Part shown: positions 1-64,000 of the stretch, in pieces
Numbering within the stretch: the stretch's first letter is position 1
Layout: the number at the start of each line of letters is the position of its first letter
IMG/VR virus record: IMGVR_UViG_2744054492_000006
DNA: 64,000 nucleotides
Direction: 5' to 3' (one strand)
Origin: an uncultured virus (IMG/VR IMGVR_UViG_2744054492_000006)
Taxonomy: Duplodnaviria > Heunggongvirae > Uroviricota > Caudoviricetes
Position numbers and translations under genes: made by a program
The notes under the pieces: generated by a model
The model's input: only the letters and a program-made list of their open reading frames with translations
The model's database searches: none
Told to the model about the DNA's origin: nothing

Positions 1-324
1 TCACCTGTAGCCTTTCCAGATTTTTAAAATCATCCCAGCCGATTTGAATGGATCTCGAGAAAGGCGCAACACAAACGCAGTGATATTGCGCCCACTCATC
101 GCCAACACTCCGGCTGTTGCATCGCTAAAGGCAGCCTTCAACTCAAAGAAGTCCAGGAGCGGCTGAGTAAATGTCACGGCCGCAGCAATTCCGATGAAGA
201 ATGTGAGCACACGCTGCCAGAAGCCAGCCTCTTGAAGCAAAGCTCCAATAAGTGCAAAAGCGACAATGACGGCCGTTTTCCAGAACGGTAAATGATAGAA
301 AATCTCTAAGATAAAATCTGTCAT
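1..324 (-). CDS. Putative holin / lysis-cassette membrane protein
   Basis: 107 aa, 2-3 hydrophobic helices, basic C-terminus, downstream of endolysin and spanins. Confidence 0.6.
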   Translation of the reverse strand: MTDFILEIFYHLPFWKTAVIVAFALIGALLQEAGFWQRVLTFFIGIAAAVTFTQPLLDFFELKAAFSDATAGVLAMSGRNITAFVLRLSRDPFKSAGMILKIWKGYR

Positions 325-539
325 TTCCAGCAGCCCTGCCTTTGTCCGTTCCTGTCATTTGCTGCAACTCTATTCGCCCCTGCCCTGTCCACTTGAACCA
401 GCACCACAAAGCCTTGGGGGCTTAAGTTATTCTTTGTGAACCCGCTGCAACTGCTCGCACTCTGCAACGTTTCGCAGCCCGGAATCATCAAAGTACTCAA
501 GACACAAGCGGTAATCTTCAAGACCTTGCAAAAAGGCAT
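321..539 (-). CDS. Putative o-spanin (Rz1-like lipoprotein); true start probably a few codons downstream
   Basis: KITACVLSTLMIPG-C lipoprotein-like signal, overlaps the i-spanin gene in another frame. Confidence 0.65.
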   Translation of the reverse strand: MPFCKVLKITACVLSTLMIPGCETLQSASSCSGFTKNNLSPQGFVVLVQVDRAGANRVAANDRNGQRQGCWK

Positions 540-720
540 CGTCCTGCTTCCTTTGCTGTTCCGCTTTCACAGTCCCTTGCAAAGCATCATGCTCTGCCTC
601 GATAAACGCCCCCTGCCGGATCTGGTCATAGGCAACGGCCGCAAACGCACAAAGAAGAAGGGCGGCCACCAATGCCCGCCCCGTCTTCGTCTTAATCAGG
701 ATTGAGAGAACCGCCCCCAT
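427..720 (-). CDS. Putative i-spanin (Rz-like)
   Basis: N-terminal TM helix then helical periplasmic segment, directly after endolysin. Confidence 0.65.
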   Translation of the reverse strand: MGAVLSILIKTKTGRALVAALLLCAFAAVAYDQIRQGAFIEAEHDALQGTVKAEQQRKQDDAFLQGLEDYRLCLEYFDDSGLRNVAECEQLQRVHKE

Positions 721-721
721 C

Positions 722-1498
722 TCAGGCGGCCCGCTCTTTATTAATCAGCAGCCAGCCTGCAACGCCCACACTGAGAACCAGAGCTATTGCAAAGCCCCAC
801 TGCACCGGCCCGGAGCCCGCCAGAATGCCGGAGAACCCAGAAGCAGCCATAGCGCCCTTGGTGATCCCATCCGGGCTAAGCCACGCGCTGAGTGCACTGG
901 TTTCCTCATCAACCGCCTTGGAGCCTTCCTCATTTTCATGAGGTTCCAGTTTTGGAGTTGGAGCACGTTTAATAATGGCATTGCCCACCAGCTCTAAGGA
1001 TCGCTCCTGCACATGCCGCACGCGCCGCGTCCAGCCGGTCTTGTTGTAGGGCCAGTTTCTCAGCCGCTTCATGAATTTCAGGCGAGCGACTGAGAACAAA
1101 TTGATTAAGGTTGTGGCAGAATGCGCCTTCACTGCACCCAACGTAATCAGGCCCAACACGCCATCTACTTTGACTTTGAGGATCTTCTGCAGGATCTTCA
1201 CGGCCCGCGCCGGGCCGGAGTTTACGGCACAATCAAAAACGGCATAGTCCAACCCACGCGGCAGCTTATCGCCTTTCACAGCATCCCAGTATTGCGCCCG
1301 GTAGATATCAATTGCCTCTTCACGGCTCAAACGCTTCACCTCTTCCACGCTCACCGCACGGCCACGCCAAGCAGACAAAGTCCTTTGAGTGACGCCAAGA
1401 TTTGTTGGGCCGCCCGGATCTGCTTTGCGAGACCGGTTTGCAAACCCGCCCTCAGTTCCAAGCAGGTCTACAATAATCAGTCGGAACGTATCTTTCAT
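722..1498 (-). CDS. Endolysin, glycoside hydrolase family 108 with peptidoglycan-binding domain and C-terminal hydrophobic tail
   Basis: EGG..DPGGPTNLGVT, FDCAVNSG and GWTRRV motifs of GH108. Confidence 0.9.
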   Translation of the reverse strand: MKDTFRLIIVDLLGTEGGFANRSRKADPGGPTNLGVTQRTLSAWRGRAVSVEEVKRLSREEAIDIYRAQYWDAVKGDKLPRGLDYAVFDCAVNSGPARAVKILQKILKVKVDGVLGLITLGAVKAHSATTLINLFSVARLKFMKRLRNWPYNKTGWTRRVRHVQERSLELVGNAIIKRAPTPKLEPHENEEGSKAVDEETSALSAWLSPDGITKGAMAASGFSGILAGSGPVQWGFAIALVLSVGVAGWLLINKERAA

Positions 1499-1512
1499 GC
1501 TCTGCCCCTAAC

Positions 1513-1567
1513 AAAAAACGGGAGCCTAAGGCCCCCGTGCAGGTATAAAAAAAGCCGCAATTGCGGC
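1513..1567 (-). terminator. Two tandem hairpin + U-tract terminators upstream of the endolysin
   Basis: AAAAAACGGGAGCC-TAA-GGCCCCCGT and AAAAAAAGCCGC-AATT-GCGGC. Confidence 0.55.
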
Positions 1568-1593
1568 GCGAAAAATTAACATGATGCTCTAGG

Positions 1594-1977
1594 CTAGCTC
1601 TGCTTTGCTTCTTCAGCTTTCAAAGCATCTGCCTCTTTCAAACGTTGAGCTTTAATGTATGCGGGAGTTTGCCGAACAAAGGCTCTGATTTCATCAGTCA
1701 CACAAAACCCGGTAACAGGTTCATTTAGCCCATCTTCTCCTGCATCTCTGCAAAGATACCGGACCCCATCTGTCTCAACAGACAAGTACCAATGTTGCAC
1801 ATTGATATCTAAGCCCTGCGGCCAATACTCAGTATCAACAAATGAACCAACCAAATAGATTAAGGCCAACTGAGAAAACTCATGCATTAAGCCTAAGTCA
1901 CCTAGATTTTTGTGTCCCTGACACACAATAAATAGAATTTCCTTGTTCTCAAAAAACAGCTCCATATCATGAGACAT
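1594..1977 (-). CDS. Hypothetical protein (AT-rich insert; start likely MSHDMELFF)
   Basis: ORF track; upstream extension overlaps the DUF2793 gene and is not favoured. Confidence 0.6.
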   Translation of the reverse strand: MSHDMELFFENKEILFIVCQGHKNLGDLGLMHEFSQLALIYLVGSFVDTEYWPQGLDINVQHWYLSVETDGVRYLCRDAGEDGLNEPVTGFCVTDEIRAFVRQTPAYIKAQRLKEADALKAEEAKQS

Positions 1978-1987
1978 AACGCCCCTC

Positions 1988-2755
1988 CTAGCTTTGCGGA
2001 ACAACCGGCAGGAAGTAATGCAGTGCAATGCGCACCTTGCCGCCGGTGAAGTCGCCACCATTGGCAGTAAGCCTCACGGCCGTATCTCCATAAAACGCAG
2101 TCGGACCGATCACCCCTGCATTGTTCGAGCCAACAGCCGCTCCCAGCGATCCGCCAAACTTGGATTGCTCACCGGCAAGGCCGCAGTCATAGGAGGCTGC
2201 CCCTGTCACAGCCTCCACCGTGCGGGTAGACACGCAGAACACGATTGCCCGGTTTGGGATTAAAACCGAGCTGTCAACACTGCTACCCGCGAGGCTTAGC
2301 TCTTCATCCACGGTTACAAACTGGCTTTGTGCTTTGCTGTCCGTTTCACTTAAAACGGTTTTCTCTTGCTGCAAGGCAAGGCCGCCTGTTCCCGGATCTG
2401 TGCCCAGACCAGCCACAGAAGAAAAACTGCCCCATGCCCCGCCGGAATAAACCTGCATGGTTTCTGCGCTTTCAATCCAAGCTGCCCACCCGGTGCCAGG
2501 TGTAAGAAACTCCCACGCCCCGGCGCTAAAGGCCGCAATCTGGCTTTCATGCCCGGCAAAGGCACCAGTCGCTCCTGCAGGCACGATATAACGTGCTCCC
2601 TCATCAGGATCTGCAGGCGGATTGGTAATGCTGTTTGAGATGACAGAAAGCTGCACCACCACATCAAGCAAGGCTAACGCCTCATTGTGGGTCACATGCT
2701 TTTGCGATTGCGCAGCCGCAATCATCGGCAGGTTTAAGTGTGCCGTTGTGCTCAT
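1988..2755 (-). CDS. DUF2793-family tail/fibre-associated protein
   Basis: MSTTAHLNLPMIAAAQSQKHVTHNEALALLD signature; RBS AAGGGGG before ATG at 2755. Confidence 0.85.
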   Translation of the reverse strand: MSTTAHLNLPMIAAAQSQKHVTHNEALALLDVVVQLSVISNSITNPPADPDEGARYIVPAGATGAFAGHESQIAAFSAGAWEFLTPGTGWAAWIESAETMQVYSGGAWGSFSSVAGLGTDPGTGGLALQQEKTVLSETDSKAQSQFVTVDEELSLAGSSVDSSVLIPNRAIVFCVSTRTVEAVTGAASYDCGLAGEQSKFGGSLGAAVGSNNAGVIGPTAFYGDTAVRLTANGGDFTGGKVRIALHYFLPVVPQS

Positions 2756-2765
2756 ACTTCCCCCT

Positions 2766-5700
2766 TTACGCTTCATAATGAGCAACAGCAGGAACGCCGC
2801 GCCCGTAGACCTCAGATAGTTGATAGACCCACACGTCAAAGCTGGATGCAGGCCCGCTAAAGTCTTCCGCTTGCATGGCGGCCGTGTAGGATGCAAACGC
2901 CCCGGAAGCAGAAAGGGAGCGCTTTAAAACGCCCCCTTCCCGGATCTCAACACTGTAACTTTCTACAGTCTCACCAAGAGGCACCTCTGCCACCTCCCAG
3001 CTATCCCCACCCGTTCGTGTGCGCCTAATCCAGCTTATTGCAATGCTGCCATCAGCTTGCGCACGGGCGTTTAAATGCACGGGCGACAGCGGCCGCTCTC
3101 CACGGCCGGTAAAGGTCTTCTGGTAACTGGTGTAATCCTGCGATCCCACACCAGCCCCGGCCCGGCCTGTTTGCCAGTTGAGCGGCAAACCCAGCTCAGA
3201 GCGCGACAGGCCGTTTTGTGTCATGCCGCCATCCAGCACCACCACACGCGCCCCTGCAGGTGCACCCATGCCCGGCTCACTGCCCCGCTGCCCGCGTAGC
3301 AGCTTGCTTAAGGTATAGGTGCGCTCAGCAATCAGCTCAGCATTGGCAAACTGCAACAGCTCCCATTCCCCGGCAGTGCCTTCAATCAGCAAGGCATTGC
3401 CCCCGGAGAACACAAGATCCTCTCCAAGAGAAGCCAGCGCCCCATTGTAAAGCTTGACCTTGACCCGGTTGCCATTATCCCAGCGGTGCAGCGGCCCTGC
3501 AGGCAACGGTGCCTGCAGCTCCCCGAGCACACCTTGCTGATTAAGGGCAGCCCGTAGCTCATAGCCACTTGTCACCGGGCTGGATAAGAACGCCATGCCC
3601 TTTGAGAACGGCAACTGATAGCCGGTCAGATAGCCTTGCCATGGCGTGTCCTGATCGCGCAAAAGCGGCCCGTCGATAAACACTCCTAAGGCGGCCGCCT
3701 GCAGCACCTGCCCTTTTGAGACAAAGGCCCGTGTTGCCCCCTTGGTGGCTTCATACACCGGTGCATCATAAGTCACCGCTTCAATCATGCGGGCATCCCC
3801 ATCCTTGACGGATAGCACCCGCACCGCGAACACACGGCCGGAAACGGTCAGTTTAAGATAGTCACCCGGTTCTATGTGCAGATCCGTTGGAGGCAGCACA
3901 TAGCTTAAGCGCTCCCGCGAGGCCCACGCCTCCTGCAACAGACTTTCAGCCATGCCCTGCAGGCGTTCATAGTTGGTCACGACAGGCAGATCAGAAGTCA
4001 CAACCCTTTCAGTTGAAACAGCGCCTTTCAGCGCCTCTGCAGTCGCTGTGTTAAAATCTTTTGAGCTGTCATAGGCCGTTACCCGCACCACTGCAGGCAG
4101 CTCGGTTTCTTGCGCTCTTGTAATGGAAACCCGCTCTTTGTCCTTACCCTGATCAACCAGTTGCTCTGCTTCAATCTCAGCTAAGGGATAGCGGGAACGA
4201 CGCGGGCGAAACGCCACCCGGCCGCCAGATTCCACCGCATCAAAGAAGAAAGCAGCCCCAAGGGTTTCCAAGACGCTGCGGGCACTGGTGATAGAAGAGA
4301 TAAGGAAGCCATCGGCAACCCCATCTGCCCCGGCCGTTTCAAAGTCTATGCCTTCATGCAGGCCAGCCCGCTCCATCAAGAGCCGGGCAATGCCATCAAC
4401 TGAGACACCGCCCACACGGCCGGAAAGCCAATGCCCGGTGGTGAAGTTGCCCCAATCCGCCCAGGTATCGGATTCCACCGGAAACGATGGAAACGGCCGC
4501 ACATCCCAGGCCCATGCAAACATGTTCACCGGGTCCACCATTGGCCCGCCATAAACCGGGCTAACTGGATTGTTGCCAGCCTCTACAGCCCAATATTCCA
4601 GCATGGCTCTAAGGTAACGCCGCTGTATCAGATCATCACGCACCCCGGAGGAAAAATAGGGCACCTGACTTTCTGAGGATTTGGGATCATAAAACACGTT
4701 TGGCTGATTGGTGCCTTTGTCGATCGCAGGGCAGCCAAACTCTGTAAACCAGATGGGCTTTGATTTTGGCACCCAGTTAGTTGAGGTATTGGAACGCACC
4801 CCGCCCGGCCGGTTGTGGTGCGGATTTTCCCACCAGCCCCGCAAATCCTTTTGACGAAACACCCAATGTTCGCCATGGTCCTGATCTGCAATCAAGGTGC
4901 GGTTCTGGGTGATCCGGTCATTCTGCGAGGCATAGAAATAATCATAGTATTCCCGGCCCTCGATGCCAGCTTTCAGATAGTCCAGATCATGGATGGACTG
5001 TGCGTCCTGCCCGTGATCCGCATGGTCCTCAAAATCGCGCCAATCGGTCAGCGGCAGATAATTATCTATGCCAATAAAGTCGATATCGTCATGAGCCCAA
5101 AGATAATCGAGATGAAAGAACACATCGCCGCTAACATCATCCGGCCGGTAACTGTGAAACTCGGACCAATCCGCCGCATAGCTTAGCTTTGTACCAGCCC
5201 CGACCAGCGTGCGCACTTCACCCGCTAGTGTGGCCATGCCCTCCACAAACGCAAAAGCATTGCCAGCCCCGCGCACGAAAGAAACACCGGGCATTTCTGT
5301 TCCAATCACAAAGGCATCCACACCGCCTGCAAGCTCTGCCAGTTTGGCAAGGTGCAAAACAAACCGCCTGTAAGACCATTCCCCCGGCCCGCTATAGCTT
5401 ATCGCAGCGCCAGTGCTGCCAAAGTCTGCAGCCGTTGCCGTGCCCAGAAAGCTTGCGATCTGATCAGCAGCCACCGCTGTTTTATCCGGGCTGCCCGGCT
5501 GCCCCGGTGCCGGGTGGCAGGTGATCCGGCCGCGCCAGGGATATCTATCTTGCTCTGCCTCTCCGTAAGGATCTGGAAGGCCGTTGCCTTCTGGAACATC
5601 CATCATGACAAACGGATAAAGCATCACCTTAAAGCCACGCTCTTTCAGATCCTTGATTGCTTCAATCACAACACTGTCAGAGGGCGAACCACCATAGGCA

Positions 5701-6692
5701 GGCTTTCCATCCACATATGACACAAGCCGCGCTTCATCCCGGCTTAGCCCGGCAACGCGCCATTCAATTGGGCTGGTGGTTTTACGCGCTTCCACACGCG
5801 GTGCAATCGTGCACTCTCCCGCCCTCAGATCATCACCAAACCAAGCCACCACCAGAGATACGGTTTTGCACTCCGGGCAGGTGCTCTGCAAAAGGTCTAT
5901 GGAGTGCTCCCAGTCAGTTGCTGCGGAAAGTGTGTGCCGGTTGTTATAGGCCGTGGTCGGGCCGTCCTTGCCATCCTTTACGGGTGTTTTGGAATAACCA
6001 AATTCAGTAGAGCCGGGAATAAGAGAAACAGCCGTTAGCTTTTCTTCCTCATAGCCAACGGAGCGCACCACTTCAAAAGTCAGCTGCGGCAAGCGGTTGC
6101 CGAAGTCTGCAAGCAGCAGCTCTTCAAACACCACATAGGCAAGGCCGCGATAAGCTGGCACATCCGGGCTGCCTTGCTTAGCAGCAATCAGCGGATCAGC
6201 TTCCTGTGTCTCGCTGCCCTTATAGATGCGCATGGTGATTTTGCTAGTATCCAACTCCTTGCCATCCGCCCACACCCGCAAAATGGAAGAGATTGGCCCT
6301 TCACAGATCCCAACCGCAAAGTTGGCATAGTAGCTGTAGGTTGTTTGTGTGACGGTTGATGACGAGCCGCCAGCTTTGCCGCCGTGTTTTTCCGTCGTTG
6401 TTGAAACGACTTCATGCAGATTTGTTGCCCAGATCACCTGCCCGGAAACACGCGCCCGCCCGGCCACAAGAGGAACCACCGCCCCCTCACTGGACCCCAT
6501 CACCTGCAGGCTGTCCAGCCGCTGCCCGTCCACATGGCTTTTACTGCCCGGTGTGAACGCTGAGATAAGCATATTATCAAGATAAGTACCGGCAACCGTT
6601 GCCGCTGCAGTCAGCGCAAACGTTGCAACAGTACCTGCACCGGTTGCCCCTGCAATCGCAGTTGCCACCGCTGTTAAAACAAGCGTTGCCAT
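2766..6692 (-). CDS. RcGTA g15-like baseplate megatron / host-specificity protein (GTA TIM-barrel domain)
   Basis: PAYRGLAYVVFE, YAADWSE, GIDNYLPL, KPIWFTEFGC and WIRRTRTGGDSW motifs. Confidence 0.93.
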   Translation of the reverse strand: MATLVLTAVATAIAGATGAGTVATFALTAAATVAGTYLDNMLISAFTPGSKSHVDGQRLDSLQVMGSSEGAVVPLVAGRARVSGQVIWATNLHEVVSTTTEKHGGKAGGSSSTVTQTTYSYYANFAVGICEGPISSILRVWADGKELDTSKITMRIYKGSETQEADPLIAAKQGSPDVPAYRGLAYVVFEELLLADFGNRLPQLTFEVVRSVGYEEEKLTAVSLIPGSTEFGYSKTPVKDGKDGPTTAYNNRHTLSAATDWEHSIDLLQSTCPECKTVSLVVAWFGDDLRAGECTIAPRVEARKTTSPIEWRVAGLSRDEARLVSYVDGKPAYGGSPSDSVVIEAIKDLKERGFKVMLYPFVMMDVPEGNGLPDPYGEAEQDRYPWRGRITCHPAPGQPGSPDKTAVAADQIASFLGTATAADFGSTGAAISYSGPGEWSYRRFVLHLAKLAELAGGVDAFVIGTEMPGVSFVRGAGNAFAFVEGMATLAGEVRTLVGAGTKLSYAADWSEFHSYRPDDVSGDVFFHLDYLWAHDDIDFIGIDNYLPLTDWRDFEDHADHGQDAQSIHDLDYLKAGIEGREYYDYFYASQNDRITQNRTLIADQDHGEHWVFRQKDLRGWWENPHHNRPGGVRSNTSTNWVPKSKPIWFTEFGCPAIDKGTNQPNVFYDPKSSESQVPYFSSGVRDDLIQRRYLRAMLEYWAVEAGNNPVSPVYGGPMVDPVNMFAWAWDVRPFPSFPVESDTWADWGNFTTGHWLSGRVGGVSVDGIARLLMERAGLHEGIDFETAGADGVADGFLISSITSARSVLETLGAAFFFDAVESGGRVAFRPRRSRYPLAEIEAEQLVDQGKDKERVSITRAQETELPAVVRVTAYDSSKDFNTATAEALKGAVSTERVVTSDLPVVTNYERLQGMAESLLQEAWASRERLSYVLPPTDLHIEPGDYLKLTVSGRVFAVRVLSVKDGDARMIEAVTYDAPVYEATKGATRAFVSKGQVLQAAALGVFIDGPLLRDQDTPWQGYLTGYQLPFSKGMAFLSSPVTSGYELRAALNQQGVLGELQAPLPAGPLHRWDNGNRVKVKLYNGALASLGEDLVFSGGNALLIEGTAGEWELLQFANAELIAERTYTLSKLLRGQRGSEPGMGAPAGARVVVLDGGMTQNGLSRSELGLPLNWQTGRAGAGVGSQDYTSYQKTFTGRGERPLSPVHLNARAQADGSIAISWIRRTRTGGDSWEVAEVPLGETVESYSVEIREGGVLKRSLSASGAFASYTAAMQAEDFSGPASSFDVWVYQLSEVYGRGVPAVAHYEA

Positions 6693-6708
6693 TGTTTTAC
6701 CCTGTAGC

Positions 6709-7113
6709 TTGTGTCAATTACCGATGAAAATCGAAAGAAAAATGGAGATAAATTTGGAGTTGTTGAGCATCGCAATCGGCACCCTTGCGCTCTTCAGCGG
6801 CGCTCTTTGGTACTTTGAAAGGAAGAAGAGAAGAGATCTCTCGATTGTACTCGTGATGGCCTATTGGCCCGCTGTACTTCTTTCAATTGAGATCTTGTTT
6901 TTGGGATTTGCGACTGTCTATTGCGAACCAGTCTACTCAACCAAGCCTTCTCCTGCTTGCAACATTCTGGGAATTGATGCGACAGCGCATCTCACTATGG
7001 GGTCCCAAATGTCCCTAATGATCATCTATGCAATTTTGTATTGTCTTCTCAGCTCATTCATCTGGGCTATCGCGGCTCTGGTTGTGTTCATCCGCCGCCG
7101 CCTGAGCAGATAG
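6709..7113 (+). CDS. Small multi-TM membrane protein inserted antisense in the tail operon (moron)
   Basis: Three hydrophobic segments, C..C pair in a loop; fills the gap between g14 and g15 homologues. Confidence 0.65.
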   Translation: MCQLPMKIERKMEINLELLSIAIGTLALFSGALWYFERKKRRDLSIVLVMAYWPAVLLSIEILFLGFATVYCEPVYSTKPSPACNILGIDATAHLTMGSQMSLMIIYAILYCLLSSFIWAIAALVVFIRRRLSR

Positions 7114-7126
7114 TTGCAGGGTTCTT

Positions 7127-7570
7127 TCAAGGAAACCCAAACGCAGCTACTGCCCGGCGCTGCCACCACCCTGAATAGGACACCTCAACAACTCCCGCGC
7201 CCTCTTGCGCATGGATCATCACACCCGGCCTGCTGATCAGGCCCGCGTGTTTTGCAATCGCCCCGGATCGTACCCGGAACACCACTACAGCCCCAAGGTC
7301 AGGCGGGTCCAGCGCTGCCCGCTGGAAGTACTTCTGCCCGGCTTCCAAAAGCGTTTCACGTGTTCCAACCTCGCCCCAATCCGGGGAATACGCCGGAACC
7401 GTTTGCGGCTCAGATCCGTAAAGCTCCCGCCAGATCCCGCGCACCAATCCCAGACAATCACAGCCTGCGCCTTTGACACTGGCTTGGTGGTGGTAAGGCG
7501 TTCCAAGCCAACCACGAGCAAGCGCAACAACCTTATTTGACATAGGAGGAACCGTCATTTTTCTGCTCAT
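7127..7570 (-). CDS. NlpC/P60 cell-wall peptidase (RcGTA g14-like)
   Basis: ARGWLGTPYHHQAS..GCDCLGLVRG and KHAG..MIHA motifs. Confidence 0.92.
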   Translation of the reverse strand: MSRKMTVPPMSNKVVALARGWLGTPYHHQASVKGAGCDCLGLVRGIWRELYGSEPQTVPAYSPDWGEVGTRETLLEAGQKYFQRAALDPPDLGAVVVFRVRSGAIAKHAGLISRPGVMIHAQEGAGVVEVSYSGWWQRRAVAAFGFP

Positions 7571-8426
7571 CCTGTTCTGCGTAGGACAAAATAAAATCAG
7601 GGCCGGGCATGTGCGGAAAGCCGCGATAGTTCACCGCGTTTGCAAACTTTGATTTACAGGCCGCAAAGGTATGAGCACACCCGGCAAACACGTCAAAGGA
7701 ATCCCCGGCAGCAATGGGCTGCACAGGCGCTTGCCAAAGGGTCAGCTCTGCAGCCCCGCCCTCTGTCAGCTTGTGCACTTTGATTTTGACGCGGGCACCT
7801 TTGTTTGCCCCGGTGGTCCAGTGAAGCTGCCCCCATGAGAACCGGTCGGCCGGAAAGCCACCCAAGCCGGCACACGTAAACACCCGGTCTTTCACCGCTG
7901 TTACACTGCCCGCCCCATTGTTCTCCGGTGCCTGTAGATCCACACCACAGCGACTATCCCCCAACTCAGCATCGCAGCCATACTGATATGTGCGGCCGGT
8001 GTTCTGGTTGAGCCGGTGGGCAAGGCTGCGCATCTCTGCGTTAAAAGCAAGCTCGCCTCTGCTCACCTCGCCAATGTTGCCGCGCTGCATAACTTCCCGC
8101 TGAGAGGTATCCTGCCAGTTCACCCGGTAAAGCACGATTTCCGCATCATCATAAAGCCCGGCTGCAATGTCTGCTTCCGTGATCTTGTCAGAAGAAAACG
8201 CGCCTTCCACATCCATGTTGTTCACGGCAAGGCCAAGGTTTGCCTCTACATCTGTTCCAGTGAAACCAGCCGCCGCCTCAAACACAACACCTAAGAAAAC
8301 CAATTGCCGGTCATGGTCTGTAAAGCCCTGCTTCACGCCATCGCGCCGCGTGACCCGCCAACACCAACACAAGGTGGTGCAGTTGCCCTGCAGGTGTTGC
8401 AAGAATTGTTCAGATAACCGCCGCAT
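7533..8426 (-). CDS. DUF2163 baseplate hub (RcGTA g13-like)
   Basis: TTLCWCWRVTRRDG..GFTDHD, CDAELGDSRC and NYRGFPHMPG motifs. Confidence 0.92.
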   Translation of the reverse strand: MRRLSEQFLQHLQGNCTTLCWCWRVTRRDGVKQGFTDHDRQLVFLGVVFEAAAGFTGTDVEANLGLAVNNMDVEGAFSSDKITEADIAAGLYDDAEIVLYRVNWQDTSQREVMQRGNIGEVSRGELAFNAEMRSLAHRLNQNTGRTYQYGCDAELGDSRCGVDLQAPENNGAGSVTAVKDRVFTCAGLGGFPADRFSWGQLHWTTGANKGARVKIKVHKLTEGGAAELTLWQAPVQPIAAGDSFDVFAGCAHTFAACKSKFANAVNYRGFPHMPGPDFILSYAEQDEQKNDGSSYVK

Positions 8427-8506
8427 AATGTATCAACCCTCATCACTAATTAAGGTAAGTTTTTTCAATTCGTAAATTGGATCTTCGGTTCTGAGGAGGC
8501 ATTTTC

Positions 8507-9238
8507 ATGTCAGAAAGTATAATAAAAACAAAGATCAAAATTGAGCATGACATACAGGAAGCTCTTTATCTCGATTGCTTAAATTGCCGCACGAGAACAC
8601 GACACAACATCCTTGCACAAGTCAATCAAAGCGGGGCTGAGATTGTTGAGCAAAAGTTCTCAGTAGAATGGTCCAGCAAAAACCAGACAATTATGTGTGC
8701 CGGATGCGAGACAATTTCGTTTAGACAACTCAGCTCACATAGCGAAGACTGTGATATTGATCAAAACGGCAACTACACGCCAATTGAAGAGGAAACTCGT
8801 TTCCCGCGCATCATTAATGATCTTGAGAATGAGCGTTTTTCTCCATTACACGAACACTACATCCCGCAACGTGTTTTCCTGATTTATAAAGAAACAGTCG
8901 GAGCACAAGCTGCAAAGCACTATGTTCTTGCCGGTGTGGGCATACGAGCAATCACAGAGACAATCTGCCAAGATCAAAAGGCAAAAGGGCGAAATTTGCA
9001 GCTAAAAATTGACGATCTTGTCACCAAGCAGTTGCTCACCGCAAATGATGCAAAAACTCTTCAGGCCATACGTGAGATTGGAAACAAATCAGCCCATCAA
9101 ATGACGCCGCCGACCGCTCAGCAGATTTCAGTTGCATTAGAAGTTATCAAGCACCAAATGCTAAGTTTGTATGTTCACCCGAAAGTGTCTCAAATACTAC
9201 ACGAAAAACAGGCTAGAAAGCCTGTTTCCAGTTCATAA
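8507..9238 (+). CDS. Zn-ribbon + DUF4145 (HEPN-like) protein, antisense moron
   Basis: CLNC/CAGC pairs, IRAITETIC..L..KIDDL, and REIGNKSAH (R-x-H type motif). Confidence 0.8.
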   Translation: MSESIIKTKIKIEHDIQEALYLDCLNCRTRTRHNILAQVNQSGAEIVEQKFSVEWSSKNQTIMCAGCETISFRQLSSHSEDCDIDQNGNYTPIEEETRFPRIINDLENERFSPLHEHYIPQRVFLIYKETVGAQAAKHYVLAGVGIRAITETICQDQKAKGRNLQLKIDDLVTKQLLTANDAKTLQAIREIGNKSAHQMTPPTAQQISVALEVIKHQMLSLYVHPKVSQILHEKQARKPVSSS

Positions 9239-9862
9239 CAGCACCTCAACAATTGGAATATTGGTCACGCTGCCCTGTACATGGGCGTTTAGCGTCAGTT
9301 CCAGCATATCGGTGTCAAAGCGGGCTGGAACATCGAACTCAAAACCCGCTGTAACGTCCTCACCTGCAGGTGGGGCAGAAGCAAAGGTGATCAGGCCGGA
9401 AGTCTCATCAAGCACAAACCCCACGGCCGGAGCACCGCCCACGGCCACCACAACCGGTGCAGTGTCTGCAGGCAAAAGGATCTTGCGTGTATAGGGCTGG
9501 AAGGTCGCGCCGTAGGTCTTCACAAGCTGGAATTCCTTTTGCACGCCATCACCAACACCTAACACCTGATCAGTGGTACTGATTGCATCACCGGGCGGGC
9601 AGCTCTTAAAATCTGCCCAATCCTTCCAGCGAAACGCAAACATACGCCCGCGCCGCTCTTCAAAGAACTCCACCACCTTATGCAGATCATTGACAGAGCG
9701 AACACCCTTAGCCGCGTTGTAACGACGCCGCGAATCTGCCCATTGCTGGTTGCGCGTCTCCCGGCCGTTGGCACGCACCACAACTTGCGTTTTACGTTCC
9801 GGCCCACCGCGTGCCCCTAAAGAGATATCTGGCGGAAACCGTGTGTCATGAAATTCTTCCAT
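9233..9862 (-). CDS. DUF2460 distal tail protein (RcGTA g12-like)
   Basis: FHDTRFP..GGPERKT, FRWKDWADF and AGFEFDVPARFDTD motifs. Confidence 0.93.
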   Translation of the reverse strand: MEEFHDTRFPPDISLGARGGPERKTQVVVRANGRETRNQQWADSRRRYNAAKGVRSVNDLHKVVEFFEERRGRMFAFRWKDWADFKSCPPGDAISTTDQVLGVGDGVQKEFQLVKTYGATFQPYTRKILLPADTAPVVVAVGGAPAVGFVLDETSGLITFASAPPAGEDVTAGFEFDVPARFDTDMLELTLNAHVQGSVTNIPIVEVLL

Positions 9863-9912
9863 CTTATCTCCTTGTTCAAATCTGAGCCGAACCTGGAGCT
9901 AAAAATCAATTA

Positions 9913-10359
9913 TTAGTAGAACCAAAACACAATCCGGTCGGCGTTACACTCATTGAGGATACGCAATTCAGGAAAGAAGGCAGGGTCCAGGTATTTTCGA
10001 TATGTCGTTAGCAAGCCATGTCCTATCGGAACCGTATTACGCCCATCTCTTCGGTCCTCGATTTGCTGGTCATACTCAAACTCATTTAGCTCTCTGATCG
10101 AGATCCAGGAGGGCTCGCGTCCATCGGGTAACCATTCATTGTAGTTTTCTCGAATTTCGTTACTCACATCATCAGGGAGGCCACGAGGTTCTGAGATTGG
10201 CTTAATCTCTGAATAATTCGGAACTCCTGCAAGAAAGCTAAAAATGCGATAGCTCTTCCAACCGAACGGCGCATGATCTTCGAATAATTCGTCTCCATCA
10301 ATGGGCTCGTACCCTGATGAAGTCTTTCTTTCAGCCCAAGAAATGATGTCTATGCCCAT
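9913..10359 (-). CDS. Conserved phage hypothetical protein (MG.DI.. family) inserted after the tape measure gene
   Basis: MGIDIISWAE..YRIFSFLAGV..PRGLPDD..RIVFWF pattern typical of a widespread phage protein. Confidence 0.65.
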   Translation of the reverse strand: MGIDIISWAERKTSSGYEPIDGDELFEDHAPFGWKSYRIFSFLAGVPNYSEIKPISEPRGLPDDVSNEIRENYNEWLPDGREPSWISIRELNEFEYDQQIEDRRDGRNTVPIGHGLLTTYRKYLDPAFFPELRILNECNADRIVFWFY

Positions 10360-10446
10360 ATTGATCTTGTCTACCTTAGGTTGCCGTATCACCACACACA
10401 TCAATAACCAACAACCTGCCGGTTTCCAAATAACAAACGTTTTCTC

Positions 10447-12174
10447 TTATCTGTTGCGCCGCCCACGGCTCAAAGCATCAACCAGCATTCCAGAGAGTTG
10501 CCCCTGTGACTGGCGGAAGCTCTCAACATCAGGGGTTTGGATGTACTGATTGACCACCACACCGCGCTCAGAACCTCCAAAGGCGTCCTTGTTGGAAATG
10601 ATCTTGGCAGGCCCCAGAACCGGCTCAGGGCCGTTTTCTCCTGCAATGCCCCACTGCCCGGCACCAAGCACACCACCACCTGCGAAGAAGCCCTGAAACG
10701 TGCTCATGAGCGCCGTTGATAGGTTCGATTGCTGCGATGTTCCAAACATCCCGGCAAGTGGCCCTTGTCCCATAAAGGCAGCTTGTGCAGCCGCCTCTGC
10801 CAGCGTTGCCACCAGCCGCCCGGCTGCTGTGTCTGCGATCCCCAGAGCCTCAATAAATTGCGACATGGAATCCTGTGCCATCCCTCCAAGCAAACTCACA
10901 ACTTCATTGTGCTGCTTCTGCGCTTGGGTTTGCGCGTAGATCTCATCTGTAACTTTAATCAGCTCACGCCCCTGCTTGCTGGCAGCCTCCACCCCGGCAA
11001 GGCGCAGCGCATTGGCCCGCTTTTGTTCCTGTGCGTTCATGCTCAGCAGATCGCGCTCAAACTTAAGCTGCTCTAAAACACGGGCGTAAGGGTCCACCTT
11101 TGTCTTGGAAGACCCACCGCCCCCGCTGCTATCCGTTTTCTTGTCGGGAATGATTGTTGGTTTCTCAGTTTTCCGCCCACGACGACCACCACGCCGGGTT
11201 GGTCCTCCTGTAAAACCAGTGTGGCGTAACTGACGTTCGCTCTGAATACCTGCAAGGCGGGCGTTTACCGCATCAATTTGCTCTTGAATTTCAGCAATAC
11301 GGGCTTCATCACCAAGCGTTTGTGCAAGCGACAACTCACGGTTAAGCCCCGGCAACTTACGCGAAAATTCGACCTGCAAATCTTTTAGGGTTGGCTCTGC
11401 AACCGGTGTATTAAATGCAACGTCCATTGCATTGGCAGCGGCCAGAGTTGCCCGCTTTGCACCAATTTCAAAGGTGCGCCACATCTTGGCAAACTCATCA
11501 TCAATCTCTTCCGCCTTGCGCAGAAGCTTCTCTTCCAGAACCCCGCCCGCTTCATCCGCCTTGCCCATCAACTCATCAAGGCCCTTGGAACCGTTTTTGA
11601 GTGCCAGAACCAGCCCGGCCCCTTCCCGGTCAAACGCTTTAAAGCTCAGCAAAAGCCGCTCTTGTTCCGAGCTGGCGTTTTTGATCAGGTCTGCATATTC
11701 GCCCAATATCTGACTTTGGGTTTTCATCTTGCCGCTGGAATCGCGAAGCTGAACACCATTTGCTTTCAGGATCTCATAAAGAACGCCTGACCCGTTGGCA
11801 GCCTCACCAACACGCCGGGAAAAGCGTTGCAACGCTGTATCAGTCGTGCCAGCCGCAACACCAGTCAGCTCAAATCCATAGCGCATACGCTGCAGCTCAT
11901 CGGTCGTTACGCCCACTTTATCGGCAACCTTGGCAAGCTTGGAGCCTTCTGAAACGGCGCTTTTTATTGCAGCTGTCAACTTGGCAACCGTAGCTGCCGC
12001 AGCTGCTGCCGGGAGAAACCGAATTGCCCCCATAGATTTACCAAGTGATCCCATATCCATGTTGAGCAACTTGGTTTCCCGGCGCGTCTTTTGTAACTCG
12101 CGCCGGTTCCGTTCAAAGGTTGCACGGGATTTATCATTGGCCCGCACGTTGTAGACAAGATCCGGCACGGTCAT
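10447..12174 (-). CDS. Tail tape measure protein
   Basis: Ala-rich helical protein between chaperones and distal tail; C-terminal GFFAGGG..GIAGENGPE. Confidence 0.88.
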   Translation of the reverse strand: MTVPDLVYNVRANDKSRATFERNRRELQKTRRETKLLNMDMGSLGKSMGAIRFLPAAAAAATVAKLTAAIKSAVSEGSKLAKVADKVGVTTDELQRMRYGFELTGVAAGTTDTALQRFSRRVGEAANGSGVLYEILKANGVQLRDSSGKMKTQSQILGEYADLIKNASSEQERLLLSFKAFDREGAGLVLALKNGSKGLDELMGKADEAGGVLEEKLLRKAEEIDDEFAKMWRTFEIGAKRATLAAANAMDVAFNTPVAEPTLKDLQVEFSRKLPGLNRELSLAQTLGDEARIAEIQEQIDAVNARLAGIQSERQLRHTGFTGGPTRRGGRRGRKTEKPTIIPDKKTDSSGGGGSSKTKVDPYARVLEQLKFERDLLSMNAQEQKRANALRLAGVEAASKQGRELIKVTDEIYAQTQAQKQHNEVVSLLGGMAQDSMSQFIEALGIADTAAGRLVATLAEAAAQAAFMGQGPLAGMFGTSQQSNLSTALMSTFQGFFAGGGVLGAGQWGIAGENGPEPVLGPAKIISNKDAFGGSERGVVVNQYIQTPDVESFRQSQGQLSGMLVDALSRGRRNR

Positions 12175-12320
12175 GAGTTAGGCTCCCCGGCAATTTTTAG
12201 ATAAATAGACCATTCTAAAATCTCAGGTTCCGGCCAGTCTTCAAGATCCGCAACCCGCATGTGTAAGCGATCCGCAAGCCGAAATAAGAACATGCGCCAC
12301 GGATCGCCTCTTAGTTTTTT
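12171..12320 (-). CDS. C-terminal part of the tail assembly chaperone G-T product (-1 frameshift)
   Basis: A AAA AAC slippery heptamer before TAA; -1 frame reads KLRGDPWRMFLFRLADRLHMRVADLEDWPEPEILEWSIYL.. and its stop overlaps the TMP start (ATGA). Confidence 0.8.
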   Translation of the reverse strand, partial: KKLRGDPWRMFLFRLADRLHMRVADLEDWPEPEILEWSIYLKIAGEPNS

Positions 12321-12646
12321 TCAATTTCCCTGGCATCGCATGGGCCAAGCATCTGCACCGCAATCCGGCCAATAATCGCGCCATCGGCTTCCGTTAAAAG
12401 CTTGTGTTTGTCATCGGCATTAAAGAGCTTTTCGCCGTTTTCATCTTGTGCTTTCATCACAAGCACATCCACAAAGGCTTCCGGGTCCAGCCCCTCATTT
12501 TCGTCATTCACGCGCTTACGCTGGTTTGGGGTCATCGGGTCATAAAAGAGTTTAAAAGCCTCGCCTTTTTCACCCCATTCCGGCACCTCGATAATCTGGT
12601 TTTTCGCCCGCTTGTAATGGCTCTTCACACGTTCAATCGCACGCAT
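12311..12646 (-). CDS. Tail assembly chaperone (gpG-like)
   Basis: VPEWG..DENGEKLF motif, located between tail tube and TMP. Confidence 0.85.
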   Translation of the reverse strand: MRAIERVKSHYKRAKNQIIEVPEWGEKGEAFKLFYDPMTPNQRKRVNDENEGLDPEAFVDVLVMKAQDENGEKLFNADDKHKLLTEADGAIIGRIAVQMLGPCDAREIEKN

Positions 12647-12732
12647 CTTTTTAAGGTCCTTGTCTCTGCGCTAAACAAAAAGGCAGCCTGCACAAACAGA
12701 CTGCCCCTCTCACTTCACTGGAAGAGGCGGAG

Positions 12733-13125
12733 TTAAGCCACGGCCTCTTCTGTCAATGGGCCGTTGCCGGTAAACTCAAAGGTCATATCAATGGTTTCCG
12801 CACGGCCCTGCGCATGCTGCACGCTGGTAACCGTTGCCGTGCCGGAGGCGTAGGTTTCACCGCTCTCATTGCCGCTGTAATAAAGGTGCAACACCACAGA
12901 AGCCCCGGCGCTAAGCTCAGCCTGCCCCGTGTCGCCTTTCACCCGCTTGGCGCTGATAGAACCAGACCAGCGTTTTGGTGCGCCTTCCAAGTGGGTTTCC
13001 CACTCTTCACCCATCGCCGTTGCATCTGAGATTGGCGCTTCTACCGAAAGGTTGAAGCTTTGAACCTTGGCGACATCCTCACCGCCAGCAGTCACACTGC
13101 CCTTATTGCCGTGAATTAAAGGCAT
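12733..13125 (-). CDS. Major tail tube protein
   Basis: WSGSI..GTATVTS..FEFTGNGPL tail-tube pattern and position. Confidence 0.8.
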   Translation of the reverse strand: MPLIHGNKGSVTAGGEDVAKVQSFNLSVEAPISDATAMGEEWETHLEGAPKRWSGSISAKRVKGDTGQAELSAGASVVLHLYYSGNESGETYASGTATVTSVQHAQGRAETIDMTFEFTGNGPLTEEAVA

Positions 13126-13186
13126 GCTCTGTTCTCCTGAATTGTTGGAAAGTTAGTTCTTCAGCCGCACGCTTAAGCGCGGCTAC

Positions 13187-13232
13187 CGTGTATCGCCGAA
13201 AAGTGGGTACCGGTTTTCAGATGAAGATACGC
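13187..13232. repeat. Rhizobiales-type short palindromic intergenic element
   Basis: CGTGTATCGCCGAAAAGTGGGTACCGGTTTTCAGATGAAGATACGC resembles the CCGAAAAGTG..CGGTTTTC palindromic repeats of rhizobia. Confidence 0.55.
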
Positions 13233-13240
13233 AAGCAACT

Positions 13241-13690
13241 TTAGTGCGGGATTTCCGGGTCATTCTCCGGGGCAATGGCTAGCGCCATATACCGCAATGT
13301 CAAAATCCCTTGGCGCTTCTCGCCCCGGTCCCGGCGCGTTGCTATATCCAGATTGGTTGACTGCAGGTATAGCTCTTTCACCAAGCCACCTAAGAAGCCG
13401 CTGCCCGCGAGTGCGGTTTCAACTTCCACCGCAATTTGGTCCAGCTCATCATCAAAGCCTTTGCCATCGGCCGTGGCTTCAACAGTGACGCTCATTTGCC
13501 GTTCAATGTCGCGGTCTGCACCCATTTCCGCAGGCTGGCTTTGTTCATCCAGCACATAGACAAGCAGCGCAGGCAGCCGCTTGTGATCCAGCGGAAAGGT
13601 GCGCGTGACAAAGCAGCGATCTTCTGTAGAAGGAAGCCCTTTTAAAGCCGCCTCTACAGCATCGCGCACCTGCGTTCTTATGTGTGCCAT
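13241..13690 (-). CDS. Tail terminator / completion protein
   Basis: MAHIRTQVRDAV..LPALLVY..DDELDQIAVEVE; position after head-tail joining gene. Confidence 0.75.
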   Translation of the reverse strand: MAHIRTQVRDAVEAALKGLPSTEDRCFVTRTFPLDHKRLPALLVYVLDEQSQPAEMGADRDIERQMSVTVEATADGKGFDDELDQIAVEVETALAGSGFLGGLVKELYLQSTNLDIATRRDRGEKRQGILTLRYMALAIAPENDPEIPH

Positions 13691-13698
13691 GGCTGCCC

Positions 13699-14010
13699 CT
13701 ATTCGCGCTCTAGCAGGATCTGGCTTAAGCCTGCCCCGTCACTCATGGGGCTGCTTGCCGCCGTGAAGCGTTGCCCGTCAATCAGCAGCTCTGCACCCTC
13801 GCCAAACTCTGCCGGAATATCTGAGCCCTTCACCGCAAACACTGGTTTGGAAGTGAGCATGCCAACTTCACCAAAGGAGGTTTCCTCCCCCTCATTGGTA
13901 AAGATCCCGGTGAGGTGCCCGGTGTCCCCGTTCTGCAGCGCGTAGGTTGCCGTTGTTGCAAACTCATCAGTGCGCAGCATCTCATTCAGATCATCGTCAA
14001 AATCAATCAT
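13699..14010 (-). CDS. Head-tail joining protein (gpFII-like)
   Basis: Small acidic beta-rich protein with DEFA and DG.G motifs; synteny. Confidence 0.7.
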   Translation of the reverse strand: MIDFDDDLNEMLRTDEFATTATYALQNGDTGHLTGIFTNEGEETSFGEVGMLTSKPVFAVKGSDIPAEFGEGAELLIDGQRFTAASSPMSDGAGLSQILLERE

Positions 14011-14150
14011 TGCCGCTTCACCATTGTTTGCCCGCCCGGCACACCAACCGCCCGGTTAACACGGGCACTGCCCATCACCCGCGCAAGCTCTTTGGGTGTG
14101 AGTGGTTTGGGTGGTTTCAAGCTGGTGGTGCTCTGTAGTTCTTTTTTCAC
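14007..14150 (-). CDS. 47-aa small ORF not in the ORF track
   Basis: GTG start after GGAG/GAGG; MKKELQSTTSLKPPKPLTPKELARVMGSARV..KRQ; stop overlaps next ATG (ATGA). Confidence 0.5.
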   Translation of the reverse strand: MKKELQSTTSLKPPKPLTPKELARVMGSARVNRAVGVPGGQTMVKRQ

Positions 14151-14178
14151 TGGTAAATCCTCGTCTCCAAGGGCCAAC

Positions 14179-14208
14179 GAAAAACGGGAGGCTCAGCCCC
14201 CCGTTTTC
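14179..14208 (-). terminator. Hairpin terminator after the capsid-associated gene
   Basis: GAAAAACGGGAGGC-TCA-GCCCCCCGTTTTC inverted repeat. Confidence 0.5.
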
Positions 14209-14228
14209 TTCTCATATGAGCCGGGGTT

Positions 14229-14432
14229 TTAGTCCCCGGCTGGTTCGTCTTCTTCTTTTGGCTTTTCTCCCACCTTAGCCTTGCCAACCCGCCTTGTGGT
14301 TGTTTCCGCTTTTTTCATATTGATCAGGAATTTTGCATCCTTTTCAGAAGCGTTCACCACATCACCCGGCGCAACCGGTTCACCACCGCAAACCGTGCGT
14401 TTTAAAATTTCAATCTTCATCTTTGCAGCCAT
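14229..14432 (-). CDS. Small capsid-associated hypothetical protein (start MAAKMK)
   Basis: Post-capsid position; GDVV..A..LI..KKA pattern. Confidence 0.6.
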   Translation of the reverse strand: MAAKMKIEILKRTVCGGEPVAPGDVVNASEKDAKFLINMKKAETTTRRVGKAKVGEKPKEEDEPAGD

Positions 14433-14517
14433 GATCTGCCCTCTTGAGAGTTGATAAGAATATGAGAAGTCCAAATAAAAACAGCCGGGCGAACCGGCTG
14501 CTTAACTGGCGTAAAGC

Positions 14518-16365
14518 TTAAGCTTTGAAGGAGTGACAGAAGCTCTGCGGGTGACGCACTGCAAAATCTACATCCTGCATGGCAACCACGCGCACGGTCC
14601 CGCTGGTGGATTGGGTAAACGGATCAACCGTCAGGTCTACGCCCGTCCAAAGCGCAATCAGAAGATCCGCCCAGTTGCCAAAGAAGCCGTTGTGATCCAG
14701 CACCTGATTAGAAATACCGGTGTTGTAACCGTTCACCGTGTTGCCCTGTTCCCAGATAAACTGCGCAGTCCCTGCAGCTTTTTCCGTGGTCTTGAACGAT
14801 CCACGCATCGCAGCATTGAGGACATAGCCCAAGGCTCCAATGTCTGCATCATCCGTTGCAACAGCCGTTTCCATTGCAACCACTTCTTCAAATGTTGGAG
14901 CATTCGCCGCAAAGGTTGTGGAGTTAATGCCAGTGGTGGCAGCGATCCCCTTTGGAGTTTCACCTGAGCCATCACTGTGCAGCGCCGCCCGGCTGATCTC
15001 CAAACCAATCACCCGCGCCAGATCATCACGCACCATGGCTTCCACATCCAGCGAGGATTGAATGAGAAGTCTGCGGGAATAGTCGGTAAACGCACCCAGA
15101 GTATGCGGGCTTAGTTCGATCTGATCAAAAGCCTCTGCGCTTTTGGTTACATCATCGCTTTCACCTACCCAATAGGCGGTGGCTCCACCTACCATACGTG
15201 GGATCTTAAAGTTGCCCTCTAGGTCATGCAGCATGCGGGCGCCCATGCCCATCACAACTGCACGCTTGCGCAGCAACTCAACAAAGCTGCTTGCAAGCAG
15301 GTTATCAGAAACCAGAGCACCACCTGCCCCGATTGTGCCCGTTGACAGGTTGCGGGTTTGCCCGCTCATATCCGCCCGCATTACATCAGAAGGAACAAGA
15401 ATACCTTCCCCCTGCTTGCCGCGTTTCTTGCCAGCCTCTTCCGAGCATTCAAACTCGAACTTAGCAGCTTCACGGTACTGCGCATTAGTCGGATTTCCCA
15501 AAGCATTCAAAGCACGCACAAATGAGAATTGCTTGCGTTCTTTTTGGCTCAAACCAATATCCGCAGCACCGGAGATTTTCTCCTGCCCGCGCTCGCCTTG
15601 AAGCATCAGGACTTTGGTTGAAAAGTCACCTGCAGACATACCGGAGCGGATCGCTTCCGCCGCAATGTCCCGGCAATTCCATTCGGCCGCAGTCGCCTCA
15701 ATTTCGCGAATGCGTTTGGCCTCATCCTCCGCCGTTTTACTGCGGATCTGTGCCAGCTCTTCTTCAGAAGGGCCGGTCTTTGGATTTTCAATATCAAGTG
15801 GTGCGGGCATTGCTGCAGCCTTTCTTTCAAGTGCAATGGAAACAACAGCCCCCTCAGGCTTTGACCGACCAACACCAACAGACGGATCTGCCGGGACTGA
15901 GACGATTGAGATTTCATGAGGGGTCCAACGGGTGATGCGATAGACGTTTAAGTCATCGTCATGCTCTTCTTCCAAACGGGCTTTGTGGATCTGATAACCA
16001 ACAGAAACATTGGTTAGCTCTCCATCTAAAACGCGCTGTTTGATCTCTTGAGCCCGCTCTGATTTGCCAAAGCGAACCCAAGCCCGGCCTTTGCCGTTCT
16101 TGATCTCCACGCGTTCAATCACGCCCACCTGATTTTCTACCGTTGCGCGGTGATCAATCAGCAGGGGCGCACGCCCGCTTCCAATGAAATCAAGGTCAAT
16201 CTCTGCTTCATCGTGACCAAGAATTTCAACGCCCCAATAGGTGCGAATGGGTGCATCACTGGAAAACGAAAGCTCTAAAAGGTCTTCTTCCGCGCCCTCG
16301 CTAGCGCGCACGAAAACACCCTGCCGGAACAACCGCTCCGGCAGCTTCAATTCATGTGTTGGCAT
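14518..16365 (-). CDS. Prohead protease-major capsid fusion protein (HK97 fold)
   Basis: N-terminal PLLIDH..VSVGY..EISIVSVPAD protease; C-terminal GGALV..AYWVGE..FAVRHPQSF capsid. Confidence 0.92.
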   Translation of the reverse strand: MPTHELKLPERLFRQGVFVRASEGAEEDLLELSFSSDAPIRTYWGVEILGHDEAEIDLDFIGSGRAPLLIDHRATVENQVGVIERVEIKNGKGRAWVRFGKSERAQEIKQRVLDGELTNVSVGYQIHKARLEEEHDDDLNVYRITRWTPHEISIVSVPADPSVGVGRSKPEGAVVSIALERKAAAMPAPLDIENPKTGPSEEELAQIRSKTAEDEAKRIREIEATAAEWNCRDIAAEAIRSGMSAGDFSTKVLMLQGERGQEKISGAADIGLSQKERKQFSFVRALNALGNPTNAQYREAAKFEFECSEEAGKKRGKQGEGILVPSDVMRADMSGQTRNLSTGTIGAGGALVSDNLLASSFVELLRKRAVVMGMGARMLHDLEGNFKIPRMVGGATAYWVGESDDVTKSAEAFDQIELSPHTLGAFTDYSRRLLIQSSLDVEAMVRDDLARVIGLEISRAALHSDGSGETPKGIAATTGINSTTFAANAPTFEEVVAMETAVATDDADIGALGYVLNAAMRGSFKTTEKAAGTAQFIWEQGNTVNGYNTGISNQVLDHNGFFGNWADLLIALWTGVDLTVDPFTQSTSGTVRVVAMQDVDFAVRHPQSFCHSFKA

Positions 16366-16372
16366 GGTGTGT

Positions 16373-17932
16373 TTAGTCCTCGATGGGTGGCTGTTTTTCA
16401 GCAGGCGGAACCGCTTTCATGAAGGCAGAAAGCACCGCCTCAAGATCTATGCCGCGATCTCTGGCAAGTGCCCTTGCTTCTTCAAAATCGTCATAGATAT
16501 CTTCAAGAGTGCGCCCACGCTCTGCAGCCACTTCCTGCGGGCTTTTAATGCGCGATTCCATGTTGGTTCTGTTGGCCGCCGCATCGTCTTTTGGATTAAC
16601 TGACTGCCAGCCCCGGCCAGTCCATTCCACCGCCTCAAACCGTGAAAGATCTGTCATAGGCAAACGCACTTGCCCGCTCAGCATCGCCATGCGCAACCAG
16701 TCGGGAAAGAGAGAACCGCAGTAATGATCTGCAAGCCAGCCCTGCAGCACGCCCCATTGTTCGCGCTCTTCACCAAGCCCGGCCCGCAAGGAAGAAAAGT
16801 TGGCTTTCTCCAAGTCGCTGGACAAAGACGAATAAGCCACATCAAGCCCCGCACACACACCGCGCAGCATGATCTTGATGAAAGGTTCCATCTCCCCACT
16901 TGGATAGGCCGGGTCAAAAGCTTTGAAGTCATAGCCCTGTGGCAGCTCTTCCAAAACACCAGCTTCCATTTCTTCAAGCCGGGGCCGTTCCTGCTCATCA
17001 AAGAACTCTTCTTCTTCTACGTCTTCCGCCTCACCATTGGTCCCGGCCGCCTGACCACCGCCTAACTCTTCATCCGGGTCGGCATCTGCAGAGCGGGTGT
17101 AAAAGCCCATCTTCTGCGCACCATAAACAGCGTTCGCAAGGGCTGCGTCTTCAAAGCTGTTCATTTGCGCCAAGCGCCGCAAAGCCGTGTGCGCCCATGG
17201 AACACCAATCACCGGGGCAGTTTGATCAAAGGGCAGATAAAGGTGCACGATCTCTTCTGCAGGAATGCGAATGCGCTCCCCACGGCCACCGTAATAAGAG
17301 CGGTTGTGTTTAAACATGTGATAGGCAACCGGGCGATCCACCGCGTTACATTCCACCCCGGCAAGGATGTAATGCCCGTGGTCCAGCTCTTTGTTTAACT
17401 CCACATCCAGCATGGTGATATCAAGGTGCTGGATCTGGAAACCAAACGGACCGAACTCCGGGCCAATGTATTTGCGGGCAAGAAAGTTCCCATCACGGGC
17501 AGCGGCTGTAAGTGCAATACGCTGGCTATCAGCAAAAGAGAACTTACCGCAGGTGGTGCAGATCCCCTTGCGGCTCCATTCAAGGAAACCGTCGCGGATA
17601 AGCTTGTTGCTGTCCCGGTCCAGATTGCCATCCCCAAGCCGGGCAACCGGCTTAATCTGCAAGCCATTGCGGCCCACAACATTGCGCCGCAAATGAGAGT
17701 AAAAGCCTTTCAGGTAATCGTTGTTCTGGCTTTGCTCCCTGCTATGGGAAACCAGCCCCAACAAGTCTTCCTGGGCATCGCGCATCAAGGATGAATTGAG
17801 CCCCATCAACTTGAACTTTACAAGACGATCCGGGCGGGCCGCTTTGTATTTTCGCACCGCCCCGCCCGGCTGTTTAACAGGCAGCTCTGCAGGCTTGTTA
17901 TGTCTGCCAAAAAATCTTGCAAATGCACCCAT
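16373..17932 (-). CDS. Portal protein, lambda family
   Basis: GVE..RPVAYH, RIPAEEIVHL and ANFSSLRAGL motifs. Confidence 0.92.
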   Translation of the reverse strand: MGAFARFFGRHNKPAELPVKQPGGAVRKYKAARPDRLVKFKLMGLNSSLMRDAQEDLLGLVSHSREQSQNNDYLKGFYSHLRRNVVGRNGLQIKPVARLGDGNLDRDSNKLIRDGFLEWSRKGICTTCGKFSFADSQRIALTAAARDGNFLARKYIGPEFGPFGFQIQHLDITMLDVELNKELDHGHYILAGVECNAVDRPVAYHMFKHNRSYYGGRGERIRIPAEEIVHLYLPFDQTAPVIGVPWAHTALRRLAQMNSFEDAALANAVYGAQKMGFYTRSADADPDEELGGGQAAGTNGEAEDVEEEEFFDEQERPRLEEMEAGVLEELPQGYDFKAFDPAYPSGEMEPFIKIMLRGVCAGLDVAYSSLSSDLEKANFSSLRAGLGEEREQWGVLQGWLADHYCGSLFPDWLRMAMLSGQVRLPMTDLSRFEAVEWTGRGWQSVNPKDDAAANRTNMESRIKSPQEVAAERGRTLEDIYDDFEEARALARDRGIDLEAVLSAFMKAVPPAEKQPPIED

Positions 17933-18510
17933 TATTTAAACTCCACCTTCCTCAAACGGTGACTGCCCCGGCCCGTGCGCTTGCGGTCTTCTATTCTGAC
18001 CAGCTTGCGGTAGTGGGTGTGCCAGTCGGCAAGCTCTTTTGGGGTGAGCTTTGTCAGCTTACGGCCCGCAATTTCATAGGAAGCAACACCAGACTTTGCG
18101 CGGCCTTCCAGCAGCGCTTCAATCTGTTCCAGCATGCGCCGGTTATGGCTGCGCAGGTCTATGGCGTCCCCGCTTGCCAGATCCGGCAAAACCTCAAACC
18201 GGCCGCTGCCCACGGTCTTCCGCGCCCCATCACTCTTGCGCGTAATAAACGCCGCCCACTGGTAAGCCCCGGAGGTCCATGTTGAGCTATCATCACCTGA
18301 GATAGATACTAAAAAACCGCCATTTTCGGCGGTTGCTGTAAACTCGATTTTTTCCGGGGCTTCCCCTTCCAATGTTCCCACATAGGAAAGCGTGAGATCA
18401 TCAGGCGGGAAGTCTCGCGCCAGATCATCCCGCCGCCAAGAGACAAAGTCGCCTGCCCGTAGCCTCGACGGTTCGCAGCTTAAAGGCTCTTCAAATCCAC
18501 TTACTGCCAT
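17932..18510 (-). CDS. Head completion protein (gpW-like C-terminus)
   Basis: IEALLEGRA..SYEIAGRKL motif between terL and portal. Confidence 0.7.
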   Translation of the reverse strand: MAVSGFEEPLSCEPSRLRAGDFVSWRRDDLARDFPPDDLTLSYVGTLEGEAPEKIEFTATAENGGFLVSISGDDSSTWTSGAYQWAAFITRKSDGARKTVGSGRFEVLPDLASGDAIDLRSHNRRMLEQIEALLEGRAKSGVASYEIAGRKLTKLTPKELADWHTHYRKLVRIEDRKRTGRGSHRLRKVEFK

Positions 18511-18611
18511 GCATCACCCTCGCCGCTGTTTTATACAAAGCGTTATGCTAAGTTCTTGAAACCTATTCATCTTGACCTCCGCACATTTCCCTCAAAAGAT
18601 CGTCATATTTC

Positions 18612-19451
18612 ATGCAGCCAGAAAACTTAAACGAACTAGAGAAAGAGCTAACGATCCTTGACCTCGTTTGGTCGATGATCAATGAGACAGTTAATTGGTC
18701 GATTTTCGAAAAGGGGCTAAACTATCAGAATGATAAGTTGACGATCAGAAGCTGGAATGAGCAACGATTATTTGCAATCTTGTTTCGAGATTTTCTTAGC
18801 ATTGCGAGAGTGGATAGCAAGAACAACCTCTTTAATCTTCCTCACCTCCCAGCACAAAATGGCTCCTACCTCGATTATCTCGAACATGTGTGCAAGGCCC
18901 CTCAAATTGGCAACGCAACAAATTTGCTGAATATCACGATGAAGTTCAAAAGCTGGCTTTCTGCCGAACTCAATTATCCCAAGGATTTACTTCATCACAT
19001 GCAAGCAAAAAATGATCTAAAAATAAGCAGATACAGATTGTTCCGCATGATAGGAGATGGGCAGAAACATGGTATAGCAGGACTATCAATTTCGGTTTCA
19101 CAGTTCGAGAAAGCACTTAAGAACAGCAATATTGAAAGCGACCACCCATATTACGACTTCCAAGAGTTTACTGACATGGCATTTGACGACTTTTTCAATT
19201 ACCATTGTCAATCAACAGTTCCTCATTTCTTAATTTCAGTTCGCAGAGAAATTTATCTATACTTGAGAGCATTCGTCCTCTCTCACAAATACAGCGATGG
19301 CGCTGGTCAATGGCGCTGGCCCTATAAATTTCCCAAAGAAGTAACCTCGCAGATAGGAAAAGGCGTATTTCACTCCATCACCTATAAGTTCACATCAGCT
19401 CCTGATCCATTTTCATTTAGTCCTCATCCTGTTTTCTGGAAACGCAAATAA
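18612..19451 (+). CDS. Hypothetical protein, AT-rich antisense moron
   Basis: 279-aa ORF filling the terL-gpW gap on the opposite strand. Confidence 0.75.
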   Translation: MQPENLNELEKELTILDLVWSMINETVNWSIFEKGLNYQNDKLTIRSWNEQRLFAILFRDFLSIARVDSKNNLFNLPHLPAQNGSYLDYLEHVCKAPQIGNATNLLNITMKFKSWLSAELNYPKDLLHHMQAKNDLKISRYRLFRMIGDGQKHGIAGLSISVSQFEKALKNSNIESDHPYYDFQEFTDMAFDDFFNYHCQSTVPHFLISVRREIYLYLRAFVLSHKYSDGAGQWRWPYKFPKEVTSQIGKGVFHSITYKFTSAPDPFSFSPHPVFWKRK

Positions 19452-19460
19452 CTTAGGATC

Positions 19461-21701
19461 TCACCCTCGCAGCCCGGCCACCAAACTGTTGCCTCTGCGC
19501 CTTGGTTTCCGGCGCACCTTTTTAGGTGGTGCTCGTTTCGGCTTCACCGTTGTTTGCACTGCCTGTTCCTTGTCTTCCGCTTGCGTCTCCGGCGCTTCCG
19601 TTTGCACCGGTACTGGGAGACTTTCAGACACACTTTCCCCGGCAAGATCCTTTGAACCCGCATCACGGATTGTCTCTTGCTTTGGCCGCAGTGCTGCAAA
19701 ACTATTGGTTTCCATAGATCGCGCCCAAATAGGCGGGCGCTTCCAGTTGATTTTTTCCGCCCTAAGAACCAGCACCAACGCCAGTCCATAAACGCCCAAA
19801 TCAAGCGCCTCGTTTCGCTTACGCCCCTTGCGAAGCACCCAGCCTTTCGGGGTGCGCCGCTCTGCGCAAAACTCTTCAAACACGTGCGCAGGTAGGTTAC
19901 GGGTCAGGTGATAGGCATCTGCGCCCGGATCTTCACGGGCAAGGCTGGCGGTAATTTCGGACTTCAGCCGCCATGTGCCCACACGAACAATTCTCAAATC
20001 AGAGCGCTTTTTAACGCGCTTGCCTTCTTCCTTTTCTGGTGTGACTTCCTTTGCCCGGTCCCGGTCCCAGCGGTCCAGCCCCTTGGCAAGAAACACCCGC
20101 CTGCGCAGGCCAAGCTTGCGCGATTTACGAAAGAAGGCATAAGCATTCTTTGTCACCCCATCCGCGCCGCCACTGTCCACGATCAGCGCAGCCGGTTTGA
20201 TCTGGTAGGCACTGCCCGCAACCGGATAGTACTTTTCCAGCAAGGGCAAAAGCGCGTCCCAATCTTCCTTGTACTTTGCCGGATCTATCGCCCTGCTATC
20301 AGCGCTTGGAGCACCTGCAGGCGGGGCGTGAACGTCAAAGCGATCAATCAGCCAGCGTTCCAACCCCGGCCCCCATGCATCCACCTGGCACACAAAGCGG
20401 CCCTTTTGCACGTCAACGGCAATGGTAAGAAAGCGGGTTTCCGGTGGTGCGACCTTAAGCAGATACTGCTCTGCCTTGTCCTTCAGTTGCTTCACCGTCA
20501 AGTCATCTTCATCTTCCACCATGCGCGATGAATAAGGCTTGCCCTGATCAACGTTCACAGTGGTCTTTAATGAGGTTTCATCTCCGGTTTGCTGGAACTC
20601 CTGCCAGGCAGTCTCATATCTGGAAACCAGGGACGCCCACGGCTGAAAGGCAGCGGCCGCCCCTTTCAGCCAGTAAGTGACAAGATCCGTTTCCCGCAAA
20701 GCCTCATCATGAACACTCACCAGCTCCCCGGTTTTGCTTTCATGCAACCAGCTGCCCGCACGGTTTAGCTCCACCTTGTGCCGTGGTTCAAAGATCGCAC
20801 CGCAATGCGGGCACACCATCACAGCAGCAAGGCCGCGCTCTTTCGGGCTGCCGTCCTCTGGAAAATGCAGCAACTCATAATCTGGTTCAAAAACTTCAGC
20901 GCAATCCGGGCAAGTCCAGTAATAACGCCCACGGGTGCCCCTGTTGTAAAGCGCTAAAATGCCAGTTGCCGGTGGTGCCATATGGGGCGCACCCTCAGGC
21001 GGCAAGAAGTCATTATCTTCAATCAGACGACCCGGAGAACTCTCTGCAATCGCCATCCCACGAGAACCGAAAGTTTCCGTACGCTTCAAGGCAAGGTCAA
21101 ACAAGTTGCCTTCCCCTTCAATGTCTTCCGGCGCACGGTCATAGTCAGTCAGCAGCATTAAAGGCAGGTCAGAAGCAGACACTTTGGAGACCACCGGCCA
21201 ACCGATATCCAGCGTCATGCCGCCCTGAAAACGCTTGTCTAATATGTTGTTGTCAAACCGGCCCCGGCCTAAGCGCCGCTTGATTGAAGGCGTGTAGTTG
21301 ATCAGCGCCCCTACTTTTTTCAAAGCAAATTCACGCGCCGCGTTTCTGTCCATATGAATGACACGCATGTCGCAAGGCTCACAGCAGATCGCCTGCCCTA
21401 TGCGGTTGATTATCAAAGCATCCGTTTTGCCAGTCCGCGCAGGCCCGGCAAACACCGTCCCCCGGAAGCGCCGCGATGCACTCATGTCCATAGGCTCCAC
21501 CATGTAAGGTGTTACCTTGTTATCCCACGCGATGATTGCCCCGTTGTCCCGCAGCTTGCGCTCACCACCTGCCCAGGAAGAAACCGACATACGCCGCACC
21601 GGCGCAAGAATAGGCAGCGCATCAGCAAGGCACCCGGCAGCACTCGCATACGCAGGCGGCCGCCACCCGTGCGCACGGGGCGGAAGTTCAAATGTGGGCA
21701 T
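19461..21701 (-). CDS. terL: Terminase large subunit, lambda GpA family
   Basis: GPARTGKT Walker A, ESSPG, CPDC/CPHC Zn motifs, VDVQ, VDSGG and RNEALDL nuclease motifs. Confidence 0.95.
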   Translation of the reverse strand: MPTFELPPRAHGWRPPAYASAAGCLADALPILAPVRRMSVSSWAGGERKLRDNGAIIAWDNKVTPYMVEPMDMSASRRFRGTVFAGPARTGKTDALIINRIGQAICCEPCDMRVIHMDRNAAREFALKKVGALINYTPSIKRRLGRGRFDNNILDKRFQGGMTLDIGWPVVSKVSASDLPLMLLTDYDRAPEDIEGEGNLFDLALKRTETFGSRGMAIAESSPGRLIEDNDFLPPEGAPHMAPPATGILALYNRGTRGRYYWTCPDCAEVFEPDYELLHFPEDGSPKERGLAAVMVCPHCGAIFEPRHKVELNRAGSWLHESKTGELVSVHDEALRETDLVTYWLKGAAAAFQPWASLVSRYETAWQEFQQTGDETSLKTTVNVDQGKPYSSRMVEDEDDLTVKQLKDKAEQYLLKVAPPETRFLTIAVDVQKGRFVCQVDAWGPGLERWLIDRFDVHAPPAGAPSADSRAIDPAKYKEDWDALLPLLEKYYPVAGSAYQIKPAALIVDSGGADGVTKNAYAFFRKSRKLGLRRRVFLAKGLDRWDRDRAKEVTPEKEEGKRVKKRSDLRIVRVGTWRLKSEITASLAREDPGADAYHLTRNLPAHVFEEFCAERRTPKGWVLRKGRKRNEALDLGVYGLALVLVLRAEKINWKRPPIWARSMETNSFAALRPKQETIRDAGSKDLAGESVSESLPVPVQTEAPETQAEDKEQAVQTTVKPKRAPPKKVRRKPRRRGNSLVAGLRG

Positions 21702-21787
21702 ATCTTGAAACCTGAGCTATAGAATTGAATAGTCGATTGGAGAAATTGATATTCTCTATTCTCGGCTGAACAAAAGTAGGTACATCT

Positions 21788-22027
21788 ATGCCCCGACTGA
21801 TACGGTATTTTGATAAGGCAACCGAAGAAGAACGAGGATCACTCTTTCTCATCAATCCAGATTTGAAAGAACTTCAAACCATTTTCGCTGAACCAGAAAC
21901 ACAGCCAATGTATGATTGTTGGCCCATCGATTCTGAAAAGGCGCGTTTGTTGAGGAAGTTCGTAAGCGAAGACTTCGTTTTTGATTTCTCAAGGCATGAG
22001 TACTTCCTTGAGTATGACACAGACTAA
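21788..22027 (+). CDS. Small acidic protein resembling colicin E3/cloacin-type immunity proteins
   Basis: YFDKATEE near N-terminus and DFSRHEYFLEYD at C-terminus; 79 aa. Confidence 0.55.
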   Translation: MPRLIRYFDKATEEERGSLFLINPDLKELQTIFAEPETQPMYDCWPIDSEKARLLRKFVSEDFVFDFSRHEYFLEYDTD

Positions 22028-22049
22028 ATGTCGACTCTTTGCACCTCAG

Positions 22050-22673
22050 CTATTCCGCAGCTTCCATCACTTCAGCCTGCCCGGCGTTTTCTTCCGCGCT
22101 CATTGCCTGCATGAATTCAGAAAGCTCCCGGTGAAGTTCTGCCAGCAGATCATCTGCAACCACAACTGCCGCCTCTGACTGGCGACCATCCAAACCGACA
22201 TCCCGAGACAGCCTGTCAGGCATGCCGTTCACCGCATTGCGAACCGCTGAGAACGTCCGTTCCAGCAACGCCACAACATCGGCACGGGCGATCAGCTCAC
22301 CACGCGATTGTGCAAGCTTGTTATAGGCTGCCTCAGTTTCATAAAGTTCCTTACGCTGCCTTGGTGTCAGCGCCATTTCAGAATTGCCAGACCCACCACC
22401 CAACAAAGCCATCTGCATTTGCCGGATATTGCTTTGGATCTTCTCTTCTTCCGCAGCCTCTGAAGCTTCCCTTTCCTTCTGCCATGCATAGCAAACCGAA
22501 AGCCGGAACTCATAAGCTTGCCCGTTGGTGCCCTTGCTCTCACAAGGCATCCCCTCGCAAATCCACTGATCAATGGTGGGCAGGCTTTTCTTAAAAGCTT
22601 CTGCAAGGTGGCGCTTGTTCACCACCACATCTTCCACACCATCAGGGAGCGGATAGCGTTCAACATTCTCCAT
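22050..22673 (-). CDS. terS: Terminase small subunit (Nu1-like HTH)
   Basis: VNKRHLAEAF..TIDQW..GMP winged helix, GELI motif; upstream of terL. Confidence 0.9.
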   Translation of the reverse strand: MENVERYPLPDGVEDVVVNKRHLAEAFKKSLPTIDQWICEGMPCESKGTNGQAYEFRLSVCYAWQKEREASEAAEEEKIQSNIRQMQMALLGGGSGNSEMALTPRQRKELYETEAAYNKLAQSRGELIARADVVALLERTFSAVRNAVNGMPDRLSRDVGLDGRQSEAAVVVADDLLAELHRELSEFMQAMSAEENAGQAEVMEAAE

Positions 22674-22747
22674 GCACGCCCCCCTTCAATCTGGAACAAC
22701 AACAGAAACGAAAACACCAAGTGCTTCCGCACACCACACAAACCAAT

Positions 22748-22798
22748 GTCCCGCAGTTCCGAACTACCCGCAGGCCGGCGCGTGCCCAGGAAGGACCC
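22748..22798 (-). promoter_or_regulatory. Putative lambda-like cos site (cosQ GGGTCCT plus cosN-like segment)
   Basis: Minus strand GGGTCCT-N23-GGTAGTTCGGAA-CTGCGGG just upstream of terS. Confidence 0.6.
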
Positions 22799-22808
22799 AA
22801 AGCTTCAG

Positions 22809-23597
22809 CTAAGCGCTTTGACTGATCATCTCTTTCAGTTGTTCAATACTCAACGCCTGATCACGCTTGCGATGCACCACAGAATGGCAATTGGAGCAAA
22901 GTGGAACCAAGTCTTTCCGCGGATCAATCTCAATAGGACCACCACGCATTGAGAGCGGTTCGATATGGTGCACCTCGATAAAGCCCTCAGCATAGCTCCC
23001 GTAGAATGAGCCGAAGTCGAAGCCGCAAGCCTTGCAGACACGCCCATGAAACTCGATCGCCTGCGCTCTCAGTTTTGGATCACGCTCATAAGTCGAAACA
23101 GTCCGATAACTCTGCTCGCCTTCCATTGAAGCAGTATAGCTGCTTTGCGTGTCATCCTCTTCAAAACCATAGGTCATGTTATCAGGAACAGGCACTTGCC
23201 CTAAGATACGATAGTAGACAGCGATTGTAATTTCCCGAACGCCATCACGCCAATAATTGCTGCGCTTGCTCTCTGGAATATCCTCGAGATAGTCGCCATC
23301 TTTCTTTGCCAGGATCGCCTCATCGAAAGGACGGTAGTTTACGATATCGGCATAAAGATCGCCTTTTTTGCTCTCAGGGTCAGGTTTAACTGTCCCAATC
23401 TCGGCAACAGCGAAATAGTGAGGCTCTTTCGTCAAACGCTGATCGGCAAACTTGGCCTGTTTCAACTTACCTTTGTAATAAATAACTTTTGTGCCGCTTG
23501 GCAGCAGTTTCGCATAGCGTTTGGGAAAGTGATAAAGCTGACCTGTCTTATCATCCCATGGAGAGACATCATTCTCAGTAATTACGGCAAATTTCAT
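22809..23597 (-). CDS. EVE/PUA-like + McrA-type HNH endonuclease
   Basis: ERDPKLR..CKACGFDF..IEVHH..LCSNCH; N-terminal domain with YHFP, IYY and YFA pattern. Confidence 0.8.
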   Translation of the reverse strand: MKFAVITENDVSPWDDKTGQLYHFPKRYAKLLPSGTKVIYYKGKLKQAKFADQRLTKEPHYFAVAEIGTVKPDPESKKGDLYADIVNYRPFDEAILAKKDGDYLEDIPESKRSNYWRDGVREITIAVYYRILGQVPVPDNMTYGFEEDDTQSSYTASMEGEQSYRTVSTYERDPKLRAQAIEFHGRVCKACGFDFGSFYGSYAEGFIEVHHIEPLSMRGGPIEIDPRKDLVPLCSNCHSVVHRKRDQALSIEQLKEMISQSA

Positions 23598-23685
23598 AGG
23601 TGCTACTCAAATAATATTGGAAAAAATTACATTCCAATATTTTAAGGTTTAGCGCCATACGCCTTACAACAAAAAATTGTAGATC

Positions 23686-24312
23686 CTATCTAGCTGTTGC
23701 TAATGCTCTCTGCATCGCACGCCGGAAGTTACGTTTCATCCGGGCGTCTGCAGTCTTTCGCGCACCCTCTTCAAAGCGCAGGCGCGGTTGATAGTCTGCG
23801 CTCTTCTCATAGGCAACCAGCAGCTTTAAACCCGTGCGGCCCTTAGTGCCCCGTGAGCTATCCCGGAGCTTGCCGCGCCTAGGGCGCTGCCAGATTCCCT
23901 CAACCCCGTTGATCTCACCTTGAAACACATCCGGGCGTTTCAACAGCCGGTCAATACTGCGCCGTGGGAGGTTACCGTATTTATTGAGCCGCTGAGAGAA
24001 CGGAACTGCCAACGCTTTCCGCTTTGGCCTTCTGGTTCCTCCTTTCTCCTGCAGCTCCAAATAGTCAGCCTGCCTATCCTTAAAGAAAACAACGGCCGAA
24101 AGGTTGCGCTTACTTGCCCGTCTCAGTGCAAGGCCGCGTTTGGTGAAGGGTGTGGGACGGTCCAGCCGCCTGCTTAATGCTTTCTCGCTATTGGTCTTGA
24201 TATCCTGCACTGTCTCATTCAGCGCTAAGCTGATCGCATAGGGCACTTGCCGTTGTTCCACTTTGGTCAGCCCATTTGCGACTTCATCAAAGTTTGCAAT
24301 GTAGCGGATCAT
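23686..24312 (-). CDS. First late gene; basic phage tail-completion-like (gpZ-like) protein
   Basis: QVPYAISLALNET..LDRPTPFT family found before terS in lambdoid phages. Confidence 0.7.
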   Translation of the reverse strand: MIRYIANFDEVANGLTKVEQRQVPYAISLALNETVQDIKTNSEKALSRRLDRPTPFTKRGLALRRASKRNLSAVVFFKDRQADYLELQEKGGTRRPKRKALAVPFSQRLNKYGNLPRRSIDRLLKRPDVFQGEINGVEGIWQRPRRGKLRDSSRGTKGRTGLKLLVAYEKSADYQPRLRFEEGARKTADARMKRNFRRAMQRALATAR

Positions 24313-24326
24313 AGCCCCCCCAACGA

Positions 24327-24406
24327 AAAAGCGCTCTCAGGCGGCAACCTGAAAGCGCAATTTTTCATCATAATTGAATCATGCCTATTAGTGCTGCAGG
24401 TGTCAA
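24327..24406 (-). promoter_or_regulatory. Late promoter (PR'-like) followed by a terminator hairpin
   Basis: Minus strand TTGACA (24406-24401)-17 bp-CATGAT, then GCGCTTTCAGG..CCTGAGAGCGCTTTTT. Confidence 0.6.
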
Positions 24407-24419
24407 GTATCCTGAAAGT

Positions 24420-25343
24420 CTACCTCTCGATAAACTCGAACGCTAACTCAACCAAACTCCCAGAGGCTTTAGCGTCTAACAATGAATTAGGTTCATCACT
24501 TGCGACTGTGGAATGGCGCCACACCATAATAGCAGGATGCCAAATCAACGCGATCAAGATAGAAATAGCTGCGAAAATCTTCGGCCCCAATGGTAGCAGC
24601 AAGACATTTCGTTCTCGCGCCTCAAACTCAACAACACGTCTCAGCTCGAAGTAAAGTTTCTCCGGCTTTAGGAGGTTGTAGCTTTGAAGCAGTTCTGGTT
24701 GCTCTAAAAAGCTAAAATCAAGATTGTTCTTTTGAATTTCTTCTTCAAATCTTTTGTCTGTACCTATCGGTGAAAAGCAATAGATACGCTCTGGCTCAAG
24801 CACATCAATTGCACCGATTATTCTTCCAAACTCATAACCAGCTCCAGCAATGAGGGTTAGATGTTCTCGAAATAGACTCGCCTCACCTAAGAAAGCAGCA
24901 GATATTGGCCCGAAATCTTTCACATGATCCAAAGTTGCTTTAGGTAAAACGAATGATTGAGGATGATAGGTAATCAGTATTTGACCAAACTTATCAAAAT
25001 TCAGAAATAGAAACTCAAACATCGCCGAAATTTTTTTTCGATCTAATGATGTTACATCAATCTCTAGGTTCACTTGGCCTACCATTGGTAGGTTCATCTC
25101 CAAGTCACTCAAGAGATGTGAGAAATCGTTCCTTCGCACACAATTTAGATCTGATATTACAGATGAATTTTCATCATAAGAATGTATCCCATGACTTTGG
25201 TAATCAAATAAAAAAATTTGCGTACCAGATAGCTCATCTTCTCTATTACGCAATCGTTCAATCGATCGATGTTCATAACCAACACAGCCAAGAAAAACAT
25301 TCGGCTGAACTGATTTAGGGTCAACTAAAATAACATCAAGCAT
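24420..25343 (-). CDS. Hypothetical protein with two Rossmann/CARF-like halves
   Basis: Duplicated GYE..R motif (VGYEHRS, AGYEFGR) with IDVTSLDRK and LLPLGPK; overlaps the ATPase stop. Confidence 0.7.
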   Translation of the reverse strand: MLDVILVDPKSVQPNVFLGCVGYEHRSIERLRNREDELSGTQIFLFDYQSHGIHSYDENSSVISDLNCVRRNDFSHLLSDLEMNLPMVGQVNLEIDVTSLDRKKISAMFEFLFLNFDKFGQILITYHPQSFVLPKATLDHVKDFGPISAAFLGEASLFREHLTLIAGAGYEFGRIIGAIDVLEPERIYCFSPIGTDKRFEEEIQKNNLDFSFLEQPELLQSYNLLKPEKLYFELRRVVEFEARERNVLLLPLGPKIFAAISILIALIWHPAIMVWRHSTVASDEPNSLLDAKASGSLVELAFEFIER

Positions 25344-27198
25344 CTGTTGTAGCCCAGTTTAATAGATCTGGTTGCTCATCTTGCTTTTTACTGTTTTGTG
25401 GCATTGCAGAAAGAACTCGTTCTTGCCCGGTAATAGTAGGCAATTTGTAAAACGGTGCTAAGCGATGAGAGATACGAAGACGACAGCCTTCGAGATCAAA
25501 TATTAACTGTTTTCCATCTGATCGTTGATCTACTACGAGCGCCCCGGAATTGATTCCAATAATCAAAGCATCTCTAATTTTTGTAGATACGCCCTTGAGA
25601 CGATAAGAAAGCGCTGGCTCTGGTTGAAATTTACTATCAAACAAGTTTTCTGACAGTGTCTCTCCCAACCGATCGACGACTGCAAGTGTAGGGTACACCT
25701 CATTTGCGCTTTTCTCGGACGGATTATAGGATGCTATCAAAGCCCGAAAACGATCTACATTGCGAGGTATTGCGCGGTTCTGTGCTATTTTCGAATCCAC
25801 CCTGTCGTTAAAGCTAACGAATAATTCATTAAGCAAATACTTAACAGCTCTCGGATTCCCCTCCGTAAGACTTAATAACTGATCGAAGCCGTGATAGTAG
25901 CCATAACCTTTAGCAGAGCGACGTCTTGTCGAAGATTGATGAGTTTTACTTTTACCAGCCTTCGAGAAATAATAACTTCTTATCTCAGCTATCGGCGCAA
26001 CTTTTCTTAGATAAGATGCTCTCTGATTTTCACTTCTCAGACCATCTATATCTGACACGCTCTTAAAATCATTACTAGCCATGTGCTCAATGAAAGACCT
26101 ATCTCCGGCAGATTTTGCCGCTGTATAGATGGCACTAACTTGACGCTCAAAACCTTTTGACACGAACTTGCGAGTGTCTTTCTTTATTGCACTTGAGCTA
26201 TTGAGGTAATGAACGAACTCACTAAACACGATCCCTCTATTCTCACACTCCTTTTGAATAAGCTCTTTTGAGAATTTATGATCGGCATCTGCGAACTTAT
26301 TTGCAAGAATGATTGAATGAAAGTCTTGGCCGTCAACAGGTCCTGTTTCACTCGTCCTAAGTCGTTCCTCCAAGTCATAAAAATCAATATACGGAAACAA
26401 GGAAAACTTCAAAACAGCTCTCTGATCAAAGGAGCGTAAGTTTTCATATAAGCGAGTTAAAACCCTTTTTGGTGCAATCTCCATTTCATCAAAACTTACG
26501 CTCCATCGATGCACACCAATTTGACTTTCAACAGCATCAAAAAAACCTTTTAGCATAACCAAAAAGTCGAGATGCCCTACAAGCCGAATGGCATCTAGAT
26601 CTGCGCTTGAGTTGAAAGGGCTTACCGCTGATCGAAACATGTTGATCCGCTTCAAGAGAGCAAGCTTGAGCCCGATAAACGAAAACTGCTTTGTGGGTAA
26701 CGACCAGAGTTCAGAGCACATTTCACAGATAAGAGATTCCTGAACATCATTTAGGTGCGCAGCCCATGGTACCGCCTCTCCATGAATGGTGAGGTCACTA
26801 ACAATCCTGGCATCTTCAAAGGAAGCGATCAGTTGATACAAACAATGATCAGTAAACAGACCATTTAGAATTAAATCCATATCACTTTTCGAGATATCCA
26901 AATTCGAAACAAGCTGTGCTGTGCCCTTCCAAATCGATTCTGCAGGGATGTAGACTGGAATATACTCAAAATTTACTCTTCTGAGGCGATCTGCAAACTC
27001 TTCTCTTTGGTGTAGGTAATACAAACCAGTAGCCGTCAGTGCCTTCATTATAGTGGTTTTACCTAACCCTCTAGGTCCAACTAAAACTAAATTCTGATAG
27101 GCTGCGGCCTGCTCAAAATACTCAGGCATCACGAAGGAAGAAGCGATATCTTTCGGACTGGCATTTCGCGCATTGAACTGTGTTGAAATCATAATCAC
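25336..27198 (-). CDS. ORC/CDC6-like (STAND-type) P-loop ATPase
   Basis: GPRGLGKTT Walker A, SVSFDEME Walker B, GNPR sensor and probable C-terminal winged helix. Confidence 0.8.
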   Translation of the reverse strand: MIMISTQFNARNASPKDIASSFVMPEYFEQAAAYQNLVLVGPRGLGKTTIMKALTATGLYYLHQREEFADRLRRVNFEYIPVYIPAESIWKGTAQLVSNLDISKSDMDLILNGLFTDHCLYQLIASFEDARIVSDLTIHGEAVPWAAHLNDVQESLICEMCSELWSLPTKQFSFIGLKLALLKRINMFRSAVSPFNSSADLDAIRLVGHLDFLVMLKGFFDAVESQIGVHRWSVSFDEMEIAPKRVLTRLYENLRSFDQRAVLKFSLFPYIDFYDLEERLRTSETGPVDGQDFHSIILANKFADADHKFSKELIQKECENRGIVFSEFVHYLNSSSAIKKDTRKFVSKGFERQVSAIYTAAKSAGDRSFIEHMASNDFKSVSDIDGLRSENQRASYLRKVAPIAEIRSYYFSKAGKSKTHQSSTRRRSAKGYGYYHGFDQLLSLTEGNPRAVKYLLNELFVSFNDRVDSKIAQNRAIPRNVDRFRALIASYNPSEKSANEVYPTLAVVDRLGETLSENLFDSKFQPEPALSYRLKGVSTKIRDALIIGINSGALVVDQRSDGKQLIFDLEGCRLRISHRLAPFYKLPTITGQERVLSAMPQNSKKQDEQPDLLNWATTDA

Positions 27199-28382
27199 TG
27201 CACTCCGCGCATAAGAGCCTGAATATCTGACCGCGCAGATACAATCGACAAATCGTGTTCAATCAATTTTTGATTGATTACTTCAACTTCGTCCATACTT
27301 ACATACGCAAGCTCTGGCACAGATTCGAAGAGAGCATTTTTAGCAACCATCGAAGTACAATCTATCGCACAAATTTTTGTAACAATGTCATCGATCGCGT
27401 AGTCTTTTCCAAACGGACGCGTAAAAGGCATATTAGGCGTTCTACTTCGCTCCCATTTTCCTCCACCCCAATCCCAAGAATAGATTGTACCTTCAGGCCG
27501 TGGAGCGTCTAGCTTAATGTCCAGGATATGGAACTGATTTGCAAAGTAACGTTCATGGTTCTTGTATGGATATGCGGCAAAACTAGATGCTGAAAAGACG
27601 ACCGGCTTAACATGTCCCAACTCCGCACACCTTAACTTAACCATATGCTTATGGCCGTGTACGACAATACAGGACTTCCCGGTGTCTCCAAGCGATTGCA
27701 AAAGCTTCGCCCCATCAGACATCTGATCATAATCAGGGTCTACAATTTCGTCGACCCGCAGCGGGTGGTGATGCATCATTACAATAAAGTGACTATTTTC
27801 AGATTGTTCGATTATCTCAACAATCTTCGCAATCATGGCTTCGCTAAGATGACCTATCGCCCATATCGATCTTGAAGCATTCGCATCTCCACCTAATCCA
27901 TGAAGTCTACAGGTATCAACCGCGATAACATCGCATCCTAAAAGTGAAAGAACTGCAACACCGTCAGCAAAATAGTCTTTCTGTTGCTGACGGTCGTTAA
28001 AAGGGAATGGAGGGGCAATTTGCTTCAGGAAATCTATTCTTTTCTGAGCTTGATCTATGTCTTCGATACGAGAAAGCAAATCATGATTTCCGGTCACACC
28101 CATTACATGCTGAATATTCAGTTTTCTCGCAACAAGGTGTAAGTCGTTCCAAGCTTGCATAAGTGGTAATTGCTTGGATTGGTGGGCAAAATCACCCAAA
28201 CAAAGTATTGCGTCAACTTGCAACTCTTCATCGGAAAGACACTTGGTAAGCGCAAGTATTGGATTTTTGGAAGGACATCTTTCTTCGATGTTAAACGAGC
28301 TTCCCTCGTTTCCAAAATAGACATTTGCACCTTCCAAATCAGATGACATGCAATGAATATCACTTACAACAAGAAATCTCAT
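27195..28382 (-). CDS. Calcineurin-like metallophosphoesterase
   Basis: SDIH, LGDF, GNHD, HHHP and HGHKH motifs. Confidence 0.92.
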   Translation of the reverse strand: MRFLVVSDIHCMSSDLEGANVYFGNEGSSFNIEERCPSKNPILALTKCLSDEELQVDAILCLGDFAHQSKQLPLMQAWNDLHLVARKLNIQHVMGVTGNHDLLSRIEDIDQAQKRIDFLKQIAPPFPFNDRQQQKDYFADGVAVLSLLGCDVIAVDTCRLHGLGGDANASRSIWAIGHLSEAMIAKIVEIIEQSENSHFIVMMHHHPLRVDEIVDPDYDQMSDGAKLLQSLGDTGKSCIVVHGHKHMVKLRCAELGHVKPVVFSASSFAAYPYKNHERYFANQFHILDIKLDAPRPEGTIYSWDWGGGKWERSRTPNMPFTRPFGKDYAIDDIVTKICAIDCTSMVAKNALFESVPELAYVSMDEVEVINQKLIEHDLSIVSARSDIQALMRGVQ

Positions 28383-28383
28383 A

Positions 28384-29202
28384 TTATTCTTCGCAAATTA
28401 CAGCTAGCAACTCAGTTTCAGTCTTTCTACGCCCGACAAACCCACCCACATTTCTAGTGACCGGCACCGTGCCCAAAATGTATGGTTCAAATAAATCTCT
28501 AAACTCGCCGCAATCTCTATAAGAGATCACAATTCTATTGTTAGTCGCGTACTTCTTTGAAATCTTCAACAAGCGCGCTAGGTCGTCTCCGCGAAATTGC
28601 TTAGAGTTGTATTCACTAAATACTCGCGCTTCGTTTGTAAAATACGGAGGATCCATGTAAATGCAACTACCTTCAGGCTTAACGGTATCAATAAATGCCT
28701 CGAAATCATCACTTGAAATAATAGCTCTTCTCAAAACAGATGAAATATTCTGAAAGTCATTCAAAGAAAGCTTTTGCTTTACCTTCTTTTTGGCGCCAAA
28801 AGGTGTGTTAAATTCACCTTTTTTGTTTGTTCTGTAAATTCCATTAAAGCAATAATGATTCAAGTAGACGAATCTTGCCGCCTTCTCAACTCCTAGCTGA
28901 AGCTCGTTAAACTCCTCGCGAACCTCATAGTATCGCTCCTCTGAAATCTCAATTTTATCATAGATCTTCCACACATCATCAGCACTATCTCTGACATGTC
29001 GAAAGCAATCCATCAAATTCTCATTGACATCATTCAAAAATGCTACTTGAGGTTCGAACTTAAAAAAGAACGCTGCTGATCCGCAAAAAGGCTCGATGTA
29101 TGGGCGAGAGAAATCTAAATAGGATTTGATTTTCTCTGAAACATTGGATTTGCTACCCGCCCACTTTAGCAGTTTTAACGTTTCGGACATAATAGCTTCC
29201 AT
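28384..29202 (-). CDS. Dam/D12-class N6-adenine DNA methyltransferase
   Basis: KWAGSK, EPFCGS, NDVN, FNGIYRTN and DPPY motifs. Confidence 0.92.
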   Translation of the reverse strand: MEAIMSETLKLLKWAGSKSNVSEKIKSYLDFSRPYIEPFCGSAAFFFKFEPQVAFLNDVNENLMDCFRHVRDSADDVWKIYDKIEISEERYYEVREEFNELQLGVEKAARFVYLNHYCFNGIYRTNKKGEFNTPFGAKKKVKQKLSLNDFQNISSVLRRAIISSDDFEAFIDTVKPEGSCIYMDPPYFTNEARVFSEYNSKQFRGDDLARLLKISKKYATNNRIVISYRDCGEFRDLFEPYILGTVPVTRNVGGFVGRRKTETELLAVICEE

Positions 29203-29354
29203 TATCCAAGCATAAAGTGAGGCTATCCAAGTTTTACCCCCTTGAAGATGAAGTGATTCACATCGTCGTTAGTAATAGCTAGTTATCGAAATTGCAGACG
29301 AAATACAATTGATAGAGACTGCTAGATAACCTGTTATACTCATCGGTCATCAGG

Positions 29355-29810
29355 TTAGAATCCACTTTCATGTATTATCTTCAAGCTAGGAGCCTTACAA
29401 AGTACCAAAAATTTGTGCGCCAACACTTCGAGTGCTCCATACACAGGTAGGCGTCCCAGTTTGCTTGGCACCCGATATCTAAGAGACATGTTTCTATGCA
29501 GGTCGCTAATAACCGCCAATAATCGTATTTCCTTTTCATTCAAAACAAGCATCTTGTCAGCACCATAAGCATTGCACTCGTCCCACAATCTAGCCAAGTT
29601 ATGTCCCAGCTTTTTAACTTTTTTATTGTTACAGCCATTTTCAAGCAAAAACGATTTTAGAGATAGTTCAATAGAGAATGCCATCAAAAGCATAACCGGG
29701 CGTGGAGCTGACATTGCGTATGCGGGAAACTTCCCAACATTCTTGTCTGCATCATTCGCGCATGCAAAGTACAATCTCGCCTCCGCCGCAAATTCTTCGT
29801 GTTTTTTCAA
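29355..29810 (-). CDS. HEPN-like protein
   Basis: FSIELSLKSFL..GHNL..LW..LRY pattern. Confidence 0.65.
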   Translation of the reverse strand: MKKHEEFAAEARLYFACANDADKNVGKFPAYAMSAPRPVMLLMAFSIELSLKSFLLENGCNNKKVKKLGHNLARLWDECNAYGADKMLVLNEKEIRLLAVISDLHRNMSLRYRVPSKLGRLPVYGALEVLAHKFLVLCKAPSLKIIHESGF

Positions 29811-29872
29811 TTAATTTACTCCTTGCAAATGAACAGCAATAAAACCTGTTTATGATGCCTGATAGTATCTCA

Positions 29873-30385
29873 CTACTCAATCTCCCCCACCACATGCCCC
29901 AATCCATTGCGCATCAGCCTCGAAACATAATCGCGGGTAGCCCTACTTGGCGTCCCAGCCTCTCTCTTCGCCTGGTTCTCCTCAAACCCAATCGCCGCTT
30001 CTGTGATAGATAGGCCCTGCCCGGCTATAGCGAACACTGCCTGCGATTGATCAGGCCCCAAGAGGGTTGCGATCCGTTCCAGTGTTCGGTTTGCGTCTGT
30101 GGTGGAGACAAGAAGCCAGTCGCGCACTTTGCGGCTGCAATCAACGCGGGGCTGGGTGAAGTCGATGGAGCTAGCTTGCCCCTCGCATTCAGCATACAGC
30201 GCCCGGATCTTGCAGCCTGCCAGGTATTGCTGCTTGGTGATGTGTTTGTTGTTGTAAAGCCATTCCAGCGCCTGCCCGCGTTGGTACTTTGCCCGGCGCA
30301 GCGCTTCCTGCTTTTGCTCTTTCTTGGTGCCGCGCAAGCGGAGTGGATCTGTATTCTTAGAGCTCAACATCCTGCATCTCCCCAT
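29873..30385 (-). CDS. Putative late-gene regulator / Q-like antiterminator
   Basis: I...QY.AG..IR motif and C-terminal sigma70 region-4-like HTH; position after replication genes. Confidence 0.6.
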   Translation of the reverse strand: MGRCRMLSSKNTDPLRLRGTKKEQKQEALRRAKYQRGQALEWLYNNKHITKQQYLAGCKIRALYAECEGQASSIDFTQPRVDCSRKVRDWLLVSTTDANRTLERIATLLGPDQSQAVFAIAGQGLSITEAAIGFEENQAKREAGTPSRATRDYVSRLMRNGLGHVVGEIE

Positions 30386-31022
30386 GTCGTAAAACTTCTT
30401 TAGCGATCAGGCCTGCCAGCCGCTCACGCCGCCGCTCAAAAGTATCTGCCATCAACTGAATTGGATGGTTTGGCGGGAGCGCTGCGAGCTCCCGTGTGGT
30501 TTCCCCGCGCAGCACATCCAGAGCAGTTTTCACCTGCCCGGCCACGCGCCGGTTGCGCTCCATTGTGGCCACCACAAGAATCTCAGTTTCCGCCATATCC
30601 GGCATGCGCTTTTCCCGGCGCACAAAGTCCACCAGATCCGCTTGCCAGCCAGCAAGGCAGGCGGAAAGCGCAGTGTCTGCATTCGCTCCCACCATTATCT
30701 TGATGGCCACATGCTCAGGCCATGGATAGCCGCCCACCTGCAGGCTGGGCTCAGGTGTGCCTTCCAACTGCCGTTGCGCCTCAGTGCAGGCTTTCACGCA
30801 CTCTCCAACAAACGGCCAAACAGTGCTTTTTGCAGCCAGCACCAACGCATCCGCTCCGGCTTTCAGCACCTCCTCTGAAAACCCGCTAAGCTTCTCTCGC
30901 AAAGAGGTGAAATAGGCTTCCTCGTTGCTGCCTGGCACCTTTTTGAAAGTGCCGCCCAGCGTACTCAAAAAGTGCTGCGCTATGAGGTCATTGGCTGATT
31001 TTGTCTGTGCGGCCGCGCTCAT
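30357..31022 (-). CDS. Hypothetical replication-module protein
   Basis: Coupled (ATGA) to the initiator gene; WP.VGE motif as in helicase-loader-like proteins. Confidence 0.6.
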   Translation of the reverse strand: MSAAAQTKSANDLIAQHFLSTLGGTFKKVPGSNEEAYFTSLREKLSGFSEEVLKAGADALVLAAKSTVWPFVGECVKACTEAQRQLEGTPEPSLQVGGYPWPEHVAIKIMVGANADTALSACLAGWQADLVDFVRREKRMPDMAETEILVVATMERNRRVAGQVKTALDVLRGETTRELAALPPNHPIQLMADTFERRRERLAGLIAKEVLRHGEMQDVEL

Positions 31023-31912
31023 GCATACCCCTCACCAAACACTTTGGTAATCGCCGCCCGGCAGCGCTCTGCTGATCTGTCCAGATCTCGCGCCCTCGCT
31101 GCTTTGGCCTTGCTGCCATCAGGGATAAACCGGCCTTCAATCTTGCCCAGCTCTTCGCGGCTGCGTTTGGCCGCAAGAATGGCGCGGGTGAAGTAGTTGA
31201 GGCTGCGCGGTTGCTCCGGCGCACGCCCCAAAACATGGGTAATTGTGGGTTTTACATCCATTTCAAGATCGCACCCATGGATCAACCAGCCCCAAACCGG
31301 GTTTAGGCCGCCCCGCACCTGCGCTGTGGTGGCATCAAGCCCTAGTGATTTCAAAAACCGACTACAGCCCTCAACAAACCTCTGCCCGGCCTTATCTGCG
31401 GGTGGTGAGCTGGAAGGTTGAGTGGAAGCATTTTCGCATAAAGACCCACTCGCAGCCGCTTTGTCTTCTTCTTCTTTAGGTTTTAAGGACTCGTTCTTAT
31501 AGGTGCCGATCTGGGGTGGCAGGGGCTGCCGCTTATTGGATGGCACCCCCTGCCTGTCATTCACATGGGTATCCGGGGGAGCCTCTTCTAAAAGATCCCC
31601 CTGCCCGTCCTGGCGCTTTCGCTTGTTCTCCACCCGATAAGTATGGGAGCAGTCACCACCATCAGCACGCACACCTCGCATCACTTTAAGCCAGCCATAG
31701 CGCACAAGGTTGCCAATGGATTTTTGCACTGTAGAGCGTGCAATCTCCAACTGCCGGGCAATCTTCACCTGACTGCGATAGGTCACCCCATTGCCATCGG
31801 TAGAACAGCACAACACGCCCAGAACCTGAATATCCCTTGGTTTCAGGCGCGTATCTTCAAAAACACCAGCAGGAATAATAGACAAACGGGGACGGTTAAC
31901 AGGCTTAGGCAT
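31019..31912 (-). CDS. Phage replication initiator with N-terminal HTH
   Basis: YRSQVKIARQLEIARSTVQKSIGNL..GWL winged helix. Confidence 0.75.
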   Translation of the reverse strand: MPKPVNRPRLSIIPAGVFEDTRLKPRDIQVLGVLCCSTDGNGVTYRSQVKIARQLEIARSTVQKSIGNLVRYGWLKVMRGVRADGGDCSHTYRVENKRKRQDGQGDLLEEAPPDTHVNDRQGVPSNKRQPLPPQIGTYKNESLKPKEEEDKAAASGSLCENASTQPSSSPPADKAGQRFVEGCSRFLKSLGLDATTAQVRGGLNPVWGWLIHGCDLEMDVKPTITHVLGRAPEQPRSLNYFTRAILAAKRSREELGKIEGRFIPDGSKAKAARARDLDRSAERCRAAITKVFGEGYA

Positions 31913-32059
31913 TTTACGACCTCCTGAGCAGTGCGGATAATTGGAAAAGTAAGAACTAGAAAATCAGTGGCGGAATACGCGCTCTGATTACAAAGGGATT
32001 GAAGCTAACAAGGTGACTTGTAACTATACCCTCAGAACAGCCCTAACGGCTTGTGGCGG

Positions 32060-32284
32060 TCACGGACCCATAGCTTTCCGTCTCCCGTTGCCACGTCTCC
32101 AATTGAAGAGATGACGTGGCATTTCCATATTGGCGGCATGCGCCAACTGTTCCATCTCATGAAACCACGAAGCAGGAAATTGCCCTCGCACAACGGCAGC
32201 GCTTACAGCGCCCGATTTAACCCCGAGAGCATTTTGAATATTCTTCCTGCCAAGCGTTTGAGCAACTTCGCGTGCGTTAATCAT
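32060..32284 (-). CDS. Cro-like HTH regulator
   Basis: LGRKNIQNALGV..AVS..FPASW; divergent from the repressor. Confidence 0.75.
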   Translation of the reverse strand: MINAREVAQTLGRKNIQNALGVKSGAVSAAVVRGQFPASWFHEMEQLAHAANMEMPRHLFNWRRGNGRRKAMGP

Positions 32285-32293
32285 GCGACAAAA

Positions 32294-32354
32294 ATCAACG
32301 TTTCGTAGATTATAGTCAACACCATAAATACAACATAGTCTACATTTATTGGAT
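32294..32354. promoter_or_regulatory. OR-like operators (17-bp ATCYAC-N5-GTRGAT) and PR -35
   Basis: ATCAACGTTTCGTAGAT (32294-32310), GTCTACATTTATTGGAT (32338-32354), minus-strand TTGACT at 32319-32314. Confidence 0.7.
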
Positions 32355-32690
32355 TATGATAGAATGCAATCCATGACTAGAAGAGTGATTTCAGGACGTT
32401 ACGCGGATTCCGCAATACGACTTAGAGCTGTGAGAAAATACTTCGGTATGAACCAGAAGGATTTCGCGGCAAATGCCGACATTCAATACAAGTCCTACAA
32501 TCAATGGGAAACCGGAGACTTTCGCGTCTCAATACCCGGCGCAATAAAGCTGCGTGAGCGATATGGGATCTCAATGGACTTCATATATTTAGGCAACATT
32601 GATGCATTGCCCACCAAAATGGCCAATGAACTCATGTCCATATTACGCGACAATGCCTCTAATAAATCGAACGATAGTGGGGACGATTGA
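32349..32690 (+). CDS. CI-like XRE-family repressor (no peptidase domain; true start probably slightly downstream)
   Basis: RLRAVR..MNQKDFA..YNQWETG..GISMDFIYLG HTH_3 pattern. Confidence 0.88.
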   Translation: MDYDRMQSMTRRVISGRYADSAIRLRAVRKYFGMNQKDFAANADIQYKSYNQWETGDFRVSIPGAIKLRERYGISMDFIYLGNIDALPTKMANELMSILRDNASNKSNDSGDD

Positions 32691-33003
32691 GCCCCTTTTA
32701 ACAACAACTGGAAGCGTTCTTCTTGGTCCAAAACGACCTCCCACATCCCCTAAGTATCCGATATTTAACAACGATGATTCGTTTACTTCGCGTTAATAAA
32801 CCAATTAGAATTGCAAAGCACACAAGACCCTCGTTGAGCAATTCCAACGCATTAGTGAACTCTTTTCACCCTTCATCAGAACACTCTGAATTTTCTCAGC
32901 ACTAAAGATTCTTTCCATACAAAGAGCAGCTATTTAAGTGCGCAGCTCTATACCCCTGAGTGCGTCAAATATTTGCATCAATCAAAAGAAGGTCAACTAA
33001 TAA

Positions 33004-33058
33004 ATCTACGTTTCGTGGATTACATTGATTGACAATCCACAATTCGTAGATTTATGAT
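33004..33058 (+). promoter_or_regulatory. PL-like promoter flanked by two operators
   Basis: ATCTACGTTTCGTGGAT (33004-33020), TTGACA (33029-33034), ATCCACAATTCGTAGAT (33035-33051), TATGAT (33053-33058). Confidence 0.8.
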
Positions 33059-33135
33059 TTCTGTATGTTCTGCTTTTTGTGGATAGTTTGTTTCGCAAGG
33101 CAAGAACCTGATTACGAGATTAATCTCTGCCATCA

Positions 33136-33366
33136 ATGACAGGAGTAGTCATGCGTACTTTTGATTTGACGAATACCCAGTGCACCCATAGTGAACACAG
33201 CCTTTCAAGCTATTATGGCTTACTGCAGCCAGAAATATTCAGCCTCGAACGCCTGGTAGAGGCTGCGCCCCTCTCTTTGAGTGAACGCGGCGAACTTGCG
33301 CAAATCATCGCAATCCGCTTTTCCAGCGGAGCAAGCCGCGCCCTTTCCCTAGCTCCAACTCAGTGA
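33136..33366 (+). CDS. Hypothetical early protein
   Basis: ORF after PL with AGGAG RBS before MRTF. Confidence 0.5.
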   Translation: MTGVVMRTFDLTNTQCTHSEHSLSSYYGLLQPEIFSLERLVEAAPLSLSERGELAQIIAIRFSSGASRALSLAPTQ

Positions 33367-33374
33367 GGTTCAAC

Positions 33375-33815
33375 ATGGCACCTCGGAAGAAGAAACAGGA
33401 CGAAGCTCTGCAGCCCAACTCTAATGCTGGCGGTATTGCAGCTGATCAACTGCGCAGCTTTGTAGATCGCATTGAACGCCTGGAAACTGAGAAAAAGGGC
33501 ATTGCAGACGATATCAAGGACGTCTTCACAGAAGCCAAGAGCAACGGATTTGATACTCCAACCATGCGCCTGCTTCTCAAACTTCGAAAGCAGAAGCCGC
33601 ATGAACGTGAAGAGCAGCAATCCATGCTGGATCTTTACTTGCACGCCATGGGCATGGCTGGTGAGTACACGATTGCAGAACAGCAAGGCATCGACGACGC
33701 CAGCGCGGGCAAGGCAGTCACAGACAACCCTTTCCTCACAGATGACCCAAGACACGCCCAATGGGCCACCGGTTGGCAAATGCAAACCACCCTCCTCGCA
33801 ACTCAGGACAGCTAA
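33375..33815 (+). CDS. GapR/DUF2312 nucleoid-associated domain fused to an RMF-like C-terminal motif
   Basis: QLRSFVDRIERLETEKKGIADDIKDVFTEAKSNGFD (DUF2312) then G...A.AG....NPF...R..W..GW. Confidence 0.85.
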   Translation: MAPRKKKQDEALQPNSNAGGIAADQLRSFVDRIERLETEKKGIADDIKDVFTEAKSNGFDTPTMRLLLKLRKQKPHEREEQQSMLDLYLHAMGMAGEYTIAEQQGIDDASAGKAVTDNPFLTDDPRHAQWATGWQMQTTLLATQDS

Positions 33816-33842
33816 GCCCCAAAACAGCGGGAGCAACTCAGC

Positions 33843-34088
33843 ATGCCTAACCAACTCATTTTGGTAAATCAAAAGACAGCAGCAGAAATGCTTGGGGTTT
33901 CTGTAACCCTCTTCAAACGTCTACGGTCAACCGATCACAGGCTCACGCCTGCTGTCATCCCAGAGACAAAGGGCGAAGAGCGCTATTATGTGCCAGATCT
34001 TCAGCAGTGGGCGCATTCACTAAAGTATCCTCACACGGATCCTTTAACCTCAAGCGGTGGAATGTGGGATGACCAAAGTGCGGCTTAA
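33843..34088 (+). CDS. Excisionase-like HTH protein
   Basis: AAEMLGVS..RY...DL..W; overlaps the integrase start. Confidence 0.75.
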   Translation: MPNQLILVNQKTAAEMLGVSVTLFKRLRSTDHRLTPAVIPETKGEERYYVPDLQQWAHSLKYPHTDPLTSSGGMWDDQSAA

Positions 34089-35136
34089 AGGCTTATCGAC
34101 ATATGCACGCAATGGCAGATGGTATGTTTATATTCGCAGCAACCGGAAAGCACTTGTAAAAGGCTTTGAAGGGTCCAGAGAAGCCCTTCAAAGCCACCTC
34201 TCAACACCAGAGATCCTGCAGCGCTATACAAAGCTGGTAGACGCTCCAAAGGACAAAGGCTTCGGCACCCTTGGCGGGTTGATAGAGTATTATCAAACCA
34301 AAGACCGCTGGACCAAACTCTCCCCACGCACGCAATCAGACTACCAGAGGGTCATAGACTGGCTGAGAGCAAAGAATGTTCTCAAAGCCCCTCTGATAAC
34401 GGTTGCCCCCTCAGACATGGCAATCACCCGCGACAAAGCCGCCGAAGACAAATACCCCAAATTCTCAAACGATGTACTCGCCATGCTGTCAGCCGCCTTT
34501 TCCGTGGGCGTCGAGTATGGCTATGCAGGCTTGAAGCTAAACCCGGTCAGGGGTATCAGCCGAAAATACAAAAACTCAGCAAACGCCAACCGAAGATGGA
34601 AAGAAGCAGAGTTCGAAGCAATCTTTGAGATCATCCCCAAACACCTGAAGCCAGTCCTGGCATTGGCAAGGTGGACAGGAGCCAGAGGGCAAGACATAGC
34701 CTCACTTAGATGGGACAATCTGCAAGGATCGCAGGCAGAAGGCTACTCCATCACCTACACCGCCAAAAAGAACAAGGTTGATTGCCTCTTCTACGTCTTG
34801 CCACCCCTGCAGGACGTGCTGAACGCAGAAGATAAATCAACCCTCACCATCTGTAAGAATTCCCGAGGCAAGCCCTACCCGTCAGAGAACGCCATGCGCA
34901 AGGCCTGGCAGGACTTCAAAGCAAAGCCGGTCTTCAAAGACACCTGCCCCACTGGATCAGATCTCACATTGCACGGTTTGCGCGTGACCTATGCCAGCGA
35001 GCTGAAAGACCATGGATTTTCAGATGAAGATGTTGCCCAAGCCATTGGCGACAAATCAACATCAATGGGTAAGCACTATGGCAGAGGCAAGAGTGTTGAA
35101 AAATTCGCTTCAAGGGTACGTAGAACTCTCTCCTAG
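34069..35136 (+). CDS. int: Tyrosine integrase
   Basis: TGAR, K, HGLR and HY catalytic motifs; ends 105 bp before tRNA-Cys. Confidence 0.93.
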   Translation: MTKVRLKGLSTYARNGRWYVYIRSNRKALVKGFEGSREALQSHLSTPEILQRYTKLVDAPKDKGFGTLGGLIEYYQTKDRWTKLSPRTQSDYQRVIDWLRAKNVLKAPLITVAPSDMAITRDKAAEDKYPKFSNDVLAMLSAAFSVGVEYGYAGLKLNPVRGISRKYKNSANANRRWKEAEFEAIFEIIPKHLKPVLALARWTGARGQDIASLRWDNLQGSQAEGYSITYTAKKNKVDCLFYVLPPLQDVLNAEDKSTLTICKNSRGKPYPSENAMRKAWQDFKAKPVFKDTCPTGSDLTLHGLRVTYASELKDHGFSDEDVAQAIGDKSTSMGKHYGRGKSVEKFASRVRRTLS

Positions 35137-35241
35137 AGAACGGTTTATGAACAGCTTTTGCCTAACACATCTGAGAAAGTTGCCTAACTGGCTTGACTAT
35201 CCGCCCCAAATATCAGAAAAGCCGTTCCACACCATACTGTT

Positions 35242-35315
35242 GGCCTCTTGGCGGAGTGGTGACGCAGCGGATTGCAAATCCGTGTACGCCGGTTCGATTC
35301 CGGCAGAGGCCTCCA
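35242..35315 (+). tRNA. tRNA-Cys (GCA)
   Basis: GGCCTCT/AGAGGCC acceptor stem, TTGCAAA anticodon loop, GGTTCGATTCC T-arm, encoded CCA. Confidence 0.97.
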
Positions 35316-35469
35316 CTTTCTTTTCCTGACATTGTTATTGTTTATCTTATTGGGGTTTTTCCCTCACGTTTTTCGTGATGGAACCAAGGTGAGGGATTCT
35401 TGCCCCCAAAATTGCGCCCTGCTACCCTCCCAAACTTCCTGTCAGGAGAGATCATTTGGAGCACGAGCA

Positions 35470-35709
35470 ATGGAAAACCGTCCAGTCACTTTGACAGACC
35501 TGAAAGAACTCGACGCGCCAGTTCGCGCTCACTGCAATAACTGCCAGAACGCTGATTACGTTTCCACTGAGAGAATGCCCGAGGATACAATCGTAATTCA
35601 TATTGCTCGGAAGCTGCGTTGCTCGCACTGCGGATCCAAGGACGTCACATCCCGTCCTTGCTACCAGCACATGGTGCCACAACATCCCCAAGAGACCTCT
35701 CAACAGTAA
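35470..35709 (+). CDS. Small zinc-ribbon protein
   Basis: HCNNC and LRCSHCGSK pairs; GGAG RBS. Confidence 0.75.
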   Translation: MENRPVTLTDLKELDAPVRAHCNNCQNADYVSTERMPEDTIVIHIARKLRCSHCGSKDVTSRPCYQHMVPQHPQETSQQ

Positions 35710-35848
35710 TCAGCCGTAACTAACATTCGTAAACTGTTATCTGCTTACGGCTCTCGATTACCTGTTCCTCATTAATTGTCGCGGATTGCCTGTTATCTGG
35801 CGGTTAAATACCGTTGTCCAGCAACTATCTTTTGTTGAGGGGCACAAT

Positions 35849-36514
35849 ATGGCGCATACGATTTCAGCTATTCAGCAGAAAGGTGGCTGCGGCAAGTCCA
35901 CCTTGATAATTTCTCTTGCGAGCATTCTCGCTGGAGAAGGCCACAACATCATCATTCCAGACACTGACACACTCCGCTCTTCCTCACTTTGGGCAGAGCA
36001 AGAAATCTTAGATCGCGGCAATATTGATTTCCTCCGCGAGACAAACGACAACGCGATCACCGGACTGCTGCAAGAGCTTAAGGGTGAGTACGATTACACT
36101 CTTGTAGACACCGCAGGCTTTAACTCACGTATCGCAGCGTACATCGCAGCTGCTAGTGACCTGGTCTTAATCCCCTGCTCTACAACCGTTGCCGATATTG
36201 AGGGAGCAGTAAACACCCAGCGTTTCCTCTCAAAACTGAGTGCAAAGACAGGCAAGCCAATCACAAGCGCAGTGGTAAGGACGGACTTTGACCGCAACAC
36301 CCGCAATGTTGACGACATCACAAACGAGCTATCTGAAGAATCGGCTCTCGACGTTCTGAACACCATCCTCTGGCACACCACAACATTCAAGACTGCAATG
36401 AACACGGGAGACTCCATCAAAGGCCGAGCCAAGGTCTACACTCGGGAACTCGTAGGAGAGTTACGGGCAAAGCACCTCATTCCTCCTGCAATCGTTCGGA
36501 AAGCAGCAGCGTGA
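35849..36514 (+). CDS. parA: ParA-family partition ATPase (short, type Ib-like)
   Basis: QKGGCGKST deviant Walker A, DTD, VDTAG and DLVLIP motifs; no N-terminal HTH. Confidence 0.9.
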   Translation: MAHTISAIQQKGGCGKSTLIISLASILAGEGHNIIIPDTDTLRSSSLWAEQEILDRGNIDFLRETNDNAITGLLQELKGEYDYTLVDTAGFNSRIAAYIAAASDLVLIPCSTTVADIEGAVNTQRFLSKLSAKTGKPITSAVVRTDFDRNTRNVDDITNELSEESALDVLNTILWHTTTFKTAMNTGDSIKGRAKVYTRELVGELRAKHLIPPAIVRKAAA

Positions 36515-36523
36515 GGTTGAGCT

Positions 36524-36871
36524 ATGGCAGACTATAAAGCGAAGCGACAGCTCATTAATCGAGACACGAGCACAGTTGAGCAAGCTCCAGAAGCCGCTGT
36601 AAAGCCCACTGAGAGCTCATCCATCCAAGACATTATCGCACAGCTAGTGAATGACCGGCCAAGCGAGCATGAGGCCATGCTGAGCGCCTTGCGCAAATCT
36701 GAGAGGGGCAACGTCGCTTACTCTCTCGTTCCAATCCCTATCATTGAGATGATTGAAGCTCGCCGCAAAGAACTGAAACTGGGCAAGAAGGAATATTTCT
36801 ACCACTTGCTGCGAGAAGACGGCTTACCCGTTCCCACCCTAGAAGAACTTGACGCCCGCAATCGGCGATGA
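36524..36871 (+). CDS. Small ParA partner (putative centromere-binding protein)
   Basis: Directly downstream of parA; flexible N-terminus and C-terminal ribbon-helix-helix-like segment. Confidence 0.6.
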   Translation: MADYKAKRQLINRDTSTVEQAPEAAVKPTESSSIQDIIAQLVNDRPSEHEAMLSALRKSERGNVAYSLVPIPIIEMIEARRKELKLGKKEYFYHLLREDGLPVPTLEELDARNRR

Positions 36872-36908
36872 TTGCGAGCGTCAAAGTTTCTCATATTGGA
36901 TTGTTAAG

Positions 36909-37709
36909 CTAATTGGAGATGATCAGCTCAGAGACCTGCTTACCCGCACCTTTCGCAATGGAATAGTTCAGGCTGACAACATCCTGCTGAAAGCCGTCAA
37001 AGGTCTGTCGCGTTTCGTCTCTATCATTCAGCGAGAGAATGAACCGACCTGCGATTTTGGAAAGCCGTTCTGCCATCTCCGCAAAGTCGGAGCGCTCAAA
37101 TACCCCCTTGCCGTAATCTGTCTCACCACCCCAGTAAGGCGGATCGATATAGAACAACGTCTGCTCTCCATCATAACGCTCTATGCAAGCACGCCAGTCC
37201 AAGTTTTCTATGGTCACTGCAGACAGCCTGTCTGCAACCTTCTCTATGTTACTCAGAACACGCTTTACGTTAAAGCGAGATGGCCGCTCTATCGCAGTCC
37301 CAAACGACTGTCCCACAGACTTACCACCAAATGCGAGCCGTTGGAGGTAATAGAAGCGAACAGCCCTTTGAATGTCAGTCAGATAATCCAGTCCACTATC
37401 TTTGAGCGCTTCAAATTCCTCACGTGAGGCAAACATGTATTCCAGGCTTCGCAAGAACTCAGCCTTGTGTGAGCGCAAAACACGAAAGAACGTGACAAGC
37501 TCACTATTTATATCGTTAATCACTTCGCATTTGGTGACAGAGCTTCTCTTGAAAAACACCCCGCCCATTCCGCAGAACACATCCACATAACTCTGGTGCG
37601 GGGTCTGATTGATCTTACCGACAATACGAGCAGCAAGCTGGCTTTTGCCGCCAAGATAGGGTGCCACCGGTTCAGCGTTGACCGGAGCGACTTCTCCAAA
37701 CAAGTTCAT
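36909..37709 (-). CDS. D12-class N6-adenine DNA methyltransferase (phage type; start MNLFGE)
   Basis: PYLGGKS, DVFCGMGG, EVINDIN and FYIDPPY motifs. Confidence 0.92.
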   Translation of the reverse strand: MNLFGEVAPVNAEPVAPYLGGKSQLAARIVGKINQTPHQSYVDVFCGMGGVFFKRSSVTKCEVINDINSELVTFFRVLRSHKAEFLRSLEYMFASREEFEALKDSGLDYLTDIQRAVRFYYLQRLAFGGKSVGQSFGTAIERPSRFNVKRVLSNIEKVADRLSAVTIENLDWRACIERYDGEQTLFYIDPPYWGGETDYGKGVFERSDFAEMAERLSKIAGRFILSLNDRDETRQTFDGFQQDVVSLNYSIAKGAGKQVSELIISN

Positions 37710-37740
37710 ATTGAAGTTTACTCTCAAGCTATGGCAAGAT

Positions 37741-37881
37741 TTCCCAACCATACAATTAACAATGTATGGCTTGGTGGGAATGAGCCTTTCAGCTTGCTTA
37801 ACGCTCTCACGGACTGATTTGACAAGGCCCGTGGATTGACGTGTTCACGCACGTCGTTCTTCCCACCAATACTCTGGTGGG
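37741..37881 (-). ncRNA. Putative structured cis-regulatory leader of the methylase gene
   Basis: TTGGTGGGAA/TTCCCACCAA closing stem enclosing three hairpins, with competing flanking hairpins. Confidence 0.55.
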
Positions 37882-38354
37882 TATCGAGAAGAGAGGGATC
37901 ATGGGAAAGAGGCGTTTGACCATAAGCTGACGCTCGCGCACCTTTGCACCATCCTTAGTCAGAGCTTGCCCTCAACCTCCAGTGCCTCTGATCCAGCTTA
38001 CTGGTGAAAGCAGAGGGCCGCACTTTGTAGCGGCGCAAGAAGCGTCTCGCGGCCAAAATCCGACATTCGCTGCTATGCGAAGGTAAGCGCATGCAATGGA
38101 GCTCTAGTGGACGTAGAGCATATTCGGCCTAGTATCGGTAATGTTTAACTGTCAATTTCCGGCCTGAGGTTGATTGAATTTTTGAGGGGGTAGTAGCTTT
38201 CACCCTAGCAAACAAGATGAAACTCAATTTTTACGAGGCATCCAAATTTTAAACATTCCCAAATTATTAAATGGAAGATTTATTGTTTGAAAAACAGTAT
38301 TTCTTCCACTAATATAAATTGCATTATTTATTCAGCGCCATAGGCTAGATCTAG

Positions 38355-39446
38355 ATGGAAGATTCCGACTTACGTCCTCACTTTATTCAGCTTCTTAGAT
38401 TCGCTGTTGTTGGAGACAAAAGAGGTGCAACGAATTTTGCACGTAAAACAGCTCGTGCTCTTAGGATGAGCAATAGCGACTTCGCAAGTGAAATTTCTGA
38501 TGTAATTGAAACACTTAAGACAAGCGAGGCAAGGGCATTCAGAGGCACTCCGAAACACATAGTGCCGGTTGATAGTGAAAGCCGCCATGAGTTGCTGCGC
38601 GTCGAGTACCCCGGAAAGCAACCAAAACCGTTTTTGCCCTCGAATATAGAAAGAGAAATTCTCCAAATTGTACACGAAAGACAGAAAATCGATCAACTGC
38701 ATGAGGCGGGCTTAACACCAGCAAAAACCCTGTTACTTTCCGGTGCTCCAGGCGTTGGTAAAACGATGTCGGCGAGATGGTTAGCTCAGCAACTGAATAA
38801 ACCATTGTTTGTACTCGACCTTGCAAGCGTAATGTCTTCTTTCCTAGGGAAAACAGGGACTAACCTTAAGCAGGTCTTAGATTTTGCAAAGAGGGAAGAT
38901 GGGATTCTTCTTCTAGATGAATTTGATGCAATCGCAAAAAAAAGAGATGATGAAGGAGAGATCGGTGAATTGAAACGCCTCGTTACAGTACTCTTGCAAG
39001 AGATTGATTTATGGCCAGAAAATCAACTGCTTATTGCTGCAACGAACCATTCCGAGTTACTTGATCCGGCTGTGTGGCGTCGATTTGATGTAGCCATTCT
39101 GTTCCCTCATCTCGACAGAAACATTATGGCACATGTGATTGAAAGAGAGATAAACAACCGAGCGGATGTAAGCTGGGCCAATGTTTTAGCGTATATCACC
39201 GATTGCAACTCATATGATGAAGCAGCATCTCTCGTAAGGAGAACTTTACGAAATGCTATTGTAAACGACATTGATACTGATTCCGCATTTCGTCTGTTAA
39301 CTCAGGAGTACCAAGCAAATTTGACTTCTGAGAAGAAAAAAATATTGGCCAGTAATCTTAGCAAGCTGGGTTATTCTCAAAGAAAAACCAGTGAGCTTAC
39401 AGGGTTAGCCAGAGAGACTTTAAGAAAATTGGATATTACGTGGTGA
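38355..39446 (+). CDS. ietA: AAA+ ATPase, IetA-like
   Basis: GAPGVGKT, LLDEFDAIAKKRDD..GELKR, AATNH..LDPAVWRRFD; adjacent to S8 protease. Confidence 0.85.
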   Translation: MEDSDLRPHFIQLLRFAVVGDKRGATNFARKTARALRMSNSDFASEISDVIETLKTSEARAFRGTPKHIVPVDSESRHELLRVEYPGKQPKPFLPSNIEREILQIVHERQKIDQLHEAGLTPAKTLLLSGAPGVGKTMSARWLAQQLNKPLFVLDLASVMSSFLGKTGTNLKQVLDFAKREDGILLLDEFDAIAKKRDDEGEIGELKRLVTVLLQEIDLWPENQLLIAATNHSELLDPAVWRRFDVAILFPHLDRNIMAHVIEREINNRADVSWANVLAYITDCNSYDEAASLVRRTLRNAIVNDIDTDSAFRLLTQEYQANLTSEKKKILASNLSKLGYSQRKTSELTGLARETLRKLDITW

Positions 39447-39453
39447 GGCAATT

Positions 39454-41682
39454 GTGGCAAGCAATACGAATTGGATTATTGGGCAAGGTGAAAACTTAAT
39501 CGAGAAAATTAGCCTAAAAACTGGCGGAGGTGACAAGGCATACCCCTACGAGTACGAGGATGCCGTAGAGCGATTAGAAGATGAGATTGAATATTCAGTA
39601 TCCCAAATAAACCAGCTTCCTAGCCTTGCATGCCCAAATGATGAGGCAGTACTGGCACTTACTCTTCATCCTAGCTTCCTTGCGAAGACCTACCATCCAA
39701 CCTCATTACTCAAAACACTCGGTCTACGACAAGTCGGAAGCCGTGAAACCAGAATTAGACCTGGGAGACACCCGTCAGCTAAAAAGGCAAATAAGAAATT
39801 AGTCGCTGCTGAGTTATTCATTGCAGGCCCACGATCAAATATTGAACTGCTTTGTCCTGATAAACATCCCACTCAAACACAAGCCTTTCAGGATGATTTC
39901 AGGAAAATTGAAGCTATTCGATCACTAGGCTCGGAGCGACTAAAATCACACCAACTATCTGGAAGAAATATACCGCTGGAAGTTGTGTTGCACTTTGGGC
40001 AACACACTTCAAATACCAATCTAGACACCATTGCAGCCTTCGAAAGGTGGTGCGATTCAATACTACCGAAATTTTCTATTGAGCATACTCAAATCGTGGG
40101 AGGACTTGCATTTTTAGGCCTGCGTGCAAATGCAGAATACTTAGAACATCTAACAAAATTTTCCTTCCTGCGCTTGATCCGCCGCATGCCACGCTTAACA
40201 TTTCGTGATTTTCCCAGTGAAGAAGCAACTTCAGAAAATCTAATTGACCTCTCTAAGATAAACCCAACAGGCTCCTCTCAGCGCGTTGCAATTTTAGATG
40301 GAGGTCTGGATGAGAAACACCCTTTTAACAACCTAGTGACGGTGAGAGAGCCAAGCGGGATAGGAAGCCCCTCTCCTTTCGCTCTAGCTCATGGTGCAAA
40401 GGTAACTTCAGCAGCTTTATTTGGAAGCATTGATAACCCTACTAGCCTACCCACCTGCTTCAGCAATATAGACCATTGGCGAGTTTATGATGAAGGTGAC
40501 AAGGACTTTGATCTGATGAAAGTGCTTGACAGAGTTACGACAGTACTCACACAGAATAGGTATGACATAGCATGCCTTTCAATAGGGCCTGACGAAGCAC
40601 TGTTGGATGATGATGTACATGCTTGGACTTCCAGACTAGACCAAATATCAGCAAATGGCCAAACGCTAATTATAGCCGCAGCTGGCAATAACGGCGAAGA
40701 AGATGCTAGTTTAGGATTGAACCGTATCCAGCCTTCTGCCGATGGTGTAAACGTATTGGCAGTGGGCTCAAAGGATAGTGTCGATAACAATTGGAGAAGG
40801 TGTTCCTACAGCGCTGTCGGACCAGGACGTAGCCCAGGCCTTGTAAAGCCCGATATTCTTGCTTTTGGAGGCACCAAAAACCAACCGTTTATAGTAATCA
40901 ATGGTCAAAGCCAGCTGTCATCTACCGCTGGAACCAGTTATTCAGCTCCTAGTGCGGCCCGTATAGCTGCTGGGTTAGCATCCACGTTCAGCGACCAAAT
41001 AACCCCTACAGCCTTGAAAGCGCTACTTATCCATCACGCATCCGAGAATGGCCATAACCAAATTGAAGTAGGATGGGGAAGCATCCCTAATGACATTACC
41101 GCCCTAATGACCTGCAAGGATAATGAAGCCACGGTTATATATCAGGGTTTTCTCGAACCCACGCGTCATATGCGTTTCCCGTTGCCGATGCCTAACGATG
41201 GTTTCAGAAACAAGGTTTCTATCAAAGCTACCTTTGTAGTATCGACCCCTGTAGATCCCGAAGATGCAATAAATTATACAAGAACTGGCGTGGGTATTAG
41301 CTTCCGCCCCTCTACAGTCGGTCACCCAGGCTTTCATTCAAACGGCAACGAACGAAGCACACATGAACCAAGGACATTCTTCGGAAAGTCGCAAATTTTT
41401 AAAACGGAACAAGAACTGAGGGATGATGCGGCTAGATGGGAGACGGTTCGTAAGCGTATTCAAAATTTTCGAGCTAAAACTCTTAACCGGCCTGTTTTCG
41501 ATATTGAGCATTTAGCTAGGCAAAATGGTCGCTCTGCTACACGCAGCAATTCTATTCCTTACGCATTAATTGCGACAATCCAAGAAATAAAAAACAACGA
41601 CTTATACAACAGTATTATTAGGACTTATGGAAACAGACTCAAAGCATTAGAACCGCGCATAGAAATTACTGCAAAAATTTAA
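39454..41682 (+). CDS. ietS: S8 subtilisin-like serine protease, IetS-like
   Basis: ILDGG, HG, AAGN, KPD and GTSYSAP catalytic motifs; no signal peptide. Confidence 0.88.
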   Translation: MASNTNWIIGQGENLIEKISLKTGGGDKAYPYEYEDAVERLEDEIEYSVSQINQLPSLACPNDEAVLALTLHPSFLAKTYHPTSLLKTLGLRQVGSRETRIRPGRHPSAKKANKKLVAAELFIAGPRSNIELLCPDKHPTQTQAFQDDFRKIEAIRSLGSERLKSHQLSGRNIPLEVVLHFGQHTSNTNLDTIAAFERWCDSILPKFSIEHTQIVGGLAFLGLRANAEYLEHLTKFSFLRLIRRMPRLTFRDFPSEEATSENLIDLSKINPTGSSQRVAILDGGLDEKHPFNNLVTVREPSGIGSPSPFALAHGAKVTSAALFGSIDNPTSLPTCFSNIDHWRVYDEGDKDFDLMKVLDRVTTVLTQNRYDIACLSIGPDEALLDDDVHAWTSRLDQISANGQTLIIAAAGNNGEEDASLGLNRIQPSADGVNVLAVGSKDSVDNNWRRCSYSAVGPGRSPGLVKPDILAFGGTKNQPFIVINGQSQLSSTAGTSYSAPSAARIAAGLASTFSDQITPTALKALLIHHASENGHNQIEVGWGSIPNDITALMTCKDNEATVIYQGFLEPTRHMRFPLPMPNDGFRNKVSIKATFVVSTPVDPEDAINYTRTGVGISFRPSTVGHPGFHSNGNERSTHEPRTFFGKSQIFKTEQELRDDAARWETVRKRIQNFRAKTLNRPVFDIEHLARQNGRSATRSNSIPYALIATIQEIKNNDLYNSIIRTYGNRLKALEPRIEITAKI

Positions 41683-41701
41683 CTTCTTTACTTTTATCGC
41701 A

Positions 41702-42745
41702 ATGCAATTGATGGCCAAAATGAATAATGAAAATCTAACTCAACAAGCTAAAGAACTATCTGACGCAATTACCAAACGCATCAACCGAGCTGACTTTACC
41801 AATCTCACAATAAGAATTTCATTTATTTTAGGAGGAGGCCTTGCTGCAACAATTGGTGGACTAATGCCTGCTCCAGCAGTTGGTGAGATCCCCTGGAAGT
41901 CAATTATTGGTATCGGCGGTGCAGTACTTACTCTCTTAGGCGGCCTAGCATTACTATTTCTCGAACAAGACCAAACTTCCGATATGGATAAAGCTAGACG
42001 TGCAATCGAAACAGCCCGTGTTTATTTGAGCAATCGAGAAGAAATTCAAAGGCAGTTCGATGATATGCGTAAGCTAGACTCCAAACGACGAAGTCTTATA
42101 TCTGCACTGCAGGCAATGCGAGAAGTTTCAGAACAATCAGCCTACACAGGAGAAGTGGACACAGCTAAGTCACTGAAGGATCTATTCGACGTTTCACTCA
42201 ATCAATTGTTACCTGCAATGGGTTATCAATCTGGGGAGTTTCATTCAATAAGCGTCTACAAAGTTAGATCTGTTTCTGGTGAAGATGAACTTCTTGAAGG
42301 TTTAGTAGATCGACGCTCAAATCGCATCGAAGAAGTCGCACCAGGCCGAACTTGGGCAATGGGCGAAGGCTTCACTGGTGCTGCTTGGCAGCGCAATTCA
42401 GAGCTAATAATAGACGACTCCGCTCACCACACAATTAAGTCAGCTTTTTATGTTCCTGATGGCAAGATTAGAGAAGATGATCATGAAAGGTATCGCTCCA
42501 TAGCTTCTTTTCCTATTCGTGTAGGTACAGAGGGGAAAGTTTGGGGAATTGTAACGATTTCAAGCGATATGGTAGGTAGGTTCAGCACTAATGGGGCTGC
42601 AGGTGCAACACAAAATGTGGAAGCTGCGCGGACTGTAGCTGGAATGGTAGCTTTACTCGTAGGGATCACCTATATAAACTCTAAGAAGTTAGGAATCGAG
42701 GAAAAGGAGACTTCTGATGATCAAGAGCAGCCAGAAAGCGCTTAA
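41702..42745 (+). CDS. Two-TM + coiled-coil + GAF-domain protein
   Basis: Two N-terminal TM helices; GEGFTGAAW..YRSIASFPI..WGIVTISSD GAF pattern. Confidence 0.75.
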   Translation: MQLMAKMNNENLTQQAKELSDAITKRINRADFTNLTIRISFILGGGLAATIGGLMPAPAVGEIPWKSIIGIGGAVLTLLGGLALLFLEQDQTSDMDKARRAIETARVYLSNREEIQRQFDDMRKLDSKRRSLISALQAMREVSEQSAYTGEVDTAKSLKDLFDVSLNQLLPAMGYQSGEFHSISVYKVRSVSGEDELLEGLVDRRSNRIEEVAPGRTWAMGEGFTGAAWQRNSELIIDDSAHHTIKSAFYVPDGKIREDDHERYRSIASFPIRVGTEGKVWGIVTISSDMVGRFSTNGAAGATQNVEAARTVAGMVALLVGITYINSKKLGIEEKETSDDQEQPESA

Positions 42746-42923
42746 CGATCTTGCCTCGATTGATCGTGAGGTTGAAACTCTAACGGTATCAGTAACAAAG
42801 CTAAATGACACTCAGAAGGAGCAACGTAACGAGCTCCGCATGCGCATTGATGAACTTCAGCGCCGTCGTATTGAACTTTCTGAGCCGAGGGCATTTAGGG
42901 AAGTTTCTGCAATGTTCGGTTGA
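42717..42923 (+). CDS. Small coiled-coil protein
   Basis: AAGGAG RBS, overlaps the GAF gene, followed by a terminator. Confidence 0.6.
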   Translation: MIKSSQKALNDLASIDREVETLTVSVTKLNDTQKEQRNELRMRIDELQRRRIELSEPRAFREVSAMFG

Positions 42924-42962
42924 AATCTCGACAGCAACATAAATCTAGTTCTGATAGTTCGG

Positions 42963-42995
42963 CGGCGGTGAAGTTATTCTCTCATCGCCGTTTTT
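42963..42995 (+). terminator. Rho-independent terminator closing the AAA/S8/GAF operon
   Basis: CGGCGGTGA-loop-TCATCGCCG-TTTTT. Confidence 0.65.
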
Positions 42996-43513
42996 ATGCA
43001 ATCGATTAATTAAAGGAAATGGAATTTCCATTCCGACATCTCTCCGTTGTCTTTACAGAGTTATTTGAGGTTAGTAGCCTCATACTGAACGTTGTTGCAC
43101 TGCAAGCGATCACTATTTTCTGTATTCCGATGAATGGCAGCTTTGGGCTCGAAGCCTTCTAACGCCTACGGCGTATAGAGCTATGAATTCCTGGCCAACA
43201 AGGTCTTCTGAAAGTTCACTACAGACAGCAGCAACTCTTGATAGAATCTCTCCAATGGCAGTTCATGGCCCTGAATTTCTAAACTTTCCTGCCACGTAGC
43301 AGCGTGACCATGTGCGGACATTCACCTTAGCTTAAGGCAGCACTTGCTGCAGTGAGGCATCAATTTATGATTGATCCCACTCACCTTGTCTCTATGGGTG
43401 GAATGGAGACCTTCGCTGCGATGCAGCTGGATTGGCCTCCTAAAGTCAGAAGCTGACCTTAGCTCCATCCGATTTGCGAATGATAGCGTTAGTTCTAAAG
43501 AATTTCTGCTTCC

Positions 43514-45289
43514 CTATAGAGAACATTTCTTCAGAAACGCAATGGCTTCTCTTCGATAGTAATTGGCAACGTACTCAAGCTGTCGCTTTTCCTCTATGGT
43601 GCCAAGGTCAGCACGGTGCGCATGTTCCGATATGCCCTGAGACAGGCGACGCATAATGTGCTTTGGCACATCTTCTCTCTTAGCGCGTAGCTTTTGAGTA
43701 TAGACACCAGTTATTACGTATGGCCGGCGCTGATCCTCCGGTCCGTAGGTTTCGATTTGAGCAAGGCAAAGCGCTTCAGGCAAGTATTTACCCCAGTGCC
43801 CATCGAACAATTGGCTCACTACGCTTTCAGCCTCGAAGGGCAGTACCGGATAAAGCGTTCCGACATATGCGCGAGCATTACCAAATGTGAAACGCCCTGC
43901 GAGTTCATGCCATGAAACGCACGCATTGTTGATGACGATAGGCGACCCACCGCCGGCGAGGCTGGCAAGCACTGGCATGTAATTGTTATCGTGCATTGCC
44001 ATCGCTGCCGATAGTTTAACTCGAGCTAAAGGCTCTTTGGATACGGGCTTAAAATCGTCGGTTCTAATCCGCTCCCCATAGTCGTTGATAGCCGTTCCGA
44101 TATAATGATTTTCCTTCGCAACGGGATCACTCCAATCGACACCGTCAAGCGATTGAAAGTAGTTAAACCGAGTCACTTGAAGTTTATCAGGATCATCAGA
44201 TCGGCTGACGCCAATTGCCTCGTCCACAACAAGGTTACGATCGATACCCTCACTATCTCTATATTCATAGGTGCAACGCCATCCGGGAGCATCACCGCAA
44301 TGCGTTGCGAATAAAAGAAGATCGTAAGGAAAATGGTCAACCATATCCGTGATGCTTCTTACGTCTGCGGCCCTTCCGCGATACGCTCGCACTAACATTG
44401 ATCGTTTGGGCAATTCTTTTAATGCGGCATCGATTTCGGGAGCCGTCGTTTTCTGTGGATCGACCAGAACGGCAACATTTACACCACGGGATGCTTTTTG
44501 TTCTGCGGCAAAACCATTTGCTACAGAAACCCCACAATCGGGATAAGTGAAGATATGTGTCGAGGGCTGGGTTGGAAAACCAACGCCAAATGGCAGTTTC
44601 TTAGTAAAAAATGTTAGAGAGGAAACTCCAGACGTCTTGATCTCGCCACATAACTCGCGGAGCTGCGTTTGTAGCTGTTGGCGCTCCTCACCGTTTTCAG
44701 ACTGATAAAAATCCTCGAGTAGTCTTCGGGCAATTTCATTGGCTACCTTCGGGATGATTGTAAGCCCAGCCCCTAGGGAATATGCGTAATTGGCCGCAAT
44801 GATTTCTGACATTGGCTCGCCCGCCTCGCACACCACATGATGCCTGCTTGGCCCTGCAATAGAAGGTATCGTAGAAGAAACGTCATCGAACTCGATAAGA
44901 CGCCCTTCATAAAGGGCTCGAAGAAGCCCTACACCAATATTGTTTCTACCCCATCTGAGACGGTCATTGTTGAGCAGCCACTTCGAGGCTAATGCCTCAA
45001 CCTCATTGTCAGCGCAACGTCCTACGACATTTTGCGGCAATTGGGTGGCCATTGCGCTTTCTTGGGATGTAGAAAGGCCCGATAAGATGACCTTGTTGGC
45101 ATTGATCCGCGCAAGCGCATTGTTTCGGCGTATCACCTCAGCCTGTGCATCATCTCGTGCCAACCTTGGACCATCTAATACTGCCAAATAGTGGTGCCGA
45201 CGCGCAAGTGCCGAAGTTAGGCGCGCAGCCAAAACCGCGTCATCAGAAACGATGGCAGTACCGAGGAGTTTGGGAGAACGCATTACCAT
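43514..45289 (-). CDS. CHAT/caspase-fold cysteine protease-like protein
   Basis: LLFATHCG (His), VINNACVS (Cys), AYVGTLYPV and AL..AQ..PYV..G CHAT-type motifs. Confidence 0.7.
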   Translation of the reverse strand: MVMRSPKLLGTAIVSDDAVLAARLTSALARRHHYLAVLDGPRLARDDAQAEVIRRNNALARINANKVILSGLSTSQESAMATQLPQNVVGRCADNEVEALASKWLLNNDRLRWGRNNIGVGLLRALYEGRLIEFDDVSSTIPSIAGPSRHHVVCEAGEPMSEIIAANYAYSLGAGLTIIPKVANEIARRLLEDFYQSENGEERQQLQTQLRELCGEIKTSGVSSLTFFTKKLPFGVGFPTQPSTHIFTYPDCGVSVANGFAAEQKASRGVNVAVLVDPQKTTAPEIDAALKELPKRSMLVRAYRGRAADVRSITDMVDHFPYDLLLFATHCGDAPGWRCTYEYRDSEGIDRNLVVDEAIGVSRSDDPDKLQVTRFNYFQSLDGVDWSDPVAKENHYIGTAINDYGERIRTDDFKPVSKEPLARVKLSAAMAMHDNNYMPVLASLAGGGSPIVINNACVSWHELAGRFTFGNARAYVGTLYPVLPFEAESVVSQLFDGHWGKYLPEALCLAQIETYGPEDQRRPYVITGVYTQKLRAKREDVPKHIMRRLSQGISEHAHRADLGTIEEKRQLEYVANYYRREAIAFLKKCSL

Positions 45290-45946
45290 ATATGGATGGC
45301 CTTATAAAATTTTTGTGCCAATATGTGTCGCTCAGATCAGCACTGTCAGGTCAGAAAAGGGCGATTTATCGGCGTTATTACTTGAGTATTCGCGCCACAT
45401 TCAGTTTCGCATGTAGCCTAGGGCTTTCGAACAGCTCATGCGCCGCATTAGATTGTTCATTCACAGATTAGGCCAATTTCCCGACATTCTTGAAATAATC
45501 ATCAATCTCCAAAACCTAATTCCTTATAGTACAACCCTGAGAGTACCATGTATCAACAACGGTCATTTCGTTCGAAGTGTTGAACGAATTAATCTAATCC
45601 GCTTCAAAGTAGCCATTCAAGTGGCGGGGGCGAAAGGTAGTAATGCGAAAGCTGCACCTCAGCACCAGATCCACTAGCGAAAGGCAGCAATTGGGCCGGA
45701 AGAAGTTATTGAGGCGTACTCGCCTCAATAATCGGCTTGTGTTTTGGAGCCCAACTGTTCAACCTTTGATGGAACCGCTCGAAGGTCAGCAATTGGCCTA
45801 CGTTACGTGATACCTGCGGACATTCGCTCTAGATTTAGTCACTCAACATCTCGCTACGCCCACAAAGTTCAACACAACGTTGGTTGACTACTATAGCCTT
45901 GTGGCTCGCCGTTATTGTTTTTGAGTTACGCCGCAGATGCCACAAA

Positions 45947-46228
45947 TTAATCTCTATCTGCCCAAATGGAACTAGCTAGACGCGAGGCACGTCGCACCCG
46001 AAGAGCTGCCCATAACGAGACTTGGCAGCCAATGAAGCCAGTCCAGGCAATCAAGAACTGGGCTCCATTCGGTTCAGTCGCCGCTTCATACGCGAAAAGA
46101 AGAGAACAGATGGAGCCCGCAGTCACCAAAACAACAAAGCCGAACCAAGCATGCCTTGTTACACCATGAAACCGATTAGATAGATGAGGAGCAAAAACAC
46201 TGGTGTTTCGAAAGAATGAGTTTTGCAT
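45947..46228 (-). CDS. Small two-TM membrane protein
   Basis: Two hydrophobic helices; AGGGGG RBS. Confidence 0.55.
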   Translation of the reverse strand: MQNSFFRNTSVFAPHLSNRFHGVTRHAWFGFVVLVTAGSICSLLFAYEAATEPNGAQFLIAWTGFIGCQVSLWAALRVRRASRLASSIWADRD

Positions 46229-46491
46229 AGTAACCCCCTAATAAGTACCTCTATCGGTTACCGTGAGATGCACTACTCAAAAAATAAACCCATAGATCTT
46301 ATAAAAATAAAAGTTACCTACATATTTAATATTATTTAGATTTCAACAATATTCACAATTACGTTATTTGAAGAACAAACAAATACACAAATATTACTAA
46401 ACCATAACTGACCACCAATTATCAGATAAGCTTAATCAGCTTAGGTTTCTGCATGAATTAATGCTATCCCCGCCGCTGGATAGCGCTTTAT

Positions 46492-46716
46492 TTAAATAAC
46501 TACAATTGCACCATTTCTTAAATTCAGGGCACGACTTTCTTTGTAGATGATTTGATCACATGCTTGCTCTGTTATCGGCTTGACCTCCAAATTATTGCAA
46601 ACATGCACACTCTCCTCATAAGACAATTCTCTCAGAATGACCAAGGCATGATTGATTGCCTCTTCTTCATTTGCCCCAAGTCCCAGAATAGACGTTCTAT
46701 AAACCGCAACAAACAT
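46492..46716 (-). CDS. Hypothetical protein
   Basis: AGGAG RBS, 74-aa ORF. Confidence 0.55.
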   Translation of the reverse strand: MFVAVYRTSILGLGANEEEAINHALVILRELSYEESVHVCNNLEVKPITEQACDQIIYKESRALNLRNGAIVVI

Positions 46717-47006
46717 GAAAAACTCCTATAAATAACGTGTAAAAAATTTCACACGTATGCATTAGGAACTGATCGCAGCCATTAAGTTACTGGTGAGAAT
46801 AAGAGGCGAGATAGGGCGGATTCATTTGCTCTCTATTTTGATAGACACTAATCCGTTTCCTCAAATCACGTCATGCGAGTTATTCAATACATCACAACCT
46901 ATGAGATTAATTGCCCTTAGCTATTATTTAGCGAAAAAGAGCAGCTTGCGATAATTGGTTCAGACCAACATTGTCCGATCAAACGTCATCACCTTTGAGG
47001 TCAATT

Positions 47007-47243
47007 ATGTATAACTTCACCAGACCAACTTGTGCGGCGACTGCAATCATTTATCTGGTTGAATTACATCAAGCAGACTTGATGTTTCATGCTGATGATA
47101 GCCCTCAAGAGTGCGTATTTGGCAGAGAAATCTCATCAGAAACACTAGAAGTGATGGACCAGTATATGCAGAGAACCCATACATATTTGGAAGATCCGCA
47201 CGTAATCATCTATGAGCTAAGTAGATCGCCGGACGATTACTGA
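47007..47243 (+). CDS. Hypothetical protein (start MYNFT)
   Basis: GAGG RBS; FH.DD.P motif seen in small phage proteins. Confidence 0.55.
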   Translation: MYNFTRPTCAATAIIYLVELHQADLMFHADDSPQECVFGREISSETLEVMDQYMQRTHTYLEDPHVIIYELSRSPDDY

Positions 47244-47402
47244 GACACGATCCAATTCACCTCTGGCTCTTTAAGCAAACATGCGATTTTAATCTTTTTT
47301 GTCAATCCTCCAGCCGCATATCACAGCGCCAGCCAAATGGAATTGTCTCATCTCTTTTTTAGAACTCTCGGATCTCCAGTAAGGACGATCAGTACCGCTC
47401 GG

Positions 47403-47630
47403 TCAATCAGCACACGACTTATCGCGTTCATAGTCTTGCAGTTGCTTTCGTTTCATGCGGTTGTCCAAAACTCGGTTCCACACCATGAAGAACGCAGCAA
47501 CCACAGTCAGGATAATGAGCAGTGCCTGAAAGAACGGCTCTAGGAAGTTGGCCCAGTTTTGGGCTATCCAAGCTGCTAGAAAGGTCAGTGCTGTGCCTGT
47601 CTCTGATTTCTGCATCTTAGCCTCATTCAA
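47403..47630 (-). CDS. Putative holin
   Basis: 75 aa, TM helices and basic C-terminus, after endolysin. Confidence 0.6.
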   Translation of the reverse strand: MNEAKMQKSETGTALTFLAAWIAQNWANFLEPFFQALLIILTVVAAFFMVWNRVLDNRMKRKQLQDYERDKSCAD

Positions 47631-47684
47631 GGATATGGATCTTCTGGTGAGTAAACTGTGGTCACAACTCCAAACTAGAACGCC

Positions 47685-48323
47685 TTAAGCTTCGTTAGTC
47701 GAGACAGCGCCCTCACGCTGCACAAACGCCTGTTCTCCCTGCACGGGATAGCTGTTCGGCCACCGGATATCCAAGAGCCGCCGCTTTGAGACTTTCGTGA
47801 TTGTGACTGCGTTGGACTGGTTCCCACCAAGCACGTGATAGTGACCTGCACTTTCGGAGACATAAAACCCGACATGCCCTTTCCAGCCGCGAGGACTTCC
47901 ACGCCAGAACACGAGGATGGAACCTGGTACTGGTTTATCTAAACGCCTGCCGTATTTAGCCCATTGGCGAGATCCTAAAGGGTTGGTGGGCTGGGTATCA
48001 GATACAAGGCTCATGCAATGGGCAACGAACAGGCCGCACCATGGGGTTTCATCGGTTTGGTAGGAGATACCTAATTTGCTCGCCCAGCCCATGATCCTTG
48101 GATTGTGCGTTGGTCCCGAGATCTCCTTGGTTCCCAGCAGTCGACGCGCCTCAACCAACCATGGTGGCTCACTGCTTTTGATCGCCTTGATTTTGGAGCT
48201 AAGCCAATCCTGATAAGCAGCTTCAGATAGCCTGCCCCAATCTCCATCGGGCTTGCCGGGATTGAACCCGAGATCCTGCAGCATTTCCTGAGATTCAAAG
48301 TCTGGTATCCGTCCCATGATCAC
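47685..48323 (-). CDS. TIGR02594-family NlpC/P60 endolysin with N-terminal PG-binding segment
   Basis: LGF.PG..DG.WG, DETPWCGLFV, GHVGF and VLGGNQSNAV motifs. Confidence 0.9.
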   Translation of the reverse strand: MIMGRIPDFESQEMLQDLGFNPGKPDGDWGRLSEAAYQDWLSSKIKAIKSSEPPWLVEARRLLGTKEISGPTHNPRIMGWASKLGISYQTDETPWCGLFVAHCMSLVSDTQPTNPLGSRQWAKYGRRLDKPVPGSILVFWRGSPRGWKGHVGFYVSESAGHYHVLGGNQSNAVTITKVSKRRLLDIRWPNSYPVQGEQAFVQREGAVSTNEA

Positions 48324-48328
48324 CTCAC

Positions 48329-48351
48329 AAAAAAGGCTCCCTATGGGAGCC
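48329..48351 (-). terminator. Hairpin + U-tract between fibre and endolysin
   Basis: AAAAAAGGCTCCC-TAT-GGGAGCC. Confidence 0.6.
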
Positions 48352-48393
48352 GTAGCTGCGCATATCGCGCTGTTTCAGAAAGAGATTTTTTGA

Positions 48394-49752
48394 TTAATTG
48401 GCTACGCGATAAACAATCACATCAAACCCACCAGACAGACCGCTTATGCTTCCCGCGCTGTTCAGCCTCAAACCGTTGAGCGAAAAGCTCGCCTTGGATT
48501 TGACGTTCATCCCAACAATGTTGATGTAACTCAAGTTACCTTGTGTGGTTCTTTGACCGACCACCTGAACGACATAACTTGTATCTGGCTGAGGTGTTCC
48601 GAAGGTGTAGGTAGCTCCAGAGCGAGTAAGATTAAAGGACGCATCGTCCCCGATGTTGGAGTACAGCGCCACGACCTGAGGCTTACCTACCAGCGTATTC
48701 AATTTCGCAGAGTTTAGTTTGGGATCTGTGACAGCCTTGCTCTTTAGCTTGCCAGTACTCACTGAGCTGTCAGTCAAGTCATTCATGCCAACTTTTGATG
48801 AGGTTGCAAGCGCTCCCAAACCTAGATTGGATCGAGCTGCTGACTTACTCGCAACATCACCAAGGTTATTTGCCTTATTGAGAAAATCGCTTGTGTCTGG
48901 TGTCGCCAAGATCCAATCACTGTCATCCTCTGAATAGACCTTCATCTTCTTCTCGACAGAGTGAAAGCAAAGCATACCGTCTTTGAGTGGACCACCTTGA
49001 TTGTCGGTAGATGGATTCACATTGAACGAACCAAGATAGAGCTTGTTGAACCGCTGGAACGCTAACTCGGAAGCCTGCTCGACTGCGGCCTCAAGGTTGC
49101 TCAATGCCTCCTCAGCAGCTTGCTTTGCTGTTTGAGCCTGATTACGAGCAGCTATTGCAGCTTGCTTTGCTGCCAGCACCACCGCCTCGACATTAGCCGG
49201 GTTGAGAAGCACGTATCCATCCTGCCCCGGAAACACCGCGACCATTGCTGGGTAACCAGCTTGCAGATCATCTTCGCTCAGCTCATTACCAAGGCCGTTG
49301 CGAACTGACTTTTCGACGCCCTCAACCGTGATTGTTACAGCGCTAGTATTATTGTGTGCAGGCACAAAGAACGCCAACTCAACCGCTGACAAACTGACGC
49401 CCAAACGAAGCTCAGCGGTAATCGCGTTACCGGTCCCCCCGATATTGACCAGTCTCGTGATACTGTCGGCAAGGTCGCGCACATAGTTCCAAGTGTTACC
49501 GAGCCACTGGTAGTAACCACTCAAAGCTTGGTTTGGATCTCCACCCACAATAGCCGGGGTGTAATCCGGCTTATTAGTGACCGTATCCAACTCAGCTTTG
49601 GTTTTTACAATCACTGCACCAAGCGCTGCGGCGATTTCCATTTGCCCCAGGTAAGCAATGATTTCTTCTTTTTTGGGCTTGTGCGGATCTGTGCTTTCAA
49701 GTCCGAGAGTCTCACGCGCACGCCAGACGAATTCCTTGGTAAGGAAGTTCAT
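48394..49752 (-). CDS. Tail fibre / receptor-binding protein
   Basis: Coiled-coil, LYLG...NP.TDNQG and NNLGDV..AARSNLGLG fibre motifs; last tail gene. Confidence 0.75.
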   Translation of the reverse strand: MNFLTKEFVWRARETLGLESTDPHKPKKEEIIAYLGQMEIAAALGAVIVKTKAELDTVTNKPDYTPAIVGGDPNQALSGYYQWLGNTWNYVRDLADSITRLVNIGGTGNAITAELRLGVSLSAVELAFFVPAHNNTSAVTITVEGVEKSVRNGLGNELSEDDLQAGYPAMVAVFPGQDGYVLLNPANVEAVVLAAKQAAIAARNQAQTAKQAAEEALSNLEAAVEQASELAFQRFNKLYLGSFNVNPSTDNQGGPLKDGMLCFHSVEKKMKVYSEDDSDWILATPDTSDFLNKANNLGDVASKSAARSNLGLGALATSSKVGMNDLTDSSVSTGKLKSKAVTDPKLNSAKLNTLVGKPQVVALYSNIGDDASFNLTRSGATYTFGTPQPDTSYVVQVVGQRTTQGNLSYINIVGMNVKSKASFSLNGLRLNSAGSISGLSGGFDVIVYRVAN

Positions 49753-49776
49753 TGCCAACTCCATTTTGAGAGGAAA

Positions 49777-51585
49777 TTAAACCGCAGCTATAAGAACAGT
49801 TGAGCTAGACCAATCGCTATTTTGCCCAAAAACAGAGCGTGTGCGCATGCGGAAGCGATATTCAACACCCGATGTGAGGCTGTCGGTTTCAATGGTCTCT
49901 TCACCATCATTGGCCTGCGCATACTTGGCAGCACCACCGCTGGTTTTCACATATTCCAGCTCATAGGTGAGCGCCTCGGAGAGCCGTGTAAAACTTGCTT
50001 CCGCGATAGTACTTTGCCCCTGCTGCTGCATTTGAATTGAGAAGCTATCAACACTCGGGATTGCCTCAGATGCAATACGCTTGGGAGGATCACCTTTTTC
50101 GCCCTCATCTTCAGGCTCATAGGCAAACGGGTCTCGCGGAATAACCATCGCCTCGAACACATGCTGGAACGTATCCAGATCCAGAGTGGGAGTACCGTCT
50201 AACTCAAGATAAGCATCGATAAGATGTGGTGGATCACTGATCTTGATGAACCTTCTTAAAGGCACCTCTTGGGATGCGAAGTAGTCGCATTTCACACGCA
50301 CACGAGGTGAATTCACCCGAATAGCTTTAAGCGCTTGCAAGCGCCGCATGTGATTATGGCGCTGCACGCAATCATTATCGACAGTACGCGACTTGGGATC
50401 GTCTTCCTGAACATATGGATCGCCTTCAATGACTGCATCATCTTCAACATAGTGAAGCTCAGGATTGACCCAGAGACCACGCACCGCCTTGACGCTGGAG
50501 GCTGCATTGCGGTTTGGCAAGAACTCAATATCAACGATATCATCTGTTTTCAGGTGAATATCAGGCTCGACCCATTCCCCAGCATGAACGGCAACCTTTC
50601 CATCTGCATCGGTATATAGAAGCAGCTCGCCTGCCTCATCAAGCATCCGGCCAACCTGAGTTGGATCGTTGTTTTCGCGGCCACGGAAACCGCCATGATA
50701 ACGCGGCTCCATATCACCTTTGATGTTCTCAACCTGCTGATCGCAAACGTCCGCAGCATAAGCCCAACTATCAAGATTGATCTGCGAGATCTTCAAAGCA
50801 TTTCCATAAGGGGCAAGAAGATAGTCAAGCCGTATGAGAGCAAGGTTTTCGCTAAATCTGACCTGCCCATCTCTGGGATCGAAAATCTTCTTTCCGCGAA
50901 TGGTAGAGGATAGTGTTGGGTAGCCATGCGGGTAAACCGTTCGATGACGCCGGGCACTCACGCTCTTACACACCATCAAAACACTGGCGATATTGTCGCC
51001 GCGATGATCATCACTCCAGATATCATCGAACTTGTCCACCAGCTGCGAATAAGGAACACCGACCTGCGTCCCAACGCGCTCAATAAGCATCACCTTGGCA
51101 TCACCACCAAGACGATAATACTTGGATGCCTCCTCATCATTACTCAGCGACTTGGTGACATTGCCATCTGCATCAATCTCTACAGGATCATCACTCAGGA
51201 AGTGCGCGACAAAGCCATCAATCTCATGGGACGCATAGGCAATCACCATATAAGCCGTACCGCTGCGCTCTTCCAAAAACGTCATGTCGCCTGCAATACG
51301 CACAGTGCCATATTGATAGGACCGCGATGGCACATTTTGCTTTTGCACCACCTTGCCATCAGCTGCACTTGGAATAGGTGCAGCATTGTCTTTTCTCTGC
51401 TGACTGCCAAGCAGGGCATTCACACCCAGCCCAATACCAGCGGAAAGGCCAACTCCAATAATCCCAACACCAATTGAGGACACCGCAGCCCCCGCAAGGA
51501 TCGCTTGCGTTGCAACAGAGGCCCCAACGAAGGCCGCGCCATTTGACAGAACAAACGCAACAGCAAAAGCAGCAGTAGCAGGCAT
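49777..51585 (-). CDS. Tail tip / host-specificity protein with C-terminal FN3-like domain
   Basis: YGTVRIAG, IRGKKIFDPR, NLAL..LDYL and AADVCD motifs. Confidence 0.85.
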   Translation of the reverse strand: MPATAAFAVAFVLSNGAAFVGASVATQAILAGAAVSSIGVGIIGVGLSAGIGLGVNALLGSQQRKDNAAPIPSAADGKVVQKQNVPSRSYQYGTVRIAGDMTFLEERSGTAYMVIAYASHEIDGFVAHFLSDDPVEIDADGNVTKSLSNDEEASKYYRLGGDAKVMLIERVGTQVGVPYSQLVDKFDDIWSDDHRGDNIASVLMVCKSVSARRHRTVYPHGYPTLSSTIRGKKIFDPRDGQVRFSENLALIRLDYLLAPYGNALKISQINLDSWAYAADVCDQQVENIKGDMEPRYHGGFRGRENNDPTQVGRMLDEAGELLLYTDADGKVAVHAGEWVEPDIHLKTDDIVDIEFLPNRNAASSVKAVRGLWVNPELHYVEDDAVIEGDPYVQEDDPKSRTVDNDCVQRHNHMRRLQALKAIRVNSPRVRVKCDYFASQEVPLRRFIKISDPPHLIDAYLELDGTPTLDLDTFQHVFEAMVIPRDPFAYEPEDEGEKGDPPKRIASEAIPSVDSFSIQMQQQGQSTIAEASFTRLSEALTYELEYVKTSGGAAKYAQANDGEETIETDSLTSGVEYRFRMRTRSVFGQNSDWSSSTVLIAAV

Positions 51586-51989
51586 CAGACACTCCAGATT
51601 TTAAGAGCAGGCGCGTGAATAGCTTCAAAGCCCGAGTTCCAGTGAACTTGCCAGTGCTCACCATCCCAGATCGCACCCCACTGCCTGAGAGGGGAATGAA
51701 GGCTGCCGATCACGCCAATATCGCCAGTCTTTCTGGTTTGAACCTCATTCAGGCCCGCAATATCTGCACACCTGCCAACCAGCTCTAAAGCACCGCCAGC
51801 TTCAATAATCAGCTGTTTCATCTGCTTTTCTGTTGAGTAAGTGCCGCGCAAATGAACGGCCCCATCAGGGTATCCATTGGCACTCACCCAATCAGCAAGA
51901 ACGAGGCAACAGTCAGCCGTGCCCGGATCAAAAGACAAGCTTTGCCGATCTGCCAGCCAAGCCTCCAAAAGACTTATGATCGCGGCCAT
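51585..51989 (-). CDS. Tail-tip NlpC-like protein (DUF6950-like)
   Basis: F..G..DC...ADWV...G and GDIG motifs. Confidence 0.7.
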   Translation of the reverse strand: MAAIISLLEAWLADRQSLSFDPGTADCCLVLADWVSANGYPDGAVHLRGTYSTEKQMKQLIIEAGGALELVGRCADIAGLNEVQTRKTGDIGVIGSLHSPLRQWGAIWDGEHWQVHWNSGFEAIHAPALKIWSV

Positions 51990-52561
51990 GGGATTGTCTG
52001 CTCACTCATCAAGGTAATGCGCTCACACGACAAGTCAGGCGGTAGATCTGGATTGACCTTGAGCGAATAAGCTCGTTGATCAGAATCCGACAGCACTGCG
52101 TTGCGCCGTGATTTACGAGCATGAAAAGCATTGCCCACGACCAAGGTCACATTATGCAGAATTTGAGGCTTGTCTCGATCATTCACCGCCCGCTTGCGGA
52201 ACTTCAGGTCGATCACCTCGCCCGTGAACTTGACGATTGCTCCTGGAGGCAAAGGCTGGAAATATTGATCACAACTCTGGAGCAGGATTTGCACCTTTGA
52301 GCCGATGACATCACTCTCCTGCGTCTCCTCATAGGCCAGATCGGCAATTTGCTGATCGACACCGGATAGCCCCATGTCCATCGTGGTCGCCTCACCAGAA
52401 AACGCATATTGGATCGTTGTTAAGGCAGAGGCCGGAAGCACCCCGGCAGGTCGCCAGTGATTTCCATCCCTATCAACGTAAGGATGAGAGCCAAACCAGA
52501 AGCGAGCTGTTCCAGTCGGAAAATGCATCGCCACAAGGATCATGATGCTTCGAAAGGTCAT
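51974..52561 (-). CDS. Minor tail (hub) protein
   Basis: RFW.G, LSGV and SD.DQR motifs; synteny. Confidence 0.7.
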   Translation of the reverse strand: MTFRSIMILVAMHFPTGTARFWFGSHPYVDRDGNHWRPAGVLPASALTTIQYAFSGEATTMDMGLSGVDQQIADLAYEETQESDVIGSKVQILLQSCDQYFQPLPPGAIVKFTGEVIDLKFRKRAVNDRDKPQILHNVTLVVGNAFHARKSRRNAVLSDSDQRAYSLKVNPDLPPDLSCERITLMSEQTIPWPRS

Positions 52562-53271
52562 GGAGCAGACGCCTCATCCCAATAGTCAATAGCCTCGACA
52601 AAGTGCACGCTCTTTCTGGTAAAGCTTGAGCTACCGAAGTTCAGATCCAACTCACTGTCACTGGCAAGCTTCATGAGGCAGCTCGGCTCTGCCACATTCA
52701 GCAGTGCACCCGCCGGGATCTTTGCTCGTACAGCCGGGAAAATAGGTACCCGCACCACATTACCTTCAGCCTCAATAATCGGCCCAGTGTTATAGAGCGC
52801 ATGCAAATAACTGAAATAGATCCCGGACAGCCTCAACCCACTTTGCAGTCCGCGAAGCTTAAGCACTGTTGCCCCTAAATATGCCTCTTCTTCCAACTGC
52901 ACAAAAGCAGGTTCACTCTCATAGGAAGTTCCATCGCTGAACTCCGTTCCATCGGCATGAGGCACATAGGACCGCGCCTGCTTTGCAAGTTTTTGTACCC
53001 GTGAAGTCACATGAGAAACAGAAACGATCACAAGTCCCACTTGCCCTTGCAAGGCGACCTCAATCCCGTTCCAAGCTTCTTCTTGGCGCAGATCGCGCCT
53101 GCGCAACACGATATTGGGGATGACAGCTCTCCAGAAACCCAAGTCCGTCCGTGTAACCAACTCACGCCCACCAAGTGTCATCCCACCAGTGTTGGTAGTT
53201 GGTCGTTTTCTGAAGGTTGTCTTTCCTTGGCTGGGAAGCAGAGAATGGGGCCAATGGATCACATTAGTCAC
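52558..53271 (-). CDS. Distal tail protein (GTG start, MTNVIHWP)
   Basis: Follows TMP; L.G, H.DG..FSDG..Y and P..R motifs. Confidence 0.7.
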   Translation of the reverse strand: MTNVIHWPHSLLPSQGKTTFRKRPTTNTGGMTLGGRELVTRTDLGFWRAVIPNIVLRRRDLRQEEAWNGIEVALQGQVGLVIVSVSHVTSRVQKLAKQARSYVPHADGTEFSDGTSYESEPAFVQLEEEAYLGATVLKLRGLQSGLRLSGIYFSYLHALYNTGPIIEAEGNVVRVPIFPAVRAKIPAGALLNVAEPSCLMKLASDSELDLNFGSSSFTRKSVHFVEAIDYWDEASAP

Positions 53272-55510
53272 GGAAGCCACCTCCCCGTTCCTGCTCATAC
53301 ATACTGAAGTCACCGACAGTATATTCACGGCTATTTTGGGTCGCCGCTTCAATGATCATAGGTGCCGCTTCCTTGACCACGTTTCCGGACACACTCTCAA
53401 TCCGAGCTTCCAGATCAGGGGTAACTTCAAGGATCACGCGAGAAACCATCTCACCGCCCCCACCGCTAGATTGAGGAAGCTTGTGGAACGGAGTGATTGT
53501 TGCCGGACCTTCGATCAGCTCAGGAACACCGCCCTCACCCGCAATCCCCCATTTACCAGCCCCTAGGTTGCCCCCTTCGGCAAAAAAACCACCAAAGCTG
53601 GAGAGCAAGGTTGAAATGATCCCAACAATGTTGCCGCCACCACCAACTGAGCTGGTCATGCTGGACACAGAAGACTGCAGCAGCATCTTGGCAATCCCCT
53701 TGCCCATATTCCCAAGCACATCAACAAACCGCTCACCTTCAAAGATGACATCTGTTAGTGAGTTGGTGATGGATTGATTGACGCTTGCCATCATGCGGCT
53801 TTGCCGCGTCTGTTCTTCAATCTTACCTGTTAACTGGGAGACCGATTTTGACCGTGCCTCAATCTCTTCGCGAAGTGTCAGTCCGGTTTTCACAGAACGC
53901 TCATCGAGATCCAAACCTTGCTGCTTTGCCATATCAAGCAGCTTGTATTTTGTGGTGAGCGCTGCGACTTCCTCACGTGTACGGCCAAGCATCTCAATTC
54001 GGCGCTCAAGAGCCGTGACCTCCTGATCACCCATCCCAAGAACATCCGGCCCCTTGTTGGCCGCAGGTCGTAAAGCCTCCTGAAGCCGAGCCTGTTCGCG
54101 AGCCATGCGGATGTACTCTTCGCGCTCTTTAGCAAGCTGAGTTCCACCTGTTGGCCCGACCTGCTGTGCAAGCGGATTGACAGTGCGATCAAATTCCAGA
54201 GCGGCCAAAGCGCCAGCCCGAGACACCGGATCATCTTTGTATTTTAAGCGTACCTGAGCATCTTCCAGCGAAGTCAAACCATTGCGTTTCATGGCCTCCA
54301 TCGCATCCGCTGCACGGCTGATTTCATTGGCCATTGTGGTGGCATCAGCTGATAGACCTTTAAGCTCCACCCCATCAGTGGCCGTTTTCAAACGCTTAGT
54401 TGTGCTGACCGACTGGCGAGCAATGCTTTCCACCCGCGCCAGTTCCTTGCCTACCTCTGCCAGCTTCTCATCAGGAAGCTTAGTCAGAATCTCACGCATT
54501 TTTGCAAGCGCTTCAGAGACGCGCTCCATATTCCCGCTTGCTCTTGCATCTTCAAGAGCAGCCATTTCAGTAGCCCAGATTTTCACGAGATCTGAGGAAG
54601 CTTCCAACTCTTGGTTGAGATCTTTAAGTGTGTTCTCGACACCTTCAAGCCCGATAGCATCAATTGATCGGGACTGACTGAGAGGATCACTCAGCTGCGC
54701 AATGCGATGTTGAATAGCCTGATACTTCTTAAGCTTGAGATCCAGCTCAGCAAACGCATTGTTCCCACCCAGAAAATCATCAAAGAAGGTGTCCAGAGCC
54801 GTATCAGTTTTTGTCTGTGCAGCCTTGGAATCCAGCTCTGCTAACGCAGCCACCAGATTGAGTACAGCGCTTGTAACCTCGCCGTACTTGTCTCTGATGT
54901 TCTCCAATCCATTCTTTGAGTAGTCAGCAATGGAACTATTAGCTCTTGAGATCGCACTCTCAGCTTCATTGAACGCCTTGGTGAAGGCATCAACTTTCTT
55001 GCTGGCGCCTTCTGCATTGTCGCCCATGCTCAAGAGGACACCTGCAAGAGGGAAACCAATCCCTGCAATCACACCCAGAACAGGCATTAACAAGCCGACA
55101 GTACCGGTCAAAGCTCCAAAACCAGCAATCAGCTGCGGGATCTGCTGCCCCATAACCCGCATAGGGTCAGTGCCCATCTCGAACTGCACCGCCATATCAG
55201 CAACCTGATTTGACGTGTTCTGGATTGCGAAGCGGCTACCTTTGGAGACGTTAAGGAAGCCCTGCATCTCCTTACCAGCACCTTGAGAGGCTTTCCCGAT
55301 CTTGCCAAAGTTATCGTTCATCCCGCCAGCAGATGCCTGAAGTTTCGCGAATTTCTGTTGCGTTTGCTCCAGTTGCTTCTGAAGCTTTTTGTTCTCCGCA
55401 GCCATCCGATTAGATGACTTAACCGCAGCAGCCGCGGAACGAGACATCTGATCGTGGAACTTCTTATAGGTGACCTCAAGAGGGATAGTCAGGCCAGAAT
55501 TCTTTCCCAT
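53264..55510 (-). CDS. Tail tape measure protein
   Basis: QNTSNQVADMAVQ..GT.PM..QQ.PQL lambda-type N-terminal motif; C-terminal GFFAEGG..GIAGE. Confidence 0.9.
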   Translation of the reverse strand: MGKNSGLTIPLEVTYKKFHDQMSRSAAAAVKSSNRMAAENKKLQKQLEQTQQKFAKLQASAGGMNDNFGKIGKASQGAGKEMQGFLNVSKGSRFAIQNTSNQVADMAVQFEMGTDPMRVMGQQIPQLIAGFGALTGTVGLLMPVLGVIAGIGFPLAGVLLSMGDNAEGASKKVDAFTKAFNEAESAISRANSSIADYSKNGLENIRDKYGEVTSAVLNLVAALAELDSKAAQTKTDTALDTFFDDFLGGNNAFAELDLKLKKYQAIQHRIAQLSDPLSQSRSIDAIGLEGVENTLKDLNQELEASSDLVKIWATEMAALEDARASGNMERVSEALAKMREILTKLPDEKLAEVGKELARVESIARQSVSTTKRLKTATDGVELKGLSADATTMANEISRAADAMEAMKRNGLTSLEDAQVRLKYKDDPVSRAGALAALEFDRTVNPLAQQVGPTGGTQLAKEREEYIRMAREQARLQEALRPAANKGPDVLGMGDQEVTALERRIEMLGRTREEVAALTTKYKLLDMAKQQGLDLDERSVKTGLTLREEIEARSKSVSQLTGKIEEQTRQSRMMASVNQSITNSLTDVIFEGERFVDVLGNMGKGIAKMLLQSSVSSMTSSVGGGGNIVGIISTLLSSFGGFFAEGGNLGAGKWGIAGEGGVPELIEGPATITPFHKLPQSSGGGGEMVSRVILEVTPDLEARIESVSGNVVKEAAPMIIEAATQNSREYTVGDFSMYEQERGGGFRD

Positions 55511-55513
55511 CAA

Positions 55514-55741
55514 TCAAAACCCTTCAATGCCCAGTTCCCGAAGCTCTTCATCTGAAAATTCACCGCTGGGGTTCCCAGATTTGCCACCATGGACCTCATT
55601 GTAACCCTCTACGCAGGCCACATATTCCCACAGGCTCATCTGATCGATTTCTCGTGGAGTGAAGCCTATTGCGGCTCCTCGTTTGTAAAACTTGGAGAAC
55701 TGCCAGAGTTCTCCTGTTGCCTCACCCCTGCCTGCTCCCCC
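55514..55741 (-). CDS. Tail chaperone -1 frameshift extension
   Basis: G GGG GAG slippery site; -1 frame reads ..WQFSKFYKRGAAIGFTPREIDQMSLWEYVACVEGY..LRELGIEGF and stops just before TMP. Confidence 0.7.
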   Translation of the reverse strand, partial: GGAGRGEATGELWQFSKFYKRGAAIGFTPREIDQMSLWEYVACVEGYNEVHGGKSGNPSGEFSDEELRELGIEGF

Positions 55742-56052
55742 ACGGGATCATCATCCTCGCCCACGAGTGCATTGGTCAGGATCTCAATCGCAACAGGTTT
55801 GAACTCCAACACCCCATGCATTTCAAACAGATGCAGAACCATGGGCCCCGCCTCTTTGTTTGGCATCCCAGCACCGATCAAGCCTTGGCGAATGGTCTCA
55901 ATCAGATCGTCAATAAACCAAGTCCCTGTCGTGATGCGCAGGAGGATGACTTCAGGGCCAGCATTGCAGTTCTTCTGCAACGCACGAAGCTGACCGATGT
56001 TCAGCACAAACTCGTGCTGACCACCGATCCATTCAATGTTTTTGGCTTCCAT
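55666..56052 (-). CDS. Tail assembly chaperone (GTA gp10-like)
   Basis: W.GG.H.F.L.IG.LR.LQ..C.AGP and ETIRQGLIGAG motifs. Confidence 0.82.
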   Translation of the reverse strand: MEAKNIEWIGGQHEFVLNIGQLRALQKNCNAGPEVILLRITTGTWFIDDLIETIRQGLIGAGMPNKEAGPMVLHLFEMHGVLEFKPVAIEILTNALVGEDDDPVGEQAGVRQQENSGSSPSFTNEEPQ

Positions 56053-56061
56053 AGATCAGGC

Positions 56062-56508
56062 TCAGGCTTTGTTTTCGATTTCAGGAGTGCCGACCATATT
56101 GATCTCAATAGTTTTCGTAACGCGCCCCTTACCATCAGAACGCGCCTGAGAGAGCTGAGACAAAATTGCAGGAGCCTTCTCCCATTCAGGATCGCCAGAT
56201 GCCGCTTTTTTGTTCCCAAGACGTACCGGAAGCTGTTTTGCAGAATAAAACCAGTTCATCATCTTGCCGTGAGACTCCTGCGCCCAGGTTCCTTCTGCCG
56301 AAACAGAAACCTTCACAGAACGCACATCACTCAAGATCTCATTAGGCTTGCTCTCATCATCGCAATCCACGACCTCGGTCTCATCAACATTCGCCTGCCG
56401 CTGGATCGTAACACCCTTAAGGCCGCAAACTCTGGCGTAGTTACCATCTTCCGCAAAATCGACCTCAAGGACCATCTCCTCAAAACGCTCTGTTGTCGGC
56501 TTAGTCAT
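56062..56508 (-). CDS. Major tail tube protein
   Basis: CGL..DCDDE..VSAEG pattern. Confidence 0.85.
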   Translation of the reverse strand: MTKPTTERFEEMVLEVDFAEDGNYARVCGLKGVTIQRQANVDETEVVDCDDESKPNEILSDVRSVKVSVSAEGTWAQESHGKMMNWFYSAKQLPVRLGNKKAASGDPEWEKAPAILSQLSQARSDGKGRVTKTIEINMVGTPEIENKA

Positions 56509-56523
56509 GACAAACCTCCTTCG

Positions 56524-56949
56524 CTAGTGAACTTGGATTTCGAATGTGAACTGCAAAATTCCGTGCGTTACGCCCTCTTCTGGATCTGGAACAATCCGCT
56601 GAAGCTCTAGCTCGGTGAGCACGTTGCCAAAGGAAGGAAGAGGAAGCTCAGCACCGCTGAGTACATTGCGCACCGCTCGCAAAATCTGCTTTGCATGCAC
56701 TCTGCCGGGTTTCTTTGACCAGCAATCAATTTGAAGTGTGATTTCTTCTATGGTGAAGCAGTCGTGATGATCCTCAGATTCATCTTCAGGGCCAAGGCTC
56801 ACATAACCTTGCTGATCCCCCCAAGGCGCTCCATCAGAGGAAGCTTTAGTGCTGTCATAAACACCGTGCACCACCTCCATGAGCGCAGCGTCTCCCGTCA
56901 AAGCAGCAATCACTGCCTGCTGAAGCTCCAGATCTGGATTAGCCATCAT
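56524..56949 (-). CDS. DUF3168 tail completion protein
   Basis: LQQAV..AL, YVSLG, QIDCWS and HG motifs. Confidence 0.85.
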   Translation of the reverse strand: MMANPDLELQQAVIAALTGDAALMEVVHGVYDSTKASSDGAPWGDQQGYVSLGPEDESEDHHDCFTIEEITLQIDCWSKKPGRVHAKQILRAVRNVLSGAELPLPSFGNVLTELELQRIVPDPEEGVTHGILQFTFEIQVH

Positions 56950-57382
56950 TCAGAACCTTGATTGCCTTGTTGATGCGACGGGTAATCAGTGACTTCGCCG
57001 CCCGACGCTGTGAGCGGTAAACGGGATAGAAAAATGGATTGGCTTTGCGATCTTTGGTTCCGAACTCTTGGATCAAAGCATTTTGGAATTTGATGCCGCG
57101 CTTGTTGGTGACCATTGTGCTGGCGTTGCCTGCATAAATCACAATGCGAAGACCGCGCTCAGATGATTTCACTTTCCCAACCACCATGGCACCTTCAGGT
57201 GGTTTACCCCACGTCCAACCGATACTTGCAAGCAGTTCGCCCTCATCTTTGGGAACCAGCAGGCGCATGTACTGGACGATACGCTCTGCCCCTTCCTCCA
57301 TAGCTTGCCGAGCAGCGTTCTTGACGGCATCCGGCAAGATTTTGCGCATGAACTGCCGAAACTCTTGCTCACCTTTAACCAT
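56939..57382 (-). CDS. HK97 gp10-like neck protein
   Basis: P.D.G.L..SI and EFGT...ANPFFYP motifs. Confidence 0.85.
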   Translation of the reverse strand: MVKGEQEFRQFMRKILPDAVKNAARQAMEEGAERIVQYMRLLVPKDEGELLASIGWTWGKPPEGAMVVGKVKSSERGLRIVIYAGNASTMVTNKRGIKFQNALIQEFGTKDRKANPFFYPVYRSQRRAAKSLITRRINKAIKVLNDG

Positions 57383-57713
57383 CGATATCACCGCTTTCAC
57401 AGGTCAGTTCAAAATAGAGCTGGTCATCTGTCGGGATCTTGCTGCGAATTGCGTAGATGGTACCTGAGAGAAGATCTTTCATACGCCAACTGGTTTGGAT
57501 CGCCTCAGTATCTGGAGAGCGCCAGATAGTGACCACAGTCGGCTGAATACCTTCAAGGCGAGCACCAATCACGCGCTCCCCACCGCGAAGAAACTTAAAG
57601 TGTGCTCGTTCTTCAAAACGAGGTTCGTAATCAGAGACATGGTTGCCGTAACCATCAGACTTTGACACCAAAGCCTCAAAGGCAACGACCTCCCGCATTG
57701 GTTTGCTAGTCAT
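57375..57713 (-). CDS. Head-tail adaptor / head closure protein
   Basis: DGYG, GGE.V...RL.G and WR motifs. Confidence 0.82.
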   Translation of the reverse strand: MTSKPMREVVAFEALVSKSDGYGNHVSDYEPRFEERAHFKFLRGGERVIGARLEGIQPTVVTIWRSPDTEAIQTSWRMKDLLSGTIYAIRSKIPTDDQLYFELTCESGDIDG

Positions 57714-57988
57714 CCGGCAAGGTTCCTATAGGGAGCCATCATGATCTCATAAGCAGGAGGTGGAGGAGCATCACCACCCCGGCTGGTGTAGAGCGCAAAC
57801 ACATGCATGCTCAAACACGTCTTGATCGGCTCAGGAATTTCATCGGGAAAATCGACTTTGAGATCCCGCCGCAGATGTTGCGCAGCAAACCCCTCAGCCG
57901 TGCGAATAAACGTCAGGAGGAGATCGTCATCATGACCATGTGAGATGGCCAGATGACGCTTCGCCTCTTCCAGCTCGATCAAAGGCAA
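57710..57988 (-). CDS. Head-tail connector (gp6-like)
   Basis: LEEAKRHL...DDDLL and PYR motifs. Confidence 0.85.
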   Translation of the reverse strand: MPLIELEEAKRHLAISHGHDDDLLLTFIRTAEGFAAQHLRRDLKVDFPDEIPEPIKTCLSMHVFALYTSRGGDAPPPPAYEIMMAPYRNLAG

Positions 57989-57990
57989 AG

Positions 57991-58245
57991 TTAGTCTCCA
58001 TCCTCTTCGGATTCTTCCTCCCCTGCGTCTTCATTCGCAGGTCCAGTCAGATCGAGATACTTGATACTTTCCGCCTGCACTTGCTTGGCAGTCAGTCGCT
58101 TCAAAGGCGCATCATCACCTTCCATCAATGGCTTGACGACTTTTCGGGTTTTGGCGTCTTTTTCATTGACCTTGTAGACACAGCCAAACCGGAAGGTACC
58201 AAGCACCGTATGGCGTGTTGAGTTCACTTTGACGTACATGCTCAT
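57991..58245 (-). CDS. Hypothetical capsid-associated protein
   Basis: AGGAG RBS, post-capsid position. Confidence 0.65.
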   Translation of the reverse strand: MSMYVKVNSTRHTVLGTFRFGCVYKVNEKDAKTRKVVKPLMEGDDAPLKRLTAKQVQAESIKYLDLTGPANEDAGEEESEEDGD

Positions 58246-58310
58246 TCTCCTGAAAAAGGCTCTGCAATCAGAAGATCGCAGAGCCAGTTGGTGGCCTCGG
58301 TTATTCGAGA

Positions 58311-59624
58311 TTATCCGAAGACGAAGTTGCCTTTCACCGTGGCTGCAACACGCTTGATTGCCAGCGCAACCCGTTTAGAACCTCGCATCGTCAACATGCC
58401 TTCAATGAAGTTGTCGCCATGCTCAGAAGAAATGAGTACATCGGCTTGCTGACGGTCATAATAAGTTGCTGCCATCGCCAGATCACCAGCCAACCATTCA
58501 CCAACAGACATGGTATTGGTTTCCACCACATCCTTACCCCAGAGCTTTGGTGTAGACACTGAGTTCACGTTGCCGAAGATGTATCGTTTCTGATCATCTT
58601 TCAGGAGGTCAATTGCTGCCCAATCCGTTGGGTTCATGACAAAAGAGGTTGCAACGTAATCCGCTAATGCGACCTGCAAAATAGCAAGCCGCAAACGATC
58701 AATCCGGGTGGCATTGGGTAGGCCAGCAGCAGCAACAAACGCCACAGCCTCAGTCAAAAGCCCCTTCAGGTTTTCACCCTGCCCATCTCCAGCAAGGATC
58801 TGCTTTTCCTCTTCCAGATCCAGACCATAACGAAGCTCGGAGTCGATTTCCGTTTGCAGGAAATCGGAATCTGCCAGAGCTTCCTCTGTGATGTTGGTAT
58901 GATGCGCAATCTTCTTGACTTCAGAGGTCGCCTTGTCCCAGCCAAAACTGGACTCTGGCATTGCGGCCCCTTCAGCAACCATCGCCGCTTTATTATCTTG
59001 CACTGTCTGCTTACGGTACTTCACCAGATCAGAACTGGTTTTGCCCTTGGTCAGCAGATCCCGGATAAGCAAGCGACGCCGAGGTATGCGGACCGGATCA
59101 CGTTCTTCTTCATGGTAGATCAAACCACCAGCCGAGCCTGCAGCAGTGGTGATCGCATTGGAGACATCAATGAGAAGGTGTCCTTTAGCTCCGGCGCTTT
59201 TGAAGTTCTTAATCTGCTCATCTTCTGCCACAAATGCCTGACCAAGTGTCATCGCCGGAGCTGGTCCACCGCCGCCAATCCCATCAGCCACCTGCTGTGA
59301 GATTTCCAGTGTCTGGCTCTTGATGCCTTCCAGCGAGTTTTTCAGCTCAGTGACCGAGTTGTTCAAAGCCGTCTGCTCAGTCAAAAGCTTGTCGGCCTTG
59401 TCTTTGGTTTCCTGAGAAACCTCACCAGAGCGCTTCGCTTGCTTCAAAGCCTCTTCCGCCGTGCCCTTAACGTTATCAGTCACCTCATCCAGCTGCTGAC
59501 TAACTTTTTTCAGCAGGTCTTCTGTCGTCATGTTGTCATTGCGTACCGACCCGACAACAGCATCAGGGCGAGCAAGAGCAAGTGCCGCCAAGCAAATGGC
59601 GGGCATGAGTGATTTCGTTCTCAT
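58311..59624 (-). CDS. Major capsid protein, HK97 family
   Basis: IRDLL, VAEG, VKKIAH, QILAGDG.G.NL.G and MNPTDW motifs. Confidence 0.95.
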   Translation of the reverse strand: MRTKSLMPAICLAALALARPDAVVGSVRNDNMTTEDLLKKVSQQLDEVTDNVKGTAEEALKQAKRSGEVSQETKDKADKLLTEQTALNNSVTELKNSLEGIKSQTLEISQQVADGIGGGGPAPAMTLGQAFVAEDEQIKNFKSAGAKGHLLIDVSNAITTAAGSAGGLIYHEEERDPVRIPRRRLLIRDLLTKGKTSSDLVKYRKQTVQDNKAAMVAEGAAMPESSFGWDKATSEVKKIAHHTNITEEALADSDFLQTEIDSELRYGLDLEEEKQILAGDGQGENLKGLLTEAVAFVAAAGLPNATRIDRLRLAILQVALADYVATSFVMNPTDWAAIDLLKDDQKRYIFGNVNSVSTPKLWGKDVVETNTMSVGEWLAGDLAMAATYYDRQQADVLISSEHGDNFIEGMLTMRGSKRVALAIKRVAATVKGNFVFG

Positions 59625-59638
59625 GAATGTTCTCCGAT

Positions 59639-60487
59639 TTACATGGAATCCAATTTATCGAGGAGGCTTTGCACTCCTGCTCGAACGGCAGCGCCAGACT
59701 TGCCGGATGGAGCAGCGCCAGACGTGCTCCCTTTCAAAGCCGCACAAAGTGAGCGACGTTTTGATTTTGGTACGTTGAGACGCGCAAGGAGGATATCAAG
59801 CTCCTTCTGCGCAGCATTTGGTGAGGGCTTATCGGAAGCTTGGCTTGGAGCCTGCTCAATCTCATCACTGGGAAGAAGCGCATCTGCAAACCCTTGTTCA
59901 ACAGCACTCTCACCATTGATCCAGGTCTCTTTGTCGAGCTGGTTGCTCAGCTCTTTTTCCGAGATCTTGGTGCGTGCGTGATAGATGCTGACTGCCGCAT
60001 CATCAAACGGCTTTAGCCAATCGGCGACCTCAAGGAACGCATGGCGATCACCGCATGCACAAACCCATGTGTTATGGATCATCAAGAAAGCCGCTCGCCC
60101 GATCTGGATTTCATCTGCCGCCATTGCAATGACAGAAGCTGCCGATGCAGCTAACCCCAACACCTTCACCGTTACCTTGGCCTTGTGCTCGCGCAGCAGA
60201 TTGTAAATCGCCAACCCTTCGAAGAAATCGCCGCCCGGAGAGTTGATCGAGACGACCACATCCTTCTCACCAATGTTGCGCAGCACCGCTGAAATTCGCT
60301 TGGCAGTCACCCCATCATACATCCAGCTCTCGCCAATAGGATCGAGGATGGAAATGGTGTTTTCGCCGTCCTCACCAGCTGCTGCTTTGATATCGGGATT
60401 CCAGCGCTGCTGTACACTTTCAGCAATCGCGCTTTGAAGACCTTTCCCAGCCAACACCGGGACATTTGGCAAATTGCGGATGCTCAT
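59639..60487 (-). CDS. ClpP-type head maturation protease
   Basis: INSPGGD, LAASAAS, MIHN and ETW motifs. Confidence 0.93.
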   Translation of the reverse strand: MSIRNLPNVPVLAGKGLQSAIAESVQQRWNPDIKAAAGEDGENTISILDPIGESWMYDGVTAKRISAVLRNIGEKDVVVSINSPGGDFFEGLAIYNLLREHKAKVTVKVLGLAASAASVIAMAADEIQIGRAAFLMIHNTWVCACGDRHAFLEVADWLKPFDDAAVSIYHARTKISEKELSNQLDKETWINGESAVEQGFADALLPSDEIEQAPSQASDKPSPNAAQKELDILLARLNVPKSKRRSLCAALKGSTSGAAPSGKSGAAVRAGVQSLLDKLDSM

Positions 60488-61710
60488 TTGTCTTCCTTTC
60501 CAAGCAAGTCAACCAGTCCCATAGAGGTTTGAACCACCAGTTCATCATTGTTACCGCCGCGCCGTGGCAGATTGAGCTTGTCGCGTCCCTCATCGCCAGA
60601 CATGAAGCCGCCCATACGCATTTTGAGGAGGAAATCGCCTTTGGCTTTGCTGTCCATTTGCAACATGGCTTCGCGGTTATATTCCACGTACCAACGTCCG
60701 CGTTTTTCAACGGGAATGAGGTCTTTCAGGATACGAGCCTCGTTTTTGATAAGTAGCGGATTGATGCCAAGCGAGAGCCAGGACAACATCACCGCCTCAA
60801 CACCACTGCCCCACATGGTCTGGCCATCAGATGAATGGCCGATCACAATCGGCGGAACCCCAAACCATCTGCAAACATCTTCAACGCCAAAGCGCCGGGT
60901 TTCCAAAAGCTGCGCATCCTCAGGGTTCATCTGGAGCTGTTTGTAAGAAAGCCCAGCTTCAAGCGTCAGGATTTTACCTGCCTTGCGAGAACCTGAGAAT
61001 TTGGTGAGGATCACCTGAAGTTGACCGCGCTGCGTCTCGTTGAGGCTCTGGTCTGAACTCAGAACACCAGCGGCCATCATCGCATTAGAAAATACGCTAC
61101 CCGCTGTTTCATCAGCAGCCAAAGCCGCCCCAATTGAATTCGCCCCGTACTTGATGGCTGACATGCCCAAACCATCACCAGCCCCAAACCCGCGCAGATG
61201 GAACACCTTATCAGCGGGCAACGTGCTGTGTTTGCCCCGGTCATAGACACTGTATTCCAGCTTGCCATCCCGATTGCGTTTGGGTGTGACATTGAGCAGA
61301 GGGCGCAGCCCAACCAGTCTTGATCCCACAAAGAGCTTTTCCGCACATGCATTGCCGCGCAAAGTTGCATGCGCTGTCATACCCTCCCAGAACTCAACCC
61401 CAGTTTGCTCAGGGTTGGGACTTTTACATAGGATCTCGGACAGATCCTCTTCAATCTTCACCCTGCTGTTTCCATCACCCTTTTCATAAAGAGCAAGAGG
61501 CAGTGTTGAGATCACCTGCGAAGTCTTGCGAACACAATCCCAAACAGCAGAAAACGCCAGAGCAGAGGACGCATTCACGGTTTTGCCAGCCGCAGAAGAG
61601 TGCCCGCCCCCAGTCCATGCATCTCCCCCATTGAGGTTGATCCATCCAGACTCGCCTGCTCGTAGCTCCTGCTTAATGCCGCGAGCTGCCGCCTTTAAAA
61701 ATCTGATCAT
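60484..61710 (-). CDS. Portal protein, HK97 family
   Basis: SAVWDCV..ISTLP, VFHLR and DAQLLETR..FGVPP motifs. Confidence 0.95.
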   Translation of the reverse strand: MIRFLKAAARGIKQELRAGESGWINLNGGDAWTGGGHSSAAGKTVNASSALAFSAVWDCVRKTSQVISTLPLALYEKGDGNSRVKIEEDLSEILCKSPNPEQTGVEFWEGMTAHATLRGNACAEKLFVGSRLVGLRPLLNVTPKRNRDGKLEYSVYDRGKHSTLPADKVFHLRGFGAGDGLGMSAIKYGANSIGAALAADETAGSVFSNAMMAAGVLSSDQSLNETQRGQLQVILTKFSGSRKAGKILTLEAGLSYKQLQMNPEDAQLLETRRFGVEDVCRWFGVPPIVIGHSSDGQTMWGSGVEAVMLSWLSLGINPLLIKNEARILKDLIPVEKRGRWYVEYNREAMLQMDSKAKGDFLLKMRMGGFMSGDEGRDKLNLPRRGGNNDELVVQTSMGLVDLLGKEDK

Positions 61711-63422
61711 ATAACCATCACCGGATTGCTGAGGAAATCATCCAGGCCATTGCCTTCTGCTTCTGGATGGCGGCTCATAAGATCGAACGCGTTGAACGCT
61801 GCTGTGAGCGGGTCAATCTTCATGGAACCGGAGGCTTGCTTGGTCACGTAGTCAGCATTGCCGCGTTTCTCGGTTTTGGCGTTAGAAACACACCAAGCCA
61901 TCAACCGCGAGCCACCATGAACCAGAGATTTGTCTGCTAGCTTTCGCGCCATGCCTTTGGTTACGCCTGAGAGTTTGTAGCCTTGAGGTACACCAACAAG
62001 CTGCTCTTGTTTGACCTCCCGCTCCATCAGCTCATCAACAATTGCAGCCACTCCGACTGGGTCTAGTCCAATGGCATGTTCTTTCGGAAACAGACCACGA
62101 TCCAGAACTTGCTCAATGTAGTCAGCAACAATCGGAATATCGTCTTCGATGTTCTCACAGATGAACAAGTCGCCATCCTTCTCGAAGTCTCTAAGCGCCG
62201 TCGCAATCTGCTTGCGTTTGTCTAAGGCACTCTCATGGCAACATGCACAGGTCCAAAGCAGCCATCTGCTTTTCTCGGTCTCGCTCTCTTTTTCGCGCCC
62301 GATAAAACAAAGCCCTAGAAGGTCATCCAGACCGCCGCCATCAACGCCAGCAGTCACAACCTCACATCGATCTAAAAACTCATCAAAATCACGGATGACA
62401 GTGAACTCAGCAGCCTGCCAATGATCAGCCCCAGCCCACCGATCCCGTCGCAGGTTCATGCCAATCGGCACATTCAAGTGCTTGGCAAGGAAGCTTTGCT
62501 TGTCCTCTTCACCCGTTCCATCCATGGCTTCGCGAAGTTTGGATTCCAGCCAGCTCTTACGAACGGAACGCCCGAGATTGGGATTGGTGATGTAATAGTT
62601 TTCCGGCTTCAGATAATCCTTGCTTTTGAGCATTGCTTTGGGGAACTCGTAGAGAACTCCAAGCCGCTCAGGATCGTGAATTTTCCCGTCACGTACATCG
62701 CGGTAGTATTCAAGCTTACTCTTCCAGACCCCTGCTGGCGGCTCATCAGAATGCGTGGTCAGATAAACAACAAATCCTTCAGGACGAGCAATCAATCCGC
62801 CAGTGGCCTCCTGCAGCATGGCCGCTGCCTTTGGCTTCTTGCCAAACAACCACAGCTCATCAACCAGAACGAAACCAGCTTTTTTGCCAGAAAGCGTGTC
62901 ACTGTCAGCAGCCACAATCTTGAGATTTGAGTTTGTGGTCTCATGCCTGATTGTTCGCTGGTGCGAGATCACCTTGAGGATGCTTTTGAGTTCCGGATCG
63001 TAGGAGACCATCGCCGCAGCAGGATCAAAGCAGTTGTTGGCGACCTCAATTGTAGGAGCCAACAGCAACAGCTCATTGAGGTGACGCCAGTTGCGAATGA
63101 GCGCCGTCACCATGATCCCGGCTGCAATAGTGGACTTGGCATTTTTCTTTGAGATCAGGAGAAGGAACTCACTGATCAAACGCTGCCCTTCTTCCGCGTC
63201 ATAAGCTCCAAAGATCGCTCCAACAAAATCAAACACCCATTGGTCACAGCACTCACCAAATGTCGGCATGCCCGGAACATCAACCACCTTGAGCGACTTG
63301 AAGACGTTCAAAGCTGCTTCGGCTTCTGCTGAGAACAACGGATCAAAGGGAATGAGAGATTTCCCTTGAACAATCCGTTGTTCCCAATCCACGCAGGCTG
63401 TTGACCAGTGCTGAACTTTCAA
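61707..63422 (-). CDS. terL: Terminase large subunit
   Basis: ISKKNAKST, VDELW, GVDGGGLDDL and KIDP motifs. Confidence 0.95.
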   Translation of the reverse strand: MKVQHWSTACVDWEQRIVQGKSLIPFDPLFSAEAEAALNVFKSLKVVDVPGMPTFGECCDQWVFDFVGAIFGAYDAEEGQRLISEFLLLISKKNAKSTIAAGIMVTALIRNWRHLNELLLLAPTIEVANNCFDPAAAMVSYDPELKSILKVISHQRTIRHETTNSNLKIVAADSDTLSGKKAGFVLVDELWLFGKKPKAAAMLQEATGGLIARPEGFVVYLTTHSDEPPAGVWKSKLEYYRDVRDGKIHDPERLGVLYEFPKAMLKSKDYLKPENYYITNPNLGRSVRKSWLESKLREAMDGTGEEDKQSFLAKHLNVPIGMNLRRDRWAGADHWQAAEFTVIRDFDEFLDRCEVVTAGVDGGGLDDLLGLCFIGREKESETEKSRWLLWTCACCHESALDKRKQIATALRDFEKDGDLFICENIEDDIPIVADYIEQVLDRGLFPKEHAIGLDPVGVAAIVDELMEREVKQEQLVGVPQGYKLSGVTKGMARKLADKSLVHGGSRLMAWCVSNAKTEKRGNADYVTKQASGSMKIDPLTAAFNAFDLMSRHPEAEGNGLDDFLSNPVMVI

Positions 63423-63434
63423 GACAGTTCTTTC

Positions 63435-63911
63435 TTAGTTGATCAGCTGGGGAGCTTGGGGAGGTGCAAACTTCCCGTCATAGGTTTCTGCCGTTTTTTT
63501 GCGCTCTTCTTTTTTGCCGAGCGCTTTTTCAGATGCAGCAGGAACACTCTTTCCGCGGTTAGCAATCGCATCAGCCAGCTTGTCACGATCAGAGCGCTCT
63601 AGGCGTGCGAAGATTTCTTTGATCGCTGACACCTTCCCGGCTTCAGCCATGTCCATGAGCTTGTCCAGCAGCTTGGCTTCCACTCTCGCCCGAGCATCAT
63701 CCTTGACCTTGAGCTGACGAAAATAATTCTTGCGCAAAGTGGGAGCTGTGATCCCTAAAGCTGCAGCAATTTCATCCTGAGTTTTTCCAAAGGCGAGTAA
63801 CTGTATGACAAGTCTACGCTTTTCGTCGCTCACCACATGAGGTGGACGCCCTCGTTTTCCAAATCCCTCAGGGATTGGATCGCCTAGCAGGTCAAATTCG
63901 AAGTCGGCCAA
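63435..63911 (-). CDS. terS: Terminase small subunit
   Basis: GRPPH, IAAALGIT.PTLRK HTH and LGKKE motifs; upstream of terL. Confidence 0.85.
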   Translation of the reverse strand: MADFEFDLLGDPIPEGFGKRGRPPHVVSDEKRRLVIQLLAFGKTQDEIAAALGITAPTLRKNYFRQLKVKDDARARVEAKLLDKLMDMAEAGKVSAIKEIFARLERSDRDKLADAIANRGKSVPAASEKALGKKEERKKTAETYDGKFAPPQAPQLIN

Positions 63912-63982
63912 AAAAAAATCTCTCAGTTATAATGGGGCGGGTAAGGGCCATTCAGCCCCCGGACTTTCACCCCACCCCCTAT
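63910..63982 (-). promoter_or_regulatory. Probable packaging (cos) region of prophage 2
   Basis: Minus strand AGGGGGTGGGGTGAAAGT..GC-rich..GAGATTTTTTTT directly upstream of terS, the usual layout in HK97-type phages. Confidence 0.45.
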
Positions 63983-64000
63983 TTTCCGTTAAAAATCAAT

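Follow-up and report, generated by a model that had tools for sequence, protein, structure and literature searches.

A prophage-borne cassette of Dam methylase, phosphoesterase, ORC-CDC6-like ATPase and tandem-CARF protein is a probable defence module

A compact cassette of four genes, located in a window of 64,000 nucleotides (the whole stretch of DNA analysed), encodes a Dam-family DNA methylase, a calcineurin-like metallophosphoesterase (MPE), an ORC-CDC6-like AAA+ ATPase and a tandem-CARF protein of the CARF6 clade. Its function is very probably defence against phages or other mobile elements: the genes travel together, and the slot that they occupy holds defence genes in sister proviruses, in agreement with the initial annotation, which had read the locus as a four-gene immunity module. 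The best explanation overall, put forward tentatively, is a split effector-NTPase-sensor system in which the sensor would recognize a ligand derived from Dam-methylated DNA.

Organization of the Cassette

The four open reading frames lie on the minus strand between positions 24420 and 29202, each adjoining or overlapping the next (Table 1). This tight packing, already described in the initial annotation, was confirmed by reading all three junctions from the sequence: the methylase and MPE genes are separated by a single nucleotide (TAA-t-ATG), the MPE and ATPase genes overlap by 4 nt (GTGA), and the ATPase and CARF6 genes overlap by 8 nt (ATGCTTGA). The ATPase frame opens with GTG; an ATG two codons further in is the start in an Atlas record. 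The GC content is 0.40-0.46 across 24-30 kb vs. about 0.49-0.58 on either side. Family scans agree with the names first given to the proteins (D12/Dam, Metallophos, ORC-CDC6-like, CARF6). As had also been stated, no restriction endonuclease is visible: no nuclease family was matched on any of the four proteins in the Pfam and PADLOC scans, and the cognate enzyme of a classical restriction-modification system is not found beside the methylase.

Table 1. Features of the cassette and its surroundings (positions in the window).
Feature	Position	Strand	Remarks
Dam-family (D12 class) N6-adenine DNA methyltransferase	28384..29202	-	272 aa, cassette gene 1
Calcineurin-like metallophosphoesterase (MPE), C-terminal wHTH-like tail	27195..28382	-	395 aa, predicted effector
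ORC-CDC6-like AAA+ ATPase	25336..27198	-	620 aa, predicted switch/scaffold
Tandem-CARF (CARF6) protein without fused effector	24420..25343	-	307 aa, predicted nucleotide sensor
Variable cargo slot (p151 and four-gene cassette), low GC	24408..29876	.	blastn vs. 8 sister proviruses
p151	29355..29810	-	151 aa, in cargo slot, upstream of Dam, outside conserved cassette
Terminator-like hairpin	24331..24358	-	62 nt past CARF6 stop; 12-bp stem, 7 G-C pairs, then TTTTT
Weak sigma-70-like -35/-10 pair	29201..29229	-	ends at Dam start codon; 9/12 consensus matches, lead only

Conservation and Mobility

The conservation of the four-gene order, left as a check in the initial annotation, is evident: the row Dam-MPE-ORC-CARF6 keeps its order and strand in 16/16 related genome loci with enough flanking sequence. 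These loci cover at least 13 named genera, and the same row is present on annotated plasmids of Methylobacterium, Cupriavidus and Sinorhizobium. Because of this conserved synteny, chance packing is excluded. The identities of the four proteins range from 25 to 59% across the 16 loci (lowest 40/27/26/25%), and in every one of them the Dam and MPE genes overlap or lie ≤5 nt apart. Across 15 loci, the identities to the window rise and fall together (rho 0.66-0.96; 0.92 for Dam and MPE), figures that are descriptive since the loci are kin.

The cassette is poorer in GC than its flanks in 14/14 loci. A recombinase, a conjugation or mobilisation gene, or a toxin-antitoxin (TA) or defence gene lies within four genes in 11/14; the neighbouring TA and defence genes include HipA, Mrr, NB-ARC, SIR2 and McrBC.

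Prophage Cargo Slot

The cassette is flanked by a replication initiator, the small and large terminase subunits and a tail-completion-like gene, and a provirus record with 95% of the window's words in common carries the same ATPase gene; the module is thus carried by a prophage, as first supposed. In the blastn comparison with eight sister proviruses, homology ends at ~29877-29887 and restarts at ~24406. One of the sisters holds the same cassette in between. The others carry a C5-methylase with an HSP90-like ATPase and a HAD protein (one), an Avs2-like REase-STAND protein with radical-SAM and HNH proteins (one), a Dam-like methylase with a DndB/DpdB-like protein (one), an HD-CE::HATPase fusion (one), AbiH with an LlaJI-type restriction-modification system (one) or one small gene (two). 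As the slot exchanges the cassette for defence genes in sister proviruses, this part of the provirus is a defence hotspot.

This location also bears on a counter-defence role, in which the CARF protein would sponge host cyclic oligonucleotides and the MPE would degrade them, shielding the phage from CBASS or type III CRISPR. Such a role is very improbable. The sister slots hold defence genes, not anti-defence genes, and outside the provirus lineage the cassette is found on plasmids, conjugative elements and chromosomal islands near TA or restriction genes. The scan of viral contigs, pattern-based and of low sensitivity, found it in the present lineage only, and the BFVD search gave generic Rossmann matches only. 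Moreover, related loci have PRTase-CE, HD-CE or a kinase in the effector position, and a sponge gives no role to the ATPase or the methylase.

The Four Proteins

The methylase matches PF02086 (1.5e-45, Pfam) and PADLOC MTase_II (4.7e-62), belongs to the Dam family (TIGR00571, 201 bits, above the cut-off of 114.85) and aligns end to end with the E. coli Dam and DpnM chains (~1e-28). Its DPPY catalytic motif is intact, both in the translation and in the alignment with E. coli Dam. K9, N120, R124 and P134 of the latter are identical, and Y119 and L122 are conservatively replaced (F, I); these six residues are presumably the positions of GATC contact. The provirus shows no depletion of GATC: the observed/expected ratio is 1.14 for the cargo and 1.58 for the remainder.

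The MPE belongs to the Metallophos family (PF00149, 7.9e-14, Pfam) and contains the six metal-binding/catalytic motifs of the superfamily. D8, H10, D64, N99, H100, H204, H205, H242, H244 and H246 are conserved without change across 15 homologues, at identities down to 16%. Its residues 324-374 resemble PF24408 (wHTH-Calcineurin_assc; E 0.0033) with 17.7 bits, under the cut-off of 27, while the aligned homologues of loci L051 and L033 reach 31.1 and 23 bits, respectively. In the profile search of the PDB, cyclic-nucleotide phosphodiesterases rank first (Lmo2642, 1.5e-13; Rv0805, 8e-10), Icc is also among the nearest solved relatives, and Mre11/SbcD appear only at ~3e-3. The predicted substrate is a nucleotide.

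The ATPase is a full-length member of PF24389 (1.1e-109; 368 bits, cut-off 27), its residues 6-594 covering positions 4-569 of the 571 in the model. Walker A and Walker B are both intact, and the AAA+ core is followed by a lid and winged-helix region. The initial annotation had compared it with STAND-type infection sensors. The resemblance holds at the level of the fold, and anything further in that comparison is conjectural; the nSTAND matches, seen in a relative, are weak.

The CARF6 protein matches PADLOC models PDLC01918 (1.3e-42) and PDLC01915 (4.6e-32) over nearly its full length, which places it in the CARF6 clade, and a profile search retrieved relatives in 1539 cluster representatives (E ≤ 0.001). 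The predicted structure is a duplicated, Rossmann-like CARF fold resembling the double-CARF nuclease Can1, in support of the earlier description as tandem CARF-like; it also matches cOA-binding CARF and SAVED proteins. The conserved polar residues E24, R26, D96, R102, E171, E183, K255 and S278 are candidate pocket residues.

A Core with Exchangeable Effectors

The family is widespread. In two unbiased genome samples, PF24389 was detected in 8/401 and 6/401 genomes, so that this ATPase occurs in about 1.5-2% of the sampled Pseudomonadota genomes. In the 12 loci drawn, a CARF6 gene follows the ATPase without exception (12/12); the two form the invariant core of the family, combined with swappable effectors. 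The effector position is taken by Metallophos (four loci), PRTase-CE (five), HD-CE (one) or a kinase fused to the ATPase (one). This last locus, L054, is covered by the PADLOC model CARF6--CARF_STK_AAA (1187 positions), of which positions 3-814 correspond to the kinase::ATPase and 883-1182 to the CARF6 protein. From this coverage, proteins are to be expected in which kinase, ATPase and CARF are fused, in the order effector-NTPase-sensor.

A methylase is found near 7 or 8 of the 12 loci, from the D12, N6_N4, gamma-N6 and C5 classes; this variety is explained by a generic self-mark no less well than by an m6A-specific ligand. Four loci have none nearby (L034, L035, L036 and L054), one of which stops at a contig edge and another has DruA instead. 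Hence, a dedicated methylase is not needed for the core to function or to be retained.

These four loci favour a system of only three genes (MPE, ATPase and CARF6), with Dam as a passenger, for example an anti-restriction or epigenetic gene, and a cyclic oligonucleotide from host CBASS, type III CRISPR or the phage as the ligand. The match of the CARF6 fold to cOA-binding proteins points in the same direction. Orphan Dam genes are also common on prophages, and a second D12 methylase is present in the window (36909-37751). However, Dam lies directly upstream in all 16 cassette loci, and it is retained in the distant locus L033 (36% identical), in L051 and on plasmids, with identities that co-vary most tightly with those of the MPE. 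Over such divergence, a passenger should have disappeared or been exchanged, which makes this reading rather improbable.

PADLOC names no system for the cassette: the methylase and CARF6 protein match models, the MPE and ATPase match none. A literature search found no experimental test of the ORC-CDC6-like and CARF6 family. Dedicated Pfam and PADLOC models exist for the parts; hence, the architecture has already been catalogued, and the cassette is, as far as searched, a member of a catalogued, experimentally uncharacterised family. The initial annotation had anticipated as much, finding no experimentally named system and suspecting that related architectures had been noted computationally.

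Proposed Mechanism

The layout would represent a split version of STAND/NLR-type immune proteins, with effector, NTPase and sensor as separate genes: the MPE as the effector, the ATPase as a nucleotide-driven switch or scaffold and the tandem CARF as the sensor. The proteins presumably form a complex. A nucleotide-derived small molecule, held in the cleft between the two CARF lobes, would license the ATP-dependent assembly of the ATPase and thereby turn on the MPE, which may hydrolyse free nucleotides (dNTP/NTP, NAD+ or cyclic nucleotides). The loss of nucleotides would stall phage replication and host growth, resulting in abortive infection.

Neither the cassette nor its conserved neighbours contain Cas10, a CD-NTase, mCpol or another signal synthase. 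Since the cassette lacks a nucleotide cyclase and Dam is its only other enzyme, a Dam-derived ligand is tentatively proposed: Dam would mark the resident DNA with m6A beforehand, and breakdown of the marked DNA by a phage would yield the methylated (oligo)nucleotides bound by the CARF protein. Against this proposal, the known ligands of CARF and SAVED proteins, cyclic or linear oligoadenylates, are products of dedicated synthases, and no CARF is known to bind a methylated deoxynucleotide. A precedent on the effector side is a Calcineurin-CE effector shown to respond to m6-dAMP that stems from Dam-methylated host DNA, and to deplete dNTPs. Possible, though doubtful, is the full scheme of a CARF pathway without a cyclase, with the messenger pre-stored as a methyl mark in the chromosome and freed when the phage shreds the DNA; the tandem CARF would read the methylated debris and, via the ATPase, unleash the nucleotide-destroying MPE.

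The main rival is a restriction-like reading of unmethylated DNA. Dam would then mark its own DNA, the winged-helix end of the ATPase would load on incoming unmethylated DNA, the loaded ATPase would direct the MPE to nucleotides or DNA, and the CARF protein would only tune or reset the response. In favour of this rival, ORC/Cdc6-clade ATPases bind DNA, on which they act together with methylases in BREX and MANTIS (PMC12839542 and a report on MANTIS). Nevertheless, the invariant partner of the ATPase is the small-molecule sensor CARF6, not the methylase; the family's effectors belong to nucleotide-directed enzyme classes or are a kinase, and none is a nuclease; and the MPE is closer to cyclic-nucleotide phosphodiesterases than to Mre11/SbcD. 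A suicidal answer to unmethylated DNA would also make each mobile transfer into a naive host dangerous, and the undepleted GATC sites argue in the same sense. The restriction-like reading is therefore considered unlikely.

Alternatively, the methylase or the SAM/SAH pool that it uses could be guarded, an idea already raised in the initial annotation for the methylase: phage anti-restriction factors such as DNA mimics or SAM-degrading enzymes would perturb it, the CARF protein would sense the change and the effector would be freed. DNA-mimic proteins have been reported to interfere with the PUA-Cal-HAD system (bioRxiv 10.64898/2026.01.15.699771), and the fold matches indicate that CARF-type Rossmann folds can bind adenine nucleotides or derivatives. 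However, family members without a methylase keep the same ATPase and CARF6 core, the models give no immediate hint of a SAM-type pocket, and a guard is quite improbable.

If the CARF ligand of the preferred, Dam-derived reading is a methylated nucleotide, the recently reported concept of the methylome as a danger signal would also apply to the CARF superfamily. This would account for the nuclease-less methylases that accompany many conflict systems, and the exchange of Dam for C5 or other methylases would reflect a sensor family tuned to different modified nucleotides.

Comparison with Known Systems

The ATPase/CARF6 core is the same as in the ORC-CDC6-like, CARF6 and effector neighbourhoods covered by PF24389, PF24390 (PRTase-CE), PF24391 (HD-CE), PF24408 and PDLC01910-01925, and it is shared by the sampled relatives with PRTase-CE, HD-CE or Metallophos and wHTH effectors and an accessory methylase. 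What distinguishes the window copy is that a phage carries it, within a defence hotspot, and that it is part of the Dam-linked Metallophos branch. The Pfam families reportedly stem from Nicastro et al. 2023 (NAR) and the CARF6 clade is said to come from Makarova et al. 2020 (NAR). This family brings together DNA methylation, nucleotide sensing by CARF proteins and effectors that deplete nucleotides, three themes seldom combined, and the phage-borne copy, being compact (4.8 kb), complete and clearly bounded, is a convenient representative to clone.

PUA-Cal-HAD of E. coli ECOR28 is described as an m6-dAMP-triggered, dNTP-depleting filament whose function relies on the host DNA being Dam-methylated, and its authors note that such modules are linked genomically to N6-adenine methylases without restriction enzymes (bioRxiv 10.64898/2026.01.15.699771). 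The cassette shares with it a predicted effector of the calcineurin superfamily in a probable anti-phage module. It does not belong to this system: Pfam and PADLOC found no PUA-like domain and no HAD partner, the predicted sensor is a tandem CARF, with an AAA+ ATPase interposed, and the cassette has its own Dam.

In BREX and MANTIS (Gao_RL), methylation-based defence is organised around an ORC/Cdc6-clade AAA+ ATPase. None of their partners (PglZ, BrxA/B/L, MtsB/D) had a PADLOC match among the eight proteins scanned, and the cassette is not a member. Its methylase is a small, autonomous Dam-type enzyme instead of a large, system-specific one, its phosphoesterase has a calcineurin fold and not an alkaline-phosphatase fold, and a CARF sensor is present.

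Unlike the effectors Can1, Can2, Csm6 and Cap4/Cap5, the CARF6 protein has no fused effector and no CRISPR context. The missing signal synthase sets the cassette apart from type III CRISPR and CBASS. Compared with STAND/NLR proteins (Avs, bNACHT), the predicted sensor is a nucleotide-binding CARF, not a set of protein-recognising repeats, and Pfam files the ATPase with ORC/CDC6.

Other Features of the Locus

The hairpin downstream of CARF6 is a pattern match from a consensus scan only. It lies within DNA common to the sister proviruses, and hence may belong to the phage backbone and not to the cassette. The sigma-70-like pair before Dam is a lead only, as the scan found 16 sites vs. 10.8 in shuffled sequences.

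The small protein p151 had no match in Pfam, PADLOC, NCBIfam or PHROG and occurs only in two near-identical loci (L001 and L037). In the Atlas, HEPN is found on 15-21% of the members of its neighbour clusters, again a lead only. The HNH gene at 22809-23597 is of phage type (phrog_8048), adjoins the terminase and represents a separate indel.

Organization of the Cassette

This phage-borne cassette adds a new member to a gene family that has been catalogued computationally, and it is very probably a defence system. Four minus-strand reading frames fill it without a break (see the table). As read from the sequence, the Dam and phosphoesterase genes are separated by a single nucleotide (TAA-t-ATG), the phosphoesterase and ATPase genes overlap by four nucleotides (GTGA) and the ATPase and CARF6 genes by eight (ATGCTTGA). 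The ATPase has an alternative in-frame ATG start two codons after its GTG start, and a terminator-like hairpin is located 3' of the last stop codon, that of CARF6. The GC content of the stretch is 0.40-0.46, versus ~0.49-0.58 in the surroundings. The ORF listing, the junction reads and the family scans agree in every detail with the initial annotation, which had described four packed minus-strand ORFs, their junctions, a low GC content and the family names. No RNA family was found in an Rfam scan of positions 22000-33000, and no close DNA or protein relatives of the cassette were found among E. coli genomes or in the phage collection.

Coordinates of the cassette, of other features of the window and of comparison loci
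Feature	Position	Strand	Assignment
Four-gene cassette	24420-29202	-
Dam	28384-29202	-	Dam-family D12 methylase, 272 aa; PF02086 1.5e-45; TIGR00571 201 bits, above cut-off
Phosphoesterase	27195-28382	-	Calcineurin-like, 395 aa; PF00149 7.9e-14; C-terminal wHTH-Calcineurin_assc match below threshold
ATPase	25336-27198	-	ORC-CDC6-like, 620 aa; PF24389 1.1e-109, full length
CARF6	24420-25343	-	307 aa, without Pfam family; PADLOC 'CARF6--CARF_CARF_CARF' models 1.3e-42
p151	29355-29810	-	ORF of 151 aa
Cargo slot	24408-29876
Tail-completion/minor-tail-like gene	23686-24312	-	phrog_1924 2.8e-55
Phage HNH gene	22809-23597	-	phrog_8048 3.9e-62
Indel with HNH gene	22806-23708
359-aa ORF	34057-35136	+	Possible integrase
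tRNA-Cys	35242-35315	+	Possible integration site
Second D12-class adenine methylase	36909-37751	-	PADLOC MTase_II PDLC03253 1.4e-64
IetAS	38355-41682	+	Two-gene defence system
IetA	38355-39446	+	PADLOC 2.1e-82
IetS	39454-41682	+	PADLOC 9.8e-48
347-aa ORF	41702-42745
Pseudoalteromonas plasmid (L020), 614-aa protein	2895-4739	+
Divergent branch, L036	6628-14059
Divergent branch, L055	3703-10845
Slot of sister provirus L038	3420-8510
Slot of sister provirus L043	5568-8681

Predicted Functions of the Four Proteins

Over its full length, the methylase can be aligned with E. coli Dam and with DpnM (~1e-28), and it keeps the DPPY motif. Since it also keeps the positions that we take to be the GATC contacts of E. 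coli Dam, GATC is its likely target. In the phosphoesterase, every metal ligand is kept across 15 homologues, with identities down to 16%. The top matches of the homologue profile are the cyclic-nucleotide and phosphodiester hydrolases Lmo2642 (1.5e-13), Rv0805 (8e-10) and GpdQ (7e-6); Mre11/SbcD nucleases match only at ~3e-3. Because such hydrolases rank above the nucleases, the profile points to a small phosphodiester or nucleotide as the predicted substrate, rather than DNA ends.

PDB searches with the single phosphoesterase or ATPase sequence gave no match; those with the ATPase profile and with its C-terminal half gave just P-loop matches or noise, and Foldseek on the ATPase model found nothing at E<=0.001. 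For the CARF6 model, Foldseek placed the tandem Rossmann proteins on top (KCC C-terminal domains, KaiC and UspE), with low TM values. These are not taken as relatives, because a full structural aligner ranked CARF proteins clearly highest, which bears out the earlier description of the protein as CARF-like. A search of BFVD returned generic Rossmann folds only.

The PADLOC scan named no system and left the phosphoesterase and the ATPase without a match. Membership in three NCBIfam families was rejected: DS9_1, 'anti-phage phosphoesterase' (33 bits versus a cut-off of 420), DS41_1 (19 versus 370) and Sll1717 (30 versus 75). Parts of the family do have dedicated models, namely the consecutively numbered PF24389-24391, PF24408 and the PADLOC CARF6 models; hence, the gene neighbourhood has been catalogued computationally. 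The probable sources are Nicastro et al. 2023 for the Pfam families and Makarova et al. 2020 for the CARF6 models. A full-text literature search retrieved no paper on the four-gene system and no experimental work on it, just as the initial annotation had anticipated in proposing a system without an experimental name that might have been noted computationally. The value of the cassette is that of a compact, well-bounded representative of its family.

Conservation and Mobility

With the ATPase as query against one genome per species, 17 loci were found, all in Alphaproteobacteria, and 16 were compared, leaving out a 2.3-kb contig. The four genes form one unit: their order and strand are identical in 16/16. 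This count, like the correlations of identity among the loci, is descriptive, because the loci are kin by descent and not independent. Identities to the window fall as low as 40% for Dam, 27% for the phosphoesterase, 26% for the ATPase and 25% for CARF6. In all 16, the Dam and phosphoesterase genes overlap or lie no more than 5 nt apart, and flanks are common to the window and just one locus, from a near-identical Pseudovibrio. The cassette is lower in GC than its flanks (14/14 loci), and in 11/14, a recombinase, integrase, conjugation, mobilisation, TA or defence gene (HipA, Mrr, NB-ARC, SIR2, McrBC) lies at most four genes away.

Three plasmids show a matching gene row. Four of the five plasmid matches are covered here, a second Sinorhizobium plasmid being left out. 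Those of Methylobacterium, Cupriavidus (Betaproteobacteria) and Sinorhizobium carry an annotated Dam and metallophosphoesterase, along with a pair of hypothetical proteins whose sizes fit, the fourth protein being confirmed as CARF6-like on the Cupriavidus plasmid only. On the Pseudoalteromonas plasmid, Dam is replaced by a 614-aa protein, without Pfam or PADLOC match, ahead of phosphoesterase, ATPase and CARF6.

The Wider ATPase and CARF6 Family

PF24389 was found in 8/401 sampled Pseudomonadota and 6/401 sampled Alphaproteobacteria genomes; with one genome in both samples and two near-duplicates, 12 distinct loci remain. CARF6 lies directly 3' of the ATPase in 12/12 (PADLOC E values from 2e-11 to 3e-220). 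The gene preceding the ATPase encodes a Metallophos protein in four loci, a PRTase-CE in five and an HD-CE in one. Another locus has a Ser/Thr kinase fused to the ATPase, and in the last, nothing adjoins the ATPase at the effector position, with PfkB and HAD genes nearby. The family core is therefore the ATPase with CARF6, and different classes of nucleotide-directed enzyme replace one another as the effector.

In the locus with the kinase (L054), the kinase-ATPase fusion covers positions 3-814 and CARF6 positions 883-1182 of a single PADLOC model of 1187 positions, 'CARF6--CARF_STK_AAA'. The match of these split proteins to one model implies the existence of fused kinase-ATPase-CARF proteins. 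No longer fused form of the window's own CARF6 subfamily scored, in a search that is weak as evidence. A divergent branch (L036 and L055) has a CARF6 of ~415-430 aa (PDLC01910). Its companions are a kinase of the PfkB family and a protein of ~640 aa that contains a HAD hydrolase domain; in L055, a ParB-N6_N4 methylase and PRTase-CE are also present.

A gene for DNA modification often accompanies the core, and in the window's Dam-linked branch it is strictly kept. A methylase lies within the cluster in 7/12 loci (D12 in two, C5 in two, N6_N4 in one and gamma-type N6, 3' of CARF6, in two), and one more has a ParB-N6_N4 methylase as its divergent neighbour. None was found in the other four, one of them reaching the contig edge and one with an adjoining DruA; these absences rest on whole-genome family scans rather than on ORF calling, as the caller missed high-GC genes (for example, the Dam of L033 and two genes in L018). 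One of the lesser readings is that Dam is a passenger.

The main rival resembles restriction: unmethylated DNA would be read by the ORC/Cdc6-like ATPase, much as BREX and MANTIS do with related ATPases. The variety of methylase classes fits this rival at least as well as the leading mechanism described below. However, it fits less well with the invariance of CARF6, with effectors that are not nucleases and with the mobility of the cassette, and we regard it as unlikely.

A Prophage Cargo Slot

The cassette's neighbours are phage genes, and one provirus record has 95% of the window's words in common and contains the same ATPase gene; carriage by a prophage, as first proposed, is thereby upheld. 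Eight sister proviruses were retrieved via the tail-completion-like gene. DNA homology to them ends at ~29877-29887 and starts again at ~24406, which delimits a cargo slot. One sister holds the same four-gene cassette. The others contain a C5 methylase, an 815-aa double-HATPase (HSP90-like) protein, a receiver-like protein and a HAD_PNKP phosphatase (L038); an Avs2-like REase-STAND protein accompanied by a radical-SAM enzyme and an HNH nuclease; a Dam-like methylase together with a DndB/DpdB-like protein; a 1037-aa HD-CE::HATPase fusion (L043); AbiH with an LlaJI-type restriction system; and, in two cases, a single small gene. The contents of L038 and L043 are putative methylase-linked or HSP90-like conflict modules. 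The slot is thus a defence hotspot of the prophage, and its contents constitute location evidence for a defence role of the cassette; phage counter-defence is a lesser alternative. When viral contigs were searched with the ATPase alignment, in a pattern-based scan of low sensitivity, just this provirus lineage came up; carriage by phages is therefore uncommon in the ATPase family.

The slot also houses p151, upstream of Dam and missing from the other cassette loci. It has no match in the libraries scanned; HEPN occurs on 15-21% of the members of its Atlas neighbour clusters, and p151 is possibly a small toxin or accessory protein of HEPN-like type. The tail-completion-like gene is unusual in lying upstream of the terminase genes and not in the tail module, a position conserved in 8/8 sister proviruses. 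Between it and the small terminase lies an HNH gene, rejected as the cassette's 'missing nuclease': it is a phage HNH beside terminase, in a separate indel that only the window and one of the eight sisters (L043) have.

Proposed Mechanism

The cassette order (effector, ATPase, CARF6) and that of the fused form parallel the arrangement of effector, NTPase and sensor in immune proteins of STAND/NLR type. Because of this likeness, CARF6 would be the sensor, the ATPase the switch and the phosphoesterase the output. To judge from the relatives of the phosphoesterase, and from the PRTase-CE or HD-CE that takes its place in other loci, the output would act on nucleotides. The cassette encodes no signal synthase, and Dam is its only other enzyme.

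A preprint on PUA-Cal-HAD, a Calcineurin-CE effector, shows that the trigger is m6-dAMP from Dam-methylated host DNA under phage-induced degradation and that the triggered effector depletes dNTPs; it also describes a linkage of such modules to N6-adenine methylases unaccompanied by restriction enzymes (10.64898/2026.01.15.699771). By analogy with what is described there, the cassette Dam might write the CARF ligand's precursor into the resident DNA. The assignments of a methylation target, a CARF ligand and a phosphoesterase substrate are putative, and the full mechanism, from Dam-written precursor through sensor and switch to a nucleotide-acting phosphoesterase, is proposed tentatively, with somewhat less than even confidence. 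A guard of the methylase or of the SAM pool is a lesser alternative.

Other Features of the Window

At the boundary of the phage-like DNA, a tRNA-Cys gene lies directly 3' of a 359-aa ORF; the former may be the integration site and the latter, which has no PADLOC match, the integrase. The second D12-class methylase shares only 23% identity with the cassette Dam, so that there are two distinct enzymes of Dam type in the window. IetAS occupies low-GC DNA past the tRNA-Cys gene, and an unassigned 347-aa ORF comes after it.
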